A stretch of DNA of 64,000 nucleotides. Source: Nemertoderma westbladi. Lineage: Eukaryota > Animalia > Xenacoelomorpha. A program made the translations under genes and the position numbers. Positions within the stretch are counted from its first letter, which is position 1. Each line of letters starts with the position of its first letter. The notes under the pieces were generated by a model. It was not told the origin of the DNA and did not search any database. It saw only the letters and a list, made by a program, of their open reading frames with translations. The stretch covers positions 124,001 to 188,000 of the forward strand of contig JAUCBJ010006711.1 of the NCBI GenBank assembly GCA_032718475.1, in the 5' to 3' direction. Below are positions 1 to 64,000 of the stretch, one piece after another.

Positions 1-3000
1 CGAGATAGAGAATCTTAAATGAACGTCAAAAGAACAGGTAACACTTACATTTATAGCAGTAATCAGCTGTTATTTGCTACGTCTTTCCGCTGGAGATGGA
101 TTAATTTTGATTGCGTTGGAACACCCCCTATCTGTGGCTGTCTGAGTGGAGAGATAAGTAGCCTATCTCCCTGTTAATATTGTTGTGTTCTAGAATATTT
201 ATTATAGTTTCATCCTATTGCCAAAGTGACTAGAGCTGAAGTTGACTCATAATACAATAATTCACCTCAAATATCTCACCTATTTCATGAACATAATGAA
301 GTATTAAATCCATGTCAAATTCCTTGGTATTTTTCTGCAATAATTTATCAAAATATTCTCTGTTCAAAAACCATATCAATTTTCATATTTATAACTTCTA
401 TCCCACTCAACGAGATAAAATATCTTAAATGAAAGTCAAAAGAACAGGTAACACTTACATTTATAGAAGTAATCAGCTGTTATTTGCTTCGTCTTTCCAC
501 TGGAGATGGATGAATCTTGATTGTGTCAGAACACCCCTATCTGTGGCTGTCTGAGTTGAGAGATAAGTAGCCTATCTCCCTATTAATATTGTTGTGTTCT
601 AGAATATTTATTATAGTTTCATCGCATTGCTAAAGTGGCTGGAGCTAAAGTTATTATGTAATGCAATAATTCACCTCAAATATCTCAGCTATTTCATGAA
701 CATAATGAAGTATTAAATCCATGTCAAAATCCTTGGTATTTTTCTGGAATAATTTATCAAAATATCCTCTGATTTTTTTCAAAAACCATATCAATTTTCA
801 TATTTATAACTTCTATCCCACTCCACGACATAAAGAATCTAAAATGAAAGTCAAAAGAACAGGTAACACTTACATTTATAGAAGTAATCAGCTGTTATTT
901 GCTACGTCTTTCCGCTGGAGATGGATGAATTTTGAGTGTCAGAACACCCCCTATCTGTGGCTGTCTGAGTTGAGAAATAAGTAGCCTATCTCCCTATTAA
1001 TATTGTTGTGTTCTAGAATATTTATTATAGTTTCATCGTATTGCTAAAGTGGCTGGAGCTAAAGTTATTATGTAATGCAATAATTCACCTCAAATATCTC
1101 AGCTATTTCATGAACATAATGAAGTATAAAGCCATGTCAAAATCCTTGGTGTTTTTCTGCAATAATTTATCAAAATATCCTCTGATTTTTTACAAAAACC
1201 ATATCGATTTTCATATTTATAACTTCTATCCCACTCCACGAGATAGAGAATCTTAAATGAACGTCAAAAGAACAGGTAACACTTACATTTATAGCAGTAA
1301 TCAGCTGTTATTTGCTACGTCTTTCCGCTGGAGATGGATTAATTTTGATTGCGTTGGAACACCCCCTATCTGTGGCTTTCTGAGTGGAGAGATAAGTATC
1401 CTATCTCCCTATTAATATTGTTGTGTTCTAGAATATTTTTTATAGTTTCATCGTATTGCCAAAGTGACTAGAGCTGAAGTTAACTCATAATACAATAATT
1501 CACCTCAAATATCTCAGCTATTTCATGAACATAATGAAGTATTAAAGCCATGTCAAAATCATTGGTGTTTTTCTGCAATAATTTATCAAAATATCCTCTG
1601 ATTTTTATCAAAAACCACATCGATTTTCTTATTTATAACTTCTATCCCACTCCACGAGATAGAGAATCTTAAATGAACGTCAAAAGAACAGGTAACACTT
1701 ACATTTATAGCTGTAATCAGCTGTTATTTGCTACGTCTTCCCGCTGGAGATGGATGAATTTTGATTGCGTTGGAACACCCCCTATCTGTGGCTGTCTGAG
1801 TGGAGAGATAAGTAGCCTATCTCCCTGTTAATATTGTTGTGTTCTAGAATATTTATTATAGTTTCATCCTATTGCCAAAGTGACTAGAGCTGAAGTTGAC
1901 TCATAATACAATAATTCACCTCAAATATCTCACCTATTTCATGAACATAATGAAGTATTAAATCCATGTCAAATTCCTTGGTATTTTTCTGCAATAATTT
2001 ATCAAAATATTCTCTGTTCAAAAACCATATCAATTTTCATATTTATAACTTCTATCCCACTCAACGAGATAAAATATCTTAAATGAAAGTCAAAAGAACA
2101 GGTAACACTTACATTTATAGAAGTAATCAGCTGTTATTTGCTTCGTCTTTCCACTGGAGATGGATGAATCTTGATTGTGTCAGAACACCCCTATCTGTGG
2201 CTGTCTGAGTTGAGAGATAAGTAGCCTATCTCCCTATTAATATTGTTGTGTTCTAGAATATTTATTATAGTTTCATCGCATTGCTAAAGTGGCTGGAGCT
2301 AAAGTTATTATGTAATGCAATAATTCACCTCAAATATCTCAGCTATTTCATGAACATAATGAAGTATTAAATCCATGTCAAAATCCTTGGTATTTTTCTG
2401 GAATAATTTATCAAAATATCCTCTGATTTTTTTCAAAAACCATATCAATTTTCATATTTATAACTTCTATCCCACTCCACGACATAAAGAATCTAAAATG
2501 AAAGTCAAAAGAACAGGTAACACTTACATTTATAGAAGTAATCAGCTGTTATTTGCTACGTCTTTCCGCTGGAGATGGATGAATTTTGAGTGTCAGAACA
2601 CCCCCTATCTGTGGCTGTCTGAGTTGAGAAATAAGTAGCCTATCTCCCTATTAATATTGTTGTGTTCTAGAATATTTATTATAGTTTCATCGTATTGCTA
2701 AAGTGGCTGGAGCTAAAGTTATTATGTAATGCAATAATTCACCTCAAATATCTCAGCTATTTCATGAACATAATGAAGTATTAAAGCCATGTCAAAATCC
2801 TTGGTGTTTTTCTGCAATAATTTATCAAAATATCCTCTGATTTTTTACAAAAACCATATCGATTTTCATATTTATAACTTCTATCCCACTCCACGAGATA
2901 GAGAATCTTAAATGAACGTCAAAAGAACAGGTAACACTTACATTTATAGCAGTAATCAGCTGTTATTTGCTACGTCTTTCCGCTGGAGATGGATTAATTT

Positions 3001-4609
3001 TGATTGCGTTGGAACACCCCCTATCTGTGGCTTTCTGAGTGGAGAGATAAGTATCCTATCTCCCTATTAATATTGTTGTGTTCTAGAATATTTTTTATAG
3101 TTTCATCGTATTGCCAAAGTGACTAGAGCTGAAGTTAACTCATCATACAATAATTCACCTCAAATATCTCAGCTATTTCATGAACATAATGAAGTATTAA
3201 AGCCATGTCAAAATCATTGGTGTTTTTCTGCAATAATTTATCAAAATATCCTCTGATTTTTATCAAAAACCACATCGATTTTCTTATTTATAACTTCTAT
3301 CCCACTCCACGAGATAGAGAATCTTAAATGAACGTCAAAAGAACAGGTAACACTTACATTTATAGCTGTAATCAGCTGTTATTTGCTACGTCTTCCCGCT
3401 GGAGATGGATGAATTTTGATTGCGTTGGAACACCCCCTATCTGTGGCTGTCTGAGTGGAGAGATAAGTAGCCTATCTCCCTGTTAATATTGTTGTGTTCA
3501 AGAATATTTATTATAGTTTCATCGTATTGCCAAAGTGACTAGAGCTGAAGTTGACTCATAATACAATAATTCACCTCAAATATCTCAGCTATTTCATGAA
3601 CATAATGAAGTATTAAATCAATGTCAAATTCCTTGGTATTTTTCTGCAATAATTTATCAAAATATCCTCTGATTTTTTTCAAAAACCATATCAATTTTCA
3701 TCTTTATAACTTCTATCCCACTCAACGAGATAAAGTATCTTAAATGAAAGTCAAAAGAACAGGTAACACTTACATTTATAGAAGTAATCAGCTGTTATTT
3801 GCTACGTCTTTCCGCTGGAGATGGATGAATTTTGATTGCGTTGGAACACCCCCCTATCTGTGGCTTTCTGAGTGGAGAGATAAGTATCCTATCTCCCTAT
3901 TAATATTGTTGTGTTCTAGAATATTTTTTATAGTTTCATCGTATTGCCAAAGTGACTAGAGCTGAAGTTGTCTCATAATTCAATAATTCACCTCAAATAT
4001 CTCAGCTATTTCATGAACATAATGAAGTATTAAATCCATGTCAAAATCCTTGGTATTTTTCTGCAATAATTTATCAAAATATCCTCTGATTTTTTTCAAA
4101 AACCATATCAATTTTCATATTTATAACTTCTATCCCACTCCACGAGATAGAGAATCTTAAATGAACGTCAAAAGAACAGGTAACACTTAAATTTATAGAA
4201 GTAATCAGCTGTTATTTGCTACGTCTTTCCGCTGGAGATGGATGAATTTTGATTGCGTTGGAACACCCCCTATCTGTGGCTTTCTGAGTGGAGAGATAAG
4301 TATCCTATCTCCCTATTAATATTGTTGTGTTCTAGAATATTTTTTATAGTTTCATCGTATTGCCAAAGTGACTAGAGCTGAAGTTAACTCATAATACAAT
4401 AATTCACCTCAAATATCTCAGCTATTTCATGAACATAATGAAGTATTAAAGCCATGTCAAAATCATTGGTGTTTTTCTGCAATAATTTATCAAAATATCC
4501 TCAGATTTTTTTCAAAAACACATCGATTTTCTTATTTATAACTTCTATCCCACTCCACGAGATAGAGAATCTTAAATGAATGTCAAAAGAACAGGTAACT
4601 CTTACATTT
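1..4609. repeat. Tandem satellite array, ~410-416 bp monomer (segment 1)
   Basis: Motif CGA(G/C)ATA..ATCT recurs at 1, 411, 826, 1239, 1655; identical spurious ORFs 1654 bp apart (721 and 2375). Two subtypes: GCCAAAGTGACTAGAGCTGAAG and GCTAAAGTGGCTGGAGCTAAAG. Confidence 0.98.
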
Positions 4610-6788
4610 CCCTGCAAACAATGTATTGTTAAAAAGCTGTTATTAAAATGTTATTTAATGACATAGATAACATTATTTCAAATTGTTAGATTAATGATAA
4701 AAAAACTGTAAATTGGCCAAGAAATATGACGTTATATACTAACGTTATTATTTCGTTTTTAATAACATTAAAATAACAAAGCCAGGATGGTTACATATAT
4801 CATTACTTTTATGTTATTCCTTATCATTATTATTGTATTTTTATTGACATTAAAATAACAACGGCATAATGTTTATTTAGATCGTTACTTTTATGTTATT
4901 TCTTAACATAAAAATATTGTTTGCTAAAAACGTAACATTATACGTGCATTTAAGCCCTTCTCTCATGTTTTATGGTTGGTTCGCTTGCTCAAACTAATAA
5001 TCCCCCTCCATTGCCGTTCTTTATATCGTTCTTTATAATTTCCAAACCCTTTATTGAATAATTAATTAATACAGTAATTTCCCTACGCATGTTGATATGG
5101 TAATGGCAGGCTACAATCTCTAACACAGTTTGATTGAATACAATTTTGTTGTAGGCAATTGTATGCAAATTAATAACAATTAAAACGTATAACATGAATT
5201 GAATTTTTTGTATAATGACCAGTCAGGAACAAATAATGAAATAAACAGCAAAATCAAAGTAAAATATCCCAGAATAAGTAAACAACAAATATATGGCTGT
5301 ATGGCCCATTACTTAAATGGTTTTGATATTTCGGTTAAAGTTAATCACAGACCTAAAAAAGAATATGTTTATGACGTAATAATAAGTGACAACAACGTAA
5401 TGAATTGCATCAATTAAAATACTTTGAGTTAATATTATTCACTAGATTTATAGATCTGATTTGTAGTCTATATAAAATAATGTACATGATAGTGGGTTTA
5501 ATAAATAATACCTCACAACAATGTTAAATTATTAAAAGGGGCAGGTTACAGTTGGCTACAGAGGCACATTATTATATCCTACGGGTAAACAAAAAAAAAC
5601 AGGTTACAGATTTATTTCTGGGAGAGTAATCAGTACTTATTTGAATCGATATCTCCCTGGAGAGGGATGATTTTGATTGCATCGCAAATCCTCCCTATCT
5701 GAACAAATCATATTTAAAAAATTAAATGTTAATTATAATTATAGCTGAGTGAGCTTCATTTATTAAACTGTAAAAATAAATCAATAGGCCTAGGCCCTAC
5801 AAAAGTACAATCTAAAAACTGAAACAATAAATAGTTTGTAATAACAGTTAATGTGAAGTTTTCAAATCGAAATCGAATCGAAAGTTTTGTAGTAATGCTG
5901 TCCCTGTGCCCTGCCCCTTCAACTGAAAACTGGGACCTCCCAATAATAAGAATTCCAATCTTTAGTCCTCGGCTGTTGAAATCCACCATCAGCAGATCAG
6001 TACAGACAAATAAGTCAATCCTCCACCTGTCAGTGCTGGTTTAAGGGGACTTCCTGCTCCTGGTCCTGGCAGACTTGAATTCTGTAATTGGTAGGTCTAA
6101 TGCAGTAATGTATGAATCCAGAGGGTAAAGGCGAACTCGCATTCAGGTAGATATGTTTTATTTATGAGTTCAGGTTAAATAAATCACAAAACCAAAACTA
6201 TAAAACCAAAAATATAAGCTACTGTACAGAGCAGTAGGCCTGCAGTAACTATACTACAGTAATATAGAGATAGGCCTTGCAGTACAGCAGTATAACAATA
6301 CATATACAGAATAAACATTGAATACAGGCAGGCCAGAATGAGTATTGTACAACATACCTGATACCATACCAGCATACTGTATACCATTTACATGTGGAAA
6401 ATTCCTCCATTACCGCGAATTTTAAAATTAGCCAATCATCAATCTCAGATTAGATAATAGAAGTGACAGCGTCTATCGCATAATGTTTATTTTATGTGAC
6501 AAAATAACATTGTTCTGATATGTAACAAACCATGTTCTTAAAATGTTAGGACTAAACACTTATAAAACATTTTTGACTAATGTTTATGTTCTCACATTAA
6601 AATTACGTTTTTTTAACATCAACAGTTATCATTTATTTAATGTCTGACAAAGACATTATAGAGTAATGTTAAAATAACATATATTGAACATCTAAATATT
6701 CTATCAAACAAGGAATAACATTTATCAACATTTATAACAAATTAATGATGTTTTTCTGACATTCCTTGAAAGTAAATTGTTTGCAGGG
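4610..6788. mobile_element. Non-autonomous TIR DNA transposon, probably CMC/EnSpm (CACTA)-like
   Basis: Perfect 13-bp TIR CCCTGCAAACAAT ... ATTGTTTGCAGGG. 2-bp TT duplication compared with the empty paralogous monomer near 13850 (ACATTTATAG). Subterminal regions rich in TAACATT/AATGTT motifs. No transposase ORF. Superfamily inferred from CCC termini, 2-bp TSD and subterminal repeats. Confidence 0.85.
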
Positions 6789-9700
6789 TTATAGCAGTAA
6801 TCAGCTGTTATTTGCTACGTCTTTCCGCTGGAGATGGATTAATTTTGATTGCGTTGGAACACCCCCTATCTGTGGCTGTCTGAGAGGAGAGATAAGTAGC
6901 CTATCTCCCTGTTAATATTGTTGTGTTCTAGAATATTTATTATAGTTTCATCGTATTGCCAAAGTGACTAGAGCTGAAGTTGACTCATAATACAATAATT
7001 CACCTCAAATATCTCAGCTATTTCATGAACATAATGAAGTATTAAATCCATGTCAAATTCCTTGGTATTTTTCTGCAATAATTTATCAAAATATCCTCTG
7101 ATTTTTTTCAAAAACCATATCAATTTTCATATTTATAACTTCTATCCCACTCAGCGAGATAAAGTATCTTAAATGAAAGTCAAAAGAACAGGTAACACTT
7201 ACATTTATAGAAGTAATCAGCTGTTATTTGCTTCGTCATTCCGCTGGAGATGGATGAATTTTGATTGTGTCAGAACACCCCTATCTGTGGCTGTCTGAGT
7301 TGAGAGATAAGTAGCCTATCTCCCTATTAATATTGTTGTGTTCTAGAATATTTATTATAGTTTCATCGTATTGCTAAAGTGGCTGGAGCTAAAGTTATTA
7401 TGTAATGCAATAATTCACCTCAAATATCTCAGCTATTTCATGAACATAATCAAGTATTAAAGCCATGTCAAAATCCTTGGTGTTTTTCTGCAATAATTTA
7501 TCAAAATATCCTCTGATTTTTTACAAAAATCATATCGATTTTCATATTTATAACTTCTATCCCACTCCACGAGATAGAGAATCTTAAATTAACGTCAAAA
7601 GAACAGGTAACACTTACATTTATAGCAGTAATCAGCTGTTATTTGCTACGTCTTTCCGCTGGAGATGGATGAATTTTGATTGCGTTGGAACACCCCCTAT
7701 CTGTGGCTGTCTGAGTGGAGAGATAAGTAGCCTATCTCCCTGTTAATATTGTTGTGTTCTAGAATATTTTTTATAGTTTCATCGTATTGCCAAAGTGACT
7801 AGAGCTGAAGTTAGCTGATAATACAATAATTCACCTCAAATATCTCAGCTATTTCATGAACATAATGAAGTATTAAAGCCATGTCAAAATCATTGGTGTT
7901 TTTCTGCAATAATTTATCAAAATATCCTCTGATTTTTTTCAAAAACCACATCGATTTTCTTATTTATAACTTCTATCCCACTCCACGAGATAGAGAATCT
8001 TAAATGAACGTCAAAAGAACAGGTAACACTTACATTTATAGCAGTAATCAGCTGTTATTTGCTACGTCTTTCCGCTGGAGGTGGATGAATTTTGATGGCG
8101 TTGGAACACCCCCTATCTGTGGCTGTCTGAGAGGAGAGATAAGTAGCCTATCTCCCTATTATTATTGTTGTGTTCTAGAATATTTATTATAGTTTCATCG
8201 TATTGCTAAAGTGGCTGGAGCTAAAGTTATTATGTAATGCAATAATTCACCTCAAATATCTCAGCTATTTCATGAACATAATGAAGTATTAAATCCATGT
8301 CAAATTCCTTGGTATTTTTCTGCAATAATTTATCAAAATATCCTCTGATTTTTTTCAAAAACCATATCAATTTTCATATTTATAACTTCTATCCCACTCC
8401 ACGAGATAAAGAATCTTAAATGAAAGTCAAAAGAAGAGGTAACACTTACATTTATAGAAGTAATCAGCTGTTATTTGCTACGTCTTTCCGCTGGAGATGG
8501 ATGAATTTTGATTGTGTCAGAACACCCCCTATCTGTGGCTGTCTGAATTGAGAAATAAGTAGCCTATCTCCCTATTAATATTGTTGTGTTCTAGAATATT
8601 TATTATAGTTTCATCGTATTGCTAAAGTGGCTGGAGCTAAAGTTATTATGTAATGCAATAATTCACCTCAAATATCTCAGCTATTTCATGAACATAATGA
8701 AGTATTAAAGCCATGTCAAAATCCTTGGTGTTTTTCTGCAATAATTTATCAAAATATCCTCTGATTTTTTACAAAAACCATATCGATTTTCATATTTATA
8801 ACTTCTATCCCACTCCACGAGATAGAGAATCTTAAATGAACGTCAAAAGAACAGGTAACACTTACATTTATAGAAGTAATCAGCTGTTATTTGCTTCGTC
8901 TTTCCGCTGGAGATGGATGAATTTTGATTGCGTTGGAACACCCCCTATCTGTGGCTTTCTGAGTGGAGAGATAAGTATCCTATCTCCCTATTAATATTGT
9001 TGTGTTCTAGAATATTTTTTATAGTTTCATCGTATTGCCAAAGTGACTAGAGCTGAAGTTAACTCATAATACAATAATTCACCTCAAATATCTCAGCTAT
9101 TTCATGAACATAATGAAGTATTAAAGCCATGTCAAAATCATTGGTGTTTTTCTGCAATAATTTATCAAAATATCCTCTGATTTTTATCAAAAACCACATC
9201 GATTTTCTTATTTATAACTTCTATCCCACTCCACGAGATAGAGAATCTTAACTGAACGTCAAAAGAACAGGTAACACTTACATTTATAGCAGTAATCAGC
9301 TGTTATTTGCTACGTCTTTCCGCTGGAGATGGATGAATTTTAATTGCGTTGGAACACCCCCTACCTGTGGCTGTCTGAGTGGAGAGATAAGTAGCCTATC
9401 TCGCTGTGAATATTGTTGTGTTCTAGAATATTTATTATAGTTTCATCATATTGCCAAAGTGACTAGAGCTGAAGTTGACTCATAATACAATAATTCACCT
9501 CAAATATCTCAGCTATTTCATGAACATAATGAAGTATTAAATCCATGTCAAATTCCTTGGTATTTTTTTGCAATAATTTATCAAAATATCCTCTGATTTT
9601 TTTCAAAAACCACATCGATTTTCTTATTTATAACTTCTATCCCACTCCACGAGATAGAGAATCTTAAATGAACGTCAAAAGAACAGGTAACACTTACAAT

Positions 9701-12700
9701 TATAGCAGTAATCAGCTGTTATTTGCTACGTCTTCCCGCTGGAGATGGATGAATTTTGATTGCGTTGGAACACCCCCTATCTGTGGCTGTCTGAGTGGAG
9801 AGATAAGTAGCCTATCTCCCTGTTAATATTGTTGTGTTCTAGAATATTTATTATAGTTTCATCGTATTGCCAAAGTGACTAGAGCTGAAGTTGACTCATA
9901 ATACAATAATTCACCTCAAATATCTCAGCTATTTCATGAACATAATGAAGTATTAAATCCATGTCAAATTCCTTGGTATTTTTCTGCAATAATTTATCAA
10001 AATATCCTCTGATTTTTTTCAAAAACCATATCAATTTTCGTATTTATAACTTCTATCCCACTCAACGAGATAAAGTATCTTAAATGAAAGTCAAAAGAAC
10101 AGGTAACACTTACATTTATAGAAGTAATCAGCTGTTATTTGCTACGTCTTTCCGCTGGAGATGGATGAATTTTGATTGCGTTGGAACACCCCCCTATCTG
10201 TGGCTTTCTGAGTGGAGAGATAAGTATCCTATCTCCCTATTAATATTGTTGTGTTCTAGAATATTTTTTATAGTTTCATCGTATTGCCAAAGTGACTAGA
10301 GCTGAAGTTGTCTCATAATTCAATAATTCACCTCAAATATCTCAGCTATTTCATGAACATAATGAAGTATTAAATCCATGTCAAAATCCTTGGTATTTTT
10401 CTGCAATAATTTATCAAAATATCCTCTGATTTTTTTCAAAAACCATATCAATTTTCATATTTATAACTTCTATCCCACTCCACGAGATAGAGAATCTTAA
10501 ATGAACGTCAAAAGAACAGGTAACACTTAAATTTATAGAAGTAATCAGCTGTTATTTGCTACGTCTTTCCGCTGGAGATGGATGAATTTTGATTGCGTTG
10601 GAACACCCCCTATCTGTGGCTTTCTGAGTGGAGAGATAAGTATCCTATCTCCCTATTAATATTGATGTGTTCTAGAATATTTTTTATAGTTTCATCGTAT
10701 TGCCAAAGTGACTAGAGCTGAAGTTAACTCATAATACAATAATTCACCTCAAATATCTCAGCTATTTCATGAACATAATGAAGTATTAAAGCCATGTCAA
10801 AATCATTGGTGTTTTTCTGCAATAATTTATCAAAATATCCTCTGATTTTTTTCAAAAACCACATCGATTTTCTTATTTATAACTTCTATCCCACTCCACG
10901 AGATAGAGAATCTTAAATGAACGTCAAAAGAACAGGTAACACTTACATTTATAGCAGTAATCAGCTGTTATTTGCTACGTCTTTCCGCTGGAGATGGATT
11001 AATTTTGATTGCGTTGGAACACCCCCTATCTGTGGCTGTCTGAGTGGAGAGATAAGTAGCCTATCTCCCTGTTAATATTGTTGTGTTCTAGAATATTTAT
11101 TATAGTTTCATCCTATTGCCAAAGTGACTAGAGCTGAAGTTGACTCATAATACAATAATTCACCTCAAATATCTCACCTATTTCATGAACATAATGAAGT
11201 ATTAAATCCATGTCAAATTCCTTGGTATTTTTCTGCAATAATTTATCAAAATATTCTCTGTTCAAAAACCATATCAATTTTCATATTTATAACTTCTATC
11301 CCACTCAACGAGATAAAGTATCTTAAATGAAAGTCAAAAGAACAGGTAACACTTACATTTATAGAAGTAATCAGCTGTTATTTGCTTCGTCTTTCCACTG
11401 GAGATGGATGAATCTTGATTGTGTCAGAACACCCCTATCTGTGGCTGTCTGAGTTGAGAGATAAGTAGCCTATCTCCCTATTAATATTGTTGTGTTCTAG
11501 AATATTTATTATAGTTTCATCGCATTGCTAAAGTGGCTGGAGCTAAAGTTATTATGTAATGCAATAATTCACCTCAAATATCTCAGCTATTTCATGAACA
11601 TAATGAAGTATTAAATCCATGTCAAAATCCTTGGTATTTTTCTGCAATAATTTATCAAAATATCCTCTGATTTTTTTCAAAAACCATATCAATTTTCATA
11701 TTTATAACTTCTATCCCACTCCACGACATAAAGAATCTAAAATGAAAGTCAAAAGAACAGGTAACACTTACATTTATAGAAGTAATCAGCTGTTATTTGC
11801 TACGTCTTTCCGCTGGAGATGGATGAATTTTGATGTGTCAGAACACCCCCTATCTGTGGCTGTCTGAGTTGAGAAATAAGTAGCCTATCTCCCTATTAAT
11901 ATTGTTGTGTTCTAGAATATTTATTATAGTTTCATCGTATTGCTAAAGTGGCTGGAGCTAAAGTTATTATGTAATGCAATAATTCACCTCAAATATCTCA
12001 GCTATTTCATGAACATAATGAAGTATTAAAGCCATGTCAAAATCCTTGGTGTTTTTCTGCAATAATTTATCAAAATATCCTCTGATTTTTTACAAAAACC
12101 ATATCGATTTTCATATTTATAACTTCTATCCCACTCCACGAGATAGAGAATCTTAAATGAACGTCAAAAGAACAGGTAACACTTACATTTATAGCAGTAA
12201 TCAGCTGTTATTTGCTACGTCTTTCCGCTGGAGATGGATTAATTTTGATTGCGTTGGAACACCCCCTATCTGTGGCTTTCTGAGTGGAGAGATAAGTATC
12301 CTATCTCCCTATTAATATTGTTGTGTTCTAGAATATTTTTTATAGTTTCATCGTATTGCCAAAGTGACTAGAGCTGAAGTTAACTCATAATACAATAATT
12401 CACCTCAAATATCTCAGCTATTTCATGAACATAATGAAGTATTAAAGCCATGTCAAAATCATTGGTGTTTTTCTGCAATAATTTATCAAAATATCCTCTG
12501 ATTTTTATCAAAAACCACATCGATTTTCTTATTTATAACTTCTATCCCACTCCACGAGATAGAGAATCTTAAATGAACGTCAAAAGAACAGGTAACACTT
12601 ACATTTATAGCTGTAATCAGCTGTTATTTGCTACGTCTTCCCGCTGGAGATGGATGAATTTTGATTGCGTTGGAACACCCCCTATCTGTGGCTGTCTGAG

Positions 12701-15700
12701 TGGAGAGATAAGTAGCCTATCTCCCTGTTAATATTGTTGTGTTCTAGAATATTTATTATAGTTTCATCGTATTGCCAAAGTGACTAGAGCTGAAGTTGAC
12801 TCATAATACAATAATTCACCTCAAATATCTCAGCTATTTCATGAACATAATGAAGTATTAAATCAATGTCAAATTCCTTGGTATTTTTCTGCAATAATTT
12901 ATCAAAATATCCTCTGATTTTTTTCAAAAACCATATCAATTTTCATCTTTATAACTTCTATCCCACTCAACGAGATAAAGTATCTTAAATGAAAGTCAAA
13001 AGAACAGGTAACACTTACATTTATAGAAGTAATCAGCTGTTATTTGCTACGTCTTTCCGCTGGAGATGGATGAATTTTGATTGCGTTGGAACACCCCCCT
13101 ATCTGTGGCTTTCTGAGTGGAGAGATAAGTATCCTATCTCCCTATTAATATTGTTGTGTTCTAGAATATTTTTTATAGTTTCATCGTATTGCCAAAGTGA
13201 CTAGAGCTGAAGTTGTCTCATAATTCAATAATTCACCTCAAATATCTCAGCTATTTCATGAACATAATGAAGTATTAAATCCATGTCAAAATCCTTGGTA
13301 TTTTTCTGCAATAATTTATCAAAATATCCTCTGATTTTTTTCAAAAACCATATCAATTTTCATATTTATAACTTCTATCCCACTCCACGAGATAGAGAAT
13401 CTTAAATGAACGTCAAAAGAACAGGTAACACTTAAATTTATAGAAGTAATCAGCTGTTATTTGCTACGTCTTTCCGCTGGAGATGGATGAATTTTGATTG
13501 CGTTGGAACACCCCCTATCTGTGGCTTTCTGAGTGGAGAGATAAGTATCCTATCTCCCTATTAATATTGTTGTGTTCTAGAATATTTTTTATAGTTTCAT
13601 CGTATTGCCAAAGTGACTAGAGCTGAAGTTAACTCATAATACAATAATTCACCTCAAATATCTCAGCTATTTCATGAACATAATGAAGTATTAAAGCCAT
13701 GTCAAAATCATTGGTGTTTTTCTGCAATAATTTATCAAAATATCCTCAGATTTTTTTCAAAAACCACATCGATTTTCTTATTTATAACTTCTATCCCACT
13801 CCACGAGATAGAGAATCTTAAATGAATGTCAAAAGAACAGGTAACACTTACATTTATAGCAGTAATCAGCTGTTATTTGCTACGTCTTTCCGCTGGAGAT
13901 GGATTAATTTTGATTGCGTTGGAACACCCCCTATCTGTGGCTGTCTGAGAGGAGAGATAAGTAGCCTATCTCCCTGTTAATATTGTTGTGTTCTAGAATA
14001 TTTATTATAGTTTCATCGTATTGCCAAAGTGACTAGAGCTGAAGTTGACTCATAATACAATAATTCACCTCAAATATCTCAGCTATTTCATGAACATAAT
14101 GAAGTATTAAATCCATGTCAAATTCCTTGGTATTTTTCTGCAATAATTTATCAAAATATCCTCTGATTTTTTTCAAAAACCATATCAATTTTCATATTTA
14201 TAACTTCTATCCCACTCAGCGAGATAAAGTATCTTAAATGAAAGTCAAAAGAACAGGTAACACTTACATTTATAGAAGTAATCAGCTGTTATTTGCTTCG
14301 TCTTTCCGCTGGAGATGGATGAATTTTGATTGTGTCAGAACACCCCTATCTGTGGCTGTCTGAGTTGAGAGATAAGTAGCCTATCTCCCTATTAATATTG
14401 TTGTGTTCTAGAATATTTATTATAGTTTCATCGCATTGCTAAAGTGGCTGGAGCTAAAGTTATTATGTAATGCAATAATTCACCTCAAATATCTCAGCTA
14501 TTTCATGAACATAATGAAGTATTAAATCCATGTCAAAATCCTTGGTATTTTTCTGCAATAATTTATCAAAATATCCTCTGATTTTTTTCAAAAACCATAT
14601 CAATTTTCATATTTATAACTTCTATCCCACTCCACGAGATAAAGAATCTAAAATGAAAGTCAAAAGAACAGGTAACACTTACATTTATAGAAGTAATCAG
14701 CTGTTATTTGCTACGTCTTTCCGCTGGAGATGGATGAATTTTGATTGTGTCAGAACACCCCCTATCTGTGGCTGTCTGAGTTGAGAAATAAGTAGCCTAT
14801 CTCCCTATTAATATTGTTGTGTTCTAGAATATTTATTATAGTTTCATCGTATTGCTAAAGTGGCTGGAGCTAAAGTTATTATGTAATGCAATAATTCACC
14901 TCAAATATCTCAGCTATTTCATGAACATAATGAAGTATTAAATCCATGTCAAATTCCTTGGTATTTTTCTGCAATAATTTATCAAAATATCCTCTGATTT
15001 TTTTCAAAAACCATATCAATTTTCATATTTATAACTTCTATCCCACTCCACGAGATAAAGAATCTTAAATGAAAGTCAAAAGAAGAGGTAACACTTACAT
15101 TTATAGAAGTAATCAGCTGTTATTTGCTACGACTTTCCGCTGGAGATGGATGAATTTTGATTGTGTCAGAACACCCCCTATCTGTGGCTGTCTGAGTTGA
15201 GAAATAAGTAGCCTATCTCCCTATTAATATTGTTGTGTTCTAGAATATTTATTATAGTTTCATCGTATTGCTAAAGTGGCTGGAGCTAGAGTTATTATGT
15301 AATGCAATAATTCACCTCAAATATCTCAGCTATTTCATGAACATAATCAAGTATTAAAGCCATGTCAAAATCCTTGGTGTTTTTCTGCAATAATTTATCA
15401 AAATATCCTCTGATTTTTTACAAAAATCATATCGATTTTCATATTTATAACTTCTATCCCACTCCACGAGATAGAGAATCTTAAATTAACGTCAAAAGAA
15501 CAGGTAACACTTACATTTATAGCAGTAATCAGCTGTTATTTGCTACGTCTTTCCGCTGGAGATGGATGAATTTTGATTGCGTTGGAACACCCCCTATCTG
15601 TGGCTGTCTGAGTGGAGAGATAAGTAGCCTATCTCCCTGTTAATATTGTTGTGTTCTAGAATATTTTTTATAGTTTCATCGTATTGCCAAAGTGACTAGA

Positions 15701-16395
15701 GCTGAAGTTAACTGATAATACAATAATTCACCTCAAATATCTCAGCTATTTCATGAACATAATGAAGTATTAAAGCCATGTCAAAATCATTGGTGTTTTT
15801 CTGCAATAATTTATCAAAATATCCTCTGATTTTTTTCAAAAACCACATCGATTTTCTTATTTATAACTTCTATCCCACTCCACGAGATAGAGAATCTTAA
15901 ATGAACGTCAAAAGAACAGGTAACACTTACATTTATAGCAGTAATCAGCTGTTATTTGCTACGTCTTTCCGCTGGAGGTGGATGAATTTTGATTGCGTTG
16001 GAACACCCCCTATCTATGGCTGTCTGAGTTGAGAGATAAGTAGCCTATCTCCCTATTAATATTGTTGTGTTCTAGAATATTTATTATAGTTTCATCGCAT
16101 TGCTAAAGTGGCTGGAGCTAAAGTTATTATGTAATGCAATAATTCACCTCAAATATCTCAGCTATTTCATGAACATAATGAAGTATTAAATCCATGTCAA
16201 AATCCTTGGTATTTTTCTGCAATAATTTATCAAAATATCCTCTGATTTTTTTCAAAAACCATATCAATTTTCATATTTATAACTTCTATCCCACTCCACG
16301 AGATAAAAAATCTAAAATGAAAGTCAAAAGAACAGGTAACACTTACATTTATAGAAGTAATCAGCTGTTATTTGCTACGTCTTTCCGCTGGAGAT
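6789..16395. repeat. Tandem satellite array (segment 2)
   Basis: Same monomer resumes exactly at the interruption point (TTATAGCAGTAATCAG); variant blocks repeat at 2905 bp (10084 vs 12989). Confidence 0.98.
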
Positions 16396-16887
16396 TGTTA
16401 GCTTATTCAATCCCGCTAACACCCCATAAAGTTAAGCCGATAAGCAATATTGGGGGCCACGAGATTGAGTAATCAATCACTCGTGCCACCCCAACAAAAT
16501 GGGAAGGAGAAACACACAATGAGGGTCAGGGGCCAAACCACTAACCCAGAGAGAACAGGTGGAGTGAACGGGAACACTCCAAAGGGCGCCAACAAGGGTA
16601 TCAACCAATCAGAGGGGGGAAAGGCATCGATTAGGTAGAGTAACAAGGCCAACCGTGCAATATAGCCAGTTGGCAGTAATCACTTTACTCAGTTATCTCA
16701 GTATCATATTGGTGCTAGTTAGGTTAGTTAGTTTAGCTAGGGAAGGACCGGGACTTTAATTACCATTTCCCGCCTTCTGTGTACGACATCATATATCTAT
16801 ATCTATATCTTTTACCTGAATATTATACGCGACAAACAACATAAACCCTTTCACTCTTCACACACGGCGGGGACGCGTAAATTAACA
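16396..16887 (+). repeat. Putative 5' LTR of BEL-A copy 1 (~492 bp)
   Basis: TGTTA...TAACA terminal inverted repeat; 3' boundary inferred because no 3' LTR is in the window. Confidence 0.6.
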
Positions 16888-17011
16888 AACGGATAAACCG
16901 GGATCCTCCCTGGATCCCGTCACAGTAATTAAACCCGTCGGTGGCACAGTAATTAAACTCAGAGCTGCCGACCTAGCTAGCTAAACTACCAGCCACCAAT
17001 CACCAAGCGAG

Positions 17012-20000
17012 ATGATTCAGTCGAGAGAGACAACGCCGACGCGGACCCCAGACGAAGAATTAACGATCCGCGAGGCCGCAACCAGGCGGTACAGGCCCAC
17101 AACGCCGGACCCATCGGTAACCGGTCATCCGGCAGTTCAAGACGAGGGGGGCCGCCTGGAACCCGAGGTCGAGCCGAGAGAAGGAGAGAGCGAGACGGAG
17201 GGAGAAGGAGACGAGTCGACACGGGACGTGGGTCGACATACTGATGTCGCCGGCCAGCCACAGGCCGAGGGCGACGAGCGGCCCACCGAAACGGCGACGG
17301 TGGGGCCGACGGTACGACGCCGGACCCGGAGAGATGGAGGAGATGTCGATACCGATGTCGCCGGCCAGCTACAGGCCGAGGGCGACGAACGGCCCACCGA
17401 AACGGCGACGGTGGGACGCCGGTACGACGTCGGACCCGGAGAGACGGAAGAGAGGTCGGCGACGAGGACGTCGGGGTTTCTGATCGACTTCGACGGGCCT
17501 ACAACGCGACCCAGAAACTGCTAAAGGAGGCCAAAGAGGGGGCGAAGATAGACGAGGTTAGACTGAGGAAACGACTAGGTGAGTCGAATAAACACTTTAA
17601 TTATCTAATGCGCTTTGGGCAAAGAGAACTGGCCAAGGAGAGAGCGAGGGGAGTTGCCGAGGAACTGTATGACTTGTGGCGGTGTAGGGGTATGGAACCT
17701 AGCGTAGTGTACGTAGGGCCATACTTAGTCGATGCTCGGGGACTAAAATTAGTGGGTTGGGAGAGACCTGAGGAGGGCGAATCCGAAGATTCGGCCTCGT
17801 CGGTCGGAGGAAGTTCCGGGAGGCGGGGGAAAGTCAGTAGGTCGGGAAGGCGGAGGGAATCCGTCGTAACCGATAAGTCTGCTACATCCTCCGCGAAAGG
17901 AAGACGGGTGAGAGAGATAAATGCCACGTACCATCTCGATTTGATAGAGCAAGGTCAAAGGGAAGTAGGTAGACGGTTAGAGGAGGGGAGAGTGCTGCTA
18001 GAGTGGGAAATGGCATTGATTAAAGAAACCGGAGAGAGGGCCGAAAGGGCTGCGAGAAGCCTTAGGGAGTGTGAGGAAGTAGGGAGGAAGGAACAAGAAG
18101 AGCGTGAGGCGGAACGTAGGGAACGTGTAGTGAGAGAGAAAAATGAGCGCAAAGAGCGTGAGGCGGAACGTAAGGAACGTGTAGCGAGAGAGGAAAATGA
18201 GTGCAAAGAACGCAAGGTGAGAGTGGAAAACTAGTGCAAAGAACGCGAGGCGAGAGAGGAAAACGAACGCAGAGAGCGTGAGGCGAGACGAAGGGAGGAG
18301 GCTAGAAGAGAGTTGGAATTGGCCGAGCGGGATGCACGGGAGTGTAGGGAGAGAATGGCAAGAAAGGAGTATGAGCGAGAAGAGCTGGAGAAACGTCAAG
18401 GTGAGCTTACAAGGTACAAAGCTATACATACGCGCGAACGGGAACTGGCGCGAATAGGGGCGTCTGAGAGTGGGGCAAGCTCGAGTATTTTCGAGGAGCC
18501 AGGGGCTGTGGATACATTTATTAATACCCCACTTACAGGGACCGCACGACAGACCCAAGACTGGTGTGACCGTACAGGTGGGGGGGGGGGGGGGTGGTAA
18601 TAATAATGCTACAGTAGACATCGTTAATATTAATAGTACCGTATTGGATAACCCTAATCCCTTTATTGCAGCAAATAATGCTTTACCTAGTAGCAGTAAT
18701 TTAAATTTAAATACAAATAATAATTTCAATTTGAAGGTGCAAAATAATCCGAATAATAATTTAAATTTAGAAAATAATAATAATTCAAATAATTTGAGTA
18801 ATGATCCAAGCCCGAATTTACAAAATAATTCAAATGATTTTGTTTCAAACGAACAAATTAATTCCGTTTCCAATATGGGTGCTATTAACGTGAACACGTC
18901 GGGCGTGTATGGCCAGGCAGAAGGGGGCCTGGTAGGCCACGTAGTTGGTAGGCAGGGAGTGGCTGGGTTGGGTAGACCCAGCGAGGGCCTGGTAGGCCAC
19001 GTAGTTGGTAGGCAGGGAGTAGAGGGCCTGGTAGGCCACGCAATAGCAGAAGGAGAGGCGGGGGTGAATAGACCCGACCGCGGTAGGGTTGATGTGTCGA
19101 CTGGAGAGGGATATAGTAGCGGGATGAGAGATAGCGAAGTTAGATGTGGCGAGTGGGGGGGGGGGGGGCTACAGGGGCCCCACAACAGCGAGTTAGCGGC
19201 GAAAAGGGGGGGCAGAGAGTGTCCCACAGCCGTCAGCGGATAATGCGCGGGCCGAAATAGGTAAACCGCAACACCCGGCGATGGAAAGCAATAGGGGGAT
19301 TGCGAGTATCCCCAGCTGCGTGCGACCGAGCAGAGAGAGACAGGTTGACGTCGTAAGAGGGCGGACGAAGCGTCGAGCCCAATCAGAAGAGGGAAGAAGA
19401 ACAGTGGGGTTTAACCGGGAGGTCGACGAGAGATCTCACGAGCGGGAATACTCCACTGAAAGGAGAAGAAGAGAAGACAGTAGTAGAAGTATCGCCGCGA
19501 ACGATAGAAGAGCGAGGACGGATAGCGAGCCGTCGGTAGTCGAGATGAGAACAGAGAGTCAGTGGGGTCGGACTCCGGGAGATTGCCGTCGCCCCGAGAG
19601 ATGCGACCTGGTGAGGCGCATTACGCGCCGATGGAGGGGTACGCGATGTACCGGTACGAAGACGAGAACAGTAGAGGGGGGGATCGAAGAGAAACTTTCC
19701 GACGGAATATACCTACCGATCGAGAATACGGTAGCCGCGGGGAGGACTATTCGAGAAGAATAAACTTCGATCCCGAGCGACACATGCAGACTGTAGGACA
19801 TACTGTAGGCCTTACTGCACATACCGTAGGCCATACGGACAGAGGCAATGTAGGCAATAGGATAGCGCGGACGACGGGATTAAACCCGGAAGTCGCGGAA
19901 TACATACCGGCGAGTAGGCCAGAAGCTGATAGGCCTATACCGGTACCAGTACAGCAGTATGACTACAGCATGCAGGGACATAACATATACCCAGGGGAGG

Positions 20001-21161
20001 GGGGAATTATTGCGGATAGGTGTATGGGCCCCAACATATTAACATCAACCCCAGTACCAAAGATACCGGTGGGGGGGGGGGGGGGCAGGGTGACATTCCC
20101 CCATCACAATATCAACAATATACCCCGATAGGAGCAAGAACAACGAGACCCTTGGATGAAAATAGGTCGTGCAACACAGAAATTTGGAGGGGGCCGCTAC
20201 CCCCGATGACATATCCAAGTCAAAGGAAAGGTGGAAATAGGACAGACGGACCGCACCAGACAGGAGAAACTATACAACATCCATCGAACCCATTGGAGGC
20301 ACAGGCAATGGGGATGGCCACGTTGATCGATGCGTTGAAAACGAGGATCGAGTTACCACCCGTGGAACCATTCAAATTCGATGGGAGTAGGCCGGAAGAA
20401 TATCTACAGTTTCGGCGCATGTATAGTAACGAAATACTAACAAAAAACGTGACGCAGGCGGAGTGCCTAAAATATCTGCAAGTATACACGGGAGGCCCAG
20501 CATACGATATCGTGAGGCAATACCAAGGCATAGAGGGCGGCTTCACGACAGCATGGCGGGCACTGGATAGGGAATACGGGCACCCGGCCAAGATCATCAG
20601 GCAGACACTGAGAGGCATAACATCGGGTGGCCTACAGGATAATCCCGTTAGCATTAAGACGTTCGCTAACAAAGTCGAAAAGGCGCTAATCGTGCTGAAG
20701 ACGCTAGACGCGCCATACGAACTCAACGCGTCCAACAACATCCACCACGATAGCGCAGGCACTACCGAACTGGCTGCGCAACAAGTGGAGGAAGATCGCT
20801 TTCTCCACTCGAGACAAGAAGGGTGTGGAACCGGGTTTAGAAGAAATGTCAAGCTTCTTAAACTACGAGGCTGAACTAATAACTGACCCAGTATATAGCG
20901 AAGATAGCCTGGGAAAGGGACCGAAGACGGATTACCATAGACCGAAACCAGAGCACAATACATCAAACGCATTACCAAGGCTCAGGCAATCATTGCCATA
21001 TGCAGCAACGCAGGGGACTACAAGTCCACAGATAGCCGAAAGTAAGACCACACCATGGAACGAACAGGGGAACAATAACAACACGAATAAATATAACCCC
21101 AGTATGTCCAGTAGGCCGAATCCAAACAATAAGAATAGTAGGGACTTTGGTACAAACGCAG
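17012..21161 (+). pseudogene. Disrupted gag region of BEL-A copy 1
   Basis: Chain of partial ORFs (17012, 17608, 18313, 18470, 19281, 19562, 20020, 20825) with an E/R-rich coiled coil and Pao gag-like LPPVEPFKFDGSRPEEYLQFRRMY; in-frame TAG at 18232 and several frameshifts. Confidence 0.85.
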
Positions 21162-24100
21162 TCTGTCGTGGCTGTCTGAGTGGAGAGATAAGTAGCCTAT
21201 CTCTCTGTTAATATTGTTGTGTTCTAGAATATTTATTATAGTTTCATCGTATTGCCAAAGTGACTAGAGCTGAAGTTGACTCATAATACAATAATTCACC
21301 TCAAATATCTCAGCTATTTCATGAACATAATGAAGTATTAAATCCATGTCAAATTCCTTGGTATTTTTTAGCAATAATTTATCAAAATATCCTCTGATGT
21401 TTTTCAAAAACCATATCGATTTTCATATTTATAACTTCTATCCCACTCCACGAGATAGAGAATCTTAAATGAACGTCAAAAGAACAGGTAACACTTACAT
21501 TGATAGCAGTAATCAGCTGTTATTTGCTACGTCTTTCCGAGGGAGATGGATTAATTTTGATTGCGTTGGAACACCCCCTATCTGTGGCTTTCTGAGTGGA
21601 GAGATAAGTATCCTATCTCCCTATTAATGTTGTTGTGTTCTAGAATATTTTTTATAGTTTCATCGTATTGCCAAAGTGACTAGAGCTGAAGTTAACTCAT
21701 AATACAATAATTCACCTCAAATATCTCAGCTATTTCATGAACATAATGAAGTATTAAAGCCATGTCAAAATCATTGGTGTTTTTCTGCAATAATTTATCA
21801 AAATATCCTCTGATTTTTTTCAAAAACCATATCGATTTTCTTATTTATAACTTCTATCCCACTCCACGAGATAGAGAATCTTAAATGAACGTCAAAAGAA
21901 CAGGTATTACTTACATTTATAGCAGTAATCAGCTGTAATTTGCTACGTCTTTCCGCTGGAGATGGATGAATTTTGATTGCGTTGGAACACCACCTATCTG
22001 TGGCTGTCTGAGTTGAGAGATAAGTAGCCTATCTCCCTATTAATATTGTTGTGTTCTAGAATATTTATTATAGTTTCATCGCATTGCTAAAGTGGCTGGA
22101 GCTAAAGTTATTATGTAATGCAATAATTCACCTCAAATATCTCAGCTATTTCATGAACATAATGAAGTATTAAATCCATGTCAAAATCCTTGGTATTTTT
22201 CTGCAATAATTTAACAAAATATCCTTGATTTTTTTCAAAAACCATATCAATTTTCATATTTATAACTTCTATCCCACTCCACGAGATAAAGAATCTAAAA
22301 TGAAAGTCAAAATAACAGGTAACACTTACATTTATAGAAGTAATCAGCTGTTATTTGCTACGTCTTTCCGCTGGAGATGGATGAATTTTGAGTGTGTCAG
22401 AACACCCCCTATCTGTGGCTGTCTGAGTTGAGAAATAAGTAGCATATCTCCCTATTAATATTGTTGTGTTCTAGAATATTTATTATAGTTTCATCGTATT
22501 GCTAAAGTGGCTGGAGCTAAAGTTATTATGTAATGCAATAATTCACCTCAAATATCTCAGCTATTTCATGAACATAATGAAGTATTAAAGCCATGTCAAA
22601 ATCCTTGGTGTTTTTCTGCAATAATTTATCAAAATATCCTCTGATTTTTTACAAAAACCATATCGATTTTCATATTTATAACTTCTATCCCACTCCACGA
22701 GATAGAGAATCTTAAATGAACGTCAAAAGAACAGGTAACACTTACATTTATAGAAGTAATCAGCTGTTATTTGCTTCGTCTTTCCGCTGGAGATGGATGA
22801 ATTTTGATTGCGTTGGAACACCCCAACACTTACATTTATAGCAGTAATCAGCTGTTATTTGCTACGTCTTTCCGCTGGAGATGGATGAATTTTGATTGCG
22901 TTGGAACACCCCCTATCTGTGGCTGTCTGAGTGGAGAGATAAGTAGCCTATCTCGCTGTTAATATTGTTGTGTTCTAGAATATTTATTATAGTTTCATCG
23001 TATTGCCAAAGTGACTAGAGCTGAAGTTGACTCATAATACAATAATTCACCTCAAATATCTCAGCTATTTCATGAACATAATGAAGTATTAAATCCATGT
23101 CAAATTCCTTGGTATTTTTTTGCAATAATTTATCAAAATATCCTCTGATTTTTTTCAAAAACCACATCGATTTTCTTATTTATAACTTCTATCCCACTCC
23201 ACGAGATAGAGAATCTTAAATGAACGTCAAAAGAACAGGTAACACTTACAATTATAGCAGTAATCAGCTGTTATTTGCTACGTCTTCCCGCTGGAGATGG
23301 ATGAATTTTGATTGCGTTGGAACACCCCCTATCTGTGGCTGTCTGAGTGGAGAGATAAGTAGCCTATCTCCCTGTTAATATTGTTGTGTTCTAGAATATT
23401 TATTATAGTTTCATCGTATTGCCAAAGTGACTAGAGCTGAAGTTAACTCATAATACAATAATTCACCTCAAATATCTCAGCTATTTCATGAACATAATGA
23501 AGTATTAAAGCCATGTCAAAATCATTGGTGTTTTTCTGCAATAATTTATCAAAATATCCTCTGATTTTTTTCAAAAACCACATCGATTTTCTTATTTATA
23601 ACTTCTATCCCACTCCACGAGATAGAGAATCTTAAATGAACGTCAAAAGAACAGGTAACACTTACATTTATAGCAGTAATCAGCTGTTATTTGCTACGTC
23701 TTTCCGCTGGAGATGGATTAATTTTGATTGCGTTGGAACACCCCCTATCTGTGGCTGTCTGAGTGGAGAGATAAGTAGCCTATCTCCCTGTTAATATTGT
23801 TGTGTTCTAGAATATTTATTATAGTTTCATCCTATTGCCAAAGTGACTAGAGCTGAAGTTGACTCATAATACAATAATTCACCTCAAATATCTCACCTAT
23901 TTCATGAACATAATGAAGTATTAAATCCATGTCAAATTCCTTGGTATTTTTCTGCAATAATTTATCAAAATATTCTCTGTTCAAAAACCATATCAATTTT
24001 CATATTTATAACTTCTATCCCACTCAACGAGATAAAGTATCTTAAATGAAAGTCAAAAGAACAGGTAACACTTACATTTATAGAAGTAATCAGCTGTTAT

Positions 24101-27100
24101 TTGCTTCGTCTTTCCACTGGAGATGGATGAATCTTGATTGTGTCAGAACACCCCTATCTGTGGCTGTCTGAGTTGAGAGATAAGTAGCCTATCTCCCTAT
24201 TAATATTGTTGTGTTCTAGAATATTTATTATAGTTTCATCGCATTGCTAAAGTGGCTGGAGCTAAAGTTATTATGTAATGCAATAATTCACCTCAAATAT
24301 CTCAGCTATTTCATGAACATAATGAAGTATTAAATCCATGTCAAAATCCTTGGTATTTTTCTGCAATAATTTATCAAAATATCCTCTTATTTTTTTTCAA
24401 AAACCATATCAATTTTCATATTTATAACTTCTATCCCACTCCACGAGATAAAGAATCTAAAATGAAAGTCAAAAGAACAGGTAACACTTACATTTATAGA
24501 AGTAATCAGCTGTTATTTGCTACGTCTTTCCGCTGGAGATGGATGAATTTTGAGTGTGTCAGAACACCCCCTATCTGTGGCTGTCTGAGTTGAGAAATAA
24601 GTAGCCTATCTCCCTATTAATATTGTTGTGTTCTAGAATATTTATTATAGTTTCATCGTATTGCTAAAGTGGCTGGAGCTAAAGTTATTATGTAATGCAA
24701 TAATTCACCTCAAATATCTCAGCTATTTCATGAACATAATGAAGTATTAAAGCCATGTCAAAATCCTTGGTGTTTTTCTGCAATAATTTAACAAAATATC
24801 CTCTGATTTTTTACAAAAACCATATCGATTTTCATATTTATAACTTCTATCCCACTCCACGAGATAGAGAATCTTAAATGAACGTCAAAAGAACAGGTAA
24901 CACTTACATTTATAGCAGTAATCAGCTGTTATTTGCAACGTCTTTCCGCTGGAGATGGATTAATTTTGATTGCGTTGGAACACCCCCTATCTGTGGCTTT
25001 CTGAGTGGAGAGATAAGTATCCTATCTCCCTATTAATATTGTTGTGTTCTAGAATATTTTTTATAGTTTCATCGTATTGCCAAAGTGACTAGAGCTGAAG
25101 TTAACTCATAATACAATAATTCACCTCAAATATCTCAGCTATTTCATGAACATAATGAAGTATTAAAGCCATGTCAAAATCATTGGTGTTTTTCTGCAAT
25201 AATTTATCAAAATATCCTCTGATTTTTATCAAAAACCACATCGATTTTCTTATTTATAACTTCTATCCCACTCCACGAGATAGAGAATCTTAAATGAACG
25301 TCAAAAGAACAGGTAACACTTACATTTATAGCAGTAATCAGCTGTTATTTGCTACGTCTTCCCGCTGGAGATGGATGAATTTTGATTGCGTTGGAACACC
25401 CCCTATCTGTGGCTGTCTGAGTGGCGTGATAAGTAGCCTATCTCCCTGTTAATATTGTTGTGTTCTAGAATATTTATTATAGTTTCATCGTATTGCCAAA
25501 GTGACTAGAGCTGAAGTTGACTCATAATACAATAATTCACCTCAAATATCTCAGCTATTTCATGAACATAATGAAGTATTAAATCAATGTCAAATTCCTT
25601 GGTATTTTTCTGCAATAATTTATCAAAATATCCTCTGATTTTTTTCAAAAACCATATCAATTTTCATCTTTATAACTTCTATCCCACTCAACGAGATAAA
25701 GTATCTTAAATGAAAGTCAAAAGAACAGGTAACACTTACATTTATAGAAGTAATCAGCTGTTATTTGCTACGTCTTTCCGCTGGAGATGGATGAATTTTG
25801 ATTGCGTTGGAACACCCCCCTATCTGTGACTTTCTGAGTGGAGAGATAAGTATCCTATCTCCCTATTAATATTGTTGTGTTCTAGAATATTTTTTATAGT
25901 TTCATCGTATTGCCAAAGTGACTAGAGCTGAAGTTGTCTCATAATTCAATAATTCACCTCAAATATCTCAGCTATTTCATGAACATAATGAAGTATTAAA
26001 TCCATGTCAAAATCCTTGGTATTTTTCTGCAATAATTTATCAAAATATCCTCTGATTTTTTTCAAAAACCATATCAATTTTCATATTTATAACTTCTATC
26101 CCACTCCACGAGATAGAGAATCTTAAATGAACGTCAAAAGAACAGGTAACACTTAAATTTATAGAAGTAATCAGCTGTTATTTGCTACGTCTTTCCGCTG
26201 GAGATGGATGAATTTTGATTGCGTTGGAACACCCCCTATCTGTGGCTTTCTGAGTGGAGAGATAAGTATCCTATCTTCCTATTAATATTGTTGTGTTCTA
26301 GAATATTTTTTATAGTTTCATCGTATTGCCAAAGTGACTAGAGCTGAAGTTAAATCATAATACAATAATTCACCTCAAATATCTCAGCTATTTCATGAAC
26401 ATAATGAAGTATTAAAGCCATGTCAAAATCATTGGTGTTTTTCTGCAATAATTTATCAAAATATCCTCAGATTTTTTTCAAAAACCACATCATTTTCTTA
26501 TTTATAACTTCTATCCCACTCCACGAGATAGAGAATCTTAAATGAATGTCAAAAGAACAGGTAACACTTACATTTATAGCAGTAATCAGCTGTTATTTGC
26601 TACGTCTTTCCGCTGGAGATGGATTAATTTTGATTGCGTTGGAACACCCCCTATCTGTGGCTGTCTGAGAGGAGAGATAAGTAGCCTATCTCCCTGTTAA
26701 TATTGTTGTGTTCTAGAATATTTATTATAGTTTCATCGTATTGCCAAAGTGACTAGAGCTGAAGTTGACTCATAATACAATAATTCACCTCAAATATCTC
26801 AGCTATTTCATGAACATAATGAAGTATTAAATCCATGTCAAATTCCTTGGTATTTTTCTGCAATAATTTATCAAAATATCCTCTGATTTTTTTCAAAAAC
26901 CACATCGATTTTCTTATTTATAACTTCTATCCCACTCCACGAGATAGAGAATCTTAAATGAATGTCAAAAGAACAGGTAACACTTACATTTATAGAAGTA
27001 ATCAGCTGTTATTTGCTACGTCTTTCCGCTGGAGATGGATGAATTTTGAGTGTGTCAGAACACCCCCTATCTGTGGCTGTCTGAGTTGAGAAATAAGTAG

Positions 27101-30100
27101 CCTATCTCCCTATTAATATTGTTGTGTTCTAGAATATTTATTATAGTTTCATCGTATTGCTAAAGTGGCTGGAGCTAAAGTTATTATGTAATGCAATAAT
27201 TCACCTCAAATATCTCAGCTATTTCATGAACATAATGAAGTATTAAAGCCATGTCAAAATCCTTGGTGTTTTTCTGCAATAATTTAACAAAATATCCTCT
27301 GATTTTTTACAAAAACCATATCGATTTTCATATTTATAACTTCTATCCCACTCCACGAGATAGAGAATCTTAAATGAACGTCAAAAGAACAGGTAACACT
27401 TACATTTATAGCAGTAATCAGCTGTTATTTGCAACGTCTTTCCGCTGGAGATGGATTAATTTTGATTGCGTTGGAACACCCCCTATCTGTGGCTTTCTGA
27501 GTGGAGAGATAAGTATCCTATCTCCCTATTAATATTGTTGTGTTCTAGAATATTTTTTATAGTTTCATCGTATTGCCAAAGTGACTAGAGCTGAAGTTAA
27601 ATCATAATACAATAATTCACCTCAAATATCTCAGCTATTTCATGAACATAATGAAGTATTAAAGCCATGTCAAAATCATTGGTGTTTTTCTGCAATAATT
27701 TATCAAAATATCCTCAGATTTTTTTCAAAAACCACATCATTTTCTTATTTATAACTTCTATCCCACTCCACGAGATAGAGAATCTTAAATGAATGTCAAA
27801 AGAACAGGTAACACTTACATTTATAGCAGTAATCAGCTGTTATTTGCTACGTCTTTCCGCTGGAGATGGATTAATTTTGATTGCGTTGGAACACCCCCTA
27901 TCTGTGGCTGTCTGAGAGGAGAGATAAGTAGCCTATCTCCCTGTTAATATTGTTGTGTTCTAGAATATTTATTATAGTTTCATCGTATTGCCAAAGTGAC
28001 TAGAGCTGAAGTTGACTCATAATACAATAATTCACCTCAAATATCTCAGCTATTTCATGAACATAATGAAGTATTAAATCCATGTCAAATTCCTTGGTAT
28101 TTTTCTGCAATAATTTATCAAAATATCCTCTGATTTTTTTCAAAAACCACATCGATTTTCTTATTTATAACTTCTATCCCACTCCACGAGATAGAGAATC
28201 TTAAATGAATGTCAAAAGAACAGGTAACACTTACATTTATAGAAGTAATCAGCTGTTATTTGCTACGTCTTTCCGCTGGAGATGGATGAATTTTGAGTGT
28301 GTCAGAACACCCCCTATCTGTGGCTGTCTGAGTTGAGAAATAAGTAGCCTATCTCCCTATTAATATTGTTGTGTTCTAGAATATTTATTATAGTTTCATC
28401 GTATTGCTAAAGTGGCTGGAGCTAAAGTTATTATGTAATGCAATAATTCACCTCAAATATCTCAGCTATTTCATGAACATAATGAAGTATTAAAGCCATG
28501 TCAAAATCCTTGGTGTTTTTCTGCAATAATTTAACAAAATATCCTCTGATTTTTTACAAAAACCATATCGATTTTCATATTTATAACTTCTATCCCACTC
28601 CACGAGATAGAGAATCTTAAATGAACGTCAAAAGAACAGGTAACACTTACATTTATAGCAGTAATCAGCTGTTATTTGCAACGTCTTTCCGCTGGAGATG
28701 GATTAATTTTGATTGCGTTGGAACACCCCCTATCTGTGGCTTTCTGAGTGGAGAGATAAGTATCCTATCTCCCTATTAATATTGTTGTGTTCTAGAATAT
28801 TTTTTATAGTTTCATCGTATTGCCAAAGTGACTAGAGCTGAAGTTAACTCATAATACAATAATTCACCTCAAATATCTCAGCTATTTCATGAACATAATG
28901 AAGTATTAAAGCCATGTCAAAATCATTGGTGTTTTTCTGCAATAATTTATCAAAATATCCTCTGATTTTTATCAAAAACCACATCGATTTTCTTATTTAT
29001 AACTTCTATCCCACTCCACGAGATAGAGAATCTTAAATGAACGTCAAAAGAACAGGTAACACTTACATTTATAGCAGTAATCAGCTGTTATTTGCTACGT
29101 CTTCCCGCTGGAGATGGATGAATTTTGATTGCGTTGGAACACCCCCTATCTGTGGCTGTCTGAGTGGCGTGATAAGTAGCCTATCTCCCTGTTAATATTG
29201 TTGTGTTCTAGAATATTTATTATAGTTTCATCGTATTGCCAAAGTGACTAGAGCTGAAGTTGACTCATAATACAATAATTCACCTCAAATATCTCAGCTA
29301 TTTCATGAACATAATGAAGTATTAAATCAATGTCAAATTCCTTGGTATTTTTCTGCAATAATTTATCAAAATATCCTCTGATTTTTTTCAAAAACCATAT
29401 CAATTTTCATCTTTATAACTTCTATCCCACTCAACGAGATAAAGTATCTTAAATGAAAGTCAAAAGAACAGGTAACACTTACATTTATAGAAGTAATCAG
29501 CTGTTATTTGCTACGTCTTTCCGCTGGAGATGGATGAATTTTGATTGCGTTGGAACACCCCCCTATCTGTGACTTTCTGAGTGGAGAGATAAGTATCCTA
29601 TCTCCCTATTAATATTGTTGTGTTCTAGAATATTTTTTATAGTTTCATCGTATTGCCAAAGTGACTAGAGCTGAAGTTGTCTCATAATTCAATAATTCAC
29701 CTCAAATATCTCAGCTATTTCATGAACATAATGAAGTATTAAATCCATGTCAAAATCCTTGGTATTTTTCTGCAATAATTTATCAAAATATCCTCTGATT
29801 TTTTTCAAAAACCATATCAATTTTCATATTTATAACTTCTATCCCACTCCACGAGATAGAGAATCTTAAATGAACGTCAAAAGAACAGGTAACACTTAAA
29901 TTTATAGAAGTAATCAGCTGTTATTTGCTACGTCTTTCCGCTGGAGATGGATGAATTTTGATTGCGTTGGAACACCCCCTATCTGTGGCTTTCTGAGTGG
30001 AGAGATAAGTATCCTATCTTCCTATTAATATTGTTGTGTTCTAGAATATTTTTTATAGTTTCATCGTATTGCCAAAGTGACTAGAGCTGAAGTTAAATCA

Positions 30101-33100
30101 TAATACAATAATTCACCTCAAATATCTCAGCTATTTCATGAACATAATGAAGTATTAAAGCCATGTCAAAATCATTGGTGTTTTTCTGCAATAATTTATC
30201 AAAATATCCTCAGATTTTTTTCAAAAACCACATCATTTTCTTATTTATAACTTCTATCCCACTCCACGAGATAGAGAATCTTAAATGAATGTCAAAAGAA
30301 CAGGTAACACTTACATTTATAGCAGTAATCAGCTGTTATTTGCTACGTCTTTCCGCTGGAGATGGATTAATTTTGATTGCGTTGGAACACCCCCTATCTG
30401 TGGCTGTCTGAGAGGAGAGATAAGTAGCCTATCTCCCTGTTAATATTGTTGTGTTCTAGAATATTTATTATAGTTTCATCGTATTGCCAAAGTGACTAGA
30501 GCTGAAGTTGACTCATAATACAATAATTCACCTCAAATATCTCAGCTATTTCATGAACATAATGAAGTATTAAATCCATGTCAAATTCCTTGGTATTTTT
30601 CTGCAATAATTTATCAAAATATCCTCTGATTTTTTTCAAAAACCACATCGATTTTCTTATTTATAACTTCTATCCCACTCCACGAGATAGAGAATCTTAA
30701 ATGAATGTCAAAAGAACAGGTAACACTTACATTTATAGCAGTAATCAGCTGTTATTTGCTACGTCTTTCCGCTGGAGATGGATTAATTTTGATTGCGTTG
30801 GAACACCCCCTATCTGTGGCTGTCTGAGAGGAGAGATAAGTAGCCTATCTCCCTGTTAATATTGTTGTGTTCTAGAATATTTATTATAGTTTCATCGTAT
30901 TGCCAAAGTGACTAGAGCTGAAGTTGACTCATAATACAATAATTCACCTCAAATATCTCAGCTATTTCATGAACATAATGAAGTATTAAATCCATGTCAA
31001 AATCCTTGGTATTTTTCTGCAATAATTTATCAAAATATCCTCTGATTTTTTTCAAAAACCATATCAATTTTCATATTTATAACTTCTATCCCACTCCACG
31101 AGATAAAGAATCTAAAATGAAAGTCAAAAGAACAGGTAACACTTACATTTATAGAAGTAATCAGCTGTTATTTGCTACGTCTTTCCGCTGGAGATGGATG
31201 AATTTTGATTGTGTCAGAACACCCCCTATCTGTGGCTGTCTGAGTTGAGAAATAAGTAGCCTATCTCCCTATTAATATTGTTGTGTTCTAGAATATTTAT
31301 TATAGTTTCATCGTATTGCTAAAGTGGCTGGAGCTAAAGTTATTATGTAATGCAATAATTCACCTCAAATATCTCAGCTATTTCATGAACATAATGAAGT
31401 ATTAAATCCATGTCAAATTCCTTGGTATTTTTCTGCAATAATTTATCAAAATATCCTCTGATTTTTTTCAAAAACCATATCAATTTTCATATTTATAACT
31501 TCTATCCCACTCCACGAGATAAAGAATCTTAAATGAAAGTCAAAAGAAGAGGTAACACTTACATTTATAGAAGTAATCAGCTGTTATTTGCTACGACTTT
31601 CCGCTGGAGATGCATGAATTTTGATTGTGTCAGAACACCCCCTATCTGTGGCTGTCTGAGTTGAGAAATAAGTAGCCTATCTCCCTATTAATATTGTTGT
31701 GTTCTAGAATATTTATTATAGTTTCATCGTATTGCTAAAGTGGCTGGAGCTAAAGTTATTATGTAATGCAATAATTCACCTCAAATATCTCAGCTATTTC
31801 ATGAACATAATCAAGTATTAAAGCCATGTCAAAATCCTTGGTGTTTTTCTGCAATAATTTATCAAAATATCCTCTGATTTTTTACAAAAATCATATCGAT
31901 TTTCATATTTATAACTTCTATCCCACTCCACGAGATAGAGAATCTTAAATTAACGTCAAAAGAACAGGTAACACTTACATTCATTTATAGCAGTAATCAG
32001 CTGTTATTTGCTACGTCTTTCCGCTGGAGATGGATGAATTTTGATTGCGTTGGAACACCCCCTATCTGTGGCTGTCTGAGTGGAGAGATAAGTAGCCTAT
32101 CTCCCTGTTAATATTGTTGTGTTCTAGAATATTTTTTATAGTTTCATCGTATTGCCAAAGTGACTAGAGCTGAAGTTGACTCATAATACAATAATTCACC
32201 TCAAATATCTCAGCTATTTCATGAACATAATGAAGTATTAAATCCATGTCAAAATCCTTGGTATTTTTCTGCAATAATTTATCAAAATATCCTCTGATTT
32301 TTTTCAAAAACCATATCAATTTTCATATTTATAACTTCTATCCCACTCCACGAGATAAAGAATCTAAAATGAAAGTCAAAAGAACAGGTAACACTTACAT
32401 TTATAGAAGTAATCAGCTGTTATTTGCTACGTCTTTCCGCTGGAGATGGATGAATTTTGATTGTGTCAGAACACCCCCTATCTGTGGCTGTCTGAGTTGA
32501 GAAATAAGTAGCCTATCTCCCTATTAATATTGTTGTGTTCTAGAATATTTATTATAGTTTCATCGTATTGCTAAAGTGGCTGGAGCTAAAGTTATTATGT
32601 AATGCAATAATTCACCTCAAATATCTCAGCTATTTCATGAACATAATGAAGTATTAAATCCATGTCAAATTCCTTGGTATTTTTCTGCAATAATTTATCA
32701 AAATATCCTCTGATTTTTTTCAAAAACCATATCAATTTTCATATTTATAACTTCTATCCCACTCCACGAGATAAAGAATCTTAAATGAAAGTCAAAAGAA
32801 GAGGTAACACTTACATTTATAGAAGTAATCAGCTGTTATTTGCTACGACTTTCCGCTGGAGATGCATGAATTTTGATTGTGTCAGAACACCCCCTATCTG
32901 TGGCTGTCTGAGTTGAGAAATAAGTAGCCTATCTCCCTATTAATATTGTTGTGTTCTAGAATATTTATTATAGTTTCATCGTATTGCTAAAGTGGCTGGA
33001 GCTAAAGTTATTATGTAATGCAATAATTCACCTCAAATATCTCAGCTATTTCATGAACATAATCAAGTATTAAAGCCATGTCAAAATCCTTGGTGTTTTT

Positions 33101-35355
33101 CTGCAATAATTTATCAAAATATCCTCTGATTTTTTACAAAAATCATATCGATTTTCATATTTATAACTTCTATCCCACTCCACGAGATAGAGAATCTTAA
33201 ATTAACGTCAAAAGAACAGGTAACACTTACATTCATTTATAGCAGTAATCAGCTGTTATTTGCTACGTCTTTCCGCTGGAGATGGATGAATTTTGATTGC
33301 GTTGGAACACCCCCTATCTGTGGCTGTCTGAGTGGAGAGATAAGTAGCCTATCTCCCTGTTAATATTGTTGTGTTCTAGAATATTTTTTATAGTTTCATC
33401 GTATTGCCAAAGTGACTAGAGCTGAAGTTAGCTGATAATACAATAATTCACCTCAAATATCTCAGCTATTTCATGAACATAATGAAGTATTAAAGCCATG
33501 TCAAAATCATTGGTGTTTTTCTGCAATAATTTATCAAAATATCCTCTGATTTTTTTCAAAAACCACATCGATTTTCTTATTTATAACTTCTATCCCACTC
33601 CACGAGATAGAGAATCTTAAATGAACGTCAAAAGAACAGGTAACACTTACATTTATAGCAGTAATCAGCTGTTATTTGCTACGTCTTTCCGCTGGAGGTG
33701 GATGAATTTTGATTGCGTTGGAACACCCCCTATCTGTGGCTGTCTGAGAGGAGAGATAAGTAGCCTATCTCCCTATTAATATTGTTGTGTTCTAGAATAT
33801 TTATTATAGTTTCATCGTATTGCTAAAGTGGCTGGAGCTAAAGTTATTATGTAATGCAATAATTCACCTCAAATATCTCAGCTATTTCATGAACATAATG
33901 AAGTATTAAATCCATGTCAAATTCCTTGGTATTTTTCTGCAATAATTTATCAAAATATCCTCTGATTTTTTTCAAAAACCATATCAATTTTCATATTTAT
34001 AACTTCTATCCCACTCCACGAGATAAGGAATCTTAAATGAAAGTCAAAAGAAGAGGTAACTCTTACATTTATAGAAGTAATCAGCTGTTATTTGCTACGT
34101 CTTTCCGCTGGAGATGGATGAATTTTGATTGTGTCAGAACACCCCCTATCTGTGGCTGTCTGAATTGAGAAATAAGTAGCCTATCTCCCTATTAATATTG
34201 TTGTGTTCTAGAATATTTATTATAGTTTCATCGTATTGCTAAAGTGGCTGGAGCTAAAGTTATTATGTAATGCAATAATTCACCTCAAATATCTCAGCTA
34301 TTTCATGAACATAATCAAGTATTAAAGCCATGTCAAAATCCTTGGTGTTTTTCTGCAATAATTTATCAAAATATCCTCTGATTTTTTTCAAAAACCACAT
34401 CGATTTTCTTATTTATAACTTCTATCCCACTCCACGAGATAGAGAATCTTAAATGAACATCAAAAGAACAGGTAACACTTACATTTATAGCAGTAATCAG
34501 CTGTTATTTGCTACGTCTTTCCGCTGGAGGTGGATGAATTTTGATTGCGTTGGAACACCCCCTATCTGTGGCTGTCTGAGAGGAGAGATAAGTAGCCTAT
34601 CTCCCTGTTAATATTGTTGTGTTCTAGAATATTTATTATAGTTTCATCGTATTGCCAAAGTGACTAGAGCTGAAGTTGACTCATAATACAATAATTCACC
34701 TCAAATATCTCAGCTATTTCATGAACATAATGAAGTATTAAATCCATGTCAAATTCCTTGGTATTTTTCTGCAATAATTTTATCCTCTGATTTTTTTCAA
34801 AAACCATATCAATTTTCATATTTATAACTTCTATCCCACTCAGCGAGATAAAGTATCTTAAATGAAAGTCAAAAGAACAGGTAACACTTACATTTATAGA
34901 AGTAATCAGCTGTTATTTGCTTCGTCTTTCCGCTGGAGATGGATGAATTTTGATTGTGTCAGAACACCCCTATCTGTGGCTGTCTGAGTTGAGAGATAAG
35001 TAGCCTATCTCCCTATTAATATTGTTGTGTTCTAGAATATTTATTATAGTTTCATCGCATTGCTAAAGTGGCTGGAGCTAAAGTTATTATGTAATGCAAT
35101 AATTCACCTCAAATATCTCAGCTATTTCATGAACATAATGAAGTATTAAATCCATGTCAAAATCCTTGGTATTTTTCTGCAATAATTTATCAAAATATCC
35201 TCTGATTTTTTTCAAAAACCATATCAATTTTCATATTTATAACTTCTATCCCACTCCACGAGATAAAGAATCTAAAATGAAAGTCAAAAGAACAGGTAAC
35301 ACTTACATTTATAGAAGTAATCAGCTGTTATTTGCTACGTCTTTCCGCTGGAGAT
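21162..35355. repeat. Tandem satellite array (segment 3)
   Basis: Same monomer; diagnostic variants recur at ~1250 bp (3-mer) and ~3744 bp (9-mer) spacing. Confidence 0.98.
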
Positions 35356-35847
35356 TGTTAGCTTATTCAATCCCGCTAACACCCCATAAAGTTAAGCCGA
35401 TAAGCAATATTGGGGGCCACGAGATTGAGTAATCAATCACTCGTGCCACCCCAATAAAATGGGAAGGAGAACCACACAATGAGGGTCAGGGGCCAAACCC
35501 CTAACCCAGAGAGAACAGGTGGAGTGAACGGGAACACTCCAAAGGGCGCCAACAAGGGTATCAACCAATCAGAGGGGGTAAAGGCATCGATTAGGTAGAG
35601 TAACAAGGCCAACCGTGCAATATAGCCAGTTGGCAGTAATCACTTTACTCAGTTATCTCAGTATCATATTGGTGCTAGTTAGGTTAGTTAGTTTAGCTAG
35701 GGAAGGACCGGGACTTTAATTACCATTTCCCGCCTTCTGTGTACGACATCATATATCTATATCTATATCTTTTACCTGAATATTATACGCGACAAACAAC
35801 ATAAACCCTTTCACTCTTCACACACGGCGGGGACGCGTAAATTAACA
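35356..35847 (+). repeat. Putative 5' LTR of BEL-A copy 2
   Basis: TGTTA...TAACA; a few substitutions versus 16396-16887. Confidence 0.6.
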
Positions 35848-35971
35848 AACGGATAAACCGGGATCCTCCCTGGATCCCGTCACAGTAATTAAACCCGTCG
35901 GTGGCACAGTAATTAAACTCAGAGCTGCCGACCTAGCTAGCTAAACTACCAGCCACCAATCACCAAGCGAG

Positions 35972-38900
35972 ATGAGTCAGTCGAGAGAGACAACGCCGAC
36001 GCGGACCCCAGGCGAAGAATTAACGATCCGCGAGGCCGCAACCAGGCGGTACAGGCCCACAACGCCGGACCCATCGGTAACGGGTCATCCGGCAGTTCAG
36101 GACGAGGGGGGCCGCCTGGAACCCGAGGTCGAGCCGAGAGAAGGAGAGAGCGAGACGGAGGGAGAAGGAGACGAGTCGACACGGGACGTGGGTCGACGTA
36201 CTGATGTCGCCGGCCAGCCACAGGCCGAGGGCGATGAGTGGCCCACCGAAACGGCGACGGTGGGGCCGACGGTACGACGCCGGACCCGGAGAGATGGAGG
36301 AGATGTCGATACCGATGTCGCCGGCCAGCTACAGGCCGAGGGCGACGAACGGCCCACCGAAACGGCGACGGTGGGACGCCGGTACGACGTCGGACCCGGA
36401 GAGACGGAAGAGAGGTCGGCGACGAGGACGTCGGGGTTTCTGATCGACTTCGACGGGCCTACAACGCGACCCAGAAACTGCTAAAGGAGGCCAAGGAGGG
36501 GGCGAAGATAGACGAGGTTAGACTGAGGAAACGACTAGGTGAGTCGAATAAACACTTTAATTATCTAATGCGCTTTGGGCAAAGAGAACTGGCCAAGGAG
36601 AGAGCGAGGGGAGTTGCCGAGGAACTGTATGACTTGTGGCGGTGTAGGGGTATGGAACCTAGCGTAGTGTACGTAGGGCCATACTTAGTCGATGCTCGGG
36701 GACTAAAATTAGTGGGTTGGGAGAGACCTGAGGAGGGCGAATCCGAAGATTCGGCCTCGTCGGTCGGAGGAAGTTCCGGGAGGCGGGGGAAAGTCAGTAG
36801 GTCGGGAAGGCGGAGGGAATCCGTCGTAACCGATAAGTCTGCTACATCCTCCGCGAAAGGAAGACGGGTGAGAGAGATAAATGCCACGTACCATCTCGAT
36901 TTGATAGAGCAAGGTCAAAGGGAAGTAGGTAGACGGTTAGAGGAGGGGAGAGTGCTGCTAGAGAGGGAAATGGCGTTGATTAAAGAAACCGGAGAGAGGG
37001 CCGAAAGGGCCGCGAGAAGCCTTAGGGAGTGTGAGGAAGTAGGGAGGAAGGAACAAGAAGAGCGTGAGGCGGAACGTAGGGAACGTGTAGCGAGAGAGAA
37101 AAATGAGCGCAAAGAGCGTGAGGCGGAACGTAAGGAACGTGTAGCGAGAGAGGAAAATGAGTGCAAAGAACGCAAGGTGAGAGTGGAAAACTAGTGCAAA
37201 GAACGCGAGGCGAGAGAGGAAAACGAACGCAGAGAGCGTGAGGCGAGACGAAGGGAGGGGGCTAGAAGAGAGTTGGAATTGGCCGAGCGGGATGCACGGG
37301 AGTGTAGGGAGAGAATGGCAAGAAAGGAGTATGAGCGAGAAGAGCTGGAGAAACGTCAAGGTGAGCTTACAGGGTACAAAGCTATACATACGCGCGAACG
37401 GGAACTGGCGCGAATAGGGGCGTCTGAGAGTGGGGCAAGCTCGAGTATTTTCGAGGAGCCAGGGGCTGTGGATACATTTATTAATACCCCACTTACAGGG
37501 ACCGCACGACAGACCCAAGACTGGTGTGACCGTACAGGCGGGGGGGGGGGGGGGTGGTAATAATAATGCTACAGTAGACATCGTTAATATTAATAGTACC
37601 GTATTGGATAACCCTAATCCCTTTATTGCAGCAAATAATGCTTTACCTAGTAGCAGTAATTTAAATTTAAATACAAATAATAATTTCAATTTGAAGGTGC
37701 AAAATAATCCGAATAATAATTTAAATTTAGAAAATAATAATAATTCAAATAATTTGAGTAATGATCCAAGCCCGAATTTACAAAATAATTCAAATGATTT
37801 TGTTTCAAACGAACAAATTAATTCCGTTTCCAATATGGGTGCTATTAACGTGAACACGTCGGGCGTGTATGGCCAGGCAGAAGGGGGCCTGGTAGGCCAC
37901 GTAGTTGGTAGGCAGGGAGTGGCTGGGTTGGGTAGACCCAGCGAGGGCCTGGTAGGCCACGTAGTTGGTAGGCAGGGAGTAGAGGGCCTGGTAGGCCACG
38001 CAATAGCAGAAGGAGAGGCGGGGGTGAATAGACCCGACCGCGGTAGGGTTGATGTGTCGACTGGAGAGGGATATAGTAGCGGGATGAGAGATAGCGAAGT
38101 TAGATGTGGCGAGTGGGGGGGGGGGGGCTACAGGGGCCCCACAACAGCGAGTTAGCGGCGAAAAGGGGGGGGCAGAGAGTGTCCCACAGCCGTCAGCGGA
38201 TAATGCGCGGGCCGAAATAGGTAAACCGCAACACCCGGCGATGGAAAGCAATAGGGGGATTGCGAGTATCCCCAGCGGCGTGCGACCGAGCAGAGAGAGA
38301 CAGGTTGACGTCGTAAGAGGGCGGACGAAGCGTCGAGCCCGATCAGAAGAGGGAAGAAGAACAGTGGGGTTTAACCGGGAGGTCGACGAGAGATCTCACG
38401 AGCGGGAATACTCCACTGAAAGGAGAAGAAGAGAAGACAGTAGTAGAAGTATCGCCGCGAACGATAGAAGAGCGAGGACGGATAGCGAGCCGTCGGTAGT
38501 CGAGATGAGAACAGAGAGTCAGTGGGGTCGGACTCCGGGAGATTGCCGTCGCCCCGGAGAGATGCGACCTGGTGAGGCGCATTACGCGCCGATGGAGGGG
38601 TACGCGATGTACCGGTACGAAGACGAGAACAGTAGAGGGGGGGATCGAAGAGAAACTTTCCGACGGAATATACCTACCGATCGAGAATACGGTAGCCGCG
38701 GGGAGGACTATTCGAGAAGAATAAACTTCGATCCCGAGCGACACATGCAGACTGTAGGACATACTGTAGGCCTTACTGCACATACCGTAGGCCATACGGA
38801 CAGAGGCAATGTAGGCAATAGGATAGCGCGGACGACGGGATTAAACCCGGAAGTCGCGGAATACATACCGGCGAGTAGGCCAGAAGCTGATAGGCCTATA

Positions 38901-39835
38901 CCGGTACCAGTACAGCAGTATGACTACAGCATGCAGGGACATAACATATACCCAGGGGAGGGGGGAATTATTGCGGATAGGTGTATGGGCCCCAACATAT
39001 TAACATCAACCCCAGTACCAAAGATACCGGTGGGGGGGGGGGGGGGCAGGGTGACATTCCCCCATCACAATATCAACAATATACCCCGATAGGAGCAAGA
39101 ACAACGAGACCCTTGGATGAAAATAGGTCGTGCGACACAGAAATTTGGAGGGGGCCGCTACCCCCGATGACATATCCAAGTCAAAGGAAAGGTGGAAATA
39201 GGACAGACGGACCGCACCAGACAGGAGAAACTATACAACATCCATCGAACCCATTGGAGGCACAGGCGATGGGGATGGCCACGTTGATCGATGCGTTGAA
39301 AACGAGGATCGAGTTACCACCCGTGGAACCATTCAAATTCGATGGGAGTAGGCCGGAAGAATATCTACAGTTTCGGCGCATGTATAGTAACGAAATACTA
39401 ACAAAAAACGTGACGCAGGCGGAGTGCCTAAAATATCTGCAAGTATACACGGGAGGCCCAGCATACGATATCGTGAGGCAATACCAAGGCATAGAGGGCG
39501 GCTTCACGACAGCATGGCGGGCACTGGATAGGGAATACGGGCACCCGGCCAAGATCATCAGGCAGACACTGAGAGGCATAACATCGGGTGGCCTACAGGA
39601 TAATCCCGTTAGCATTAAGACGTTCGCTAACAAAGTCGAAAAGGCGCTAATCGTGCTGAAGACGCTAGACGCGCCATACGAACTCAACGCGTCCAACAAC
39701 ATCCACCACGATAGCGCAGGCACTACCGAACTGGCTGCGCAACAAGTGGAGGAAGATCGCTTTCTCCACTCGAGACAAGAAGGGTGTGGAACCGGGTTTA
39801 GAAGAAATGTCAAGCTTCTTAAACTACGAGGCTGA
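35972..39835 (+). pseudogene. Disrupted gag region of BEL-A copy 2
   Basis: Overlapping ORF fragments 35972, 36238, 37273, 37430, 38106, 38981; same TAG (37192) and most frameshifts shared with copy 1. Confidence 0.85.
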
Positions 39836-42790
39836 ACTAATAACTGACCCAGTCTATAGCGAAGATAGCCTGGGAAAGGGACCGAAGACGGATTACCATA
39901 GACCGAAACCAGAGCACAATACATCAAACGCATTACCAAGGCTCAGGCAATCATTGCCATATGCAGCAACGCAGGGGACTACAAGTCCACAGATAGCCGA
40001 AAGTAAGACCACACCATGGAACGAACAGGGGAACAATAACAACACGAATAAATATAACCCCAGTATGTCCAGTAGGCCGAATCCAAACAATAAGAATAGT
40101 AGGGACTTTGGTACAAACGCAGCTGCGATACGCAATGCGCTGTATAAGGAGGGCTACGACCCAAAGAGCAAATGCCAGCTACACGCAAATGCGCTTCATC
40201 AGACCATGAACTGCAGGTACTGGCAGGCGCTACCTAGGCAAGATCAGATAGATTATGCGTTGAGCAATAAAATCTGCTCGCGATGTGTGATGAGTGGACA
40301 TAGAGCAAGGGAATGCAAGGAGAAGCCGGTAAAGTTCGGTCAAAGGAGAGGCCAAACGATGGCAACGAGCACAGTAGGGGCGAAGAAGAGAGGAACGGTG
40401 CTACTTGGAGTAGTACCCGTGCGAGTGATTGGGGAAGGCAATCGATCAGTAACAACACTAATGCTGGTCGATAGTGGAGCAGCCTTCACATTAGTCGAGG
40501 AATGGGTGGCCGAAGAGATAGGATTGAGAACGAGGCCAAGCAGAATGGCGGTAACAACCATCTCTAGCAAAGATGAGATCCTGGAGATGAGAACCGGACG
40601 GTGCGCAATTGCAGCAGTGGCACCGGGATGCGACTATGGGGCAACCATCGACCCCATCCAAGTGATAGAGTCAATTAATATCAATGCCAGGCGGCCAACC
40701 AACATCGAGGTCGAGCAATATAAATTCCTGGACGACATTGACTTCTCAATCCCAGATGTGGACATTAGGAAGGTATCCATCATAGTAGGAATGGACTGCC
40801 CAACGGCCCACGAAAGAATGCAAACGGTCTTCGGTGAAGACAAGCAGTGTGACCCGGTGGCGATATTAACACCATTCGTGCTGAGTGGCCCAATCAAGAG
40901 CAAGATACCATTTAGGATGTCGGAGACATCAGGATGCATGTTCGCGGGAACAATGCAGGAAATGGGTGATGAGGGAGCAGAGGAGCAGCTTAAAAGACTG
41001 CTCAAACAAGATTTCGAGGGACTGAAAGAGACCGGGGTCGGGACCTCGGTAGAAGACAAGCAGGCTTTACAAAGCGTGGAGGAATCGATGACATGCGATG
41101 AGGGGCGGTATACTATAGGAATGGTATGGAAACTACCGAAGATACCACTGCCCGATAATAGAGGGATGGTACTCACGAGACTCCGCAAGCTGAAACAAAC
41201 ACTAAAACGGAGCCCCGAGAAGAATGAGTACATCCACAGAACGATTAAGAAGTACGTCGAGAAAGGATGGGCCGTGGAGTTACCGGTCGACGAGCCGAAC
41301 ACGGACAGGACATATTACCTGCCACTCCACGTGGCTTTAGACCCAAAGAAAGGTAAACTGCGGATGGTAGTTGACGCATCGGCAAAGACCAACGGGAAAT
41401 GCTTAAACGACTATCTGTTAGAAGGTCCAAACATATACAACTCGGGCATAGAGGTCCTACTTAGATTTAGGAATGGGAAACACGCCTTCACGTGTGACAT
41501 AGAAGGCATGTTCAACCAAGTCCGCGTAACGAAAGAAGATAGCGACAGTCAACGCTTCTTATGGTATAACGGCGAGGAAGAACCGTCGATAATACCGGCA
41601 TATAAGATGGTAGTACAAAACATGGGGGCCAAGTCGTCTTCATTTACGACGACTATGGCAGTGAGAGACACAGTGAAGGGGAAGGAAGATAGATACAGCA
41701 CTAGGGCCGTCGATATGATTCGACGCGGCTTCTACGTAGACGACGGAATGGAGTCTGGAAATACGGTTAAGGAGATACTGGACACAGGGCGCGTGGTTCG
41801 CGACATCCTGAAAGGATCCGGCTTTAACCTGACCAAATTCCAATCCAGTTCGGAAGAATTTATCAAGGCGATAGAGGACAAGAGACCAGAATCTACCATG
41901 GATAATCCCACAACAGCCAAAGGGCAGGACATGGCGAACAAGAGAACAGAATCTCAACAGAAGGCATTGGGAATCGTGTGGAACAGGGAGACAGACGAAC
42001 TGAAGTATCAGCTGAGCCAGGAGGGTGCAGACATCCACACGAAGAGGGGCTATGTATCGTATATAGCAAGGATATACGATCCCCTAGGTCTAGCATCCCC
42101 ATTATTAGTCACGGGGAAACAGATACTCAAGAGAGTATACAAATTGAAGGATGAGTGGGACGTAGAGGTACCAGAGGAAATCAAGAAACAGTGGAGTAAG
42201 TGGACAGGAGACTTGGAGAAGATGGGAACATACAACATGCCACGAGTGTATTTCCCGGATGGGAACATGACGAATCTGGACCTACACATGTTCTCCGATG
42301 CGTCGTTGGAGGCGTACAGAGCGGCACTCTATTTAGTACAACGAGAGGGGGCTCATAAGCCCAGACTGGCCTTTAGCAAAGCAAAGTCAACGCCGCCAGA
42401 TTCAGCATCAGTTCCCAAGTTAGAATTGACAGCTGCGAGACTAGGAGTTAGAGCCACAGCCTACCTAGTGGATACTATTCCCAACATAGTGGAGACACAC
42501 TACTGGACGGACTCTATGGTAGTGCTTGGTTGGCTACATAACGAAAGGACGAGATACCCAATATTCGTCGCAAATAAAGTGGACGAAATAAGGGCGACCA
42601 CTGAACTGGAAAGGTGGCACTACTGCCCAACGGACGAGAACCCAGCGGACTTGTTGTCGAGGGGCGTGGTACGCCACACTTTCTTGAAGAAGGAAGTATT
42701 GTGGCAACATGGGCCACAATTTCTGAGCGATAAGGAGGCCTGGCCGCCGATGAGAAAGGTGGACCCGGGCTCAGAAGTAGTGTCAGAGGG
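39786..42790 (+). pseudogene. BEL-A gag C-terminus + aspartic protease + reverse transcriptase + RNase H (integrase missing)
   Basis: CSRCVMSGHRAREC knuckle; LVDSGA protease; YLPLH, DIEGMFNQV and FYVDDG RT motifs; LHMFSDAS, YWTDS and NPADLLSRG Pao-type RNase H. The last residues of the 1010-aa ORF are read from the BEL-B LTR. Confidence 0.95.
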
Positions 42791-44444
42791 TGATAAACAA
42801 CCGCGACCTCTATACTAACAGCAGAACTGTTGAACAGACCAATACCCGTTAATATCCTTCTGCCAACCTAATAAGTTCTCGTCTAACCAATAAGACACAA
42901 AGACTGCTCTACTGTTAAGTAAAGGGGCTCAGGAGCGTGATATTACTAAATTGTAAGGGTTGCTAAATACAAAACCGCTACTTACCGTTAGATGGCGCTA
43001 ATCTGCCGTCCGCTAATATATTTACTAATTTTACACAACTCCTGCAAAATCGCTTGTTCCTTTCTCTACCGATTGCTCAATAGAGAGCTAACTGTTCGAA
43101 TCTATGAGCCACGCAGGAATAACCAAAACAATAAACCCGAGTCGGCTCCCTAAGCTTACTTAAGACGAGTGCGAGAGGCCTTGCACTCAGAGTATTCTTA
43201 CGCCTAATTCTATCACTATTAAAGCACGCTATTACCTACGTCTTTTCTAATCGCGAATACTGGGGGTTCTCTAACGTAATGTGTGAATGCGAGAATATTT
43301 AAAATATCAAAAATGGTACAGTAATTGTCTCTCGTGGATAGTACCACTCTGGGTCTAAAATTGCCTGCAGCTGGCTTTAGGCCAGCAAATCACTAGCGTT
43401 TCGTGCGTACCGAATAGTGCGTTCTAGCTGATTGTCCGCTAATGCAAATAACCGCTCAGCGTGAATAGTTTACAGTACTCTAATTATTACTTTAGCTACT
43501 CTCCGCTATGCTGCGTACTAATTCTTAATTTTACTAATCAATTACAGTCACAAATATTTAACAGCGTACTAATTACTAAGAGTTCCAGAATACGTAATTC
43601 TAATTTATCACGCAACAGGTTTCGCTAGTAATAGCCTAAATTGCCGTATTACTTTGACCTAATCAGTAACTAATTGTTGTAACTAAGAAATAGAAATCAA
43701 TCAAAGAGAAAAGAGCGCCTACCTAAACATTCACAATCATAGGCACACTTCAGTAACACACCAATCAGCGTCAGCAATCACAGTTCGCAATTATGCAGTT
43801 AACTACTGTATAGCCCACAATTATGCGACTCACTATTCGTACTACACGCTCAACGTTCGAAACGTTGTGATACGTGCAGGCCTCTCCCGGGTACATATAG
43901 GACTCCTAACTAACCTGATTCCCGCCCCCCTAATACTAAATAGAGACGAAACCTGGATCATCAGCCCCCTAATTACCGTACCGGCGATTGGTCTGCGTAC
44001 CACAGCGTTAACTTCCCGACCGCAACGGTGACCCCACGCCAGCGTTGCTCGCTTTGAATCCTCCGCTCTCCCTTAGTCGCCCAACCCCCCGATGTGCCCA
44101 CCGCCCGCTGGCGCCTTAGCCCTCCATTACGCTAATAGCTACCGTAGCGGCGCATGCAAATCACAAAGTCTGACAGTCTCAGAAATCCCTTAGGATTATT
44201 GCGCAGGAAAGAATCACATAGAACCATTAATCAAAAGTAGAAATCATAGTTCAGTTGTAATTAGCAGTAATCGAAGGAATTAATTGAGAAACACAAGCAA
44301 GAGTAATCGCACTAGCAAATCATTTCAAGAAATTAATCAAATTGCAAAAATACTCTAAAATCCGTCAAAATTGAATAGAGACAGCTCAGCAAGTACAACA
44401 GCAGTGAAGGTTGAATCGATCGATAGGCTCTACCGGCACACCGC

Positions 44445-44510
44445 CAATTTATAGGTGATCCGGATGGGATGATGCAATAGGGTGACTCAATCGCTCTCCT
44501 ATTGGCTCTC
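44445..44510 (-). promoter_or_regulatory. Putative LTR promoter (CCAAT + TATA box)
   Basis: Minus strand GCCAATAGG (~44500) followed about 50 bp later by CCTATAAAT (44455-44447). Confidence 0.4.
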
Positions 44511-44866
44511 CAGTCCATGCTAGCATTAGACCAACCTGGAAGCAGTTAATCCAATAAGGAGGCCGGATTGTAGCCCTATTGCTCAAATTATTACCATATA
44601 TGGTAATGGTTCACGTCTCTGGCTGCTGAATGGCCAGGACGGCGTCCCTATGCTAGCCCTATCAAACTAATATCAGCAAGCACAAAATCCAGGGTCCGAA
44701 TAAACTCGCTACCCTGGAACTATCTACATATATCCTAATACAAAATTACGTAGGTAGGGCTACATACTATACAAAATGGATGGTTTCAAATATATGGGCG
44801 TTTTGATTTCCCTACCTAAATACCACTGCGTTATTATGCCTTATCTAAAATATCATGCTGCACAAT

Positions 44867-44950
44867 GGACTAATATTACGTACAGTATAACGGACTAATA
44901 TTGCATACTGCATAACGGACTAATATTACATACTGCATGATGACTAATAA
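44867..44950. repeat. 25-bp tandem repeat (x3.4) in the putative U3
   Basis: GGACTAATATT(A/G)C(G/A)TAC(A/T)G(T/C)ATAAC repeated. Confidence 0.8.
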
Positions 44951-45749
44951 TATGGATACAGCGCCATATACCGTAACACCGCTCCAAGGGAAATCATACA
45001 ATGTTTCCCTCCAATTGTAGAAGAGTATAAGGTGATGTATACAAAACAAAATAAATTTCTTCCAACCAATCTAAATACTTGATACTATAGGTCCTACTAT
45101 TTACAAATATTGCTATAGATATTGCATAATGAATTACATACAAATTAAATTTACAAAATATTGTCTCTCTCACTGTTTAACGATTATTACATACAAATTA
45201 AATTTACAAAATATTGTTTCTCTTTCGTTCTACTACATAATGATTACTACATACAAATCAAATATAAAATTTTGCTAGGGTAAGTGAAAGGAGTAAGCCA
45301 AACCCGCAGGTTTGTCTCCCCAATCACTTCCTTCGCCTCTCTCATAATATAAATTCCAAATAGCTCAACTAGTGTATATGAGTCTAGTCGAAAATTTCCA
45401 AATGCTACAATATACATCAGAGCGACGATGATGTATATATCTAGAGTCTGTCGCCCTGTGCTATAATGTATTATCGACCCGCTCCTGGGTTCTTTGGGCT
45501 CGCTCCTCTCTTCCGCCCCCTTCCCAGATACACTAATCTACCTCCAGTCGACTCCGTTGACTGCGTCCGTGAGGCGTCACTCCCCGGAACCGGCGACGAT
45601 GTTCCCTGAGCCCCGACAGATTCCCGGCTCGTGCTTCTTCCTCGGCCTCGTCCCAATTGTCGTGCTCCTGTGGTCGCTTCTGCCAACTCTTCCTTATGCA
45701 GTTGCACTCGCGCCTTCTCCGACGCTCCCTGCGCCTTGCGCTGCAACCT

Positions 45750-48700
45750 CTATGCTTCTATAATAGAGTGATAGTGATCGTCCTTGACTTGACGCTTGTC
45801 TTGGACCCCTCCTCCTGGTTCTTTCCGCGAGCCTTGAGCTCCAGCGGTCGTCGCTGTGGTCGCTGCGATCCTTTGTTCCTGTATCCTCTCAGCGGTCAAT
45901 GAACCCACTGGCACATGAGTCAACAAGAATTCGTTGCGGTATTGTATAGCCGCCATCCTCCAATCACCTCGCGCGCGTACCACTTTTCTAGTCTCCGTAA
46001 ATACACCCTTCGTGATGCGATCGCAAATAGCAACGAAGTTCCATGTGTACTTATTGTCCATGTTCAATTGTCTGAAGTACTCTCGAACTACGATAACTCC
46101 AGTGTTTTGTGGAAGGTCTTGAGCAGTTAGGATGAGCTCCTGATATTGTGGTAGCGATTGTAGATATGGCTCGTACGCAACATGCGATGGGTCTACCGCC
46201 CAAAACCCATATCCCGCTTTAAATGGTAACCAACGCATCTGCGCTTGAATATGGTAATCCGCCACACTCTCCCACTTGTCTAACATCTCCCGAAGTAGGT
46301 TAGCGCTATGGTTTTGAAAGGAATCATCTCGCAGCTGACATCTCGCGCTACGATGTCCCTTTACCCCACAATATCCACATTGAGAAATGAAGACGGTGCA
46401 CGTGTGAAACGAATGGTCGGTCTCATTACACCAACGACAGACTTTATGTGCCGCCTCCACTACCGCGTCGCACGACTTTAGATTGTGCCTTGTGCTGCCG
46501 CACAACTTGCACCTACGCGCTTGTGGAAACCAGGCCCTCTCGTATATGAGGTCTCCAATCGGTTTCGCACTTCCTTCCTTCCCAATGTCTAATACGATGT
46601 CGTCCTCTCCAGTCAACGGTTGTCGATCCGGAACAAAGTAAACATCCTCGCCCTTGTCCTCTATCTCCAATATTTCCTCCCGCGTTCGTTTCGGATATGT
46701 CTTCTCCACCGGAAGATCTACTCCGAACACCTCTACTAACGTTTCCGGCCAGCCCTCCTTAACAGGTCTATCAGCCTCCGAGTGGAAGGGAGTACCAAAC
46801 CCGCGGGTTTGATTCCCGAACCACTTCTCCAAAGCTTCTGGCGTCGGATATTCCATCGACGGTCGGTCTCCCAAATCTCCGATGTTCTGTCGATATACTC
46901 CTTCGAATATCGCTAATCCTCTCCTAATCATCGACGTATTCTCTAACGATTGGTTGAAGAACGGGGTTAAGAAACGCTTCATCACGTCGGATTGGATTCC
47001 CCCTTTCGAGCGAACGTATTGATCTCCTCCGAATACCAATGGATGACGCTTCAAAACTCGCGCAACGATATCCGCTAATAAACAAGTCACCGTGTTCGAC
47101 TCAAGCACCAAATAATATTGTAGCGACGCACGGGGTGGCGCGCAAATGTTCCAATACACTAACGCTTGCCGCTTGAAGTGGGATTTGAACTCCGCTCCCG
47201 GTGGCGTGTTGTATTCGCCATACGCCTCCTCATACTTCTTTTGCGTCTTTAACTTAAAGTCCCAATTATACAACAAGTGTGCTATAAAGCCCATACCAGT
47301 CTTGGCAGAGTTGGGATACTCCCTATAAATTCCAATATCCTGTGCCCATAGCAACAATAGCTTGGTGTCGACAAACGGTCTCGGCAATCTATCTTCCAGA
47401 TCAGTCATGGCGTTGAAGTCGCTCTCCAAATCGCTCTGGACTCCCGATCCCACCTTGACGTAATCTTGGTTGAGAATAGCCTCTCTAACTTTCTTTGGTA
47501 ACATCCTGGCGTCGATACGCTCCGCTCCGTGCATACCTCCTCGCCTGCATACCTCCAAAATCTGTTCCCTAGGATCCTTCCCCTTCCGATATTGTGTCGT
47601 TATGATGGGCTCCGGTCTCTCTCGATCCGCCCTCACACGCATAAACACATGAGTCACACCATCGGCCGCACGAATTTGAATACACTTGCTGGTCAAACAT
47701 TCCTGATGGGACCCTCCTTCATTGTCGTAGAACATCACCCTCCAATCCTGCAGCGATTCCTCCGTCTTCCTCCACTGACGCTGAATCTCGTCTGATGGGG
47801 TCCACATGCGCTCGATAGCCTTGTGGTCATCATATCGGGTATAAGAACCCTTCCTCCTCAGCCACGTCTGGTCTACCTCCTCGTCGTCTGGGAATGTAGC
47901 CACCGCGACCCATACCTTGATGTACTTATCCAACCATCCGAATAGCTTACTCTCCTTCCCCGGAGCTCCAATCTTATCCAACGTGTCATAATCTGTGATC
48001 TGCATTGGGACATCACGCAAGAACTTCGCGCATAAAACTTCCCGTAGACAGTCAACGTTCCAATGGTCCGCCATTCTTACCATCGGCAAGAATCGTATCG
48101 CTTCTCGCGACTCCGGATGATCTACTAATATCGCAGGTTCGGTGCCGTCGGAATAATACACCGGTCCGGGTTGAGATACGACCTGTGGAACAAATCCGGT
48201 CACTCTCCTCGTCTCCTCTTGATGTCTATCCGCGGTCTTATTATACTCCGCTATCCTGTTCTCAAATAACTCTTTCGCCTTCGCCGCTCGCTCCTCCTGC
48301 CGCAACGCGTCTATGTCGTCCTGATGCTCAGGCGTGAGGCTTCTCACTCGGTGAGGTGAAGTAAACGTAGTCCAGGGACTCGAGAGCTCCAAACCCGCGG
48401 GTTTGGTACCCGAGTCCCGCGCCGCTTCGCGCCACGCCTCTAGATCCTTGTAGGCTCGGTACAGCGAAATGGCCGCTGCCGTCTCTATCAAACTGGGTGT
48501 CGAACAGGGTTTAATCTCCGTATACGGATCTAATGTCGTAACGGTCGGCGTAATGGGTCTCGGAGGTCGCTTTCCGCTGAAGTCGATACTGATCGTCGGG
48601 TTGCTCATCGGGTAACCTCCCTCGTTGTATCTAAGGAATTGGTGAGCTGGACATCGCGTTAATATCGGTTCCGGATGTTGCTCGTCTAGTCGGTCGGGAA

Positions 48701-49178
48701 TCGCCACGTCCTGTTTATTCATGCATTCACCACACTTGTAGAAGAGCTTGTATACGCTGAAGACTTTCGGCGTCTCCTGATCCTCGCCTCGAGTCCTCCG
48801 ATACAGATGCATTCCGTCGAACTGGTCTCGGACTGCAGGTAGAGGCTCCTCATGTCGTAAATACATATTCATATGGTATAGTCGTGCGATTTCCTCGTCC
48901 GGATCTGCGCTAATGTCGCACACGTCCAAAGCGAAGTCGTAGGGATACCGCGTGCGATACTCTCTCCGCAAGACTTCCATCCGGTCCCCCAACGCTCTCA
49001 TTCTTTCTCTCCGTAATTCTTTATCATAACTTGGTTTGTACTTCCCGTTCAGCTCCATCACGGACCGCCCATGGTAGTAAACGTTAGAGTCTTTACATCC
49101 TGGTCGCGCGAATGGTAGCTCCGCCTCCTCTCTGGCAGTAAATCCTCTGCGCGGTTGCGCTCTAATATCCCTCTCCAT
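45750..49178 (-). CDS. BEL-B extra ORF: DEDDy (WRN/EXD/Mut-7-like) 3'-5' exonuclease + three CCHC zinc knuckles, 1142 aa
   Basis: ExoI MFYDNE; ExoII LPKKVREAILNQDYVKVGSGVQSD; FVDT; GMGFIAHLL; ExoIII-like W..PP...LQYYLVLE. Knuckles CKLCGSTRHNLKSC, CRWCNETDHSFHTC, CGYCGVKGHRSARC. ATG start, uninterrupted. Confidence 0.8.
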   Translation of the reverse strand: MERDIRAQPRRGFTAREEAELPFARPGCKDSNVYYHGRSVMELNGKYKPSYDKELRRERMRALGDRMEVLRREYRTRYPYDFALDVCDISADPDEEIARLYHMNMYLRHEEPLPAVRDQFDGMHLYRRTRGEDQETPKVFSVYKLFYKCGECMNKQDVAIPDRLDEQHPEPILTRCPAHQFLRYNEGGYPMSNPTISIDFSGKRPPRPITPTVTTLDPYTEIKPCSTPSLIETAAAISLYRAYKDLEAWREAARDSGTKPAGLELSSPWTTFTSPHRVRSLTPEHQDDIDALRQEERAAKAKELFENRIAEYNKTADRHQEETRRVTGFVPQVVSQPGPVYYSDGTEPAILVDHPESREAIRFLPMVRMADHWNVDCLREVLCAKFLRDVPMQITDYDTLDKIGAPGKESKLFGWLDKYIKVWVAVATFPDDEEVDQTWLRRKGSYTRYDDHKAIERMWTPSDEIQRQWRKTEESLQDWRVMFYDNEGGSHQECLTSKCIQIRAADGVTHVFMRVRADRERPEPIITTQYRKGKDPREQILEVCRRGGMHGAERIDARMLPKKVREAILNQDYVKVGSGVQSDLESDFNAMTDLEDRLPRPFVDTKLLLLWAQDIGIYREYPNSAKTGMGFIAHLLYNWDFKLKTQKKYEEAYGEYNTPPGAEFKSHFKRQALVYWNICAPPRASLQYYLVLESNTVTCLLADIVARVLKRHPLVFGGDQYVRSKGGIQSDVMKRFLTPFFNQSLENTSMIRRGLAIFEGVYRQNIGDLGDRPSMEYPTPEALEKWFGNQTRGFGTPFHSEADRPVKEGWPETLVEVFGVDLPVEKTYPKRTREEILEIEDKGEDVYFVPDRQPLTGEDDIVLDIGKEGSAKPIGDLIYERAWFPQARRCKLCGSTRHNLKSCDAVVEAAHKVCRWCNETDHSFHTCTVFISQCGYCGVKGHRSARCQLRDDSFQNHSANLLREMLDKWESVADYHIQAQMRWLPFKAGYGFWAVDPSHVAYEPYLQSLPQYQELILTAQDLPQNTGVIVVREYFRQLNMDNKYTWNFVAICDRITKGVFTETRKVVRARGDWRMAAIQYRNEFLLTHVPVGSLTAERIQEQRIAATTATTAGAQGSRKEPGGGVQDKRQVKDDHYHSIIEA

Positions 49179-49964
49179 TATGCCTCGCGTATATACATAT
49201 ATATATATCCCAATAAGTGCCGTTACGTAACCAACTACACTGTGGGTAAATCAGTTAGATGTCGCCGAAGGACAGACCTCCCGAACCCCCCCCCCCCCCC
49301 CCCCCCCCGCCTTCCAGCAGTTCAGGTTCGACTCTCTAGATCCCGTCTCTTCCTAACTAACTATCCTCTAACCTATTCCCATGCATAGCGCAAAAACTTT
49401 GGAGATAACCAACCTTTGGAGATGGCCGTGACCAACTCACTTTTTGATGCCCAAACTACTCCCATTACTCGTACTAAACTACAGTAGTTAGAAAGGACCA
49501 TAGCCACAATACTCGACTATACCAAACCCACAGGTTTGATAATCGAACATCACACATCCTGCAAACTACTGAGTGGGGTCCATGTACGCCTCTGGTGCTA
49601 CTAACCTTTAGCACCTTAGTTGCACTGTTGGCACCAATCTGTGGAAGTTGCTAAACTCAATTTACACTCCTACGTAATATAGCCGTCACCATGGTTTCTA
49701 AATGCTATTTTCCAGGCTTCACAACTTTTCAAATTACTGTTTATCTATAGACGAATTCTAAAACGCGTCTATACACAGCGTCTGGAATTGTCTTGGGTTC
49801 ACTTCTAATTTTTAAAATTTTGTAATTTTCCAAAAATTTTGAAAATAAAATTTTGTTTTGATACCCACCAGACAAAACTCAACGCAAATCACCACAACCC
49901 CGCTCCTATGCATTTCCTTGTATTTGCATACGAGGAATGCATACGATGTGAGTTGCGTCCAACA

Positions 49965-52900
49965 CTAACTCTGTTTTGAGACAGGAGACAAATTATAATC
50001 TCCCGTCTCGATACGTGTCTCCTCTAATAACACAATATCTTGGACCGGTCGGTCCAAGGTGTGTAAACCATTAGTTTTACACTTTTTTGGGTGCGGACAC
50101 TTGCACCTAATTTTCACAGTGACTGTGCGCACTATGTTTTGCACGTCTGGGTGTGTGTGCAAGATCACTCCAGTCTCCCAATACTTTCTCTTGACAATGG
50201 GTTCGGTTATCAATACGTAGTCTCCCTTTTGGAGACTCCGAACCGTTTTGTACCACTTTGTTCTGGTGGATATGGTGGGAAGATAGTATTCCCGCCAATA
50301 TTCCCAGAATTTGTACGCGACTAATTGAGTCATTTTCCAGCTCTTACGACTATATAGGTCGGCACTAATGGGTTCTGATGCCGGCACAAGAAATGCTGGA
50401 CTCTGCATTAGCAAATGATTCGGCGTTAATGCAACACCGTCTGGCAACATAGCTATCGGCCTCGAGTTTAGGGTATGCTCGATTTCAATGAAAGCTGTGA
50501 CCAGTTCGTCGTCGGTAAGTTGTTTGTTCACAGGCAATGTTTTGGCAATGGCCTGTTTTACAGAGCGAACCAAACGCTCCCAAATTCCTCCTCTCCAAGG
50601 ACTTTCTGGAGTATTAAATCTCCATTCTACTCGTTGCGGCAAAAGTGCTGCAGAAATTTCCTTATTCTGTGCTGCTTTATGAGCCGCGTTCAACTCGCTA
50701 TTCCCTCCGACAAAGTTTGTACCCTTGTCAGAGTAGAACGCCTTTACTAGTCCTCTCCTGGCCATAAATCTCTTTAAGGCCAGGAGCAGAGATTTGGTCG
50801 ACATGTCTGCCACACGCTCGATATGTATGGCTCTACTCGCCATACATGTCAGTAGCAGACCCCATCGCTTGTGGGTCAGCCGTCCACTCTTTGCTTCAAT
50901 CGGACCAAAACAGTCCACCCCTGTATTCGTAAAGGGTGGGTCATATGCCTGCACTCTCGCTTCCGGGAGTTCAGCCATCTCCTGTTCCAATACTCTGGCG
51001 TTCACCCTCTTGCAAACCAGACAGGCGTCATACATAGTGCCGACTGCCCTGCTTGGCTGCAATAGAATGAATCGCTGTCTCGCTGCCGACAGACAGTGTA
51101 ACTTTCCCGCGTGATGCAACCTCTTATGTATATCCCATAGAATCGCTCTTTGCAATTCTATCGGGTAACTAGGGATTATCACTGGGAACCGAAACTGTGA
51201 GTTTATGTCGACAGTCTGGATTCTCGATCTATGACAAATCAAACCCTTATGGATTAATGGACTCCATTTTCTAAGGGGTTTATAGAGAACTGGTCGATGA
51301 GCCGATAATAGATGGAATTCTTTCGGGAAGGCACACATTTGATAATGTTTCAAATGCTTTAATTCCGCTTGATCAATCTCATCCTCTGTCAGAGGTTGTT
51401 TCAATTTCCGAATTCGCTCACTATTGGTGCTCAATGGTTCTCTCAAATGTTTTGAATGTTTTAAACAAAGGTACGAAACGTATCGGCTTAACCACGCAGG
51501 TCTTTTACAAATTGTCAGCCAAGAGGCAGACGAATTTAGTAATTTGTCATAAATACTGCATGACTCTAATGCCAGCGACGGTTGTCCGCTAACTAATGGA
51601 CGTTTCGAATCCAAACCCGCAGGTTTGGAAACCAAAGGATCCATTGTGTCGGTCATTTTCTGTCCGTCACTTACCAATTGTGACTCCGGTTTAGTCTGTA
51701 AGGGCGGTTTTATGTCATAACTTACCCTTCCTGACCTAATAGTCACGTAAGTCTGTTGGTCTGACAGGTCTCCGGGCCGCTCCAATGACTCTTCAGGCTG
51801 CTCCAATGACTCTTCAGGCCGCTCCAATGACTTAAGTTTGGCTTTAGACTTCGACTTAGAGACTTTCTCCACTTTGACTTCTGCATCTTCAGGCATCGGA
51901 TTGGTCACTATCTTTAGTCGCTCTGGCCAATGTTCCTGTGTCCTCGTTAGAAAATCAGGTCCATGCAACCAAAACTCCTGCGACTCTTCCTGACAGAATT
52001 CCGCCGGCATTGCACCTCTCGAAGTTATGTCGGCCGGGTTCAACACTCCCGGACAATGTCTCCATTGTTCCTTCGTCGAAAAGTCAACGATCTGAGCGCG
52101 TCTATTGGCCACAAATGTCTTTAGTGCAATATTGTCGGCCGCAATGTATACTAACACCAAGGATGCGTCCGTCCAATAGAATAAGGTCAATGTCGTGTCT
52201 AACTCCTCAGTTATTTGCTTACTTACCTCGACCGAAACTACAGCCGCCTGTAACTCTGCACGAGGGACAGTCATGTATTTGACCGGCATTGTCTTTGATC
52301 TAGAAGTCACAAAAGCCGTCTCAAACTTGTCCTGACTTACCTCTCGGCGAAGGTAGGCTACCATACCAAAACCGGTGTCACTTGCGTCACTAAATAGGTG
52401 GAGCTCTAAATCAGCTGGGAATACCAGCTGATTCGGAAGGTAGGAACGGGGTACATCTATATTTTTCAATAGATGCAACTCGGCTTCCCACTCCCTCCAC
52501 TGCTTTGCATGTATAGGAGATATTGGTTCGTCCCACTCTAAGTCGGACAACCAAATTTTCCTCATGCACGCTCGTGCCTGTAATATAACCGGACTGATAA
52601 AGTTCATCGGGTCAAATAGTCTACTCAATGTCGATAAGCAAATCCTCTTAGTCAAAACTTTGTCTGGGCTACTGGGCTCAAATCTAACTCTTACCTGGAA
52701 CTTATCTGAGTTCGGGTTCCAAGCGAGTCCCAGTACTCGCGCCATGGGAATTGGTTCTACCCCCAATTCTATGTCTCCGCTCCCGCGATCCTTTACCGGG
52801 AACGACTCTAATAGGGCCTCCGAGTTCGTAGTGAACTTGGTCAGAGGAAATCCCCCTGTAGCCAAGCACTCCTGCAGGCCGTGAGCCACTTCTATGGCTT

Positions 52901-55900
52901 GTTCCGCTGTGTCCTTGGACACCAATCCGTCGTCCATATAGAAGTTTCTCAATATAGACTCGATTACTTCTACTGGATACTTACCAATCTGGGCTGTTGC
53001 CGTTTTCTTTAAAACGAACAGCGTGCCATTCGGACTATCGCGGGCGCCAAATATCCTAACGTACATCTGGTATGTAACCACTGGGCCGGATAAGTCTTCA
53101 TTCTCAAACCAGAGAAATCGAAGGCTATCCTGGTCTGCCTTACAGGCTCTTACCTGGTGGAACATCGCCTCGATGTCACAAGTAAATGCGAATCGCCGCT
53201 GTCTAAAACGCAACAGTATTCCGATCAAATAGTTATTCAGGTTGGGACCATCCATCAACTCTGAATTCAGGGACATACCTCTATAGACTGCTGCGCAGTC
53301 GTTGACTACTCGGACTTTGTCTGGCTTGTCAGGGTGAGTCACATAGTGGTGTGGAAGGTAATAAGTCTGGTCTGTCACCAAGTCAGGGTCCTCTACCTTC
53401 CCAGCAAATCCCTTGGCGAAATAGTTGTTGATCTGGGCGCAATACTTCTCCCTAATGTCCGGATTCTTCAACAACCGAGCCCTTACTCCGTTCAATCTTT
53501 TCAAGGCTAAGTTGTAGTTGTTCTCCAACTTAGGTGGTTGTCGACGCCACAACATTCCAACTTCAAAATGTCCAGTCGGTAGTAGACGTATGGTATCTTC
53601 CATCATCTCCAACGACCGTTTCTCATCAGTAGACATGGCTAGGTCATATCCACCGGGTTCCATTGCGTCCCTATCCAGCCATTCGACGGTTCTAGCTCCT
53701 GTCTCGAGGTCCTGGCGTATCAATTCCTTTTGTAATTCCTCCTCACTGTATTGGAAAATGTCTAGGTCTCGAGATTTAGCCACTTGACCCTCCACTATGT
53801 CTGTATAAGTCAAAACGTTAGTCAAATAGGTAGCGTGGGCCGCTGAACCAGACCCACGGGTCTGATAACAGTAGTCCTCGGGTTCACTATCTGTCCGGTC
53901 ATTATGAAGTGGTTCCGACAACCTAACATTATCGGGAATCAACTCCTCATCTGACTCGCTAAAGTCACTATAGTGGTCAATACAGGTTCTCCTAAACTCG
54001 TCTATGTCTGGTGGTTTTACTAACGGTGGTTGAGCTATAGGCTGTAATTCGTCGTATCTATTCATTGGCTTGTCGCCACCTGTAAACTCATAAGACATGG
54101 GTACTCGTGTATACCAACCTAGTATGGTCCTATGGGCATGTGGTCCATTGACATGCGGCTCAGCTGGTCTCGTTTCCCATATCTGGTGTGCGATCAGCTG
54201 TTCTGCACCAATCAACATAGAAACATTCCTATAACCTACCTGGTGTCTGGGTATCCTGAGCTTGTCAAAATACTCCTGTGCTATGGGACTCATCGGCGGC
54301 ACCTTACCTAACTGCCTGCCGAATCCCTTCATAGCTAGACACTTAAATCCGTCCAATGGCAAAGCTTTCCGTTCTTGTCGAGTATGCTGGTCTCTCGGAA
54401 GTAGGGAATCTAGTTCCACCGAAATTCTGTGTCCCTTGAGGTCACCTACCCCATGCATAGACTTCAACTCTATTTGGATCTCCTCGGCGTCCTGGAAGCT
54501 AGAAACAGCTCTCGCCACTTCCTCGTCGATATACGATAATGTGGACGCAGTGTCCAACATCACATATATTCGCTTCGATCCCTTATCGCTGGTGAGTTTC
54601 ACCGGAATCACGCTAAATATTTCCGACGTGGCCGATGATAAATACGTCCGCGCGCTGGTCGATGAACTATCCGCGGTGAAACCTTGGCAGGTCACTTCTC
54701 TCGCGCTCGACTCGCCATCCTCGTCCGACGAACCTGGTTGGTAACCATCGTCCTGGATGCCAGTGTACGTATTCCTCCTTATCGATACGGGTTCTTTGCT
54801 CCCCTTCCTTTGAGGATTTCGCTGTAAGTAACGGTCCGTTGGGGTATGGAAATCCGCATGTAGCAACTTGTGATGTAGTCTGCCGCATTCCATGCATCCG
54901 TCCTTGCTGTTCGGGCACTGCCGCCGTACATGTCCTGGCGCAAGACAAGCCCAACAGGTGTCCAACGTCCGCACTTGAACTCTTCTCTGTTCTGAATTTA
55001 ATTCCTTGAACCGTCTGCAACTATCTAACTTATGGTCGTCAGATCTTACCTCCTTTAGTAAACAGTATTGGCAACCTACAAATCCATCCGGCAACTCCTG
55101 TTGCTTTAACCTAGGTCTATCTAACCGCTCACCTGACCATACTCGCGAGTCTGATCTAAAGGCTGGGGTATTCGAATTATATCTGTCTACTGAGTTATAA
55201 GTCACAGTGGTCCTGTCATCGTCAAAACTTACCATAGACTTACCGGTAACAGGTTTAGACTCTCTCATATTCTCTTCTGAGAAGTTTGATTTCATCTCTG
55301 CTACTGCGTCTGTGGCTATCATGTCATGAATATGCTGAAGTGTCAATACTTTACCTTGGCCCTCCAACTTATTCTCTAATTTGCGCCATTTCTGTCGGTA
55401 ACGCATGTTTAGACGTCTTATTACGCTCTTTAAAACTTCGGCGTGATCACCATGATGAGGTAGATTCACCGTCCTCAAGATGTCCAATGCGTTCGAAATA
55501 GCGTTCGCTAAATTCAACAGCTCAAACGGAGTTGTAATCCTTCCGCCCTTACCCAAGTCTTCTACTATCGACTGCGCCATCTTGGTTTTATTCCCGTAGA
55601 TGTCGCTAAGCGTCTTCATTGCTAACTCGAATGCTCTTTCGTTGCCGACGAAATTATCAGCAATGGCTCTAGGTTCTCGATGGAGCATCTGAAGCAAATA
55701 GTTGAACTTCTCGTTGGGAGTAAAGGTGCTGTTGGTTAGCTGCTCGTCGACATAGGTTTTAAAGGTCCTCCAGTGCTTGTGGTTGCCCATAAACTTCTGG
55801 GGTTGTTGCGTCGGCAGTCCTTGCCTAGCAGCAAACTTACCTATGTCCCTAAGGGTTGCGTCGTTCCGGGTTAACAAATGGTTTAGTTCCGCAGGGTTGT

Positions 55901-57668
55901 TAAGTCTGGTCCTTTCCCGGTGGTTCCAACTTACCTGCTCCGCGTTGGTCCTTCTTTCCTTATAGTTTCGGGACTTCTGACGTCTCATTTCTTCCTCTTC
56001 ATCGCTTGACTCGGTGTCAGTCCTTAGCGCTCGCGATGATTTGCGCGCCGAGGCCCTGACCCAAGCATCCTGAATAAATCTTTCTGCCGAATTTTCGAAA
56101 TTGGGATTATGGATATTCGGGACAGGCGTCCTTACCTGAGGTCTATGTGGTATAGTTTCCTCCGATATGCGTACTCGTTGACTAGGCTGGACTTTATCTA
56201 ACTCAGGCCTGCTGGGATTAGAATTACTTCTTACCTGGGCTGCTTCCTTTAACCGTAGGTTGCTAAGCATGTCCGTTATAGGTTGGATGTGCGGCGATAT
56301 AGCTTGCGCTAAACTAGCACTTAACTCATCCCTCGTAATAAATTCCTGGCTAGGGTTCTGTTGTATAGTCGGCTCTATCTGAGTAATCCGCTGTCTCTCA
56401 TATGATCCCTCTTCCGGTTTAACCCGGAAGTTCTCCGTCGAACTGGGTCGGCGCTCCGTCCGCGTATTCCAAACCCTCGGGTTCGGTTCGCCAAGTACTC
56501 GTTCCGTCGGAGTTTCTTCTCTAAATTCTCCGTTCTCGCGTTCGATATATAGTGGTGCGGTGTTCCGATGACGTAGATCCTGAGCGATGGGTGAAACACT
56601 AATACCAACTGGCGTGCGATATGTAGAGAATGGTTTAGCGATCCGTGTACTCGTAATAGCTGGACCGAGTATAGGAATTCTGGTCGTCGTTGACTCGCGT
56701 ATAGTCGGAGTTCTCGCTTCCTGTTCGGCCTTCTGCAGTGCGAACAGTTCTCGCAACTCTGTCCCCACACTCGCCCCACATTCTTCGAGCATTCGCATCC
56801 CCTTCTCGGCGATTTCGTTCGCCTTCCTAGTCCGTTCTTCGCTCTCTAAACTTAATCTCGCACTTTCCAACTGCGCCAGTTTACGCTCTTCTTCTTCCCT
56901 CGCTCGTCTCGCTGCGCTCTCTTCTTCTACTCGCGACCTTTCTTCATACAATGCGCGTCTTCTTTTCTCGATCTCGAGTTCGCGTTCCTTGCGTCCGCGT
57001 TCGAGTTGAAGCTCGCGCTCCTTCTGTTCACGATCGAGTTTCTTGCGCTCGCGTTCGGCTTGGAGTTCGCGTTTCTTCGCTTCCTGTTCGCATTCAAGTT
57101 GGAGTTCGCGTTCTCTCTGTTCGCGTTCGAGTTGGAGTTCGCGTTTCTTCGCTTCCCGCTCGCATTCAAGTTGGAGTTCGCGTTCTCTCTGTTCGCGTTC
57201 GAGTTCCTCGCGCTCGCGCTCGGCTTGGAGTTCGCGTTCCCTTTGCTCGCGTTCCGCTCGCTCGCGCTTACTTATCTCTTCCAACTCTCGTAACTCTGCG
57301 TCCAACTTACGTGTGCGCTCCCGTTCCCGCTCGGCTTCCTTCCGTGCTTCCTGTGCACGCAAAACTTCCGCCTGCTGTTCGTCTAGTCGGCGTCTTCTCT
57401 CCTCCGCCGAGTTGTGAGAAACAAGGGATCTAGCACATATTACCTTACCTCGCGCGTGACTAACCTGGGAATCGCCGCTGTCTCTAGATGCATCGTCGGT
57501 TGGAGTCAACGTCCTCTGTTGGATGTTCTCCGTCGTCGGTAGCACCTGACCTGGTACCACCACTCCATTCTGCATCAGCCAGCTAGTAACTTCCCTCTGA
57601 TACCGGCGCTCCTCTTTATCCTGCGTCTCTTCTCGCTCCACTAAGTCTCTCAACTCTGCGTCACTCAC
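49965..57668 (-). CDS. BEL-B Gag-Pol polyprotein (main part, 2567 aa)
   Basis: Coiled coil; PQKFMGNHKHWRTF gag; Cys arrays CWACLAPGHVRRQC and CMECGRLHHKLLH; LDTAS protease; YLPHH, DIEAMFHQV, FYMDDG RT; LHLFSDAS and NPADITSRG RNase H; HHAG..CLVC, GVDCFGP, YSDKGTNF, GIWERLVRSVK integrase. Confidence 0.97.
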   Translation of the reverse strand: MSDAELRDLVEREETQDKEERRYQREVTSWLMQNGVVVPGQVLPTTENIQQRTLTPTDDASRDSGDSQVSHARGKVICARSLVSHNSAEERRRRLDEQQAEVLRAQEARKEAERERERTRKLDAELRELEEISKRERAEREQRERELQAEREREELEREQRERELQLECEREAKKRELQLEREQRERELQLECEQEAKKRELQAERERKKLDREQKERELQLERGRKERELEIEKRRRALYEERSRVEEESAARRAREEEERKLAQLESARLSLESEERTRKANEIAEKGMRMLEECGASVGTELRELFALQKAEQEARTPTIRESTTTRIPILGPAITSTRIAKPFSTYRTPVGISVSPIAQDLRHRNTAPLYIERENGEFREETPTERVLGEPNPRVWNTRTERRPSSTENFRVKPEEGSYERQRITQIEPTIQQNPSQEFITRDELSASLAQAISPHIQPITDMLSNLRLKEAAQVRSNSNPSRPELDKVQPSQRVRISEETIPHRPQVRTPVPNIHNPNFENSAERFIQDAWVRASARKSSRALRTDTESSDEEEEMRRQKSRNYKERRTNAEQVSWNHRERTRLNNPAELNHLLTRNDATLRDIGKFAARQGLPTQQPQKFMGNHKHWRTFKTYVDEQLTNSTFTPNEKFNYLLQMLHREPRAIADNFVGNERAFELAMKTLSDIYGNKTKMAQSIVEDLGKGGRITTPFELLNLANAISNALDILRTVNLPHHGDHAEVLKSVIRRLNMRYRQKWRKLENKLEGQGKVLTLQHIHDMIATDAVAEMKSNFSEENMRESKPVTGKSMVSFDDDRTTVTYNSVDRYNSNTPAFRSDSRVWSGERLDRPRLKQQELPDGFVGCQYCLLKEVRSDDHKLDSCRRFKELNSEQRRVQVRTLDTCWACLAPGHVRRQCPNSKDGCMECGRLHHKLLHADFHTPTDRYLQRNPQRKGSKEPVSIRRNTYTGIQDDGYQPGSSDEDGESSAREVTCQGFTADSSSTSARTYLSSATSEIFSVIPVKLTSDKGSKRIYVMLDTASTLSYIDEEVARAVSSFQDAEEIQIELKSMHGVGDLKGHRISVELDSLLPRDQHTRQERKALPLDGFKCLAMKGFGRQLGKVPPMSPIAQEYFDKLRIPRHQVGYRNVSMLIGAEQLIAHQIWETRPAEPHVNGPHAHRTILGWYTRVPMSYEFTGGDKPMNRYDELQPIAQPPLVKPPDIDEFRRTCIDHYSDFSESDEELIPDNVRLSEPLHNDRTDSEPEDYCYQTRGSGSAAHATYLTNVLTYTDIVEGQVAKSRDLDIFQYSEEELQKELIRQDLETGARTVEWLDRDAMEPGGYDLAMSTDEKRSLEMMEDTIRLLPTGHFEVGMLWRRQPPKLENNYNLALKRLNGVRARLLKNPDIREKYCAQINNYFAKGFAGKVEDPDLVTDQTYYLPHHYVTHPDKPDKVRVVNDCAAVYRGMSLNSELMDGPNLNNYLIGILLRFRQRRFAFTCDIEAMFHQVRACKADQDSLRFLWFENEDLSGPVVTYQMYVRIFGARDSPNGTLFVLKKTATAQIGKYPVEVIESILRNFYMDDGLVSKDTAEQAIEVAHGLQECLATGGFPLTKFTTNSEALLESFPVKDRGSGDIELGVEPIPMARVLGLAWNPNSDKFQVRVRFEPSSPDKVLTKRICLSTLSRLFDPMNFISPVILQARACMRKIWLSDLEWDEPISPIHAKQWREWEAELHLLKNIDVPRSYLPNQLVFPADLELHLFSDASDTGFGMVAYLRREVSQDKFETAFVTSRSKTMPVKYMTVPRAELQAAVVSVEVSKQITEELDTTLTLFYWTDASLVLVYIAADNIALKTFVANRRAQIVDFSTKEQWRHCPGVLNPADITSRGAMPAEFCQEESQEFWLHGPDFLTRTQEHWPERLKIVTNPMPEDAEVKVEKVSKSKSKAKLKSLERPEESLEQPEESLERPGDLSDQQTYVTIRSGRVSYDIKPPLQTKPESQLVSDGQKMTDTMDPLVSKPAGLDSKRPLVSGQPSLALESCSIYDKLLNSSASWLTICKRPAWLSRYVSYLCLKHSKHLREPLSTNSERIRKLKQPLTEDEIDQAELKHLKHYQMCAFPKEFHLLSAHRPVLYKPLRKWSPLIHKGLICHRSRIQTVDINSQFRFPVIIPSYPIELQRAILWDIHKRLHHAGKLHCLSAARQRFILLQPSRAVGTMYDACLVCKRVNARVLEQEMAELPEARVQAYDPPFTNTGVDCFGPIEAKSGRLTHKRWGLLLTCMASRAIHIERVADMSTKSLLLALKRFMARRGLVKAFYSDKGTNFVGGNSELNAAHKAAQNKEISAALLPQRVEWRFNTPESPWRGGIWERLVRSVKQAIAKTLPVNKQLTDDELVTAFIEIEHTLNSRPIAMLPDGVALTPNHLLMQSPAFLVPASEPISADLYSRKSWKMTQLVAYKFWEYWREYYLPTISTRTKWYKTVRSLQKGDYVLITEPIVKRKYWETGVILHTHPDVQNIVRTVTVKIRCKCPHPKKCKTNGLHTLDRPVQDIVLLEETRIETGDYNLSPVSKQS

Positions 57669-58414
57669 CTGAGTCGCCTGCGCTTGTGATGCCCATAGCA
57701 GCCAGTTCTCTGTCCTAACTCGTCGGATCGCTCCGATAACTCGCGGTGCTCCAACAAGGCTGCTAAAACCCTGTCGTAAATCCTCGTCGCCACGTCGCTC
57801 GACTGAGACTCTACTGCCTTCTTCGCTAGGACTGCAAGCTCCTCCGTCTGCTTGAATAACGCTGAGTTATATCCTCTTCTAATCTCTGCTAACTCTACCC
57901 TCCCGATGTTGGCTGAGTCGGCCAACATTTTTCTTACCTTGTCCGCCGTCCGAGTTATATGTCCGGCATGCGCGCGAAGTTTCTTCTTTATCGCGATATC
58001 AAGTTCTCTATCACTTACCTGACTTACACTCGGTGGACTTGAAGGATTATTTCGGGAACTACGGGTACTCCTTACAGCCGTTGGGACCACGGCACTTACC
58101 ATACCCACAGGTCTGGAAACCGGGCTCCGGGCTCTCGCTTCTGCTACACTATCCTCCCTATCACTCACCTCTGTCCGGGCTGCCGTACAGTCCTTCCTTA
58201 CAGTAGCGGTAGGGGATCCTAATACTATTACTTGAGGTTGCTGTTCTTCCTCACTAGTCACTGTCTCGTCCTCCTGTTCACTTACGTCAGCGTCACTCGC
58301 TGCGTCGTCATAGTCGGCATTGTCGTCAACAGTAATATTGACGCTATCGTCAGTCGGCGGTCCAGCCGCCGTCTCGTAGCTGTCCTCTAGTGCCTCCTTG
58401 TCTGAGACACTCAT
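57665..58414 (-). CDS. N-terminal Gag segment of BEL-B (249 aa), out of frame with the main ORF
   Basis: ATG-initiated acidic/helical ORF overlapping the GTG-called start of the 2567-aa ORF by 4 nt; the main ORF is in the -1 frame. Confidence 0.7.
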   Translation of the reverse strand: MSVSDKEALEDSYETAAGPPTDDSVNITVDDNADYDDAASDADVSEQEDETVTSEEEQQPQVIVLGSPTATVRKDCTAARTEVSDREDSVAEARARSPVSRPVGMVSAVVPTAVRSTRSSRNNPSSPPSVSQVSDRELDIAIKKKLRAHAGHITRTADKVRKMLADSANIGRVELAEIRRGYNSALFKQTEELAVLAKKAVESQSSDVATRIYDRVLAALLEHRELSERSDELGQRTGCYGHHKRRRLR

Positions 58415-59705
58415 AGTCTAAATAATGTTTGCCTTCCGGCAAAATATCTCGCAAAGGTTCGAGATATGATTATAATTTAACCGAAATACGGTCAAATTAT
58501 TTGTCAAATAATCAGTTGGTCCAAAATGTCAAAATAAATTCGCAATGCAATATTGTGAATTTAATGGGGTATATAGTTATAGCAAATACTAGCACAATAT
58601 TTAAACAAAAATATTATTATATAGCTACTATATAGTATTAAATACCGGTATAGCACAAAATAACTCTGAATCTAATACAAAATATTCAAAATATACTTGC
58701 CACCCGAATATTTCTAATTTTATATATATATAGCTCTAATCAACGTAATTTTAATTTCAAATATTATATGTATCCACTAACGCGTGGCTACATCTTCGGG
58801 TTGCGACTCTCTCTAACTCTCTCTCTAACTTGAGCGATTCAAAACCATGGTCGGCTAAACCTAAATATCCTAACTAATAAATTGAGTTCAGCTTCGCAGT
58901 TAAACAACCGATAATTTTTTACTGCTTCCACAAACACACTGGTGCCAACAGAACAACTAACCTTGTTTGCTGTGAGATTCCACGTCCGCGTCCAAAGATT
59001 CAGGCCCTTCGCTGATTGCAAACCGAACCCGCAGACCCACACGAACCCCAAACTCAGAAGTTCCGTCTTGCCATGTATCTCCAGATGGTATAAAATAACT
59101 AAGCGGTTACCTAACATACCGGTACAAAACTCTAGAATTTTACAAAATAATTTTGACCGAAACTGAATTCTCGCAAACCTAGCTAATAATTTTCAAAAAA
59201 CTTACTAATTACAGTTTGCCCTAAGGCCTAAGGAACTGCTGTATTCGCAATTAGCAAAAACGCACTACCGTACATTCACTGTATGCAGTACAGTAAGTAA
59301 AACAGTACACCAACCTAACAGCCTAATGATACTGTGTGTGGTACGGCAAAACAAATGTCCCTTCTACCGTCCGCAGTAACAACAATCAGCCTAATGTACT
59401 ACTGTACTATCGTACGCAGCCAGTGAATACAGTAATCTAAACTAACAGCCTAAAAGAATATACTCAATGTTCTACCGTACGCTAGCCTATAGCCTACAGC
59501 AGACGATCACGTGCTCCAATTTATTGCCTAATACTATGATATTACTATCAGCCTAAGAATACTCTATTGACCGCTGCAAGCAACAGCCAATAACGCGTAT
59601 TACTGATACGAAGTATCAGTAAATCTAAATCTTCACGGCCTAAGAATATACTCTATGTCCTACTGTACGTGGTAGGCCTACAGCAGACAATAATGCGCGT
59701 ATTAC

Positions 59706-61370
59706 TGATAAACAACCACGACCTCTATACTAACAGCAGAACTGTTGAACAGACCAATACCCGTTAATATCCTTCTGCCAACCTAATAAGTTCTCGTCTA
59801 ACCAATAAGACACAAAGACTGCTCTACTGTTAAGTAAAGGGGCTCAGGAGCGTGATATTACTAAATTGTAAGGGTTGCTAAATACAAAACCGCTACTTAC
59901 CGTTAGATGGCGCTAATCTGCCGTCCGCTAATATATTTACTAATTTTACACAACTCCTGCAAAATCGCTTGTTCCTTTCTCTACCGATTGCTCAATAGAG
60001 AGCTAACTGTTCGAATCTATGAGCCACACAGGAATAACCAAAACAATAAACCCGAGTCGGCTCCCTAAGCTTACTTAAGACGAGTGCGAGAGGCCTTGCA
60101 CTCAGAGTATTCTTACGCCTAATTCTATCACTATTAAAGCACGCTATTACCTACGTCTTTTCTAATCGCGAATACTGGGGGTTCTCTAACGTAATGTGTG
60201 AATGCGAGAATATTTAAAATATCAAAAATGGTACAGTAATTGTCTCTCGTGGATAGTACCACTCTGGGTCTAAAATTGCCTGCAGCTGGCTTTAGGCCAG
60301 CAAATCACTAGCGTTTCGTGCGTACCGAATAGTGCGTTCTAGCTGATTGTCCGCTAATGCAAATAACCGCTCAGCGTGAATAGTTTACAGTACTCTAATT
60401 ATTACTTTAGCTACTCTCCGCTATGCTGCGTACTAATTCTTAATTTTACTAATCAATTACAGTCACAAATATTTAACAGCGTACTAATTACTAAGAGTTC
60501 CAGAATACGTGATTCTAATTTATCACGCAACAGGTTTCGCTAGTAATAGCCTAAATTGCCGTATTACTTTGACCTAATCAGTAACTAATTGTTGTAACTA
60601 AGAAATAGAAATCAATCAAAGAGAAAAGAGCGCCTACCTAAACATTCACAATCATAGGCACACTTCAGTAACACACCAATCAGCGTCAGCAATCACAGTT
60701 CGCAATTATGCAGTTAACTACTGTATAGCCCACAATTATGCGACTCACTATTCGTACTACACGCTCAACGTTCGAAACGTTGTGATACGTGCAGGCCTCT
60801 CCCGGGTACATATAGGACTCCTAACTAACCTGATTCCCGCCCCCCTAATACTAAATAGAGACGAAACCTGGATCATCAGCCCCCTAATTACCGTACCGGC
60901 GATTGGTCTGCGTACCACAGCGTTAACTTCCCGACCGCAACGGTGACCCCACGCCAGCGTTGCTCGCTTTGAATCCTCCGCTCTCCCTTAGTCGCCCAAC
61001 CCCCCGATGTGCCCACCGCCCGCTGGCGCCTTAGCCCTCCATTACGCTAATAGCTACCGTAGCGGCGCATGCAAATCACAAAGTCTGACAGTCTCAGAAA
61101 TCCCTTAGGATTATTGCGCAGGAAAGAATCACATAGAACCATTAATCAAAAGTAGAAATCATAGTTCAGTTGTAATTAGCAGTAATCGAAGGAATTAATT
61201 GAGAAACACAAGCAAGAGTAATCGCACTAGCAAATCATTTCAAGAAATTAATCAAATTGCAAAAATACTCTAAAATCCGTCAAAATTGAATAGAGACAGC
61301 TCAGCAAGTACAACAGCAGTGAAGGTTGAATCGATCGATAGGCTCTACCGGCACACCGCCAATTTATAGG
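59706..61370 (-). repeat. 5' LTR of BEL-B, truncated at its outer end
   Basis: Direct repeat of 42791-44455 (offset 16915); outer end lacks the TG/CA terminus and a TSD. Confidence 0.9.
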
Positions 61371-61529
61371 GGCACCTTAGTGGAGTTAGAGAAGAGTTTA
61401 GTCATCCAAGATTTGGACTGAGGACGGTGGGATTGAGACGCCCTTCCCACACAAAAAATTTAAAATAAAAAAAAAAATAAAATAATAGTACATAATAGGT
61501 ACGCAGTTAGTAGGCAGAAGTTAGCCAGT

Positions 61530-61905
61530 AAGAGGTACGTAGTACCTAGAGTTAGTTAGTTAAGAGGTACGTAGTACCTAGAGTTAGTTAGTTAGTTAGG
61601 AGGTACGAGAGAGTTAGAGGGTACGTAGTACCGTTAGTTAGAGAGTTAGAGGGTACATAGTACCGTTAGTTAGAGAGTTAGAGGGTACGTAGTACCATTA
61701 GTTGGAGAGTTAGAGGGTACGTAGTACCGTTAGTTAGAGAGTTAGAGGGTACGTAGTACCGTTAGTTAGAGAGTTAGAGGGTACGTAGTACCATTAGTTA
61801 GAGAGTTAGAGGGTACGTAGTACCGTTAGTTAGAGAGTTAGAGGGTACATAGTACCGTTAGTTAGAGAAGAGTTAGAGTTAGAGGGTACGTAGTACCATT
61901 AGTAA
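61530..61905. repeat. 32-bp minisatellite (~8 core + ~3 variant units)
   Basis: Unit GAGAGTTAGAGGGTACGTAGTACCGTTAGTTA (e.g. 61641, 61673) with internal dyad GGTAC-GTA-GTACC. Confidence 0.95.
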
Positions 61906-62390
61906 GAGAGAGAGTAAGAGGTAGAAGGGTATATACGATATAGATATTAGTTACCAGTTAGTAGTGAGAGGGGGGCATATGAGTACAGCTGGGTAAATTG
62001 TGTGGCCACGCGATGCATACTGCTGTACTGTACAGGCCCACAGAGTAGGCCAGAATGTGGATTAGAGAATAGAATAATCCATAGGCAATAGTAAGTAGTA
62101 GGACAGTAGAATTAAAACTAAACTAAAATAAATAGAATAGGGCTGAAAGTTACAAATTATGGCAACACTAGGAAAGTTATTCTGGAACATAATAAAAGTA
62201 ACTGACAGAAATTAAAATTAGGGTGTATTTACTAGCTTCAGAATTAATTAGTAATAATTTAGGCAAAAAGGGCGCAGTTGAGTAAGGAATAGGCCATTAT
62301 CGGACCGTACAGAACATCTTAGATACATCACTCATCTGTATTGCGCCTTGGTAAGGCACCACCTTACAGATGAGCAAGTGAGTGTTCGGA

Positions 62391-64000
62391 ATGGCGAGCA
62401 AATTGATCAGAAAGAGAAAGGCGGAGTCAGGAGGAAAGGAGATACTGGTGGATTTCACCGAGAGGCATCCGGAAGAGAAGATTAGAGGATACTACGAGAG
62501 GTTGGAAAGGGGTCACGCGGCACGAGCGCTGCAGGATCACTTCCAGGAGATGCACGAACAGCGGCTGGTCGGGACCTACGGGATGCCGTCGCTGGACAAT
62601 GCGATCTTCCAACACTTCCACTACGTGGTGAAAGGGGACGAGGCGAAGTTCGGGATTCCGAAGTACCTGAGGGAATCACCGAGGAAGGATTGGAAGAGAT
62701 TCATAGAGTCCGTCAACAGGGGAGGATACATGATCCTAGACGACGAGGGAACCGTGGAAGACGAGGAGGGTTCGAGACGAGGATCGGCGGGGTCGGCCAG
62801 GACCATACTCCTACATTTGGCCGCGCCAAATGGGGACATCTTCTTATTCGATCTAGGAACGTACAGGAAGAAGGACGGGCCGAAATTAAACCGGTTGCCG
62901 AAAGCGGTACAAGTCTTGGTAAGAGAGAAGTCGACGACGAAAGTAGGATCGGCGATTCACGAGGACGCAGAGAGAATCATCGGTCCGGACGCCACCAACC
63001 TCCTGGATATGCAGAAGGTCTTCATGGCTATGACGGCACCGGATGGGTTGGGGGTAGTCGGAAACACAGGCCAATGCGGGGTGGTGGCAATGGGCCAACT
63101 ATTGGGGCTCGTATGCCACAAACCGATGGACTGGGGGAAGTTCAGGGAAGAATACGGAGCAGAACTAGTGAACTCGCTAAAGTGGGGAGCGAGACCGGGA
63201 AAGCAAGAGGTATATCAATTCCGCAGAGGAGCGATAAAGGTATATCAGAAGCGATATATCCTGCAGGAAGATTGGATGATGATAAGTTTGCTAAACTTAT
63301 TTTTGACCGTGGTTATCGAGAGGGAACCAGCGGCATTTCTGTTATCGGGATCACCCCTAAGCTACAGGAGAGCCTTTAAAATGGCCTTCGACGGTCTGGT
63401 AGACCACCCGGGGCTGAAGGGCGAGTCGGTATACTACAACAGCCGACATCTGGTAGACGGGGAGACAGATACGCCGTATCAGAGATGGGAGCAGCTAGTG
63501 ACGGATAGACGAGAAGCAAAGCGACTGGAAGAAGTCGCTAGACGGGAGAGGATAGAAGCAGAGGAGAGGGAAGAAGAGGCCAGGACGCAGAGTTACGGCT
63601 TCGAGGAACAGGCAGGCTTAGACGAACTTCATTGGACTTCATCAGGGAGTTCGGGGGAGTCTCTAGGGCGAGAATTGGGATGGACAGTGGGATCGCCGAA
63701 ACAGTCAACGTCGGGGTTGCAAGCGATGCCCATACCAGCGGGGGCCGAAGGTGACCAACCGCCAAGGAAGTTAAGGGAGCTAGAGGGATGGAGAGCTACG
63801 GGCGAGAGCCAAGGCGGGAAGGGACATAGTGGATCCATCGGGATACCGGGGTTGGAGCCACTGCCAGAGGAGGAGGAGGATGACGACGAGTTCGGAGGGG
63901 TGCCGCCCATCGAGAGGATTGGCCACTCGGACACGGACTGGGTTGGCGGGAGGGTGGTGACGGCCAGTGGGGCGAGGGCCTTCTGGAACAGATCCGGCAA
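62391..64000 (+). CDS. Extra ORF with DEDDy-type 3'-5' exonuclease domain, >536 aa, runs off the window (absent from ORF track)
   Basis: Manual translation from ATG 62391 is open to the end: MASKLIRKRK...YMILDDEG...LLHLAAPNGDIFLFDL...LPKAVQVLVREKSTTKVGSAIHED...LLDMQKV...GVVAMGQLL...YQKRYILQE. Confidence 0.82.
   Translation, partial: MASKLIRKRKAESGGKEILVDFTERHPEEKIRGYYERLERGHAARALQDHFQEMHEQRLVGTYGMPSLDNAIFQHFHYVVKGDEAKFGIPKYLRESPRKDWKRFIESVNRGGYMILDDEGTVEDEEGSRRGSAGSARTILLHLAAPNGDIFLFDLGTYRKKDGPKLNRLPKAVQVLVREKSTTKVGSAIHEDAERIIGPDATNLLDMQKVFMAMTAPDGLGVVGNTGQCGVVAMGQLLGLVCHKPMDWGKFREEYGAELVNSLKWGARPGKQEVYQFRRGAIKVYQKRYILQEDWMMISLLNLFLTVVIEREPAAFLLSGSPLSYRRAFKMAFDGLVDHPGLKGESVYYNSRHLVDGETDTPYQRWEQLVTDRREAKRLEEVARRERIEAEEREEEARTQSYGFEEQAGLDELHWTSSGSSGESLGRELGWTVGSPKQSTSGLQAMPIPAGAEGDQPPRKLRELEGWRATGESQGGKGHSGSIGIPGLEPLPEEEEDDDEFGGVPPIERIGHSDTDWVGGRVVTASGARAFWNRSG

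What the first reader, a model, noticed from the sequence alone, without database searches (positions are those of the whole stretch)
5595..5701. DNA transposon contains a diverged copy of the satellite core next to which it inserted
Seen: 5625-5701 (AGTAATCAGTACTTATTTGAATCGATATCTCCCTGGAGAGGGATGATTTTGATTGCATCGCAAATCCTCCCTATCTG) matches the monomer (AGTAATCAGCTGTTATTTGCTACGTCTTTCCGCTGGAGATGGATGAATTTTGATTGCGTTGGAACACCCCCTATCTG) at about 58/78 columns by hand. It is in the same orientation and preceded by AACAGGTTACA vs AACAGGTAACA. The insertion point is ~6 bp upstream of this segment of the monomer. It is far more diverged than monomers are from one another. Inference: the satellite arose from a relative of this transposon, the element captured an ancient monomer, or shared protein-binding sites steer insertion to the satellite.
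Basis: partly seen in the sequence, partly recalled or inferred. Interest (0 to 1): 0.72.

Follow-up and report, generated by a model that had tools for sequence, protein, structure and literature searches.

The report
Transposon and satellite share dispersed module
A DNA transposon that sits in a 416-base satellite array carries a 109-base piece about 75% identical to part of the satellite unit; the same piece also turns up in other sequence contexts, so both likely inherited it from an old scattered repeat, a known kind of link between repeats, and the side-by-side position is likely chance.

Summary
The match is real. Window 5593-5701, inside a 2,179-bp non-coding TIR element (4610-6788, 2-bp TT duplication), aligns to positions 41-147 of the 416-bp monomer at 83/111 columns; 0 of 500 shuffles reach the score. 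Homology stops sharply on both sides. The insertion is very recent (the interrupted monomer differs by 1 base from an intact one), while the match is about 0.25 substitutions per site old, so the piece was not taken from this array. In one public run the satellite is nearly absent but the shared piece is abundant with unrelated flanks, and the few junctions shown fall at the same two boundaries. Best reading: a dispersed ~108-bp module, copied separately into element and monomer. Targeting has little support: the site lies in the segment with 26% prior, relatives sit in non-satellite DNA, and a BEL element without the segment also landed in it. No Rfam family or significant RNA structure was found. 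TE-satellite homology is well known. The odd side result is a roughly 1000-fold lower satellite depth in one of four runs.

The parts
4610..6788 (.). Non-autonomous TIR DNA transposon, 2,179 bp, EnSpm/CACTA-like (superfamily not established); no Pfam match at E<0.01 in 18 reading frames tested
   Evidence: multicopy in runs X1-X3
4610..4632 (+). Left TIR (12 bp perfect, 23 bp at 83%)
6766..6788 (-). Right TIR
4608..4609 (+). Target-site duplication TT (second copy 6789-6790)
   Evidence: empty-site joint 4607-6789 in all four runs
5593..5701 (+). Shared ~108-bp module inside the element (A-rich start, CAGGTTAC block, AGTAATCAG ... CCCTATCTG)
4170..4276 (+). The same module in one intact satellite monomer (consensus positions 41-147; present in every monomer)
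1..35355 (+). 416-bp satellite array, 64 complete monomers, mean pairwise identity 94.6%, with higher-order duplicated blocks
4545..7141 (+). Monomer interrupted by the element after consensus position 65; its two parts differ by 1 and 0 bases from intact monomer 13791
16396..21167 (+). Truncated BEL/Pao retroelement inserted after consensus position 110, inside the module; lacks the module itself
35356..42790 (+). Longer copy of the same BEL/Pao insertion, same junction, 99.4% identical over 4,770 nt (one event, duplicated)

Best explanation
The 109-bp match is real homology, and it likely comes from an old dispersed ~108-bp repeat module of which the transposon and the satellite unit each hold a separate copy. 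Inferred sequence of events: (1) the module spread through the genome long ago, most likely as a small non-autonomous element or a fragment of one; (2) one copy became nested in the middle of the TIR element's lineage; (3) another copy with ~309 bp of unrelated flank was amplified head-to-tail into the satellite; (4) very recently the element jumped by cut-and-paste into the array, a large target, and fell inside the homologous segment by chance. Shown: homology, sharp ends, recency of insertion, copies with other flanks in run X4. Inferred: what the module is, the order of steps 2 and 3, and chance placement.
For: Homology ends sharply on both sides and nothing else of the monomer matches the element (second-best score 26 vs shuffle mean 27). 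In run X4, 52 contigs were laid on 4150-5760, 34 only in part; summed depth is 8,265 on 4204-4257 against 55-132 on the rest of the monomer, and 78% of what was laid runs on into unlike sequence. Of 6 loose-end rows shown (of 37), one row of 3 contigs begins matching at 4169, where the element's homology also begins; one contig continues through CCCCTATCTG and then differs, where the element's homology ends; three rows run on for 255 nt or more. In one search one X4 contig carries a CAGGTTAC block upstream in a third context, one joins the element-type core at 5626 to another flank, and 2 contigs in X2 leave the core with other flanks. The interrupted monomer is 1 base from an intact one whereas element and monomer cores differ by p=0.21, JC 0.25. 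A related element end lies in a 1.5-kb low-depth contig with ~850 nt of unlike left flank in X1-X3, and in X3 a contig of depth 467 (element ~1,040) runs 320 nt beyond the right TIR into sequence unlike the stretch (table 8).
Against: No complete dispersed copy was seen: only 30-letter loose ends, some with low agreement (0.57-0.66), 6 of 37 rows and 24 of 262. The exact 3' boundary rests on one contig; five other contigs leave the monomer earlier (4257-4259). The flanks of the dispersed copies are unidentified and could be other members of the same transposon clan (rival 1). Contig depth is not a copy number, and the library type of X4 is only guessed as DNA. Both independent insertions in this array lie inside the module (p about 0.07), as does an 88-bp internal duplication. 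The module has no TSD, clear TIR, tail or known head that would name it as an element.
Confidence: 0.55

Rival explanations
1. The module is a conserved internal part of this CACTA-like clan (for example a promoter or untranslated exon); the dispersed copies are clan members, and the satellite arose by tandem amplification of an internal 416-bp stretch of a diverged relative.
For: Precedent: a CACTA tnp2 fragment gave rise to the main Chenopodium satellite (PMC7320549, abstract). A diverged relative of the element exists (29 differences and 7 gaps in 177 nt). The high depth per contig in X4 (8,265 from at most 52 contigs) suggests that the other flanks are themselves repeated.
Against: The other 309 bp of the monomer show no similarity to the element. 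In X4 the element's allele has lost about 25 nt at 5570-5604, including the 5' block of the module (table 4), so that block is dispensable there. Mismatches are not clustered into motifs (41 runs vs 42.8 expected, P=0.37).
Confidence: 0.25
2. The element captured a piece of an ancestral satellite monomer (Pack-type capture), and the copies have drifted apart since.
For: Same orientation; 25% divergence from all present monomers fits an old event.
Against: A capture would have arbitrary ends, yet the ends coincide with those of copies in other contexts; the module is abundant in X4, where the rest of the monomer is rare.
Confidence: 0.08
3. The module is a functional protein-binding or open-chromatin site that draws insertions, so elements land in it more often than by chance, possibly through a protein that binds both element and satellite.
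For: 2 of 2 independent insertions in this array fall in 107 of 416 bp (p about 0.07); element depth and satellite depth fall together in X4.
Against: The BEL element lacks the module, so shared sequence is not needed. Family members sit in non-satellite flanks. The module is not more conserved than the rest of the monomer (polymorphic sites 32 of 107 vs 66 of 309, p=0.09 in the opposite direction). Cut-and-paste transposases act on ends, not on internal homology (general knowledge).
Confidence: 0.07
4. The module encodes an undescribed small structured RNA; the satellite would be an amplified pseudogene array.
For: The 3' half can fold into an imperfect hairpin in element and monomers; variant bases on its 3' arm keep pairing (97.6% of cells paired); minus strand ends in a T-rich run like a Pol III terminator (sequence).
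Against: Folding z-scores -1.9 to +1.35, none strong; covariation no better than shuffles (293 of 500 reach it); the changes are transitions; no Rfam family; no hammerhead core in the module.
Confidence: 0.05

Closest known systems
TE-related satellites of oysters (PMC11136912, passages read)
   Same: Marine-invertebrate satellites whose monomer matches a TE over only a segment; the authors explain these by tandem amplification of mixed repeat loci.
   Different: There the TE is named from Repbase and often a Helitron; here the shared piece is unnamed, and the carrier element has inserted into the homologous segment.
CACTA-like Jozin and satellite CficCl-61-40 in Chenopodium (PMC7320549, abstract and outline)
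   Same: A CACTA-like element and a major satellite share a short segment.
   Different: There ~40 bp of the tnp2 coding domain is the whole monomer at 82-95% identity; here a non-coding 108 bp is a quarter of the monomer at ~75%.
Helentron/HINE and pearl-like elements carrying core repeats (PMC4067079 passages; PMC3879986 abstract)
   Same: Modular non-autonomous elements that share cores with satellites.
   Different: The carrier here has true TIRs and a 2-bp TSD and holds a single partial unit, not an internal array; no 12-15 bp subTIRs.
Non-LTR retrozymes (PMC7229834, passages)
   Same: Low-GC tandem repeats of 150-450 bp in animals.
   Different: No hammerhead ribozyme found here.

Membership tests
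EnSpm/CACTA (CMC) non-autonomous element [4610-6788] | Terminal inverted repeats | tested here: met
   12 bp perfect, 23 bp at 83%
EnSpm/CACTA (CMC) non-autonomous element [4610-6788] | TSD of 2-5 bp (PMC12730594) | tested here: met
   TT duplicated; empty site seen in four runs
EnSpm/CACTA (CMC) non-autonomous element [4610-6788] | 5'-CA..TG-3' termini 'in most cases' (PMC12730594) | tested here: not met
   Ends are CCC..GGG. CCC-ended animal EnSpm families are recalled, not confirmed by any search; hence 'EnSpm-like' only.
EnSpm/CACTA (CMC) non-autonomous element [4610-6788] | Short subterminal repeated motifs (feature recalled) | tested here: met
   6-8 AACAT/ATGTT-type motifs per 200 bp in the four terminal bins, 0-3 in the seven inner bins
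EnSpm/CACTA (CMC) non-autonomous element [4610-6788] | DDE transposase with C(2)C and H(3-4)H motifs | not testable with these tools
   Element has no long ORF and no transposase match; autonomous partner not available
Helentron/HINE [module] | 12-15 bp subTIRs (PMC4067079) | tested here: not met
   Only a 6-bp imperfect inverted pair (CAGGTA / TATCTG) read from the sequence
Helentron/HINE [module] | T-rich flanks at both ends, 3' palindrome | tested here: inconclusive
   T-rich at one end of the minus strand only; weak hairpin at the other end
Non-LTR retrozyme [satellite] | Tandem monomer 150-450 bp, GC under 45% | tested here: met
   416 bp, GC 33%
Non-LTR retrozyme [satellite] | Type I hammerhead ribozyme | tested here: not met
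   No Rfam hit; CTGAnGA 0 times on +, 2 times on - in window 1-16390
Known ncRNA or tRNA-derived SINE [module] | Match to an Rfam family or tRNA head | tested here: not met
   No hit at gathering score; chance-level hits only at E<=10; ARAGORN 0 genes

The most novel reading that the evidence does not exclude
The 108-bp module is a functional chromatin element reused by several repeat families: it seeded a satellite, draws transposon insertions, and the satellite together with most copies of this transposon lies in a compartment (germline-restricted, B or sex-limited DNA) that is missing from some samples of this marine invertebrate.
Probability: 0.1. Interest if true: 0.7.

Novelty: new member of a known kind. 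Interest (0 to 1): 0.3.

Why it matters
As best read, it is one more case of the shared 'repeat library' linking transposons and satellites, useful as a traceable origin for one satellite but not surprising. It would matter more if the module proved to attract insertions, since sequence-guided targeting of a cut-and-paste element to a satellite would be unusual, or if the near-absence of the satellite in one run reflects programmed DNA elimination or a supernumerary compartment; both are directly testable with the assembly and run metadata.

Tried and rejected
No whole genome is held, so genome-wide copy and insertion-site counts could not be made. Metagenome scans: first pattern 0 matches; relaxed pattern 24 loci, none alike beyond the pattern. 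Viral contigs 0; phage BLAST only 26-34 nt chance hits. Runs of organisms B and C and run X8: 0 contigs laid, no proof of absence. No RNA holder listed. No copy of the module outside array and element in the window. Coding exon: frames of element and monomer core have stops and uncompensated indels, transitions 7 vs transversions 15. Protein search with the GC-rich inner frame gave 2 hits, both sums of weak matches to tandem-repeat proteins. SL RNA, snRNA, snoRNA, SECIS, hammerhead and twister ideas came from recalled motifs and were dropped after Rfam and folding. Host taxon not resolved: Pao polyprotein hits are 35-43% identical, named ones from corals, molluscs, echinoderms, fish and others; 'marine invertebrate' is a guess. 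Earlier scan findings: none in 3 look-ups. The 1,166-aa ORF found no homologue and got no Atlas answer. Paper searches: '416 bp'+satellite+monomer gave 2 unrelated papers; a search for EnSpm 2-bp TSD in animals gave 0; a recalled CMC paper id was not held. No supplements were read.

Full report
Observation. The window begins with a 416-bp satellite array (1-35355; 64 complete monomers, mean pairwise identity 94.6%). It is interrupted at 4610-6788 by a 2,179-bp element with TIRs (12 bp perfect), a TT duplication and short repeated motifs near both ends. The score (70) is reached by 0 of 500 monomer shuffles and 0 of 300 block shuffles of the element. After masking, the best remaining match scores 26, at background. 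The 60 nt beyond either end score at background, while the upstream AACAGG block beats all 397 control windows. The insertion point, after consensus position 65, lies inside the full homologous stretch.

Two ages. The parts of the interrupted monomer differ by 1 and 0 bases from intact monomer 13791, so the insertion is very recent. The element's core is 70.7-75.7% identical to all 64 monomer cores, which are about 95% identical to each other; JC distance 0.25. The piece therefore predates the insertion by far and shows no sign of conversion by the neighbouring array.

Other copies. No genome is held, so public contig sets were used: 4 of 8 listed runs hold the element (3 studies). In X1-X3 the element's main contigs have depth about 1,000-2,300 against 25-32 for a contig holding a diverged relative, and they cover the core. 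That relative has about 850 nt of unlike left flank in one contig, and in X3 a contig of depth 467 continues 320 nt past the right TIR into sequence unlike the stretch; I read orientation from the record coordinates of table 8. So the family has contexts other than this satellite site. Depth is summed over contigs and is no copy number; these ratios are rough.

The module stands apart from both hosts. In X4 the satellite is rare (depth 113 at 4550-4626 against 354,552-964,668 in X1-X3). Laid on 4150-5760, X4 gives depth 55-132 on the monomer outside the core but 8,265 on 4204-4257; 34 of 52 contigs fit only in part and 78% of the laid depth runs on into unlike sequence. Six of 37 loose-end rows are shown: 3 contigs start matching at 4169, the start of the element's homology; 3 start at 4200 with an A-rich AGG block upstream; one continues through CCCCTATCTG and then differs, the end of the element's homology; five leave earlier, at 4257-4259, and run on 255 nt or more. 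One search adds one X4 contig with CAGGTTAC upstream in a third context, one joining the element-type core to a new flank, and 2 contigs in X2. I saw no complete dispersed copy, and the flanks are unidentified. Runs of organisms B and C laid nothing, and pattern scans of metagenome and viral contigs gave only chance matches.

Function of the module. No Rfam family matches, no tRNA. The 3' half can form an imperfect hairpin, but z-scores lie between -1.9 and +1.35 and covariation equals shuffles (16 sequences, 15 of them near-identical monomers, so a weak test). Mismatches between element and monomer are not clustered (P=0.37) and the core is no less polymorphic than the rest of the monomer (32 of 107 vs 66 of 309 sites). 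No constraint is demonstrated.

Targeting. A random insertion in a monomer falls in positions 41-147 with probability 0.26. The only other independent insertion in the array, a BEL/Pao element present twice through duplication (99.4% identical, same junction after position 110), also falls there, p about 0.07 for both, yet it carries no copy of the module. This leaves a weak hint of a hotspot and no support for guidance by shared sequence.

Mechanism, best reading (0.55). An old dispersed module was copied separately into the lineage of the element and into the 416-bp stretch that was later amplified; the element then jumped into the array by ordinary cut-and-paste. Main rival (0.25): the module is an internal part of this transposon clan and the satellite came from a relative. 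Capture of an old monomer (0.08), targeting (0.07) and a structured RNA (0.05) are less likely.

Comparison with what is known. Partial TE-monomer similarity is common in oysters and is attributed to tandem amplification of mixed repeat loci (PMC11136912, passages). A CACTA-derived satellite is described in Chenopodium (PMC7320549, abstract), and a review lists many TE-derived satellites (PMC9659126, passages). The CMC-Transib clade has 2-5 bp TSDs and mostly CA..TG ends (PMC12730594, passages); this element meets the first and not the second, so it is called EnSpm-like only; Repbase classes non-autonomous elements by ends and TSD (PMC4455052, passages). HINE features (PMC4067079, passages; PMC3879986, abstract) and the retrozyme hammerhead (PMC7229834, passages) are not met. 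One search for this monomer length found no description; that is a narrow search.

Verdict. Real homology, new instance of a known kind of TE-satellite link; interest 0.3. The unexplained drop of satellite and element depth in X4 could reflect another lineage, sex, tissue, a B chromosome or a different library type, and deserves a check of its own.

Noticed in passing
runs X1-X4 on window 4550-6850: Satellite depth in X4 is over 1000-fold and element depth about 7-15-fold lower than in X1-X3, while a related element end is not lower. Could be lineage, sex, tissue (DNA elimination), B chromosome or library type.
   Followed up: partly
window 42791-61370: BEL/Pao element on the minus strand with 1,665-bp repeats 99.8% identical, an open 2,633-aa Pao polyprotein frame and an extra 1,166-aa frame (45750-49250) with no Pfam match and no homologue among 7,991 scored candidates.
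   Followed up: partly
window 16396-21167 and 35356-42790: One BEL/Pao insertion duplicated with the array; the first copy is truncated and the array resumes at the 3' boundary of the shared module.
   Followed up: partly
window 22737-22912: 88-bp tandem duplication of most of the module inside one monomer.
   Followed up: no
window 5893-6089: GC-richer stretch inside the element between an acceptor-like and a donor-like site on the plus strand; possibly a decayed captured exon; no protein match.
   Followed up: partly
window 5070, 5988, 6052, 6358: This copy of the element carries 5-15 bp extra letters, looking like local duplications, that the majority contigs of the runs lack.
   Followed up: partly
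window 62486-63379: 297-aa frame at the start of another GC-rich element with a stretch that recalls a 3'-5' exonuclease (recalled motif); no Pfam match.
   Followed up: no
window 61519-61935: 32-bp minisatellite of about 8 copies.
   Followed up: no
window 1-35355: Multi-monomer blocks are duplicated almost exactly (for example monomers 24847-26511 and 28590-30254, 0 differences), a sign of recent unequal exchange.
   Followed up: no

Follow-up and report, generated by a model that had tools for sequence, protein, structure and literature searches.

What does an 18-nt quasi-palindrome do when it recurs along the internal region of an LTR retrotransposon, and which protein would read it? The question was raised by BEL-B, an element of Nemertoderma westbladi located in the window analysed here, a 64,000-nt stretch of the forward strand (assembly GCA_032718475.1, contig JAUCBJ010006711.1, positions 124,001-188,000). 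BEL-B is surrounded by satellite DNA and is at least 18.6 kb long, with an internal region of 15,250 nt. By the order of its predicted gag-pol domains (DUF1759, CCHC, the RT region, Peptidase_A17 in the RNase H region, integrase and DUF5641), it belongs to the BEL/Pao LTR retrotransposons. The gag-pol gene lies on the minus strand (49965-58417) and is divided in this copy into two overlapping frames (57665-58417 and 49965-57866). Its Gag-Pol of ~2,880 aa exceeds the median of 1,882 aa in 40 homologues, and its Gag has its own CCHC array. Against 235 BEL-type polyproteins, the best identity was 42%, and searches found no polyprotein relative above this level. The terminal direct repeats (42791-44455 and 59706-61370) are 1665 nt each and 99.8% alike. 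BEL/Pao LTRs are expected to have TG...CA ends, with a PBS and a PPT; the ends of these repeats are non-canonical, and each is probably a truncated LTR. An ARAGORN search returned nothing, and an Rfam search over 42700-61500 returned a single chance-level match (E 4) away from every hairpin described below.

All eight 18-mers reported in the initial annotation were found in place, and a ninth, at 55137, had been overlooked. In the internal region, eight sites differed from a perfect palindrome at no more than four positions and nine sites at no more than five, compared with a chance expectation of 0.06-1.3. Specifically, Markov controls of orders 1, 3 and 5, with 200 simulations per order, gave means of 0.06-0.31 (maximum 3) and 0.46-1.3 (maximum 5) at the two thresholds, respectively. 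The nine copies were used to train a covariance model, which recovered all of them with 34-49 bits, the next non-overlapping match scoring 13 bits. The motif was absent from BEL-A and the satellite, as noted earlier, and also from the terminal repeats. The spacing had been given as 1.1-2.6 kb; once the ninth copy was counted, it narrowed to 1133-2237 nt and was far more even than random (CV 0.23, p 0.00016).

All nine copies share one orientation, on the minus strand. In the order of transcription, the first (58083-58132, core 58099-58116) lies at the start of gag and was the weakest in wider context, with a core-pair P of 0.03-0.07 and a core not predicted to form in a context of 200-400 nt. 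The next lies in the Gag N-terminal region (56453-56502, core 56469-56486) and contains one G·U pair. The ninth copy (55121-55170, core 55137-55154) falls in the interval between the capsid-like domain and the Gag knuckles and shows a compensatory C-G to U-A change of the closing pair, and the copy in the protease-RT linker (53832-53881, core 53848-53865) shows a compensatory A-U to G-C change. Another copy occupies the RNase H-integrase linker (51595-51644, core 51611-51628). Between pol and the extra ORF, a copy with loop UGUG (49506-49555, core 49522-49539) has a G·U-rich lower stem, and its fold scored -17.3 on the sense strand vs -9.7 on the antisense strand. Two copies lie inside the extra ORF, one upstream of the exonuclease (48373-48422, core 48389-48406), with a 2x4 internal loop and a 10-bp lower stem at 48375-48418, and one between the exonuclease and the knuckles (46779-46828, core 46795-46812), with loop CGCG. 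The last copy, with loop UGCG, lies in the 3' non-coding region (45282-45331, core 45298-45315) and has ~45 nt, the whole unit, in common with the 46795 copy at 82% identity. Seven of the nine sites are coding, covering all three codon phases, and two are non-coding. The location of the gag-pol copies in linkers was borne out: the main ORF has four sites, three of them in stretches that can hardly be aligned with homologues (identity 0-0.03) and one in a weakly conserved stretch (0.12). Most units occupy linkers or non-coding gaps, positions that the proteins can accommodate. A cluster of 3'-arm-like half-sites, noted earlier near 59020-59055, does exist in the 5' non-coding region (59020-59065, minus strand), but its best candidate, at 59048, had a core P of 0.0 and no covariance-model score, and the cluster was rejected as a tenth hairpin.

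The copies follow a common pattern consisting of a 7-bp upper stem (range 7-8 bp), a YGYG tetraloop whose two Gs are invariant across copies, an asymmetric internal loop, often 2x4, with extra bases on the 3' strand, and a lower stem. This unit was recognized from sequence pattern and covariation, and the fold itself is predicted. Among the 63 core pairs, 55 were Watson-Crick, five G·U, none A·C and three other. When the lower stems were added, the mRNA strand had 15 G·U against one A·C (p 0.0005). All 12 uncompensated transitions among the copies fell on the side suiting a sense-strand hairpin, whereas family-wide changes showed no such bias. Mirror positions of the 18-mer also varied unequally (positions 1/18, 5 vs 0; 8/11, 4 vs 0; 9/10, 0 vs 4). 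Methyl-CpG decay was rejected as the origin of the loop variants because the changes were confined to one strand.

Pairing extended beyond the core. The lower stem was 67% paired over six positions while its sequence was free. In the fixed 2x4 register, which was picked on the sense strand and is complete in about six of the nine copies, 82% of positions were paired with 14 double changes, and none of 500 shuffles scored as high. When 15-nt flanks were swapped among copies, the own pairs were better in all but 100 of 362,880 permutations (p ~0.0003); the antisense strand gave an equally strong result (8/362,880), and the flank swap therefore shows pairing, not strand. Taken together, RNA stem-loops are likely a better description of the 18-mers than DNA palindromes. 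Of the two options offered in the initial annotation, the RNA hairpin was supported, as was the general proposal of a nucleic-acid-level signal. The other option, in which a dimeric protein binds DNA at a dyad, was not supported, given the 12 transitions and the presence of a lower stem at each copy.

In the 48389 hairpin, the one site compared, family variants spared or preserved the pairs. None of 16 synonymous-type sites varied inside vs 10 of 44 outside (p 0.033), with the omission of 48406, 48407 and 48408, which exceeded 2% only in run X5; all three belong to this hairpin, in its terminal pair and its internal loop, and including 48408 abolishes significance. The sole variant in this hairpin changes a G·U to an A-U pair. 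A diverged contig of 1164 nt, whose alignment was restricted to 48372-48440, retained the core without a listed change. Among the joint ends listed, 5 of 30 were no more than 40 nt away from a core and on its preserving side, compared with 0.7 expected. The loop letter at 56477, in the 56469 hairpin, differed in every contig covering this position. When 132 proteins were scanned for peptide imprints of the motif, there were 59 matches vs 43 after shuffling; these were mostly generic 5-mers and were not accepted as a sign of conservation.

The extra ORF (45750-49250, minus strand, first ATG at 49178) occupies the env position of BEL-B. It is predicted to encode an EXD2/Nibbler-like, DEDDy-type 3'-5' exonuclease with a DnaQ-like fold (~46930-47850), followed by three CCHC knuckles (~46340-46510) and a conserved C-terminal segment. 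Profile searches matched the protein to EXD2 (E 1.4e-6) and to Lin28 and nucleocapsid knuckles. The structural model was weak (pLDDT 51; 32 for the single-sequence fold). With this low-confidence model, NrnC and Nibbler aligned with Z 10.1-9.6 and rmsd 3.9-4.5 over 168-190 residues, the Nibbler EXO domain with Z 10.0 and rmsd 3.9 over 182 residues, and Egl with Z 8.4 and rmsd 5.7 over 195 residues. Foldseek gave zero matches with E below 0.001, and Pfam was blank for this ORF. The D-x-E and D catalytic motifs are present, but the third motif reads Y-x3-E instead of Y-x3-D; among the 10 rows aligned, Y-x3-E occurred in this ORF and three others and Y-x3-D in four. Because of this E in place of D, the nuclease activity of the accessory protein is uncertain. 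HMMER detected eight homologues among 1.84 billion representatives, and a word-index search for homologues detected none. In predicted fold and in motifs, the nuclease domain resembles EXD2, Nibbler, WRN-exo, EXD1 and trypanosome RNase D, the last of which also fuses an exonuclease to a CCHC knuckle; unlike these relatives, the BEL-B protein has a retrotransposon env position, three knuckles, its own C-terminal segment and the E in the third motif. This nuclease-knuckle gene was previously unannotated. At the level of titles and abstract openings, with subscription papers mostly outside the coverage, the literature contained no description of such a hairpin array or accessory gene in BEL/Pao. 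An exonuclease has reportedly been noted in nematode BEL elements.

The neighbouring element BEL-A carries a different hairpin family, on the plus strand. Three tandem copies (37886, 37946 and 37985; 37886-37999) have a 4-bp stem, loop UGGUA and then AC. Hairpins with different stems occur at 39976-39990 (loop UACAA), 41790-41804 (loop UGGUU) and, at the RNase H end, 42663-42677 (loop UGGUA). The family combines a fixed loop with variable, fully covarying stems of 4-5 bp (29 of 30 cells paired, seven double changes), and its largest family of 5 was matched in one of 300 simulations. Two further hairpins of this type, at 62345-62359, detected once the pattern was already fixed, and at 63393-63407, outside the seed region, lie directly upstream of and within a second exonuclease-family ORF (62382-63998, plus strand), the latter right after the nuclease domain. 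This ORF is open at the window end, shows no knuckles before that point and matched a profile built without it (E 8.5e-15). It is probably the accessory gene of BEL-A, which would make 61371-64000 part of that element and would tie the BEL-A hairpin pattern to the second exonuclease ORF. The co-occurrence of a hairpin array with an exonuclease ORF thus concerns two elements in one window. The suggestion that the extra ORF is the partner of the motif gained plausibility from the zinc knuckles and from the BEL-A hairpins beside the second exonuclease ORF, while the link itself is one that we infer.

Among 90 other BEL loci, which were redundant and mostly ended near pol, none showed a BEL-B array, a BEL-A array or the accessory ORF. 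The BEL-B covariance model gave eight weak matches there (best 18 bits) and no array. De novo hairpin scans, low-powered on loci of 6-8 kb, gave 3-4 for the controls, and two of the 90 loci reached 3; in the k-mer scan, the BEL-B gag-pol control was not above background. In viral contigs, 32 loci had a single exact match each to the BEL-B motif without any cluster, and no BEL loci were found.

Considering these results, we tentatively favour the reading that family-specific hairpins load the accessory protein of BEL-B along its long RNA and so protect it. The nine same-strand, evenly spaced repeats are predicted to form stem-loops in the BEL-B transcript and would serve as loading sites from which the exonuclease-zinc-knuckle protein coats the RNA, its knuckles possibly reading the exposed loop Gs. 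Once tethered, the nuclease might counteract small-RNA or decay marks of the host in its vicinity, or it might license RNA export and packaging; a limited reach would explain the even hairpin spacing. The hairpins probably spread by copying of whole units, judging from the 45298/46795 pair, and the hairpin code would differ from family to family, as the different BEL-A pattern suggests. A broader version, possible but doubtful, is that sequence-specific anti-silencing has an RNA-level counterpart in a lineage of large BEL elements, where a per-family hairpin code, repeated regularly along the coding sequence, and a cognate exonuclease-knuckle reader form orthogonal pairs that shield the transcript from small-RNA silencing or decay. 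Such tagging and protection of an element's own RNA would be undescribed for retrotransposons. Two adjoining families with different regular hairpins and a nuclease-knuckle gene allow a direct test, by means of short RNAs and isolated domains, of how animal LTR retrotransposons mark their RNA for survival and packaging and of any sequence-specific counter-defence that they may have. If the reading is true, RNA-level self-recognition joins transposon biology, a second code runs through protein linkers, and orthogonal RNA tag-reader pairs are on offer.

The main rival to an accessory reader, which we consider rather unlikely, casts the hairpins as dispersed packaging signals that the nucleocapsid knuckles of Gag would recognize and that would nucleate and compact an unusually long genomic RNA, the accessory gene being a separate trait of large elements. 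The structural evidence fits this equally well, the element and its Gag-Pol are large, and Gag bears a CCHC match and could be the reader. In RNA viruses, dispersed stem-loops with a common recognition motif on the genomic strand drive assembly, and their spacing matters, in the available part of the account (PMC6281560); such stem-loops also occur within coding sequence, in a genome of 30 kb (bioRxiv 2026.06.18.733228, available in part). BEL-B resembles the packaging signals of MS2, HBV, parechovirus and coronavirus in these respects, but the viral signals are described, in the parts available, as degenerate, whereas 18 nt are near-invariant and regularly spaced in BEL-B, an LTR retrotransposon for which the foremost candidate is a dedicated accessory reader. 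Moreover, Gag knuckles are general in BEL, yet none of the 90 other loci showed an array (shorter elements, with low power), and three or four sites would be common to an accessory mRNA, which would lower selectivity for the full-length RNA. Recruitment of a host RNA-binding protein, for example for Egl-BicD/dynein transport, export or stabilization, is improbable. In Egl signals, a bulge on the 3' strand separates two helices, each 6 bp or longer; the signals work in pairs, include one from a retrotransposon and are read with the help of a DEDD-fold domain, according to the available part of the source (PMC13186709). The two positions contacted by Egl are U-A pairs in such signals. The 7-8 bp upper stem and the extra 3'-strand bases of BEL-B recall them; its lower stem is 67% paired over six positions. 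On the same partial basis, Egl signals lack overt sequence conservation and have a host-protein reader, in contrast to the near-invariant top 18 nt here, and two neighbouring families in one host have different hairpins, the BEL-A stems being too short.

In complex retroviruses, Rev/RRE-type systems rely on a structured cis element and on an accessory protein, encoded by the retrovirus itself, that binds RNA; the RRE is one large structure within an intron, and its readers are not known to combine a nuclease with knuckles. BEL-B has nine small hairpins, and the accessory ORF itself contains some of them. A role in reverse transcription or dimerization, through inter-strand contacts, pause or template-switch sites, or single-stranded DNA structures, is quite improbable. 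Two RNA molecules could pair with each other through the self-complementary 18-mers, single-stranded DNA hairpins tolerate G·T as well, and even spacing would suit long-template synthesis. However, several loops are not self-complementary, near-identical sites would favour deletions through mis-switching, and the invariant loop Gs and the fixed BEL-A loop on variable stems would be left unexplained. A VANC-like anti-silencing system, in which a dimer encoded by the element or the host would bind the motif as double-stranded DNA, is very improbable. Dyad symmetry, strong sequence conservation, family specificity, the single orientation and the satellite surroundings would suit such a site, and VANC motifs are likewise co-oriented and family-specific, differ between related elements and act with an element-encoded accessory protein, in the part of the source available (PMC5735166). 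As described there, these motifs are dense, tandem, non-coding double-stranded DNA sites of DNA transposons, whereas the BEL-B sites are structured, single, mostly coding and bear RNA signatures, and BEL-A has one triple. The unequal mirror positions, the sequence-free lower stems and the fully covarying BEL-A stems also speak against a DNA site, and the accessory protein, whose profile and fold matches are exonucleases and knuckles, resembles RNA-acting proteins. The earlier analogy holds in its logic, in that a cis motif specific to the family would have a reader encoded by the element, whereas VANC/VANDAL membership is not supported. That the hairpins are functionless relics of small duplications surviving only in tolerant linkers would agree with their location and with the whole unit shared by two copies, but is largely refuted by the compensatory pairs, G·U bias, even spacing, few variants, the core retained in the diverged relative and the independent family in BEL-A.

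Additionally, a weak inverted match between 58934-58960 and 49616-49642 was marginal, with a score of 39.5 vs a shuffled maximum of 37.5.

All eight 18-nt quasi-palindromes that the initial annotation had assigned to BEL-B (45298, 46795, 48389, 49522, 51611, 53848, 56469 and 58099; first nucleotide of the core) were present, and a ninth copy was found at 55137. BEL-B, a BEL/Pao element with the Pfam domains DUF1759, Peptidase_A17, integrase and DUF5641, runs on the minus strand, and its closest polyprotein relatives show 42% identity. Within its 15,250-nt internal region, 8 sites had at most four mismatches from a perfect palindrome and 9 had at most five, compared with means of 0.06-0.31 and 0.46-1.3, respectively, in 200 Markov simulations per order, which bears out the expected excess over chance. 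A covariance model built from the nine sites scored them, by construction, at 34-49 bits and the next independent match at 13 bits. The inter-site gaps (1133-2237 nt, CV 0.23) were evener than random placement (p 0.00016), and the widest two cover the integrase and RT-RNase H. As previously claimed, coding DNA carries sites in all three phases (7 coding sites); three of the four main-ORF sites lie in stretches barely covered by 40 homologues, and the remaining one lies in a weakly conserved stretch. The nine-site array is real, is apparently under structural constraint and is part of a wider two-family pattern that includes BEL-A, the neighbouring plus-strand BEL element.

BEL-B is inserted in BEL-A, which sits in a 416-bp satellite. 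BEL-B is flanked by 1665-nt direct repeats, 99.8% alike (42791-44455 and 59706-61370), which on the minus strand open with a TATA-like box; their ends lack TG...CA, and these non-canonical repeats are probably truncated. No target-site duplication was recognised at the repeats, and the true outer end may lie near 44978. Beside the left repeat, inspection by eye found a PBS-like stretch (44454-44471) on the plus strand, which is opposite to gag-pol. The 5' non-coding region (58934-58960) and the pol-accessory gap (49616-49642) show a weak inverted match of 27-44 nt that was marginal against shuffles. BEL-A lacks most of its integrase at the insertion point, and its 5' part is duplicated together with flanking satellite (14501-21165 and 33469-40125; 98.7%).

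In the gag-pol sense, each BEL-B site comprises a 7-bp stem and a YGYG-type tetraloop. The 63 core pairs included 55 Watson-Crick, 5 G·U, no A·C and 3 other pairs, and two were compensatory. All 12 uncompensated transitions fell on the side preserving a G·U pair or loop G, a strand-side bias absent from family-wide changes. Mirror positions of the 18-mer varied unequally, which contradicts both a dyad DNA site and CpG decay because both predict symmetry; CpG decay was thus rejected as the source of the loop variants. The nucleic-acid-level signal proposed in the initial annotation was accordingly narrowed: a double-stranded DNA site is very unlikely, whereas an RNA hairpin is supported. Sequence beyond the 18-mer is mostly unrelated among copies, yet each copy's own flanks pair, and only 100 of 362,880 permutations of the 15-nt flanks equalled own-flank pairing. 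On the antisense strand 8 of 362,880 were as good, so this test shows pairing and not strand. Imposing one fixed structure that has a 2x4 internal loop gave 82% pairing and 14 double changes, more than in any of 500 shuffles. Taken by itself, the lower helix was 67% paired (10 G·U versus 1 A·C). In 200-400 nt of context, the core was predicted on the sense strand at 8 of 9 sites (P 0.61-1.0), on the antisense strand at five, and at 58099 on neither. The UGCG and CGCG loops would fall in the stable UNCG/YNMG class, and Gs exposed in loops are what the knuckles of nucleocapsid and Lin28 recognise. The BEL-B sites behave like a structure that forms in a single strand of mRNA sense; the repeats, their shared orientation, their spacing and their covariation were observed directly, and the RNA folds are predictions. 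No Rfam family matched the hairpins. The two 3'-most hairpins (45286-45330 and 46785-46827) have about 45 nt in common at 82%, which suggests copying of entire units.

Two sequencing runs supplied thousands of contigs that aligned to BEL-B. In the region of 48389, variants reached at least 2% in both runs in 17 rows at 15 positions, and the only one inside the 44-nt hairpin converts G·U to A-U. At 48389, the one site compared, synonymous-type positions varied at 0 of 16 inside the hairpin and at 10 of 44 beyond it (one-sided p 0.033), the direction that the initial annotation anticipated; three rows above 2% in run X5 only, at the terminal-pair position 48406 and the internal-loop positions 48407-48408, were omitted, and including the unpaired 48408 would abolish significance. 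For all positions, the values were 1/44 inside and 14/135 outside (p 0.08). A 1164-nt contig aligned over 48372-48440 only, with 11 differences, none in the core, as listed with differences near alignment ends omitted. For 15 joints shown of 104, 5/30 ends lay no more than 40 nt from a core, on its core-keeping side (0.7 expected), with this distance chosen post hoc. The odd loop letter at 56477 differed in every contig covering it.

BEL-A has a dispersed hairpin code of its own. A hairpin-family scan supplied three BEL-A seeds, a size reached in 3 of 200 simulations, and the pattern consists of a locus-specific 4-bp Watson-Crick stem, the loop UGGUA (or UGGUU, UACAA) and then AC. It matched on the plus strand at 37886, where three copies stand in tandem, at 39976, 41790 and 42663 and, beyond the seed region, at 62345 and 63393; there were no matches on the antisense strand or in BEL-B, and 6 in the 1.28 million nt of other BEL loci. 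At least one match in the held-out piece occurred in 14 (strict) or 34 (loose, a pattern defined after 63393 had been seen) of 3000 simulations, and two matches in none. Across six loci, 29/30 cells pair, with 7 double changes, and the stems covary fully. Under grouping by loop and 3' dinucleotide, a rule suggested by the BEL-A family itself, this family was the largest (5 sites), equalled in 1 of 300 simulations and in none of 90 BEL loci (maximum 3). BEL-A and BEL-B alike have one site before the accessory ORF and one after its nuclease domain. A broken look-alike of the BEL-A hairpin lies at 36456.

The accessory ORF of BEL-B (45750..49250, minus strand) contained no Pfam domains, and HMMER recovered 8 homologues among 1.84 billion representatives; common to them are a nuclease domain, a set of three CCHC knuckles and a segment at the C-terminus. 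Their profile matched EXD2 (E 1.4e-6) as well as Lin28 and nucleocapsid knuckles, and a low-confidence model (pLDDT 51) aligned to NrnC, Nibbler, RNase D, WRN-exo, Egl and Exd1 (Z 10.1-8.0). For one of the homologues, the lead from the Atlas was an exonuclease-CCHC cluster (0.86). E replaces D in the third catalytic motif of the predicted exonuclease. The homologues (P0121-P0128) form an unannotated family of exonuclease and triple-knuckle proteins, and P0121 has the knuckle module twice. Upstream of the ORF, the minus strand has a stretch of over 20 Gs (about 49280-49305), after which an acceptor-like sequence occurs near 49240. A second exonuclease-family ORF (62382-63998, plus strand; E 8.5e-15) probably represents the accessory gene of BEL-A itself; it starts downstream of a peptide at 61371 that resembles the end of a pol gene, and a tandem array of 32-bp units (61529-61935) also precedes it.

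As to the reader of the hairpins and their purpose, we infer, at somewhat below an even chance, that the accessory protein would load onto the hairpins of its own family and, once loaded, might protect or license the element RNA over a limited reach. This is favoured because both exonuclease-bearing elements in the window have arrays, because the arrays differ by family and because the protein has RNA-type knuckles. That the arrays and their cognate readers amount to a code by which each element protects itself at the RNA level is possible but doubtful. Packaging signals read by Gag would fit the hairpin structure equally well, and the layout of dispersed packaging signals (PMC6281560; bioRxiv 10.64898/2026.06.18.733228) resembles that of the BEL-B array; we consider this Gag-read alternative rather unlikely. 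It is improbable that the hairpins serve host transport or export factors, and a role in reverse transcription or dimer formation is distinctly so; that such paired, evenly spaced repeats are a neutral relic is scarcely credible.

Egl signals (PMC13186709) have a bulged two-helix shape that the BEL-B hairpins may share but, unlike them, lack sequence conservation. The suggested analogy with VANC/VANDAL (PMC5735166) holds for the family-specific logic, shared with both arrays; VANC motifs are mainly non-coding and tandem-dense, and the BEL-B array, mostly coding and made of single sites, differs in both features. A literature search of titles and abstracts, in which subscription journals are poorly represented, found no description of such hairpin arrays or accessory gene in BEL/Pao.

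The 90 BEL loci compared (638 kb, redundant, mostly 3-10 kb) contained no BEL-B motif clusters and no accessory ORF. Other hairpin families in them are only weakly excluded: by k-mers the 8.5-kb BEL-B control was not above background, and short controls reached 3-4 in the hairpin scan versus 3 in two loci. Ten BEL RT-matching loci (L113-L122) occurred in bacterial MAG assemblies and are probably eukaryotic contamination.

Follow-up and report, generated by a model that had tools for sequence, protein, structure and literature searches.

A maintained third ORF with a predicted DEDDy exonuclease and three zinc knuckles in a BEL/Pao retrotransposon of Nemertoderma westbladi

Analysis of a 64,000-nt stretch of the Nemertoderma westbladi genome (assembly GCA_032718475.1, contig JAUCBJ010006711.1, positions 124,001 to 188,000; termed the window) identified a third ORF (ORF3) in the env position of a BEL/Pao retrotransposon that is almost certainly a maintained DEDDy-fold gene of the element. 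Its position, its intact frame, the selection acting on it and a protein family of the same build were observed directly, and the DEDDy fold and catalytic geometry were predicted by modeling. The nuclease is predicted to be active, which we consider probable, and its putative substrate is quite probably RNA rather than DNA. ORF3 consists of an N-terminal part of 450 amino acids without assigned family that includes a coiled coil (about residues 285–326), a DEDDy-type exonuclease, a linker, three CCHC knuckles, and a conserved tail module.

ORF3 is located between the BEL/Pao gag-pol ORF and the 3′ LTR copy, starts ~790 nt behind pol as a separate ORF and contains no introns (Table 1); a rough base-composition estimate gave a chance of 5e-27 for an open run of this length. 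Frame, pol domains and LTR identity agree with the preliminary description, which placed an uninterrupted 1142-aa ORF of a BEL/Pao element between its pol and 3′ LTR. Pfam analysis of gag-pol gave matches to Peptidase_A17 (E 1e-38), DUF5641, DUF1759, Integrase_H2C2, and rve (weak), the domain order PR-RT-RH-IN is that of a Pao-type gag-pol, and PF05380 was present in 120 of the 120 pol relatives listed. The LTR copies at 42791–44455 and 59706–61370 were 99.82% identical (3 mismatches in 1665 nt). Judged by its 99.8% identical LTRs, the carrier is a young, recently inserted BEL/Pao element. The copy in the window is incomplete: gag occupies two different frames that part near 57.7 kb, and the 5′ LTR is shortened. 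As a result of this shortening, the TG start of the LTR was deduced, and only the CA end was seen directly; the segment 44456–44978 was assigned to the LTR from a TG start preceded by a purine-rich run, a single contig joint found at 44978, and a summed depth that was highest in that bin. No target-site duplication was found for this copy, one flank of which was lost to deletion, and no TGG-type tRNA primer site was present behind its 5′ LTR, where the bases begin GTAAT. Both absences concern this copy and do not outweigh the pol domains for the BEL/Pao assignment. The element's sense strand contained no complement of at least 8 nt to the primer-site position; a search of 42500–64000 against Rfam (E ≤ 0.1) returned nothing, and a tRNA gene search found none. 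Summed contig depth, which cannot rank genes, was lower over ORF3 than over pol, and none of the 15 contig joints listed out of 96 skipped the whole ORF3.

Table 1. Coordinates of the features identified in the window.
Feature	Position	Strand	Remarks
Pol of target BEL/Pao element	39669..42790	plus	interrupted by ORF3-bearing element
3′ LTR	42791..44978	minus	42791–44455 by identity with 5′ copy; 44456–44978 inferred
YGNG tetraloop hairpin 1	45299..45314	minus	3′ UTR
Open codons behind ORF3 stop	45471..45749	minus	92 in frame, basic, R/G/S-rich
ORF3	45750..49178	minus	1142 aa, internal stops 0
Post-knuckle module	46134..46301	minus	about residues 960–1015; aromatic-E-x-x-A-D ... G-F; conserved, matches no known family
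Three CX2CX4HX4C zinc knuckles	46338..46511	minus	residues 890–947
YGNG hairpin 2	46796..46811	minus	within ORF3 linker
DEDDy-fold 3′–5′ exonuclease domain (predicted)	47028..47792	minus	about residues 463–717; D485, E487, D583, Y689, E693
YGNG hairpin 3	48390..48405	minus	within ORF3 N-terminal part
YGNG hairpin 4	49523..49538	minus	pol-ORF3 spacer
BEL/Pao gag-pol	49965..57866	minus	2633 open codons; DUF1759, gag knuckles, Peptidase_A17, integrase, DUF5641
YGNG hairpin 5	51612..51627	minus	within pol
YGNG hairpin 6	53849..53864	minus	within pol; one pair changed on both sides
YGNG hairpin 7	56470..56485	minus	within gag; G-U pair in stem
5′ part of gag	57665..58414	minus	acidic; frame differs from rest of gag in this copy
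YGNG hairpin 8	58100..58115	minus	within 5′ gag; one stem mismatch
5′ LTR remnant	59706..61370	minus	starts just before TATA-like box; CA end
Short open frame	61371..61421	plus	like last residues of BEL/Pao pol; compared by eye with related pol ends
ORF3b, second DEDDy gene	62391..64000	plus	536 codons to window end; D-D-E, KVGS...D, Y-xxx-E

The ExoI, ExoII and ExoIII-like YxxxE motifs and the three CX2CX4HX4C knuckles of the preliminary description were all located in ORF3, with ExoI (D485-x-E487) at 47726, ExoII (KVGSGVQSD, D583) at 47456, and ExoIII (Y689-xxx-E693) near 47117–47100. In an alignment of nine exonuclease domains, from which the degenerate relative P0006 was omitted, the ExoI D-x-E was present in all eight covering rows and the ExoII Asp in all nine; the ExoIII acid was found in 9/9 rows (Glu in four, Asp in five) and the Tyr in 8/9. 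The active site of ORF3 reads D-E-D-E-(y) and not DEDD, with the fourth acidic ligand being the Glu that occurs in four of the nine rows, among them both window proteins (ORF3 and ORF3b). Although identity between the proteins is only 14–32% in the domain, all four acidic positions and the Tyr persist, as catalysis or metal binding would demand. The sequence YEEAYGE (47234), considered as ExoIII motif, was ruled out by the alignment. The tree of the nine exonuclease sequences was poorly supported (44–83) and gives no order of events.

Pfam (E ≤ 1), in which matches to DNA_pol_A_exo1 and zf-CCHC had been proposed as a check, and NCBIfam yielded no match for ORF3 and likewise none for ORF3b. The exonuclease assignment of ORF3 rests on profile and structure evidence. 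A family profile of ORF3 and its relatives matched EXD2 (E 3.8e-7) and also Lin28, TbRND (E 6e-5) and nucleocapsid knuckles; a single-sequence search of solved structures with ORF3 gave weak knuckle matches only. The full-length single-sequence model (pLDDT 33) was unusable, and fold comparison was carried out with another model of moderate confidence (pLDDT 59.5, core blocks 68–88). Structural alignment gave Z values of 10.9 for apPol, 10.2 for WRN, 10.1 for Nibbler, 9.6 for Exd1, and 9.0 for TbRND, and the top 20 chains aligned with Z 10.9–9.0 over about 150–170 residues (rmsd 3.5–4.5). The DnaQ-type fold expected from the preliminary description is therefore supported by the EXD2 profile match and by Z values of about 10–11 to DEDDy nucleases. 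DNA nucleases (apPol, diDNase, WRN, Klenow) were among the best-ranked folds, tied with RNA ones. Foldseek found no match to the model at E ≤ 0.001 (best 1.1e-3), and DNA_pol_A_exo1 occurred in 24/30 of the Atlas feature match set (at 0.91). Pfam gave no match to the HRDC domain of the Rrp6/RNase D subgroup in ORF3 or eight relatives; the corresponding part of the model had a pLDDT <50.

The exact CX2CX4HX4C knuckles (46511–46470, 46439–46398, 46379–46338) follow about 170 residues behind the nuclease. The stop codon of ORF3 (45750–45752) is followed by 92 in-frame open codons, and read-through, or a different stop in other copies, may yield a longer protein; three of the four copy variants listed for this tail were synonymous. 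The highest 19-residue hydropathy value (1.34) lies on the ExoIII helix, indicating no clear membrane helix, as had been noted before.

Among 1.84 billion representatives, eight remote relatives of ORF3 were detected at E ≤ 5e-4 (25–32% identity), with a common build in which a DEDDy exonuclease and a linker precede three zinc knuckles and the conserved tail module. Word-based protein searches with the ORF3 core and with the alignment gave no relative, and none was found in viral contigs or phage records. In P0006 the catalytic motifs are lost and the knuckle module is doubled, which suggests, from its sequence, that binding can matter more than cutting. Genomic context was available for this one of the eight relatives: on its locus L001, sequence resembling an LTR lies behind it, along with a primer-site-like motif (CA-GA-TGG) and an acidic start of gag type. 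The TGG motif on this locus is an ordinary one. A metagenome scan with P0006 returned solely its own 3.7-kb contig, and one with P0010 gave no confirmed locus among 60 pattern matches.

A second BEL/Pao family in the window, into which the carrier inserted, also appears by sequence comparison to carry a gene homologous to ORF3. Its pol is 31% identical to the carrier pol and split from it by a node with 0.97 support, the short frame at 61371..61421 was taken as the probable far side of this target element after deletion, and ORF3b most likely belongs to the target family. Together with the occurrence of ORF3 in many divergent copies, this homologue indicates that ORF3 is no one-off capture, an outcome that the preliminary description had left to be checked. 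ORF3b, the Glu fourth ligand, the post-knuckle module, and the hairpins described below did not feature in that earlier reading of the window.

Selection was estimated from copy variants in public contigs. In the ORF3 core, to which 1948 and 848 variant contigs were matched in two studies, 37 of the 40 listed variants were synonymous versus 21–34% expected, no indels at a share of at least 10% were listed, and pN/pS was about 0.03–0.04. Thus, the core is under strong purifying selection across copies, in contrast to the neutral evolution named earlier as an alternative. Gag-pol variants (5 synonymous and 9 nonsynonymous among the 14 best-supported of 1025) were tried as a control and rejected because they were nearly all fixed against this copy and are most likely its private mutations; the two variants listed for the N-terminal part of ORF3 were of the same private type, and both change the residue. 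Selection of this strength among copies would be expected more readily if ORF3 serves the very copy that makes it than if it diffuses and suppresses silencing for defective copies as well, which speaks against a counter-defence role.

Eight near-identical YGNG hairpins were found on the element's sense strand, spread over 13 kb of coding and noncoding sequence, and none elsewhere in the window. The motif gave 13 strand matches at seven sites versus 0.08 expected. Five hairpins in coding sequence occur in three codon phases versus 0.11 in synonymous shuffles, where 0 of 1000 reached five, with a motif chosen after seeing the data. In the alignment of hairpins 1 to 7, 94.6% of cells pair, two pairs are changed on both sides, and the G-U pairs work only on sense RNA; the pairing score was reached by 9/500 shuffles. 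Neither L001 nor the 10 kb of the target family within the window contained the hairpin, and each has an ORF3 homologue.

As the most likely purpose, the accessory third ORF would encode a predicted two-metal 3′–5′ exonuclease that blunts host small-RNA or RNA-decay defences, although we hold this counter-defence role only tentatively, at somewhat below an even chance. By analogy with retroviral gene layout, ORF3 would be expressed separately from Gag-Pol, through a spliced or subgenomic RNA. Its zinc knuckles may hold single-stranded RNA and deliver the 3′ end to the active site, as suggested by TbRND, in which removal of the knuckles nearly abolished RNA binding and made cleavage much slower, and overexpression of which lowered guide RNA levels (PMC7797062). 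The target, the least certain step, could be a host guide RNA, its unprotected precursors, or tell-tale RNA by-products. Against this role, the 3′ end of mature piRNAs is protected by 2′-O-methylation (PMC11599104), and bdelloids gave no clear link between copy number and DEDDy ORF3 in the text of PMC5408684. The fold matches, which fit RNA and DNA nucleases alike, the Glu fourth ligand, and the loss of the catalytic motifs in P0006 also speak against it. The case bears on the question of whether animal retrotransposons encode countermeasures to small-RNA silencing. It adds a second LTR superfamily with a DEDDy third ORF, evidence of selection among copies for retaining it, and a candidate RNA signal; it also defines a domain build whose analogue, TbRND, has been solved biochemically. 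The core of ~590 residues can be expressed alone and assayed on defined RNA or DNA ends, making the question directly testable, and the family, being invisible to Pfam, may be overlooked in many invertebrate genomes. In a broader and improbable version, DEDDy plus triple-knuckle nucleases would form an undescribed family that invertebrate LTR retrotransposons share as an accessory module and that has moved between distant BEL/Pao lineages; paired here with eight GNG-loop hairpins in the element RNA, the enzyme would tell element RNA from host RNA and destroy silencing guides or by-products. If true, an animal retrotransposon would possess its own sequence-addressed anti-silencing nuclease.

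In a rather unlikely alternative, the element's own RNA is what ORF3 acts on: the knuckles would recognize the YGNG hairpins or some other signal, while the nuclease would clear RNA fragments or trim either the primer of reverse transcription or the end of the genomic RNA. The number of sense-strand hairpins, far above expectation, argues for such an action, as do the binding of the second and fourth G of GGAG/GGUG loops by HIV-1 nucleocapsid knuckles (PMC7599994), the missing TGG-type primer site, and the strong selection among copies, which suits action in cis. However, Gag itself contains three Cys/His knuckles and is the simpler hairpin binder, the hairpin is missing from the target family and L001 despite their ORF3 homologues, L001 has its ordinary TGG motif, and the pairing score was matched by some of the shuffles.

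It is unlikely that ORF3 is a weak or dead nuclease that, in the manner of Egalitarian or EXD1, binds RNA as an adaptor or decoy; it would then deliver element RNA to the germ line, substituting for an envelope, or block a host trimming complex. The Asp-to-Glu exchange at the fourth ligand, the lost motifs of P0006, the env position, and the presence of Egalitarian and Exd1 among the profile and structure matches are consistent with this proposal, and EXD1 is known as a derivative of DEDD nucleases that is inactive but still binds RNA (PMC5408684); the four acidic positions and the Tyr nevertheless persist at the low identities given above.

An action on DNA by proofreading, cDNA end trimming before integration, or destruction of abortive cDNA that alerts innate sensors is improbable. 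Exonuclease domains of DNA polymerases, diDNase, and WRN rank best among the folds, and CCHC knuckles bind single-stranded DNA, too. The DEDDy domain of Dada transposons was proposed to process 3′ ends (PMC3706591). ORF3 is, however, unfused to reverse transcriptase or integrase, most BEL/Pao elements have gag and pol alone (PMC3118150), and RNA is the substrate of the only solved protein that combines a DEDD exonuclease with CCHC knuckles (PMC7797062). That ORF3 is a passenger host gene or chance ORF without a role for the element, as Pfam, NCBIfam and two word-based searches without match and the missing context of seven of the eight relatives might suggest, is largely refuted by the pN/pS value and further countered by the variant contigs on the core, the homologue in a second family and the lack of introns, and is thus highly improbable.

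The precedent cited in the preliminary description is borne out by published DEDDy third ORFs of the bdelloid rotifer LTR elements Juno1/2 and Vesta2/5 and of Athena/Terminon (PMC5408684, PMC6431247). Like these, ORF3 is a stand-alone gene behind pol in the env position, without membrane domains, of a type spread over unrelated retroelement lineages (PMC5408684), whereas the carrier here is BEL/Pao. The motif is D-E-D-E versus DEED as written for bdelloids, and the three CCHC knuckles and tail module have, in a comparison by description only, no counterpart in the account of bdelloid ORF3s (PMC5408684). Purifying selection was found for ORF3, whereas in that account bdelloid variation was tested only for env-like/GDSL ORFs and was mostly neutral (PMC5408684). 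The literature searched, in its main texts, contained no DEDDy third ORF in BEL/Pao, and the word exonuclease is absent from the main text of the BEL/Pao survey PMC3118150; Repbase, Dfam, GyDB, or supplements could hold annotated cases. Env-position genes of BEL/Pao are likewise third ORFs between pol and the 3′ LTR (PMC3118150), but ORF3 has a predicted nuclease fold instead of a viral fusion protein and no membrane helix. EXD2, WRN-exo, Nibbler (Mut-7), EXD1, and Egalitarian provide the best profile match (EXD2), the top Foldseek rows, and Z values of 9–10 (WRN, Nibbler, Exd1, Egalitarian), yet structural identity is 8–15%, no clear donor emerges, and the matched chains have no knuckles. The hairpins resemble the HIV-1 NC-bound GGAG/GGUG loops in the G at positions 2 and 4 of the tetraloop (PMC7599994), but are dispersed over 13 kb and not gathered in a leader. 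The best architectural analogue is TbRND (Trypanosoma brucei RNase D; PDB 7C42, 7C45), in which a DEDD exonuclease is also followed by tandem CCHC knuckles (structural Z 9.0), a pairing called very unusual (PMC7797062); as a lead only, the best Atlas cluster for the relative P0007 has the same pair (0.86). In TbRND, a host enzyme of the mitochondrion, a 28-residue linker leads to four knuckles (PMC7797062), whereas ORF3 is element-borne, with a 450-residue N-terminal part and three knuckles at greater distance from the nuclease, and at only 15% identity the shared build is probably convergent.

The reading frame of ORF3, its position between pol and the 3′ LTR of the minus-strand BEL/Pao element and all named motifs were as stated in the preliminary description. 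Pfam and NCBIfam gave no match for ORF3. HMMER, run exhaustively against 1.84 billion representatives, retrieved eight proteins at E ≤ 0.001 (25–32% identity, 514–727 amino acids), every one of them hypothetical or without a name; judged by sequence, ORF3 and these relatives form an uncatalogued protein family. The knuckle cluster and the module downstream of it are common to all eight, the nuclease motifs are kept in seven (one of which lacks its N-terminus), and the 16 invariant columns are distributed over nuclease (4), knuckles (10) and tail module (2). The last Cys of the third knuckle aligned in five of nine rows. No counterpart of the N-terminal 450 residues of ORF3 was found in the eight relatives; a C-x2-C ... 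C-x2-H arrangement in this part (residues about 149–180), likewise absent from them, is possibly a further zinc site. The ORF3 stop is followed by 92 in-frame open codons, in which three of four listed variants are synonymous; read-through and a copy-specific stop are candidate readings.

A profile built from nine family members matched EXD2 (E = 3.8e-7) and Egalitarian (E = 0.044), and its knuckle part matched Lin28, Trypanosoma brucei RNase D (TbRND) and retroviral nucleocapsids. The predicted model of residues 455–790 (mean pLDDT 59.5, pTM 0.62) gave EXD2 as top Foldseek match at E = 1.1e-3, with none at 0.001 or better. Using an exhaustive structural aligner on 48,161 chains, the top 20 scored at Z 10.9 to 9.0; we take these, in part by title, to be DnaQ-fold domains throughout. 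RNA and DNA nucleases rank level among them. Profile and model support the DnaQ/DEDDy fold assigned initially. The acidic ligands are D485, E487, D583 and E693, accompanied by Y689; the last acidic ligand is Glu in four and Asp in five of nine rows.

ORF3, whole or partial, was present in six public runs from four studies. Selection was evaluated on the 1758-nt core (residues 455–1040) using variants from contigs of two DNA runs, which pool copies, alleles and close subfamilies. The core was aligned by 1948 and 848 contigs, respectively, many at 80–95% identity, and was covered in 30 of 30 bins; no indels at a 10% share were listed in these contigs. Among 40 listed of 68 variant sites, 37 were synonymous and 38 at third positions (expected synonymous, 21–34%), giving a pN/pS of about 0.02–0.04. 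Even if the other 28 sites were all residue-changing, 37 of 68 (54%) would be synonymous, still above expectation. The neutral evolution considered as a refutation is not borne out: ORF3 is a real accessory gene under selection. Fourteen gag-pol variants (5 synonymous, 9 not), picked from 1025 rows, are near-fixed differences that fit private mutations of this copy; they were therefore rejected as a like-for-like control.

Up to about 35 kb the window is mainly a 416-nt satellite (71 unit matches) with higher-order similarity among units and one 2.2-kb interruption. Inside it lie a 5′ fragment of a plus-strand BEL/Pao element (~16.4–21.2 kb) and, from 35.36 kb, a second copy of the same family. 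The satellite context of the two insertions is all but the same (98.8% over 6.1 kb), which probably reflects a segmental duplication. The pol of the second copy is broken by the minus-strand element bearing ORF3, whose LTR copies differ at 3 of 1665 positions, indicating recent insertion. The 5′ LTR is truncated and abuts the apparent last codons of the target pol, so that a deletion took one flank and the target-site duplication is unreadable. The LTR is inferred to span ~2.2 kb, ~1.6 kb of it downstream of a TATA-like box, and would exceed the 0.2–1.2 kb given for BEL/Pao in the accessible text of PMC3118150. In this copy gag occupies two frames, split near 57.7 kb, and pol relatives, including those from marine invertebrates and fish, reach at most ~41% identity among the matches listed. 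No TGG primer site was found downstream of the 5′ LTR (59500–59705, −); in this stretch CA-GTAAT stands after the LTR and recurs ~95 nt further on, and the target family's leader holds it twice as well. CA-GTAAT may serve as an unusual primer site, or else as a splice donor. A run of ~24 G stands on the sense strand a little upstream of the ORF3 start codon.

Positions of features in the window
Feature	Position (nt)	Strand	Remarks
Satellite array	1–35355
Interruption of array	4609–6789
CA-GTAAT pair, target leader	about 35880–35915	+
pol, second target-family copy	39669–42790	+	Peptidase_A17, protease, RT
LTR copies compared	42791–44455, 59706–61370
Inferred LTR	42791–44978
Eight YGNG hairpins	45299–58115	− (sense)	dispersed, coding and non-coding
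Open codons after ORF3	45471–45749	−
C-x2-C ... C-x2-H	48636–48734	−
G run	49276–49320	−
Perfect inverted repeat	50041–50058
32-nt tandem units	61502–61927	+
ORF3b, second DEDDy gene	62391–64000	+	runs off window; 970 nt past target's apparent pol end

ORF3b shares 23% identity with ORF3 over 166 residues (pairwise E = 4e-4) and has all five catalytic positions; no knuckles were found in its first 536 residues. Its adjacency to the target BEL/Pao pol, across a deletion, suggests that it is that family's third ORF. The RT-RNase H regions of the two families are 31% identical, and in a tree of 121 sequences a node with 0.97 support separates them. ORF3 is thus no one-off capture, as the first reading had left conceivable. 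The spacer upstream of ORF3b holds a tandem array of some ten to thirteen 32-nt units, most of which contain the small inverted repeat GGTAC-GTA-GTACC. P0006, the sole relative with genomic context, is followed on its contig L001 by an LTR-like stretch, CA-GA-TGG and the start of an acidic ORF without Pfam match, a context compatible with its being the 3′ ORF in a collapsed LTR element. In P0006 (L001 124–2025) the nuclease is degenerate and the knuckle-plus-tail module is duplicated at 585-nt spacing, giving two knuckle clusters.

The element bearing ORF3 carries a repeat family folding as a hairpin with a 6–9 bp stem and a YGNG loop, found at seven sites 1.1–2.6 kb apart; 5′ gag holds an eighth copy, which contains a mismatch. 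Folding of the sense RNA yields this hairpin at each of the seven sites (z −1.5 to −4.2); among eight stem pairs four are invariant, two are altered on one side via G-U and two on both sides, a pairing score reached by 9 of 500 shuffles. Five hairpins are within coding sequence, set in three different codon phases (expected 0.11 from synonymous shuffles). The hairpin is absent from L001 and from the target family's sequence in the window. One of the listed copy variants, at 56477, affects the free position of the loop. A perfect inverted repeat at the pol end has the same inner stem, with a different outer stem and a GACC loop. The sequences favour hairpins acting as RNA, as a candidate signal, over a palindromic DNA site, since the stems include G-U pairs and the loop consensus is one-sided. 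In loops of this type HIV-1 nucleocapsid binds the G at positions 2 and 4 (PMC7599994, in part), so by analogy the knuckles of either Gag or ORF3 could read this putative RNA signal.

In TbRND, the closest solved protein with the same pair of domains (DEDD nuclease and CCHC knuckles), the knuckles account for RNA binding and for most of the activity, with small guide RNA as substrate (available sections of PMC7797062). ORF3 would by analogy share this chemistry, its knuckles providing RNA binding and driving activity on RNA. As to purpose, we tentatively predict a counter-defence gene, since ORF3 is separate from pol, dispensable for most BEL/Pao, found in distant lineages and devoid of a membrane anchor. 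That it works on the element's own RNA is less likely. A dead adaptor or decoy is improbable, and a role on DNA slightly less probable still.

Searches of a largely open-access literature collection listed no paper on a DEDDy or exonuclease gene in BEL/Pao (Belpaoviridae); as far as they reach, BEL/Pao is a new carrier superfamily for a DEDDy third ORF. PMC6338049 ranks the DnaQ-like domain among the accessory domains well known from LTR elements. The bdelloid precedent noted at the outset is confirmed by the DEDDy third ORFs of Juno and Vesta (PMC5408684, in part); excerpts also place such ORFs in Terminons (PMC5408684, PMC6431247) and a DEDDy domain in some Dada transposons (PMC3706591). Within the reach of these searches, the present case adds the BEL/Pao carrier, an uncatalogued protein family and the hairpins as candidate RNA signal.

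Follow-up and report, generated by a model that had tools for sequence, protein, structure and literature searches.

LTR retrotransposons of the BEL/Pao group (Belpaoviridae) may carry env as a third gene, as roo does; to our knowledge, few extra genes have been described in LTR retrotransposons, and functional tests are lacking for most of them. For bdelloid rotifers, Rodriguez, Kenefick and Arkhipova (2017, PMC5408684) describe a DEDDy exonuclease as the ORF3 product of two LTR retrotransposons, Juno and Vesta, and of the Athena/Terminon retroelements, and bdelloid DEDDy ORF3s also appear in excerpts of PMC6431247, PMC5718144 and PMC6338049. Among DNA transposons, KolobokD has a nuclease of the DEDDh type, according to an excerpt of PMC9587614. 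Neither an exonuclease in a BEL/Pao element nor a case of the YxxxE variant was found in the passages available from these last four papers and from PMC3391268, PMC5029228 and PMC7968707, nor in the literature searched as a whole, which did not include Repbase or subscription journals, so that a prior annotation is possible there. DEDDy cargo is known from other retroelements; judged from the sequences, what is new here is the BEL/Pao host group, the layout of exonuclease, linker and knuckles, and the Glu pattern.

The locus and its two BEL/Pao elements

The window, meaning the whole stretch of 64,000 nucleotides that was analysed, consists of an animal-type 416-nt satellite (33% G+C) with retrotransposon insertions. 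Two BEL/Pao elements, here called BEL-A and BEL-B, were recognised in it by Pfam, and the reading frame under study, ORF-C, reaches the end of the window. The features of this part of the window are the following.

35356..42790, + strand: BEL-A, beginning with what is presumed to be its 5' LTR (35356-35847); gag is spread over several frames, and pol reaches as far as RNase H (DUF1759 and Peptidase_A17 by Pfam)
42791..45000, - strand: BEL-B 3' LTR, 2210 nt, TG...CA (polypurine tract at 45012-45001; two X5 contigs stop matching at 42791 and have other flanks)
45750..49178, - strand: BEL-B accessory ORF, 1142 aa, with a long N-terminus (homologue search and alignment)
49965..58414, - strand: BEL-B gag-pol in two overlapping frames (DUF1759, zinc knuckle, Peptidase_A17, integrase, DUF5641)
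59706..61370, - strand: BEL-B 5' LTR, its first 545 nt absent relative to the 3' LTR (direct repeat)
61371..61421, + strand: 16 sense codons and a stop, adjoining the truncated LTR (translation of the window)
61422..62390, + strand: non-coding spacer of about 970 nt upstream of ORF-C (X5 contigs cover 61869-62041 and 62025-62697)
62391..64000, + strand: ORF-C, an accessory-type gene, 536 aa to the window end, 3' end open (ORF listing)

BEL-B is a BEL/Pao LTR retrotransposon with two LTRs, TG...CA termini and a polypurine tract. Its LTRs repeat 1665 nt (42791-44455 and 59706-61370) with 3 differences (99.8%), and Pfam recognised DUF1759 (E 1.1e-8), Peptidase_A17 (E 1.3e-38) and DUF5641 (E 1.6e-16), with an integrase zinc finger (E 7.4e-5) and rve (E 0.005) following RNase H. 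The accessory ORF sits between pol and the 3' LTR, in the env slot, behind a spacer of 790 nt. The pol gene of BEL-A breaks off at 42790, just past RNase H and at the edge of BEL-B, and has no integrase. No target-site duplication was visible around BEL-B, one end of which is deleted. One X5 contig, of 809 nt, agrees with BEL-A pol as far as 42775 and departs from the window sequence there, and an X5 contig joins the window at 61368, preceded by 62 other letters. A primer-binding site starting with TGG was found after the 5' LTR of neither element, the LTR end of BEL-A being presumed from a single LTR. Self-priming sites were also considered and rejected at this level, since the longest complements between the sequence behind the 5' LTR and the element's own LTR, 7 nt in BEL-B and 6 nt in BEL-A, are at the level of chance (388 and 284 of 500 shuffles, respectively).

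ORF-C begins with an ATG at 62391 and is stop-free through 63998. The frame was not in the ORF list behind the preliminary description, which proposed it nonetheless, and it proved to be present and open over 536 aa. The codons at 61371..61421 are possibly the end of an upstream gene. In the spacer that follows them, tandem copies of a 32-nt unit occupy 61529-61935, and a purine tract with TG behind it lies at 61966-61981. This tract was considered as a candidate LTR start; such an LTR matches neither LTR in the window.

The relationship between ORF-C and the accessory protein of BEL-B had first been proposed from eight motif pairs; every one of them was found again, in register, when ten proteins were aligned. 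Compared directly, the two proteins are 23% identical over 166 aa (BLASTP, E 3e-4), and the score of their 230-aa core was equalled by 1 of 2000 shuffles; taken alone, the pair is of modest significance. DNA similarity between the two ORFs, none of which had been visible earlier, was not found by blastn either. When the BEL-B protein alone was searched against 1.84 billion representatives, eight homologues (P0001-P0008) were obtained with E values from 3.7e-11 to 5e-4, whose only annotation is one "hypothetical protein". A profile built from these eight alone matched ORF-C with 58 bits (E 5.5e-17 in a 1357-sequence set), compared with 4.3 bits for the best of 1000 shuffles, and among the frames of the window it matched nothing besides ORF-C and the ORF of BEL-B. 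The closest pairwise relatives of ORF-C are P0008 (E 4e-12) and P0002 (E 2e-10), both better than the BEL-B protein. The homology, weak in the pairwise alignment and strong through the outside profile, was thus confirmed at the level of protein sequence.

In the eight outside proteins and in the BEL-B protein, a variable linker connects an exonuclease-like domain to Cys/His knuckles, and the C-terminus is formed by a conserved block; on the alignments they form, with ORF-C, an unnamed exonuclease and zinc-knuckle family of at least ten proteins. Word-indexed protein searches, whose limited lengths keep a null result from proving absence, gave no match for ORF-C (7990 candidates) or for the exonuclease region of BEL-B (3485 candidates); with the family alignment as the query, P0002 only was returned. 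Loci of ORF-C or P0005 were not found in metagenome contigs, nor was a locus of P0008 in viral contigs.

The repeat family and the element that carries ORF-C

Contigs of four public DNA runs cover positions 61000-64000 densely (10380, 3843, 3950 and 31 records), and ORF-C therefore belongs to a multi-copy repeat family; the 10380 contigs of run X1 match this 3-kb stretch with 85-100% likeness. Variants were analysed at the best-supported 40 of 290 places, 30 of which lie inside ORF-C, and were split by their share in run X1. Among these best 40 of 290, third codon positions account for 22 of the 30 places in ORF-C. They account for 18 of the 20 places that segregate (binomial p 2e-7, with sites treated as independent), and 6 of the 10 places nearly fixed against the window copy are first or second positions. 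The catalytic residues are unchanged by the variants in this set; the codon of Glu293 carries one, at the third base, which keeps Glu. Because the segregating variants are mostly at third positions, the repeat family is taken to be under purifying selection, and the window copy appears to have been drifting after insertion.

These data bear on the earlier view of the exonuclease as an old, selected module that stays open in an element with a broken gag. Selection holds for the repeat family, by the 18 of 20 segregating places in the best 40 of 290, and great age agrees with an identity of 23% between the exonucleases against 31% between the RT-RNase H regions of BEL-A and BEL-B. The frame is indeed open, but this tells little, because BEL-A pol is also open over more than 1000 codons and the window copy looks drifting.

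T is scarce at third positions of ORF-C (0.086, compared with 0.120 in BEL-A pol and 0.232 in BEL-B pol), stops are therefore rare in the region, and a 297-codon stop-free frame overlaps the gene, all of which would suit a chance open frame in purine-rich DNA. A chance frame is nevertheless refuted, and that ORF-C should be either this or a host gene is very improbable, given the profile match at E 5.5e-17, the 10380 contigs of a multi-copy repeat in X1, an uninterrupted run of 536 codons without an intron, and a location among retrotransposons in the 416-nt satellite region.

BEL-A is rather likely to be the owner of ORF-C; another BEL/Pao family is an unlikely owner, and some other mobile element a still less likely one. 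ORF-C and BEL-A lie on the same strand, and in its synonymous codon usage ORF-C is closer to BEL-A pol than to BEL-B pol, with a mean log ratio of +0.111 (s.e. 0.018), whereas the accessory ORF of BEL-B fits its own pol (-0.060, s.e. 0.017). This test is coarse, because one half of BEL-A pol, when held out, reached no more than +0.002 (s.e. 0.029), where BEL-B pol had -0.143; it separates A-like from B-like usage, and a third purine-rich element could fit too. To the right of BEL-B, the 16 codons with their stop, the spacer and ORF-C repeat the order of pol, spacer and accessory ORF in BEL-B. No integrase other than that of BEL-B was found in the window, and none of the contigs of the four runs spans the stretch. 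Contig depth (X1, X3), which was alike for ORF-C and BEL-A pol and unlike for BEL-B, was set aside, since depth cannot rank genes and the thresholds differed.

If BEL-A is the owner, the simplest course of events is that BEL-B inserted into BEL-A pol at 42790 and that a later deletion removed both the first 545 nt of the BEL-B 5' LTR and the integrase region next to it, so that the spacer and ORF-C would be what is left on the right side. ORF-C might instead derive from a third element (BEL/Pao, Gypsy, DIRS or Penelope-like) that came to lie next to BEL-B by deletion or nesting, in which case cargo of exonuclease and knuckles would be shared between element types. The junction has kept nothing that ties ORF-C to BEL-A, the presumed BEL-A LTR has no significant match in 61371-64000 (best E 0.056), and DEDDy ORFs are common to LTR and Penelope-like elements, as described in the accessible sections of PMC5408684. 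This origin is possible but doubtful in view of the strand and codon usage that ORF-C shares with BEL-A, of the exonuclease divergence (23%), which fits that of RT-RNase H (31%), and of the sole homologue of known context, which lies in a BEL/Pao element of the same window. Within the window, a BEL/Pao context is demonstrated for the copy of BEL-B only, and the link between ORF-C and BEL-A, here preferred, is indirect; that the module defines a BEL clade, as the preliminary description proposed, is accordingly a conjecture.

Predicted fold, active site and the glutamate variant

The following parts were assigned within ORF-C.

62649..63428, + strand: DEDDy-type 3'-5' exonuclease domain, about residues 87-346 (predicted from the AlphaFold2 model, structure matches, Foldseek and ESM Atlas)
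62739..62747, + strand: ExoI motif D117-x-E119 (family alignment and EXD2 columns)
62964..62966, + strand: ExoII Asp192, in KVGSAIHED (column of EXD2 Asp171)
63255..63272, + strand: ExoIII motif Y289-x-x-x-E293, then D294 (gap-free block; columns of EXD2 Tyr242/Asp246 and of WRN)
63429..64000, + strand: acidic low-complexity linker, knuckle-free to the window end (the end lies 247 residues beyond Tyr289)

Residues 71-370 of ORF-C were modelled with AlphaFold2 from a ten-row alignment (pLDDT 65.8, pTM 0.72); when ORF-C was folded without an alignment, pLDDT was 33.5. In a structural search with the model, 42 of 48161 chains reached Z >= 8, and the top 20 are all exonuclease folds of the DEDD superfamily, the matches to DEDDy proteins spanning model residues 17-276. 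Nibbler was the best match (Z 14.0, rmsd 3.5, 198 aligned), and WRN (Z 12.8, 169 aligned) had the lowest rmsd among the top 20 (2.9). RNase D (Z 12.5), NrnC-type nucleases, polymerase exonuclease domains (Z 11.7-13.1), Egalitarian (Z 11.3) and Exd1 (Z 11.4) also matched. With Foldseek, the best match was T. brucei RNase D (E 3.5e-6); 55 PDB matches were obtained at E <= 0.001 and, among the matches listed, all belong to the same superfamily. As a lead, ESM Atlas placed both ORF-C (0.93; Pfam on 34% of members) and the BEL-B accessory protein (0.91; Pfam on 50% of members) in PF01612 clusters.

Sequence searches were less direct. A Pfam search assigned no family to ORF-C or to the BEL-B accessory protein, the exonucleases of the family staying below the Pfam threshold, with one of nine domains at E 0.047, and a PDB search by single sequence gave nothing meaningful. 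The family profile matched EXD2 (E 1.4e-5 as a whole, 1.1e-6 for the domain alone), and more weakly WRN and Egalitarian. The domain of ORF-C is accordingly a predicted DEDDy-type 3'-5' exonuclease with an RNase H-like DnaQ fold. The claim of a homologous DEDDy-type exonuclease in ORF-C stands on the profile match at E 5.5e-17, Foldseek, Nibbler at Z 14.0 and the columns shared with EXD2.

On the model, the structure matches are nearly tied, and the predicted fold gives no substrate. An enzyme acting on DNA, with a task in cleaning or proofreading the 3' ends of cDNA while it is reverse transcribed or before it is integrated, in the manner of WRN or a polymerase proofreading domain, is improbable. 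The low rmsd of WRN, the scores of the polymerase domains and a family profile nearest EXD2 and WRN in sequence would suit it. The two best matches, on the other hand, are to Nibbler, a small-RNA trimmer, though within about 1 Z unit of the DNA enzymes; T. brucei RNase D, with a DEDD domain and CCHC fingers, tops Foldseek; and the knuckles resemble RNA binders, the knuckle part of the family profile matching Lin28 (E 1.4e-6) and retroviral nucleocapsids. The finger region of T. brucei RNase D also matched the family profile (E 6.7e-5).

Zinc knuckles are present in the BEL-B protein and in all eight outside relatives; in the BEL-B protein, three of the Cys/His type begin at residue 890, and the conserved C-terminal block is present as well. 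In ORF-C, none was found in the 247 residues between Tyr289 and the window end. The first knuckle of the relatives lies 157-277 residues after the ExoIII Tyr, earlier than 247 in 6 of the 8 measured. The N-termini differ greatly in length, as had been noticed before, with ExoI at residue 117 in ORF-C and at 485 in the BEL-B protein; since ExoI lies at 57-161 in six outside relatives, the long N-terminus of BEL-B is the odd one.

D117, E119, D192 and Y289 of ORF-C occupy the columns of EXD2 Asp108, Glu110, Asp171 and Tyr242, and Glu293 stands in that of EXD2 Asp246 (EXD2 numbering from the accessible part of PMC6648332). In the BEL-B protein, the corresponding residues are D485, E487, D583, Y689 and E693, and the YxxxE motif reported for both proteins was found as YILQE (63255-63269) and YLVLE (47114-47100). 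The ExoII Asp is invariant in 9 of 9 alignment rows, and 8 of the 9 have Tyr at the ExoIII position of Y289. Where EXD2 and WRN are matched, the ExoIII block lines up in the register expected, but taken by itself it contributes no more than 1.4 and 0.8 bits, respectively. The possibility that D294 is the true ExoIII Asp was rejected, as the block is gap-free within the family and the relatives have A, G, N or S in that column. Because Glu293 replaces the ExoIII Asp, ORF-C was filed as a variant and not as a canonical DEDDy member.

The ExoIII column holds Glu in ORF-C, the BEL-B protein, P0002 and P0008, and Asp in P0003-P0007. The residue after the acid is N, S or D behind Glu, and A or G behind Asp. 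P0001 has lost the ExoI Glu and the ExoIII motif, and the family therefore tolerates inactive members. In a tree of nine domains (without P0001), the four Glu proteins lie on one side of a branch with support of 71/81, and clustering as tight as that of the Glu group arose in 6 of 500 label shuffles; when P0001 was included, it fell inside the Glu group (AU test p 0.32). A single origin of the Glu form is plausible from these trees. The "DEDE" subfamily of the preliminary description consequently stands as far as both proteins carry Glu in the ExoIII column, but it comprises only 4 of the 10 members, 5 of which keep Asp, and its branch is weakly supported (71/81).

That the ORF-C protein is catalytically active is fairly probable on the model. 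Two-metal 3'-5' hydrolysis would proceed as in Nibbler, WRN or RNase D, and the longer side chain of Glu may be accommodated by the changed next residue. Alternatively, nuclease activity may be lost or weak in the Glu variant, which would then serve as an adaptor or decoy in the manner of Egalitarian/EXD1 and bind element RNA or small RNAs uncut. Egalitarian and Exd1, which are non-catalytic or weakly catalytic RNA binders, are among the structure matches, P0001 has lost catalytic residues, and the last metal ligand of the variant is not the canonical Asp. Dead domains, however, usually lose catalytic residues in varied ways, and Klenow D501E reportedly retains substantial activity. In the four Glu-type proteins, D-x-E, the ExoII Asp and the Tyr have all been retained across 21-25% identity to ORF-C, and the replacement is always a carboxylate. 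The geometry of Tyr242-Asp246 in EXD2 is described as decisive for activity in the accessible part of PMC6648332, which would favour the adaptor. An adaptor is a minority reading, set against the active enzyme preferred here.

Proposed role and comparison with known systems

Taken as a whole, ORF-C is read somewhat more readily than otherwise as an exonuclease homologue with a Glu ligand, probably the accessory gene of BEL-A, that would likely trim RNA 3' ends for the element. The separately encoded protein would hold RNA by its zinc knuckles, which in ORF-C are expected past 64000. If it is active, its substrate is probably RNA, with about equal chances for the element's own RNA or primer and for the small RNAs of host silencing. 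More speculatively, and with limited likelihood, the two genes may belong to an old undescribed BEL/Pao lineage with an active D-E-D-E exonuclease-knuckle protein in the env slot, which would either trim and disable host piRNAs/siRNAs or make the element's own RT primer; the primer reading was raised because neither element shows a standard tRNA primer-binding site. If true, the Nibbler fold would in the first case underlie a suppressor of silencing that a transposon encodes; in the second, the protein would be a primer maker.

In the window, a BEL/Pao element has a predicted exonuclease as cargo, of which a second version with no more than 23% identity is present too, and natural Asp-type and Glu-type members coexist in one family. 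As they stand side by side, proteins that need no alteration allow a comparison of activity and substrate and of what the Glu changes, and with such family members the role of retroelement exonucleases becomes directly testable.

Within the WRN/EXD2/Nibbler (Mut-7)/RNase D group (PF01612), the predicted fold, D-x-E, D, Y and the KVG..I..D block of ExoII are common to ORF-C; ORF-C differs by its ExoIII Glu, by an identity of 9-17% and by its likely carriage on a mobile element. T. brucei RNase D (PDB 7c42-7c4c) has, like the family, a DEDD exonuclease joined to CCHC fingers, but it is a host gene of a protist with 13-17% identity, and this domain pairing was probably reached separately.

The ORF3 of Juno and Vesta is, as here, a stand-alone DEDDy gene behind pol with an altered pattern of acids (accessible sections of PMC5408684). 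The bdelloid motif is given there as DEED, in contrast to D-E-D-E here, a comparison made from the published description. Those sections mention a Cys-His-Cys motif in two of the bdelloid ORFs and no C-terminal triple knuckle; for the function of ORF3 they propose 3'-end processing or a role in silencing, and give no assay. BEL-B resembles BEL/Pao elements such as roo in the domains of its gag-pol and in having one more gene inserted behind pol, ahead of the 3' LTR, but its third gene is a predicted exonuclease with zinc knuckles and not a fusion glycoprotein.

Spacers upstream of the accessory ORFs and the frame overlapping ORF-C

The spacer upstream of the accessory ORF of BEL-B (the BEL/Pao element on the minus strand) and the spacer upstream of ORF-C (the exonuclease-type accessory ORF at 62391-64000, plus strand) each contain a G-rich purine tract, a possible internal polypurine tract or promoter element.

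Features of the two spacers
61966-61981, plus strand: G-rich purine tract of the ORF-C spacer, ~410 nt before the accessory ORF ATG
about 49315-49285, minus strand: G-rich purine tract of the BEL-B spacer, ~110 nt before the accessory ORF ATG
61529-61935: tandem array with a 32-nt unit, within the spacer upstream of ORF-C

The GTTAGAGAG-like unit of the array resembled short motifs in the BEL-B 5' leader (best E 0.01).

The exonuclease domain of ORF-C is overlapped by a stop-free frame of 297 codons (62486-63379, plus strand), with no ATG near its start, and a frame of such length was reached in 4 of 1000 synonymous-codon shuffles. It does not look selected as a protein, because the third-position variants of ORF-C fall on its first positions.

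LTRs, priming sites and gag of BEL-B and BEL-A

The BEL-B LTR is long (2.2 kb, 42791-45000). With only 3 differences between its two copies over 1665 positions, the insertion of BEL-B is recent. No TGG-type primer-binding site was found after the 5' LTR of BEL-B (59660-59705, minus strand) or after the presumed 5' LTR of BEL-A, the plus-strand BEL/Pao element (35848-35890, plus strand), and in neither element did self-complementarity exceed chance. The BEL-B post-LTR sequence recurs ~100 nt further on. BEL-B gag starts in its own frame (58414-57665), which overlaps the long ORF.

Duplication and island in the satellite

A segmental duplication of 14.4 kb was found within the satellite (6789-21161 versus 25742-40122, 96% overall); it includes a second, truncated BEL-A copy at 16396-21161, which is 99.4% identical to 35356-40122. 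The satellite array is also interrupted by an AT-rich non-satellite island of 2.2 kb (4610-6790) that lacks a long ORF, contains short internal repeats and is possibly a non-autonomous DNA element.

The BEL-B accessory protein and its relatives

The BEL-B accessory protein carries ~430 additional N-terminal residues (49178-47900, minus strand), which include a few Cys/His residues around positions 150-180. This extension had no Pfam match and lay outside the best-scoring stretches of all eight outside homologues (P0001-P0008). Among these relatives, P0001 has lost catalytic residues, and its knuckle and C-terminal module is present twice.
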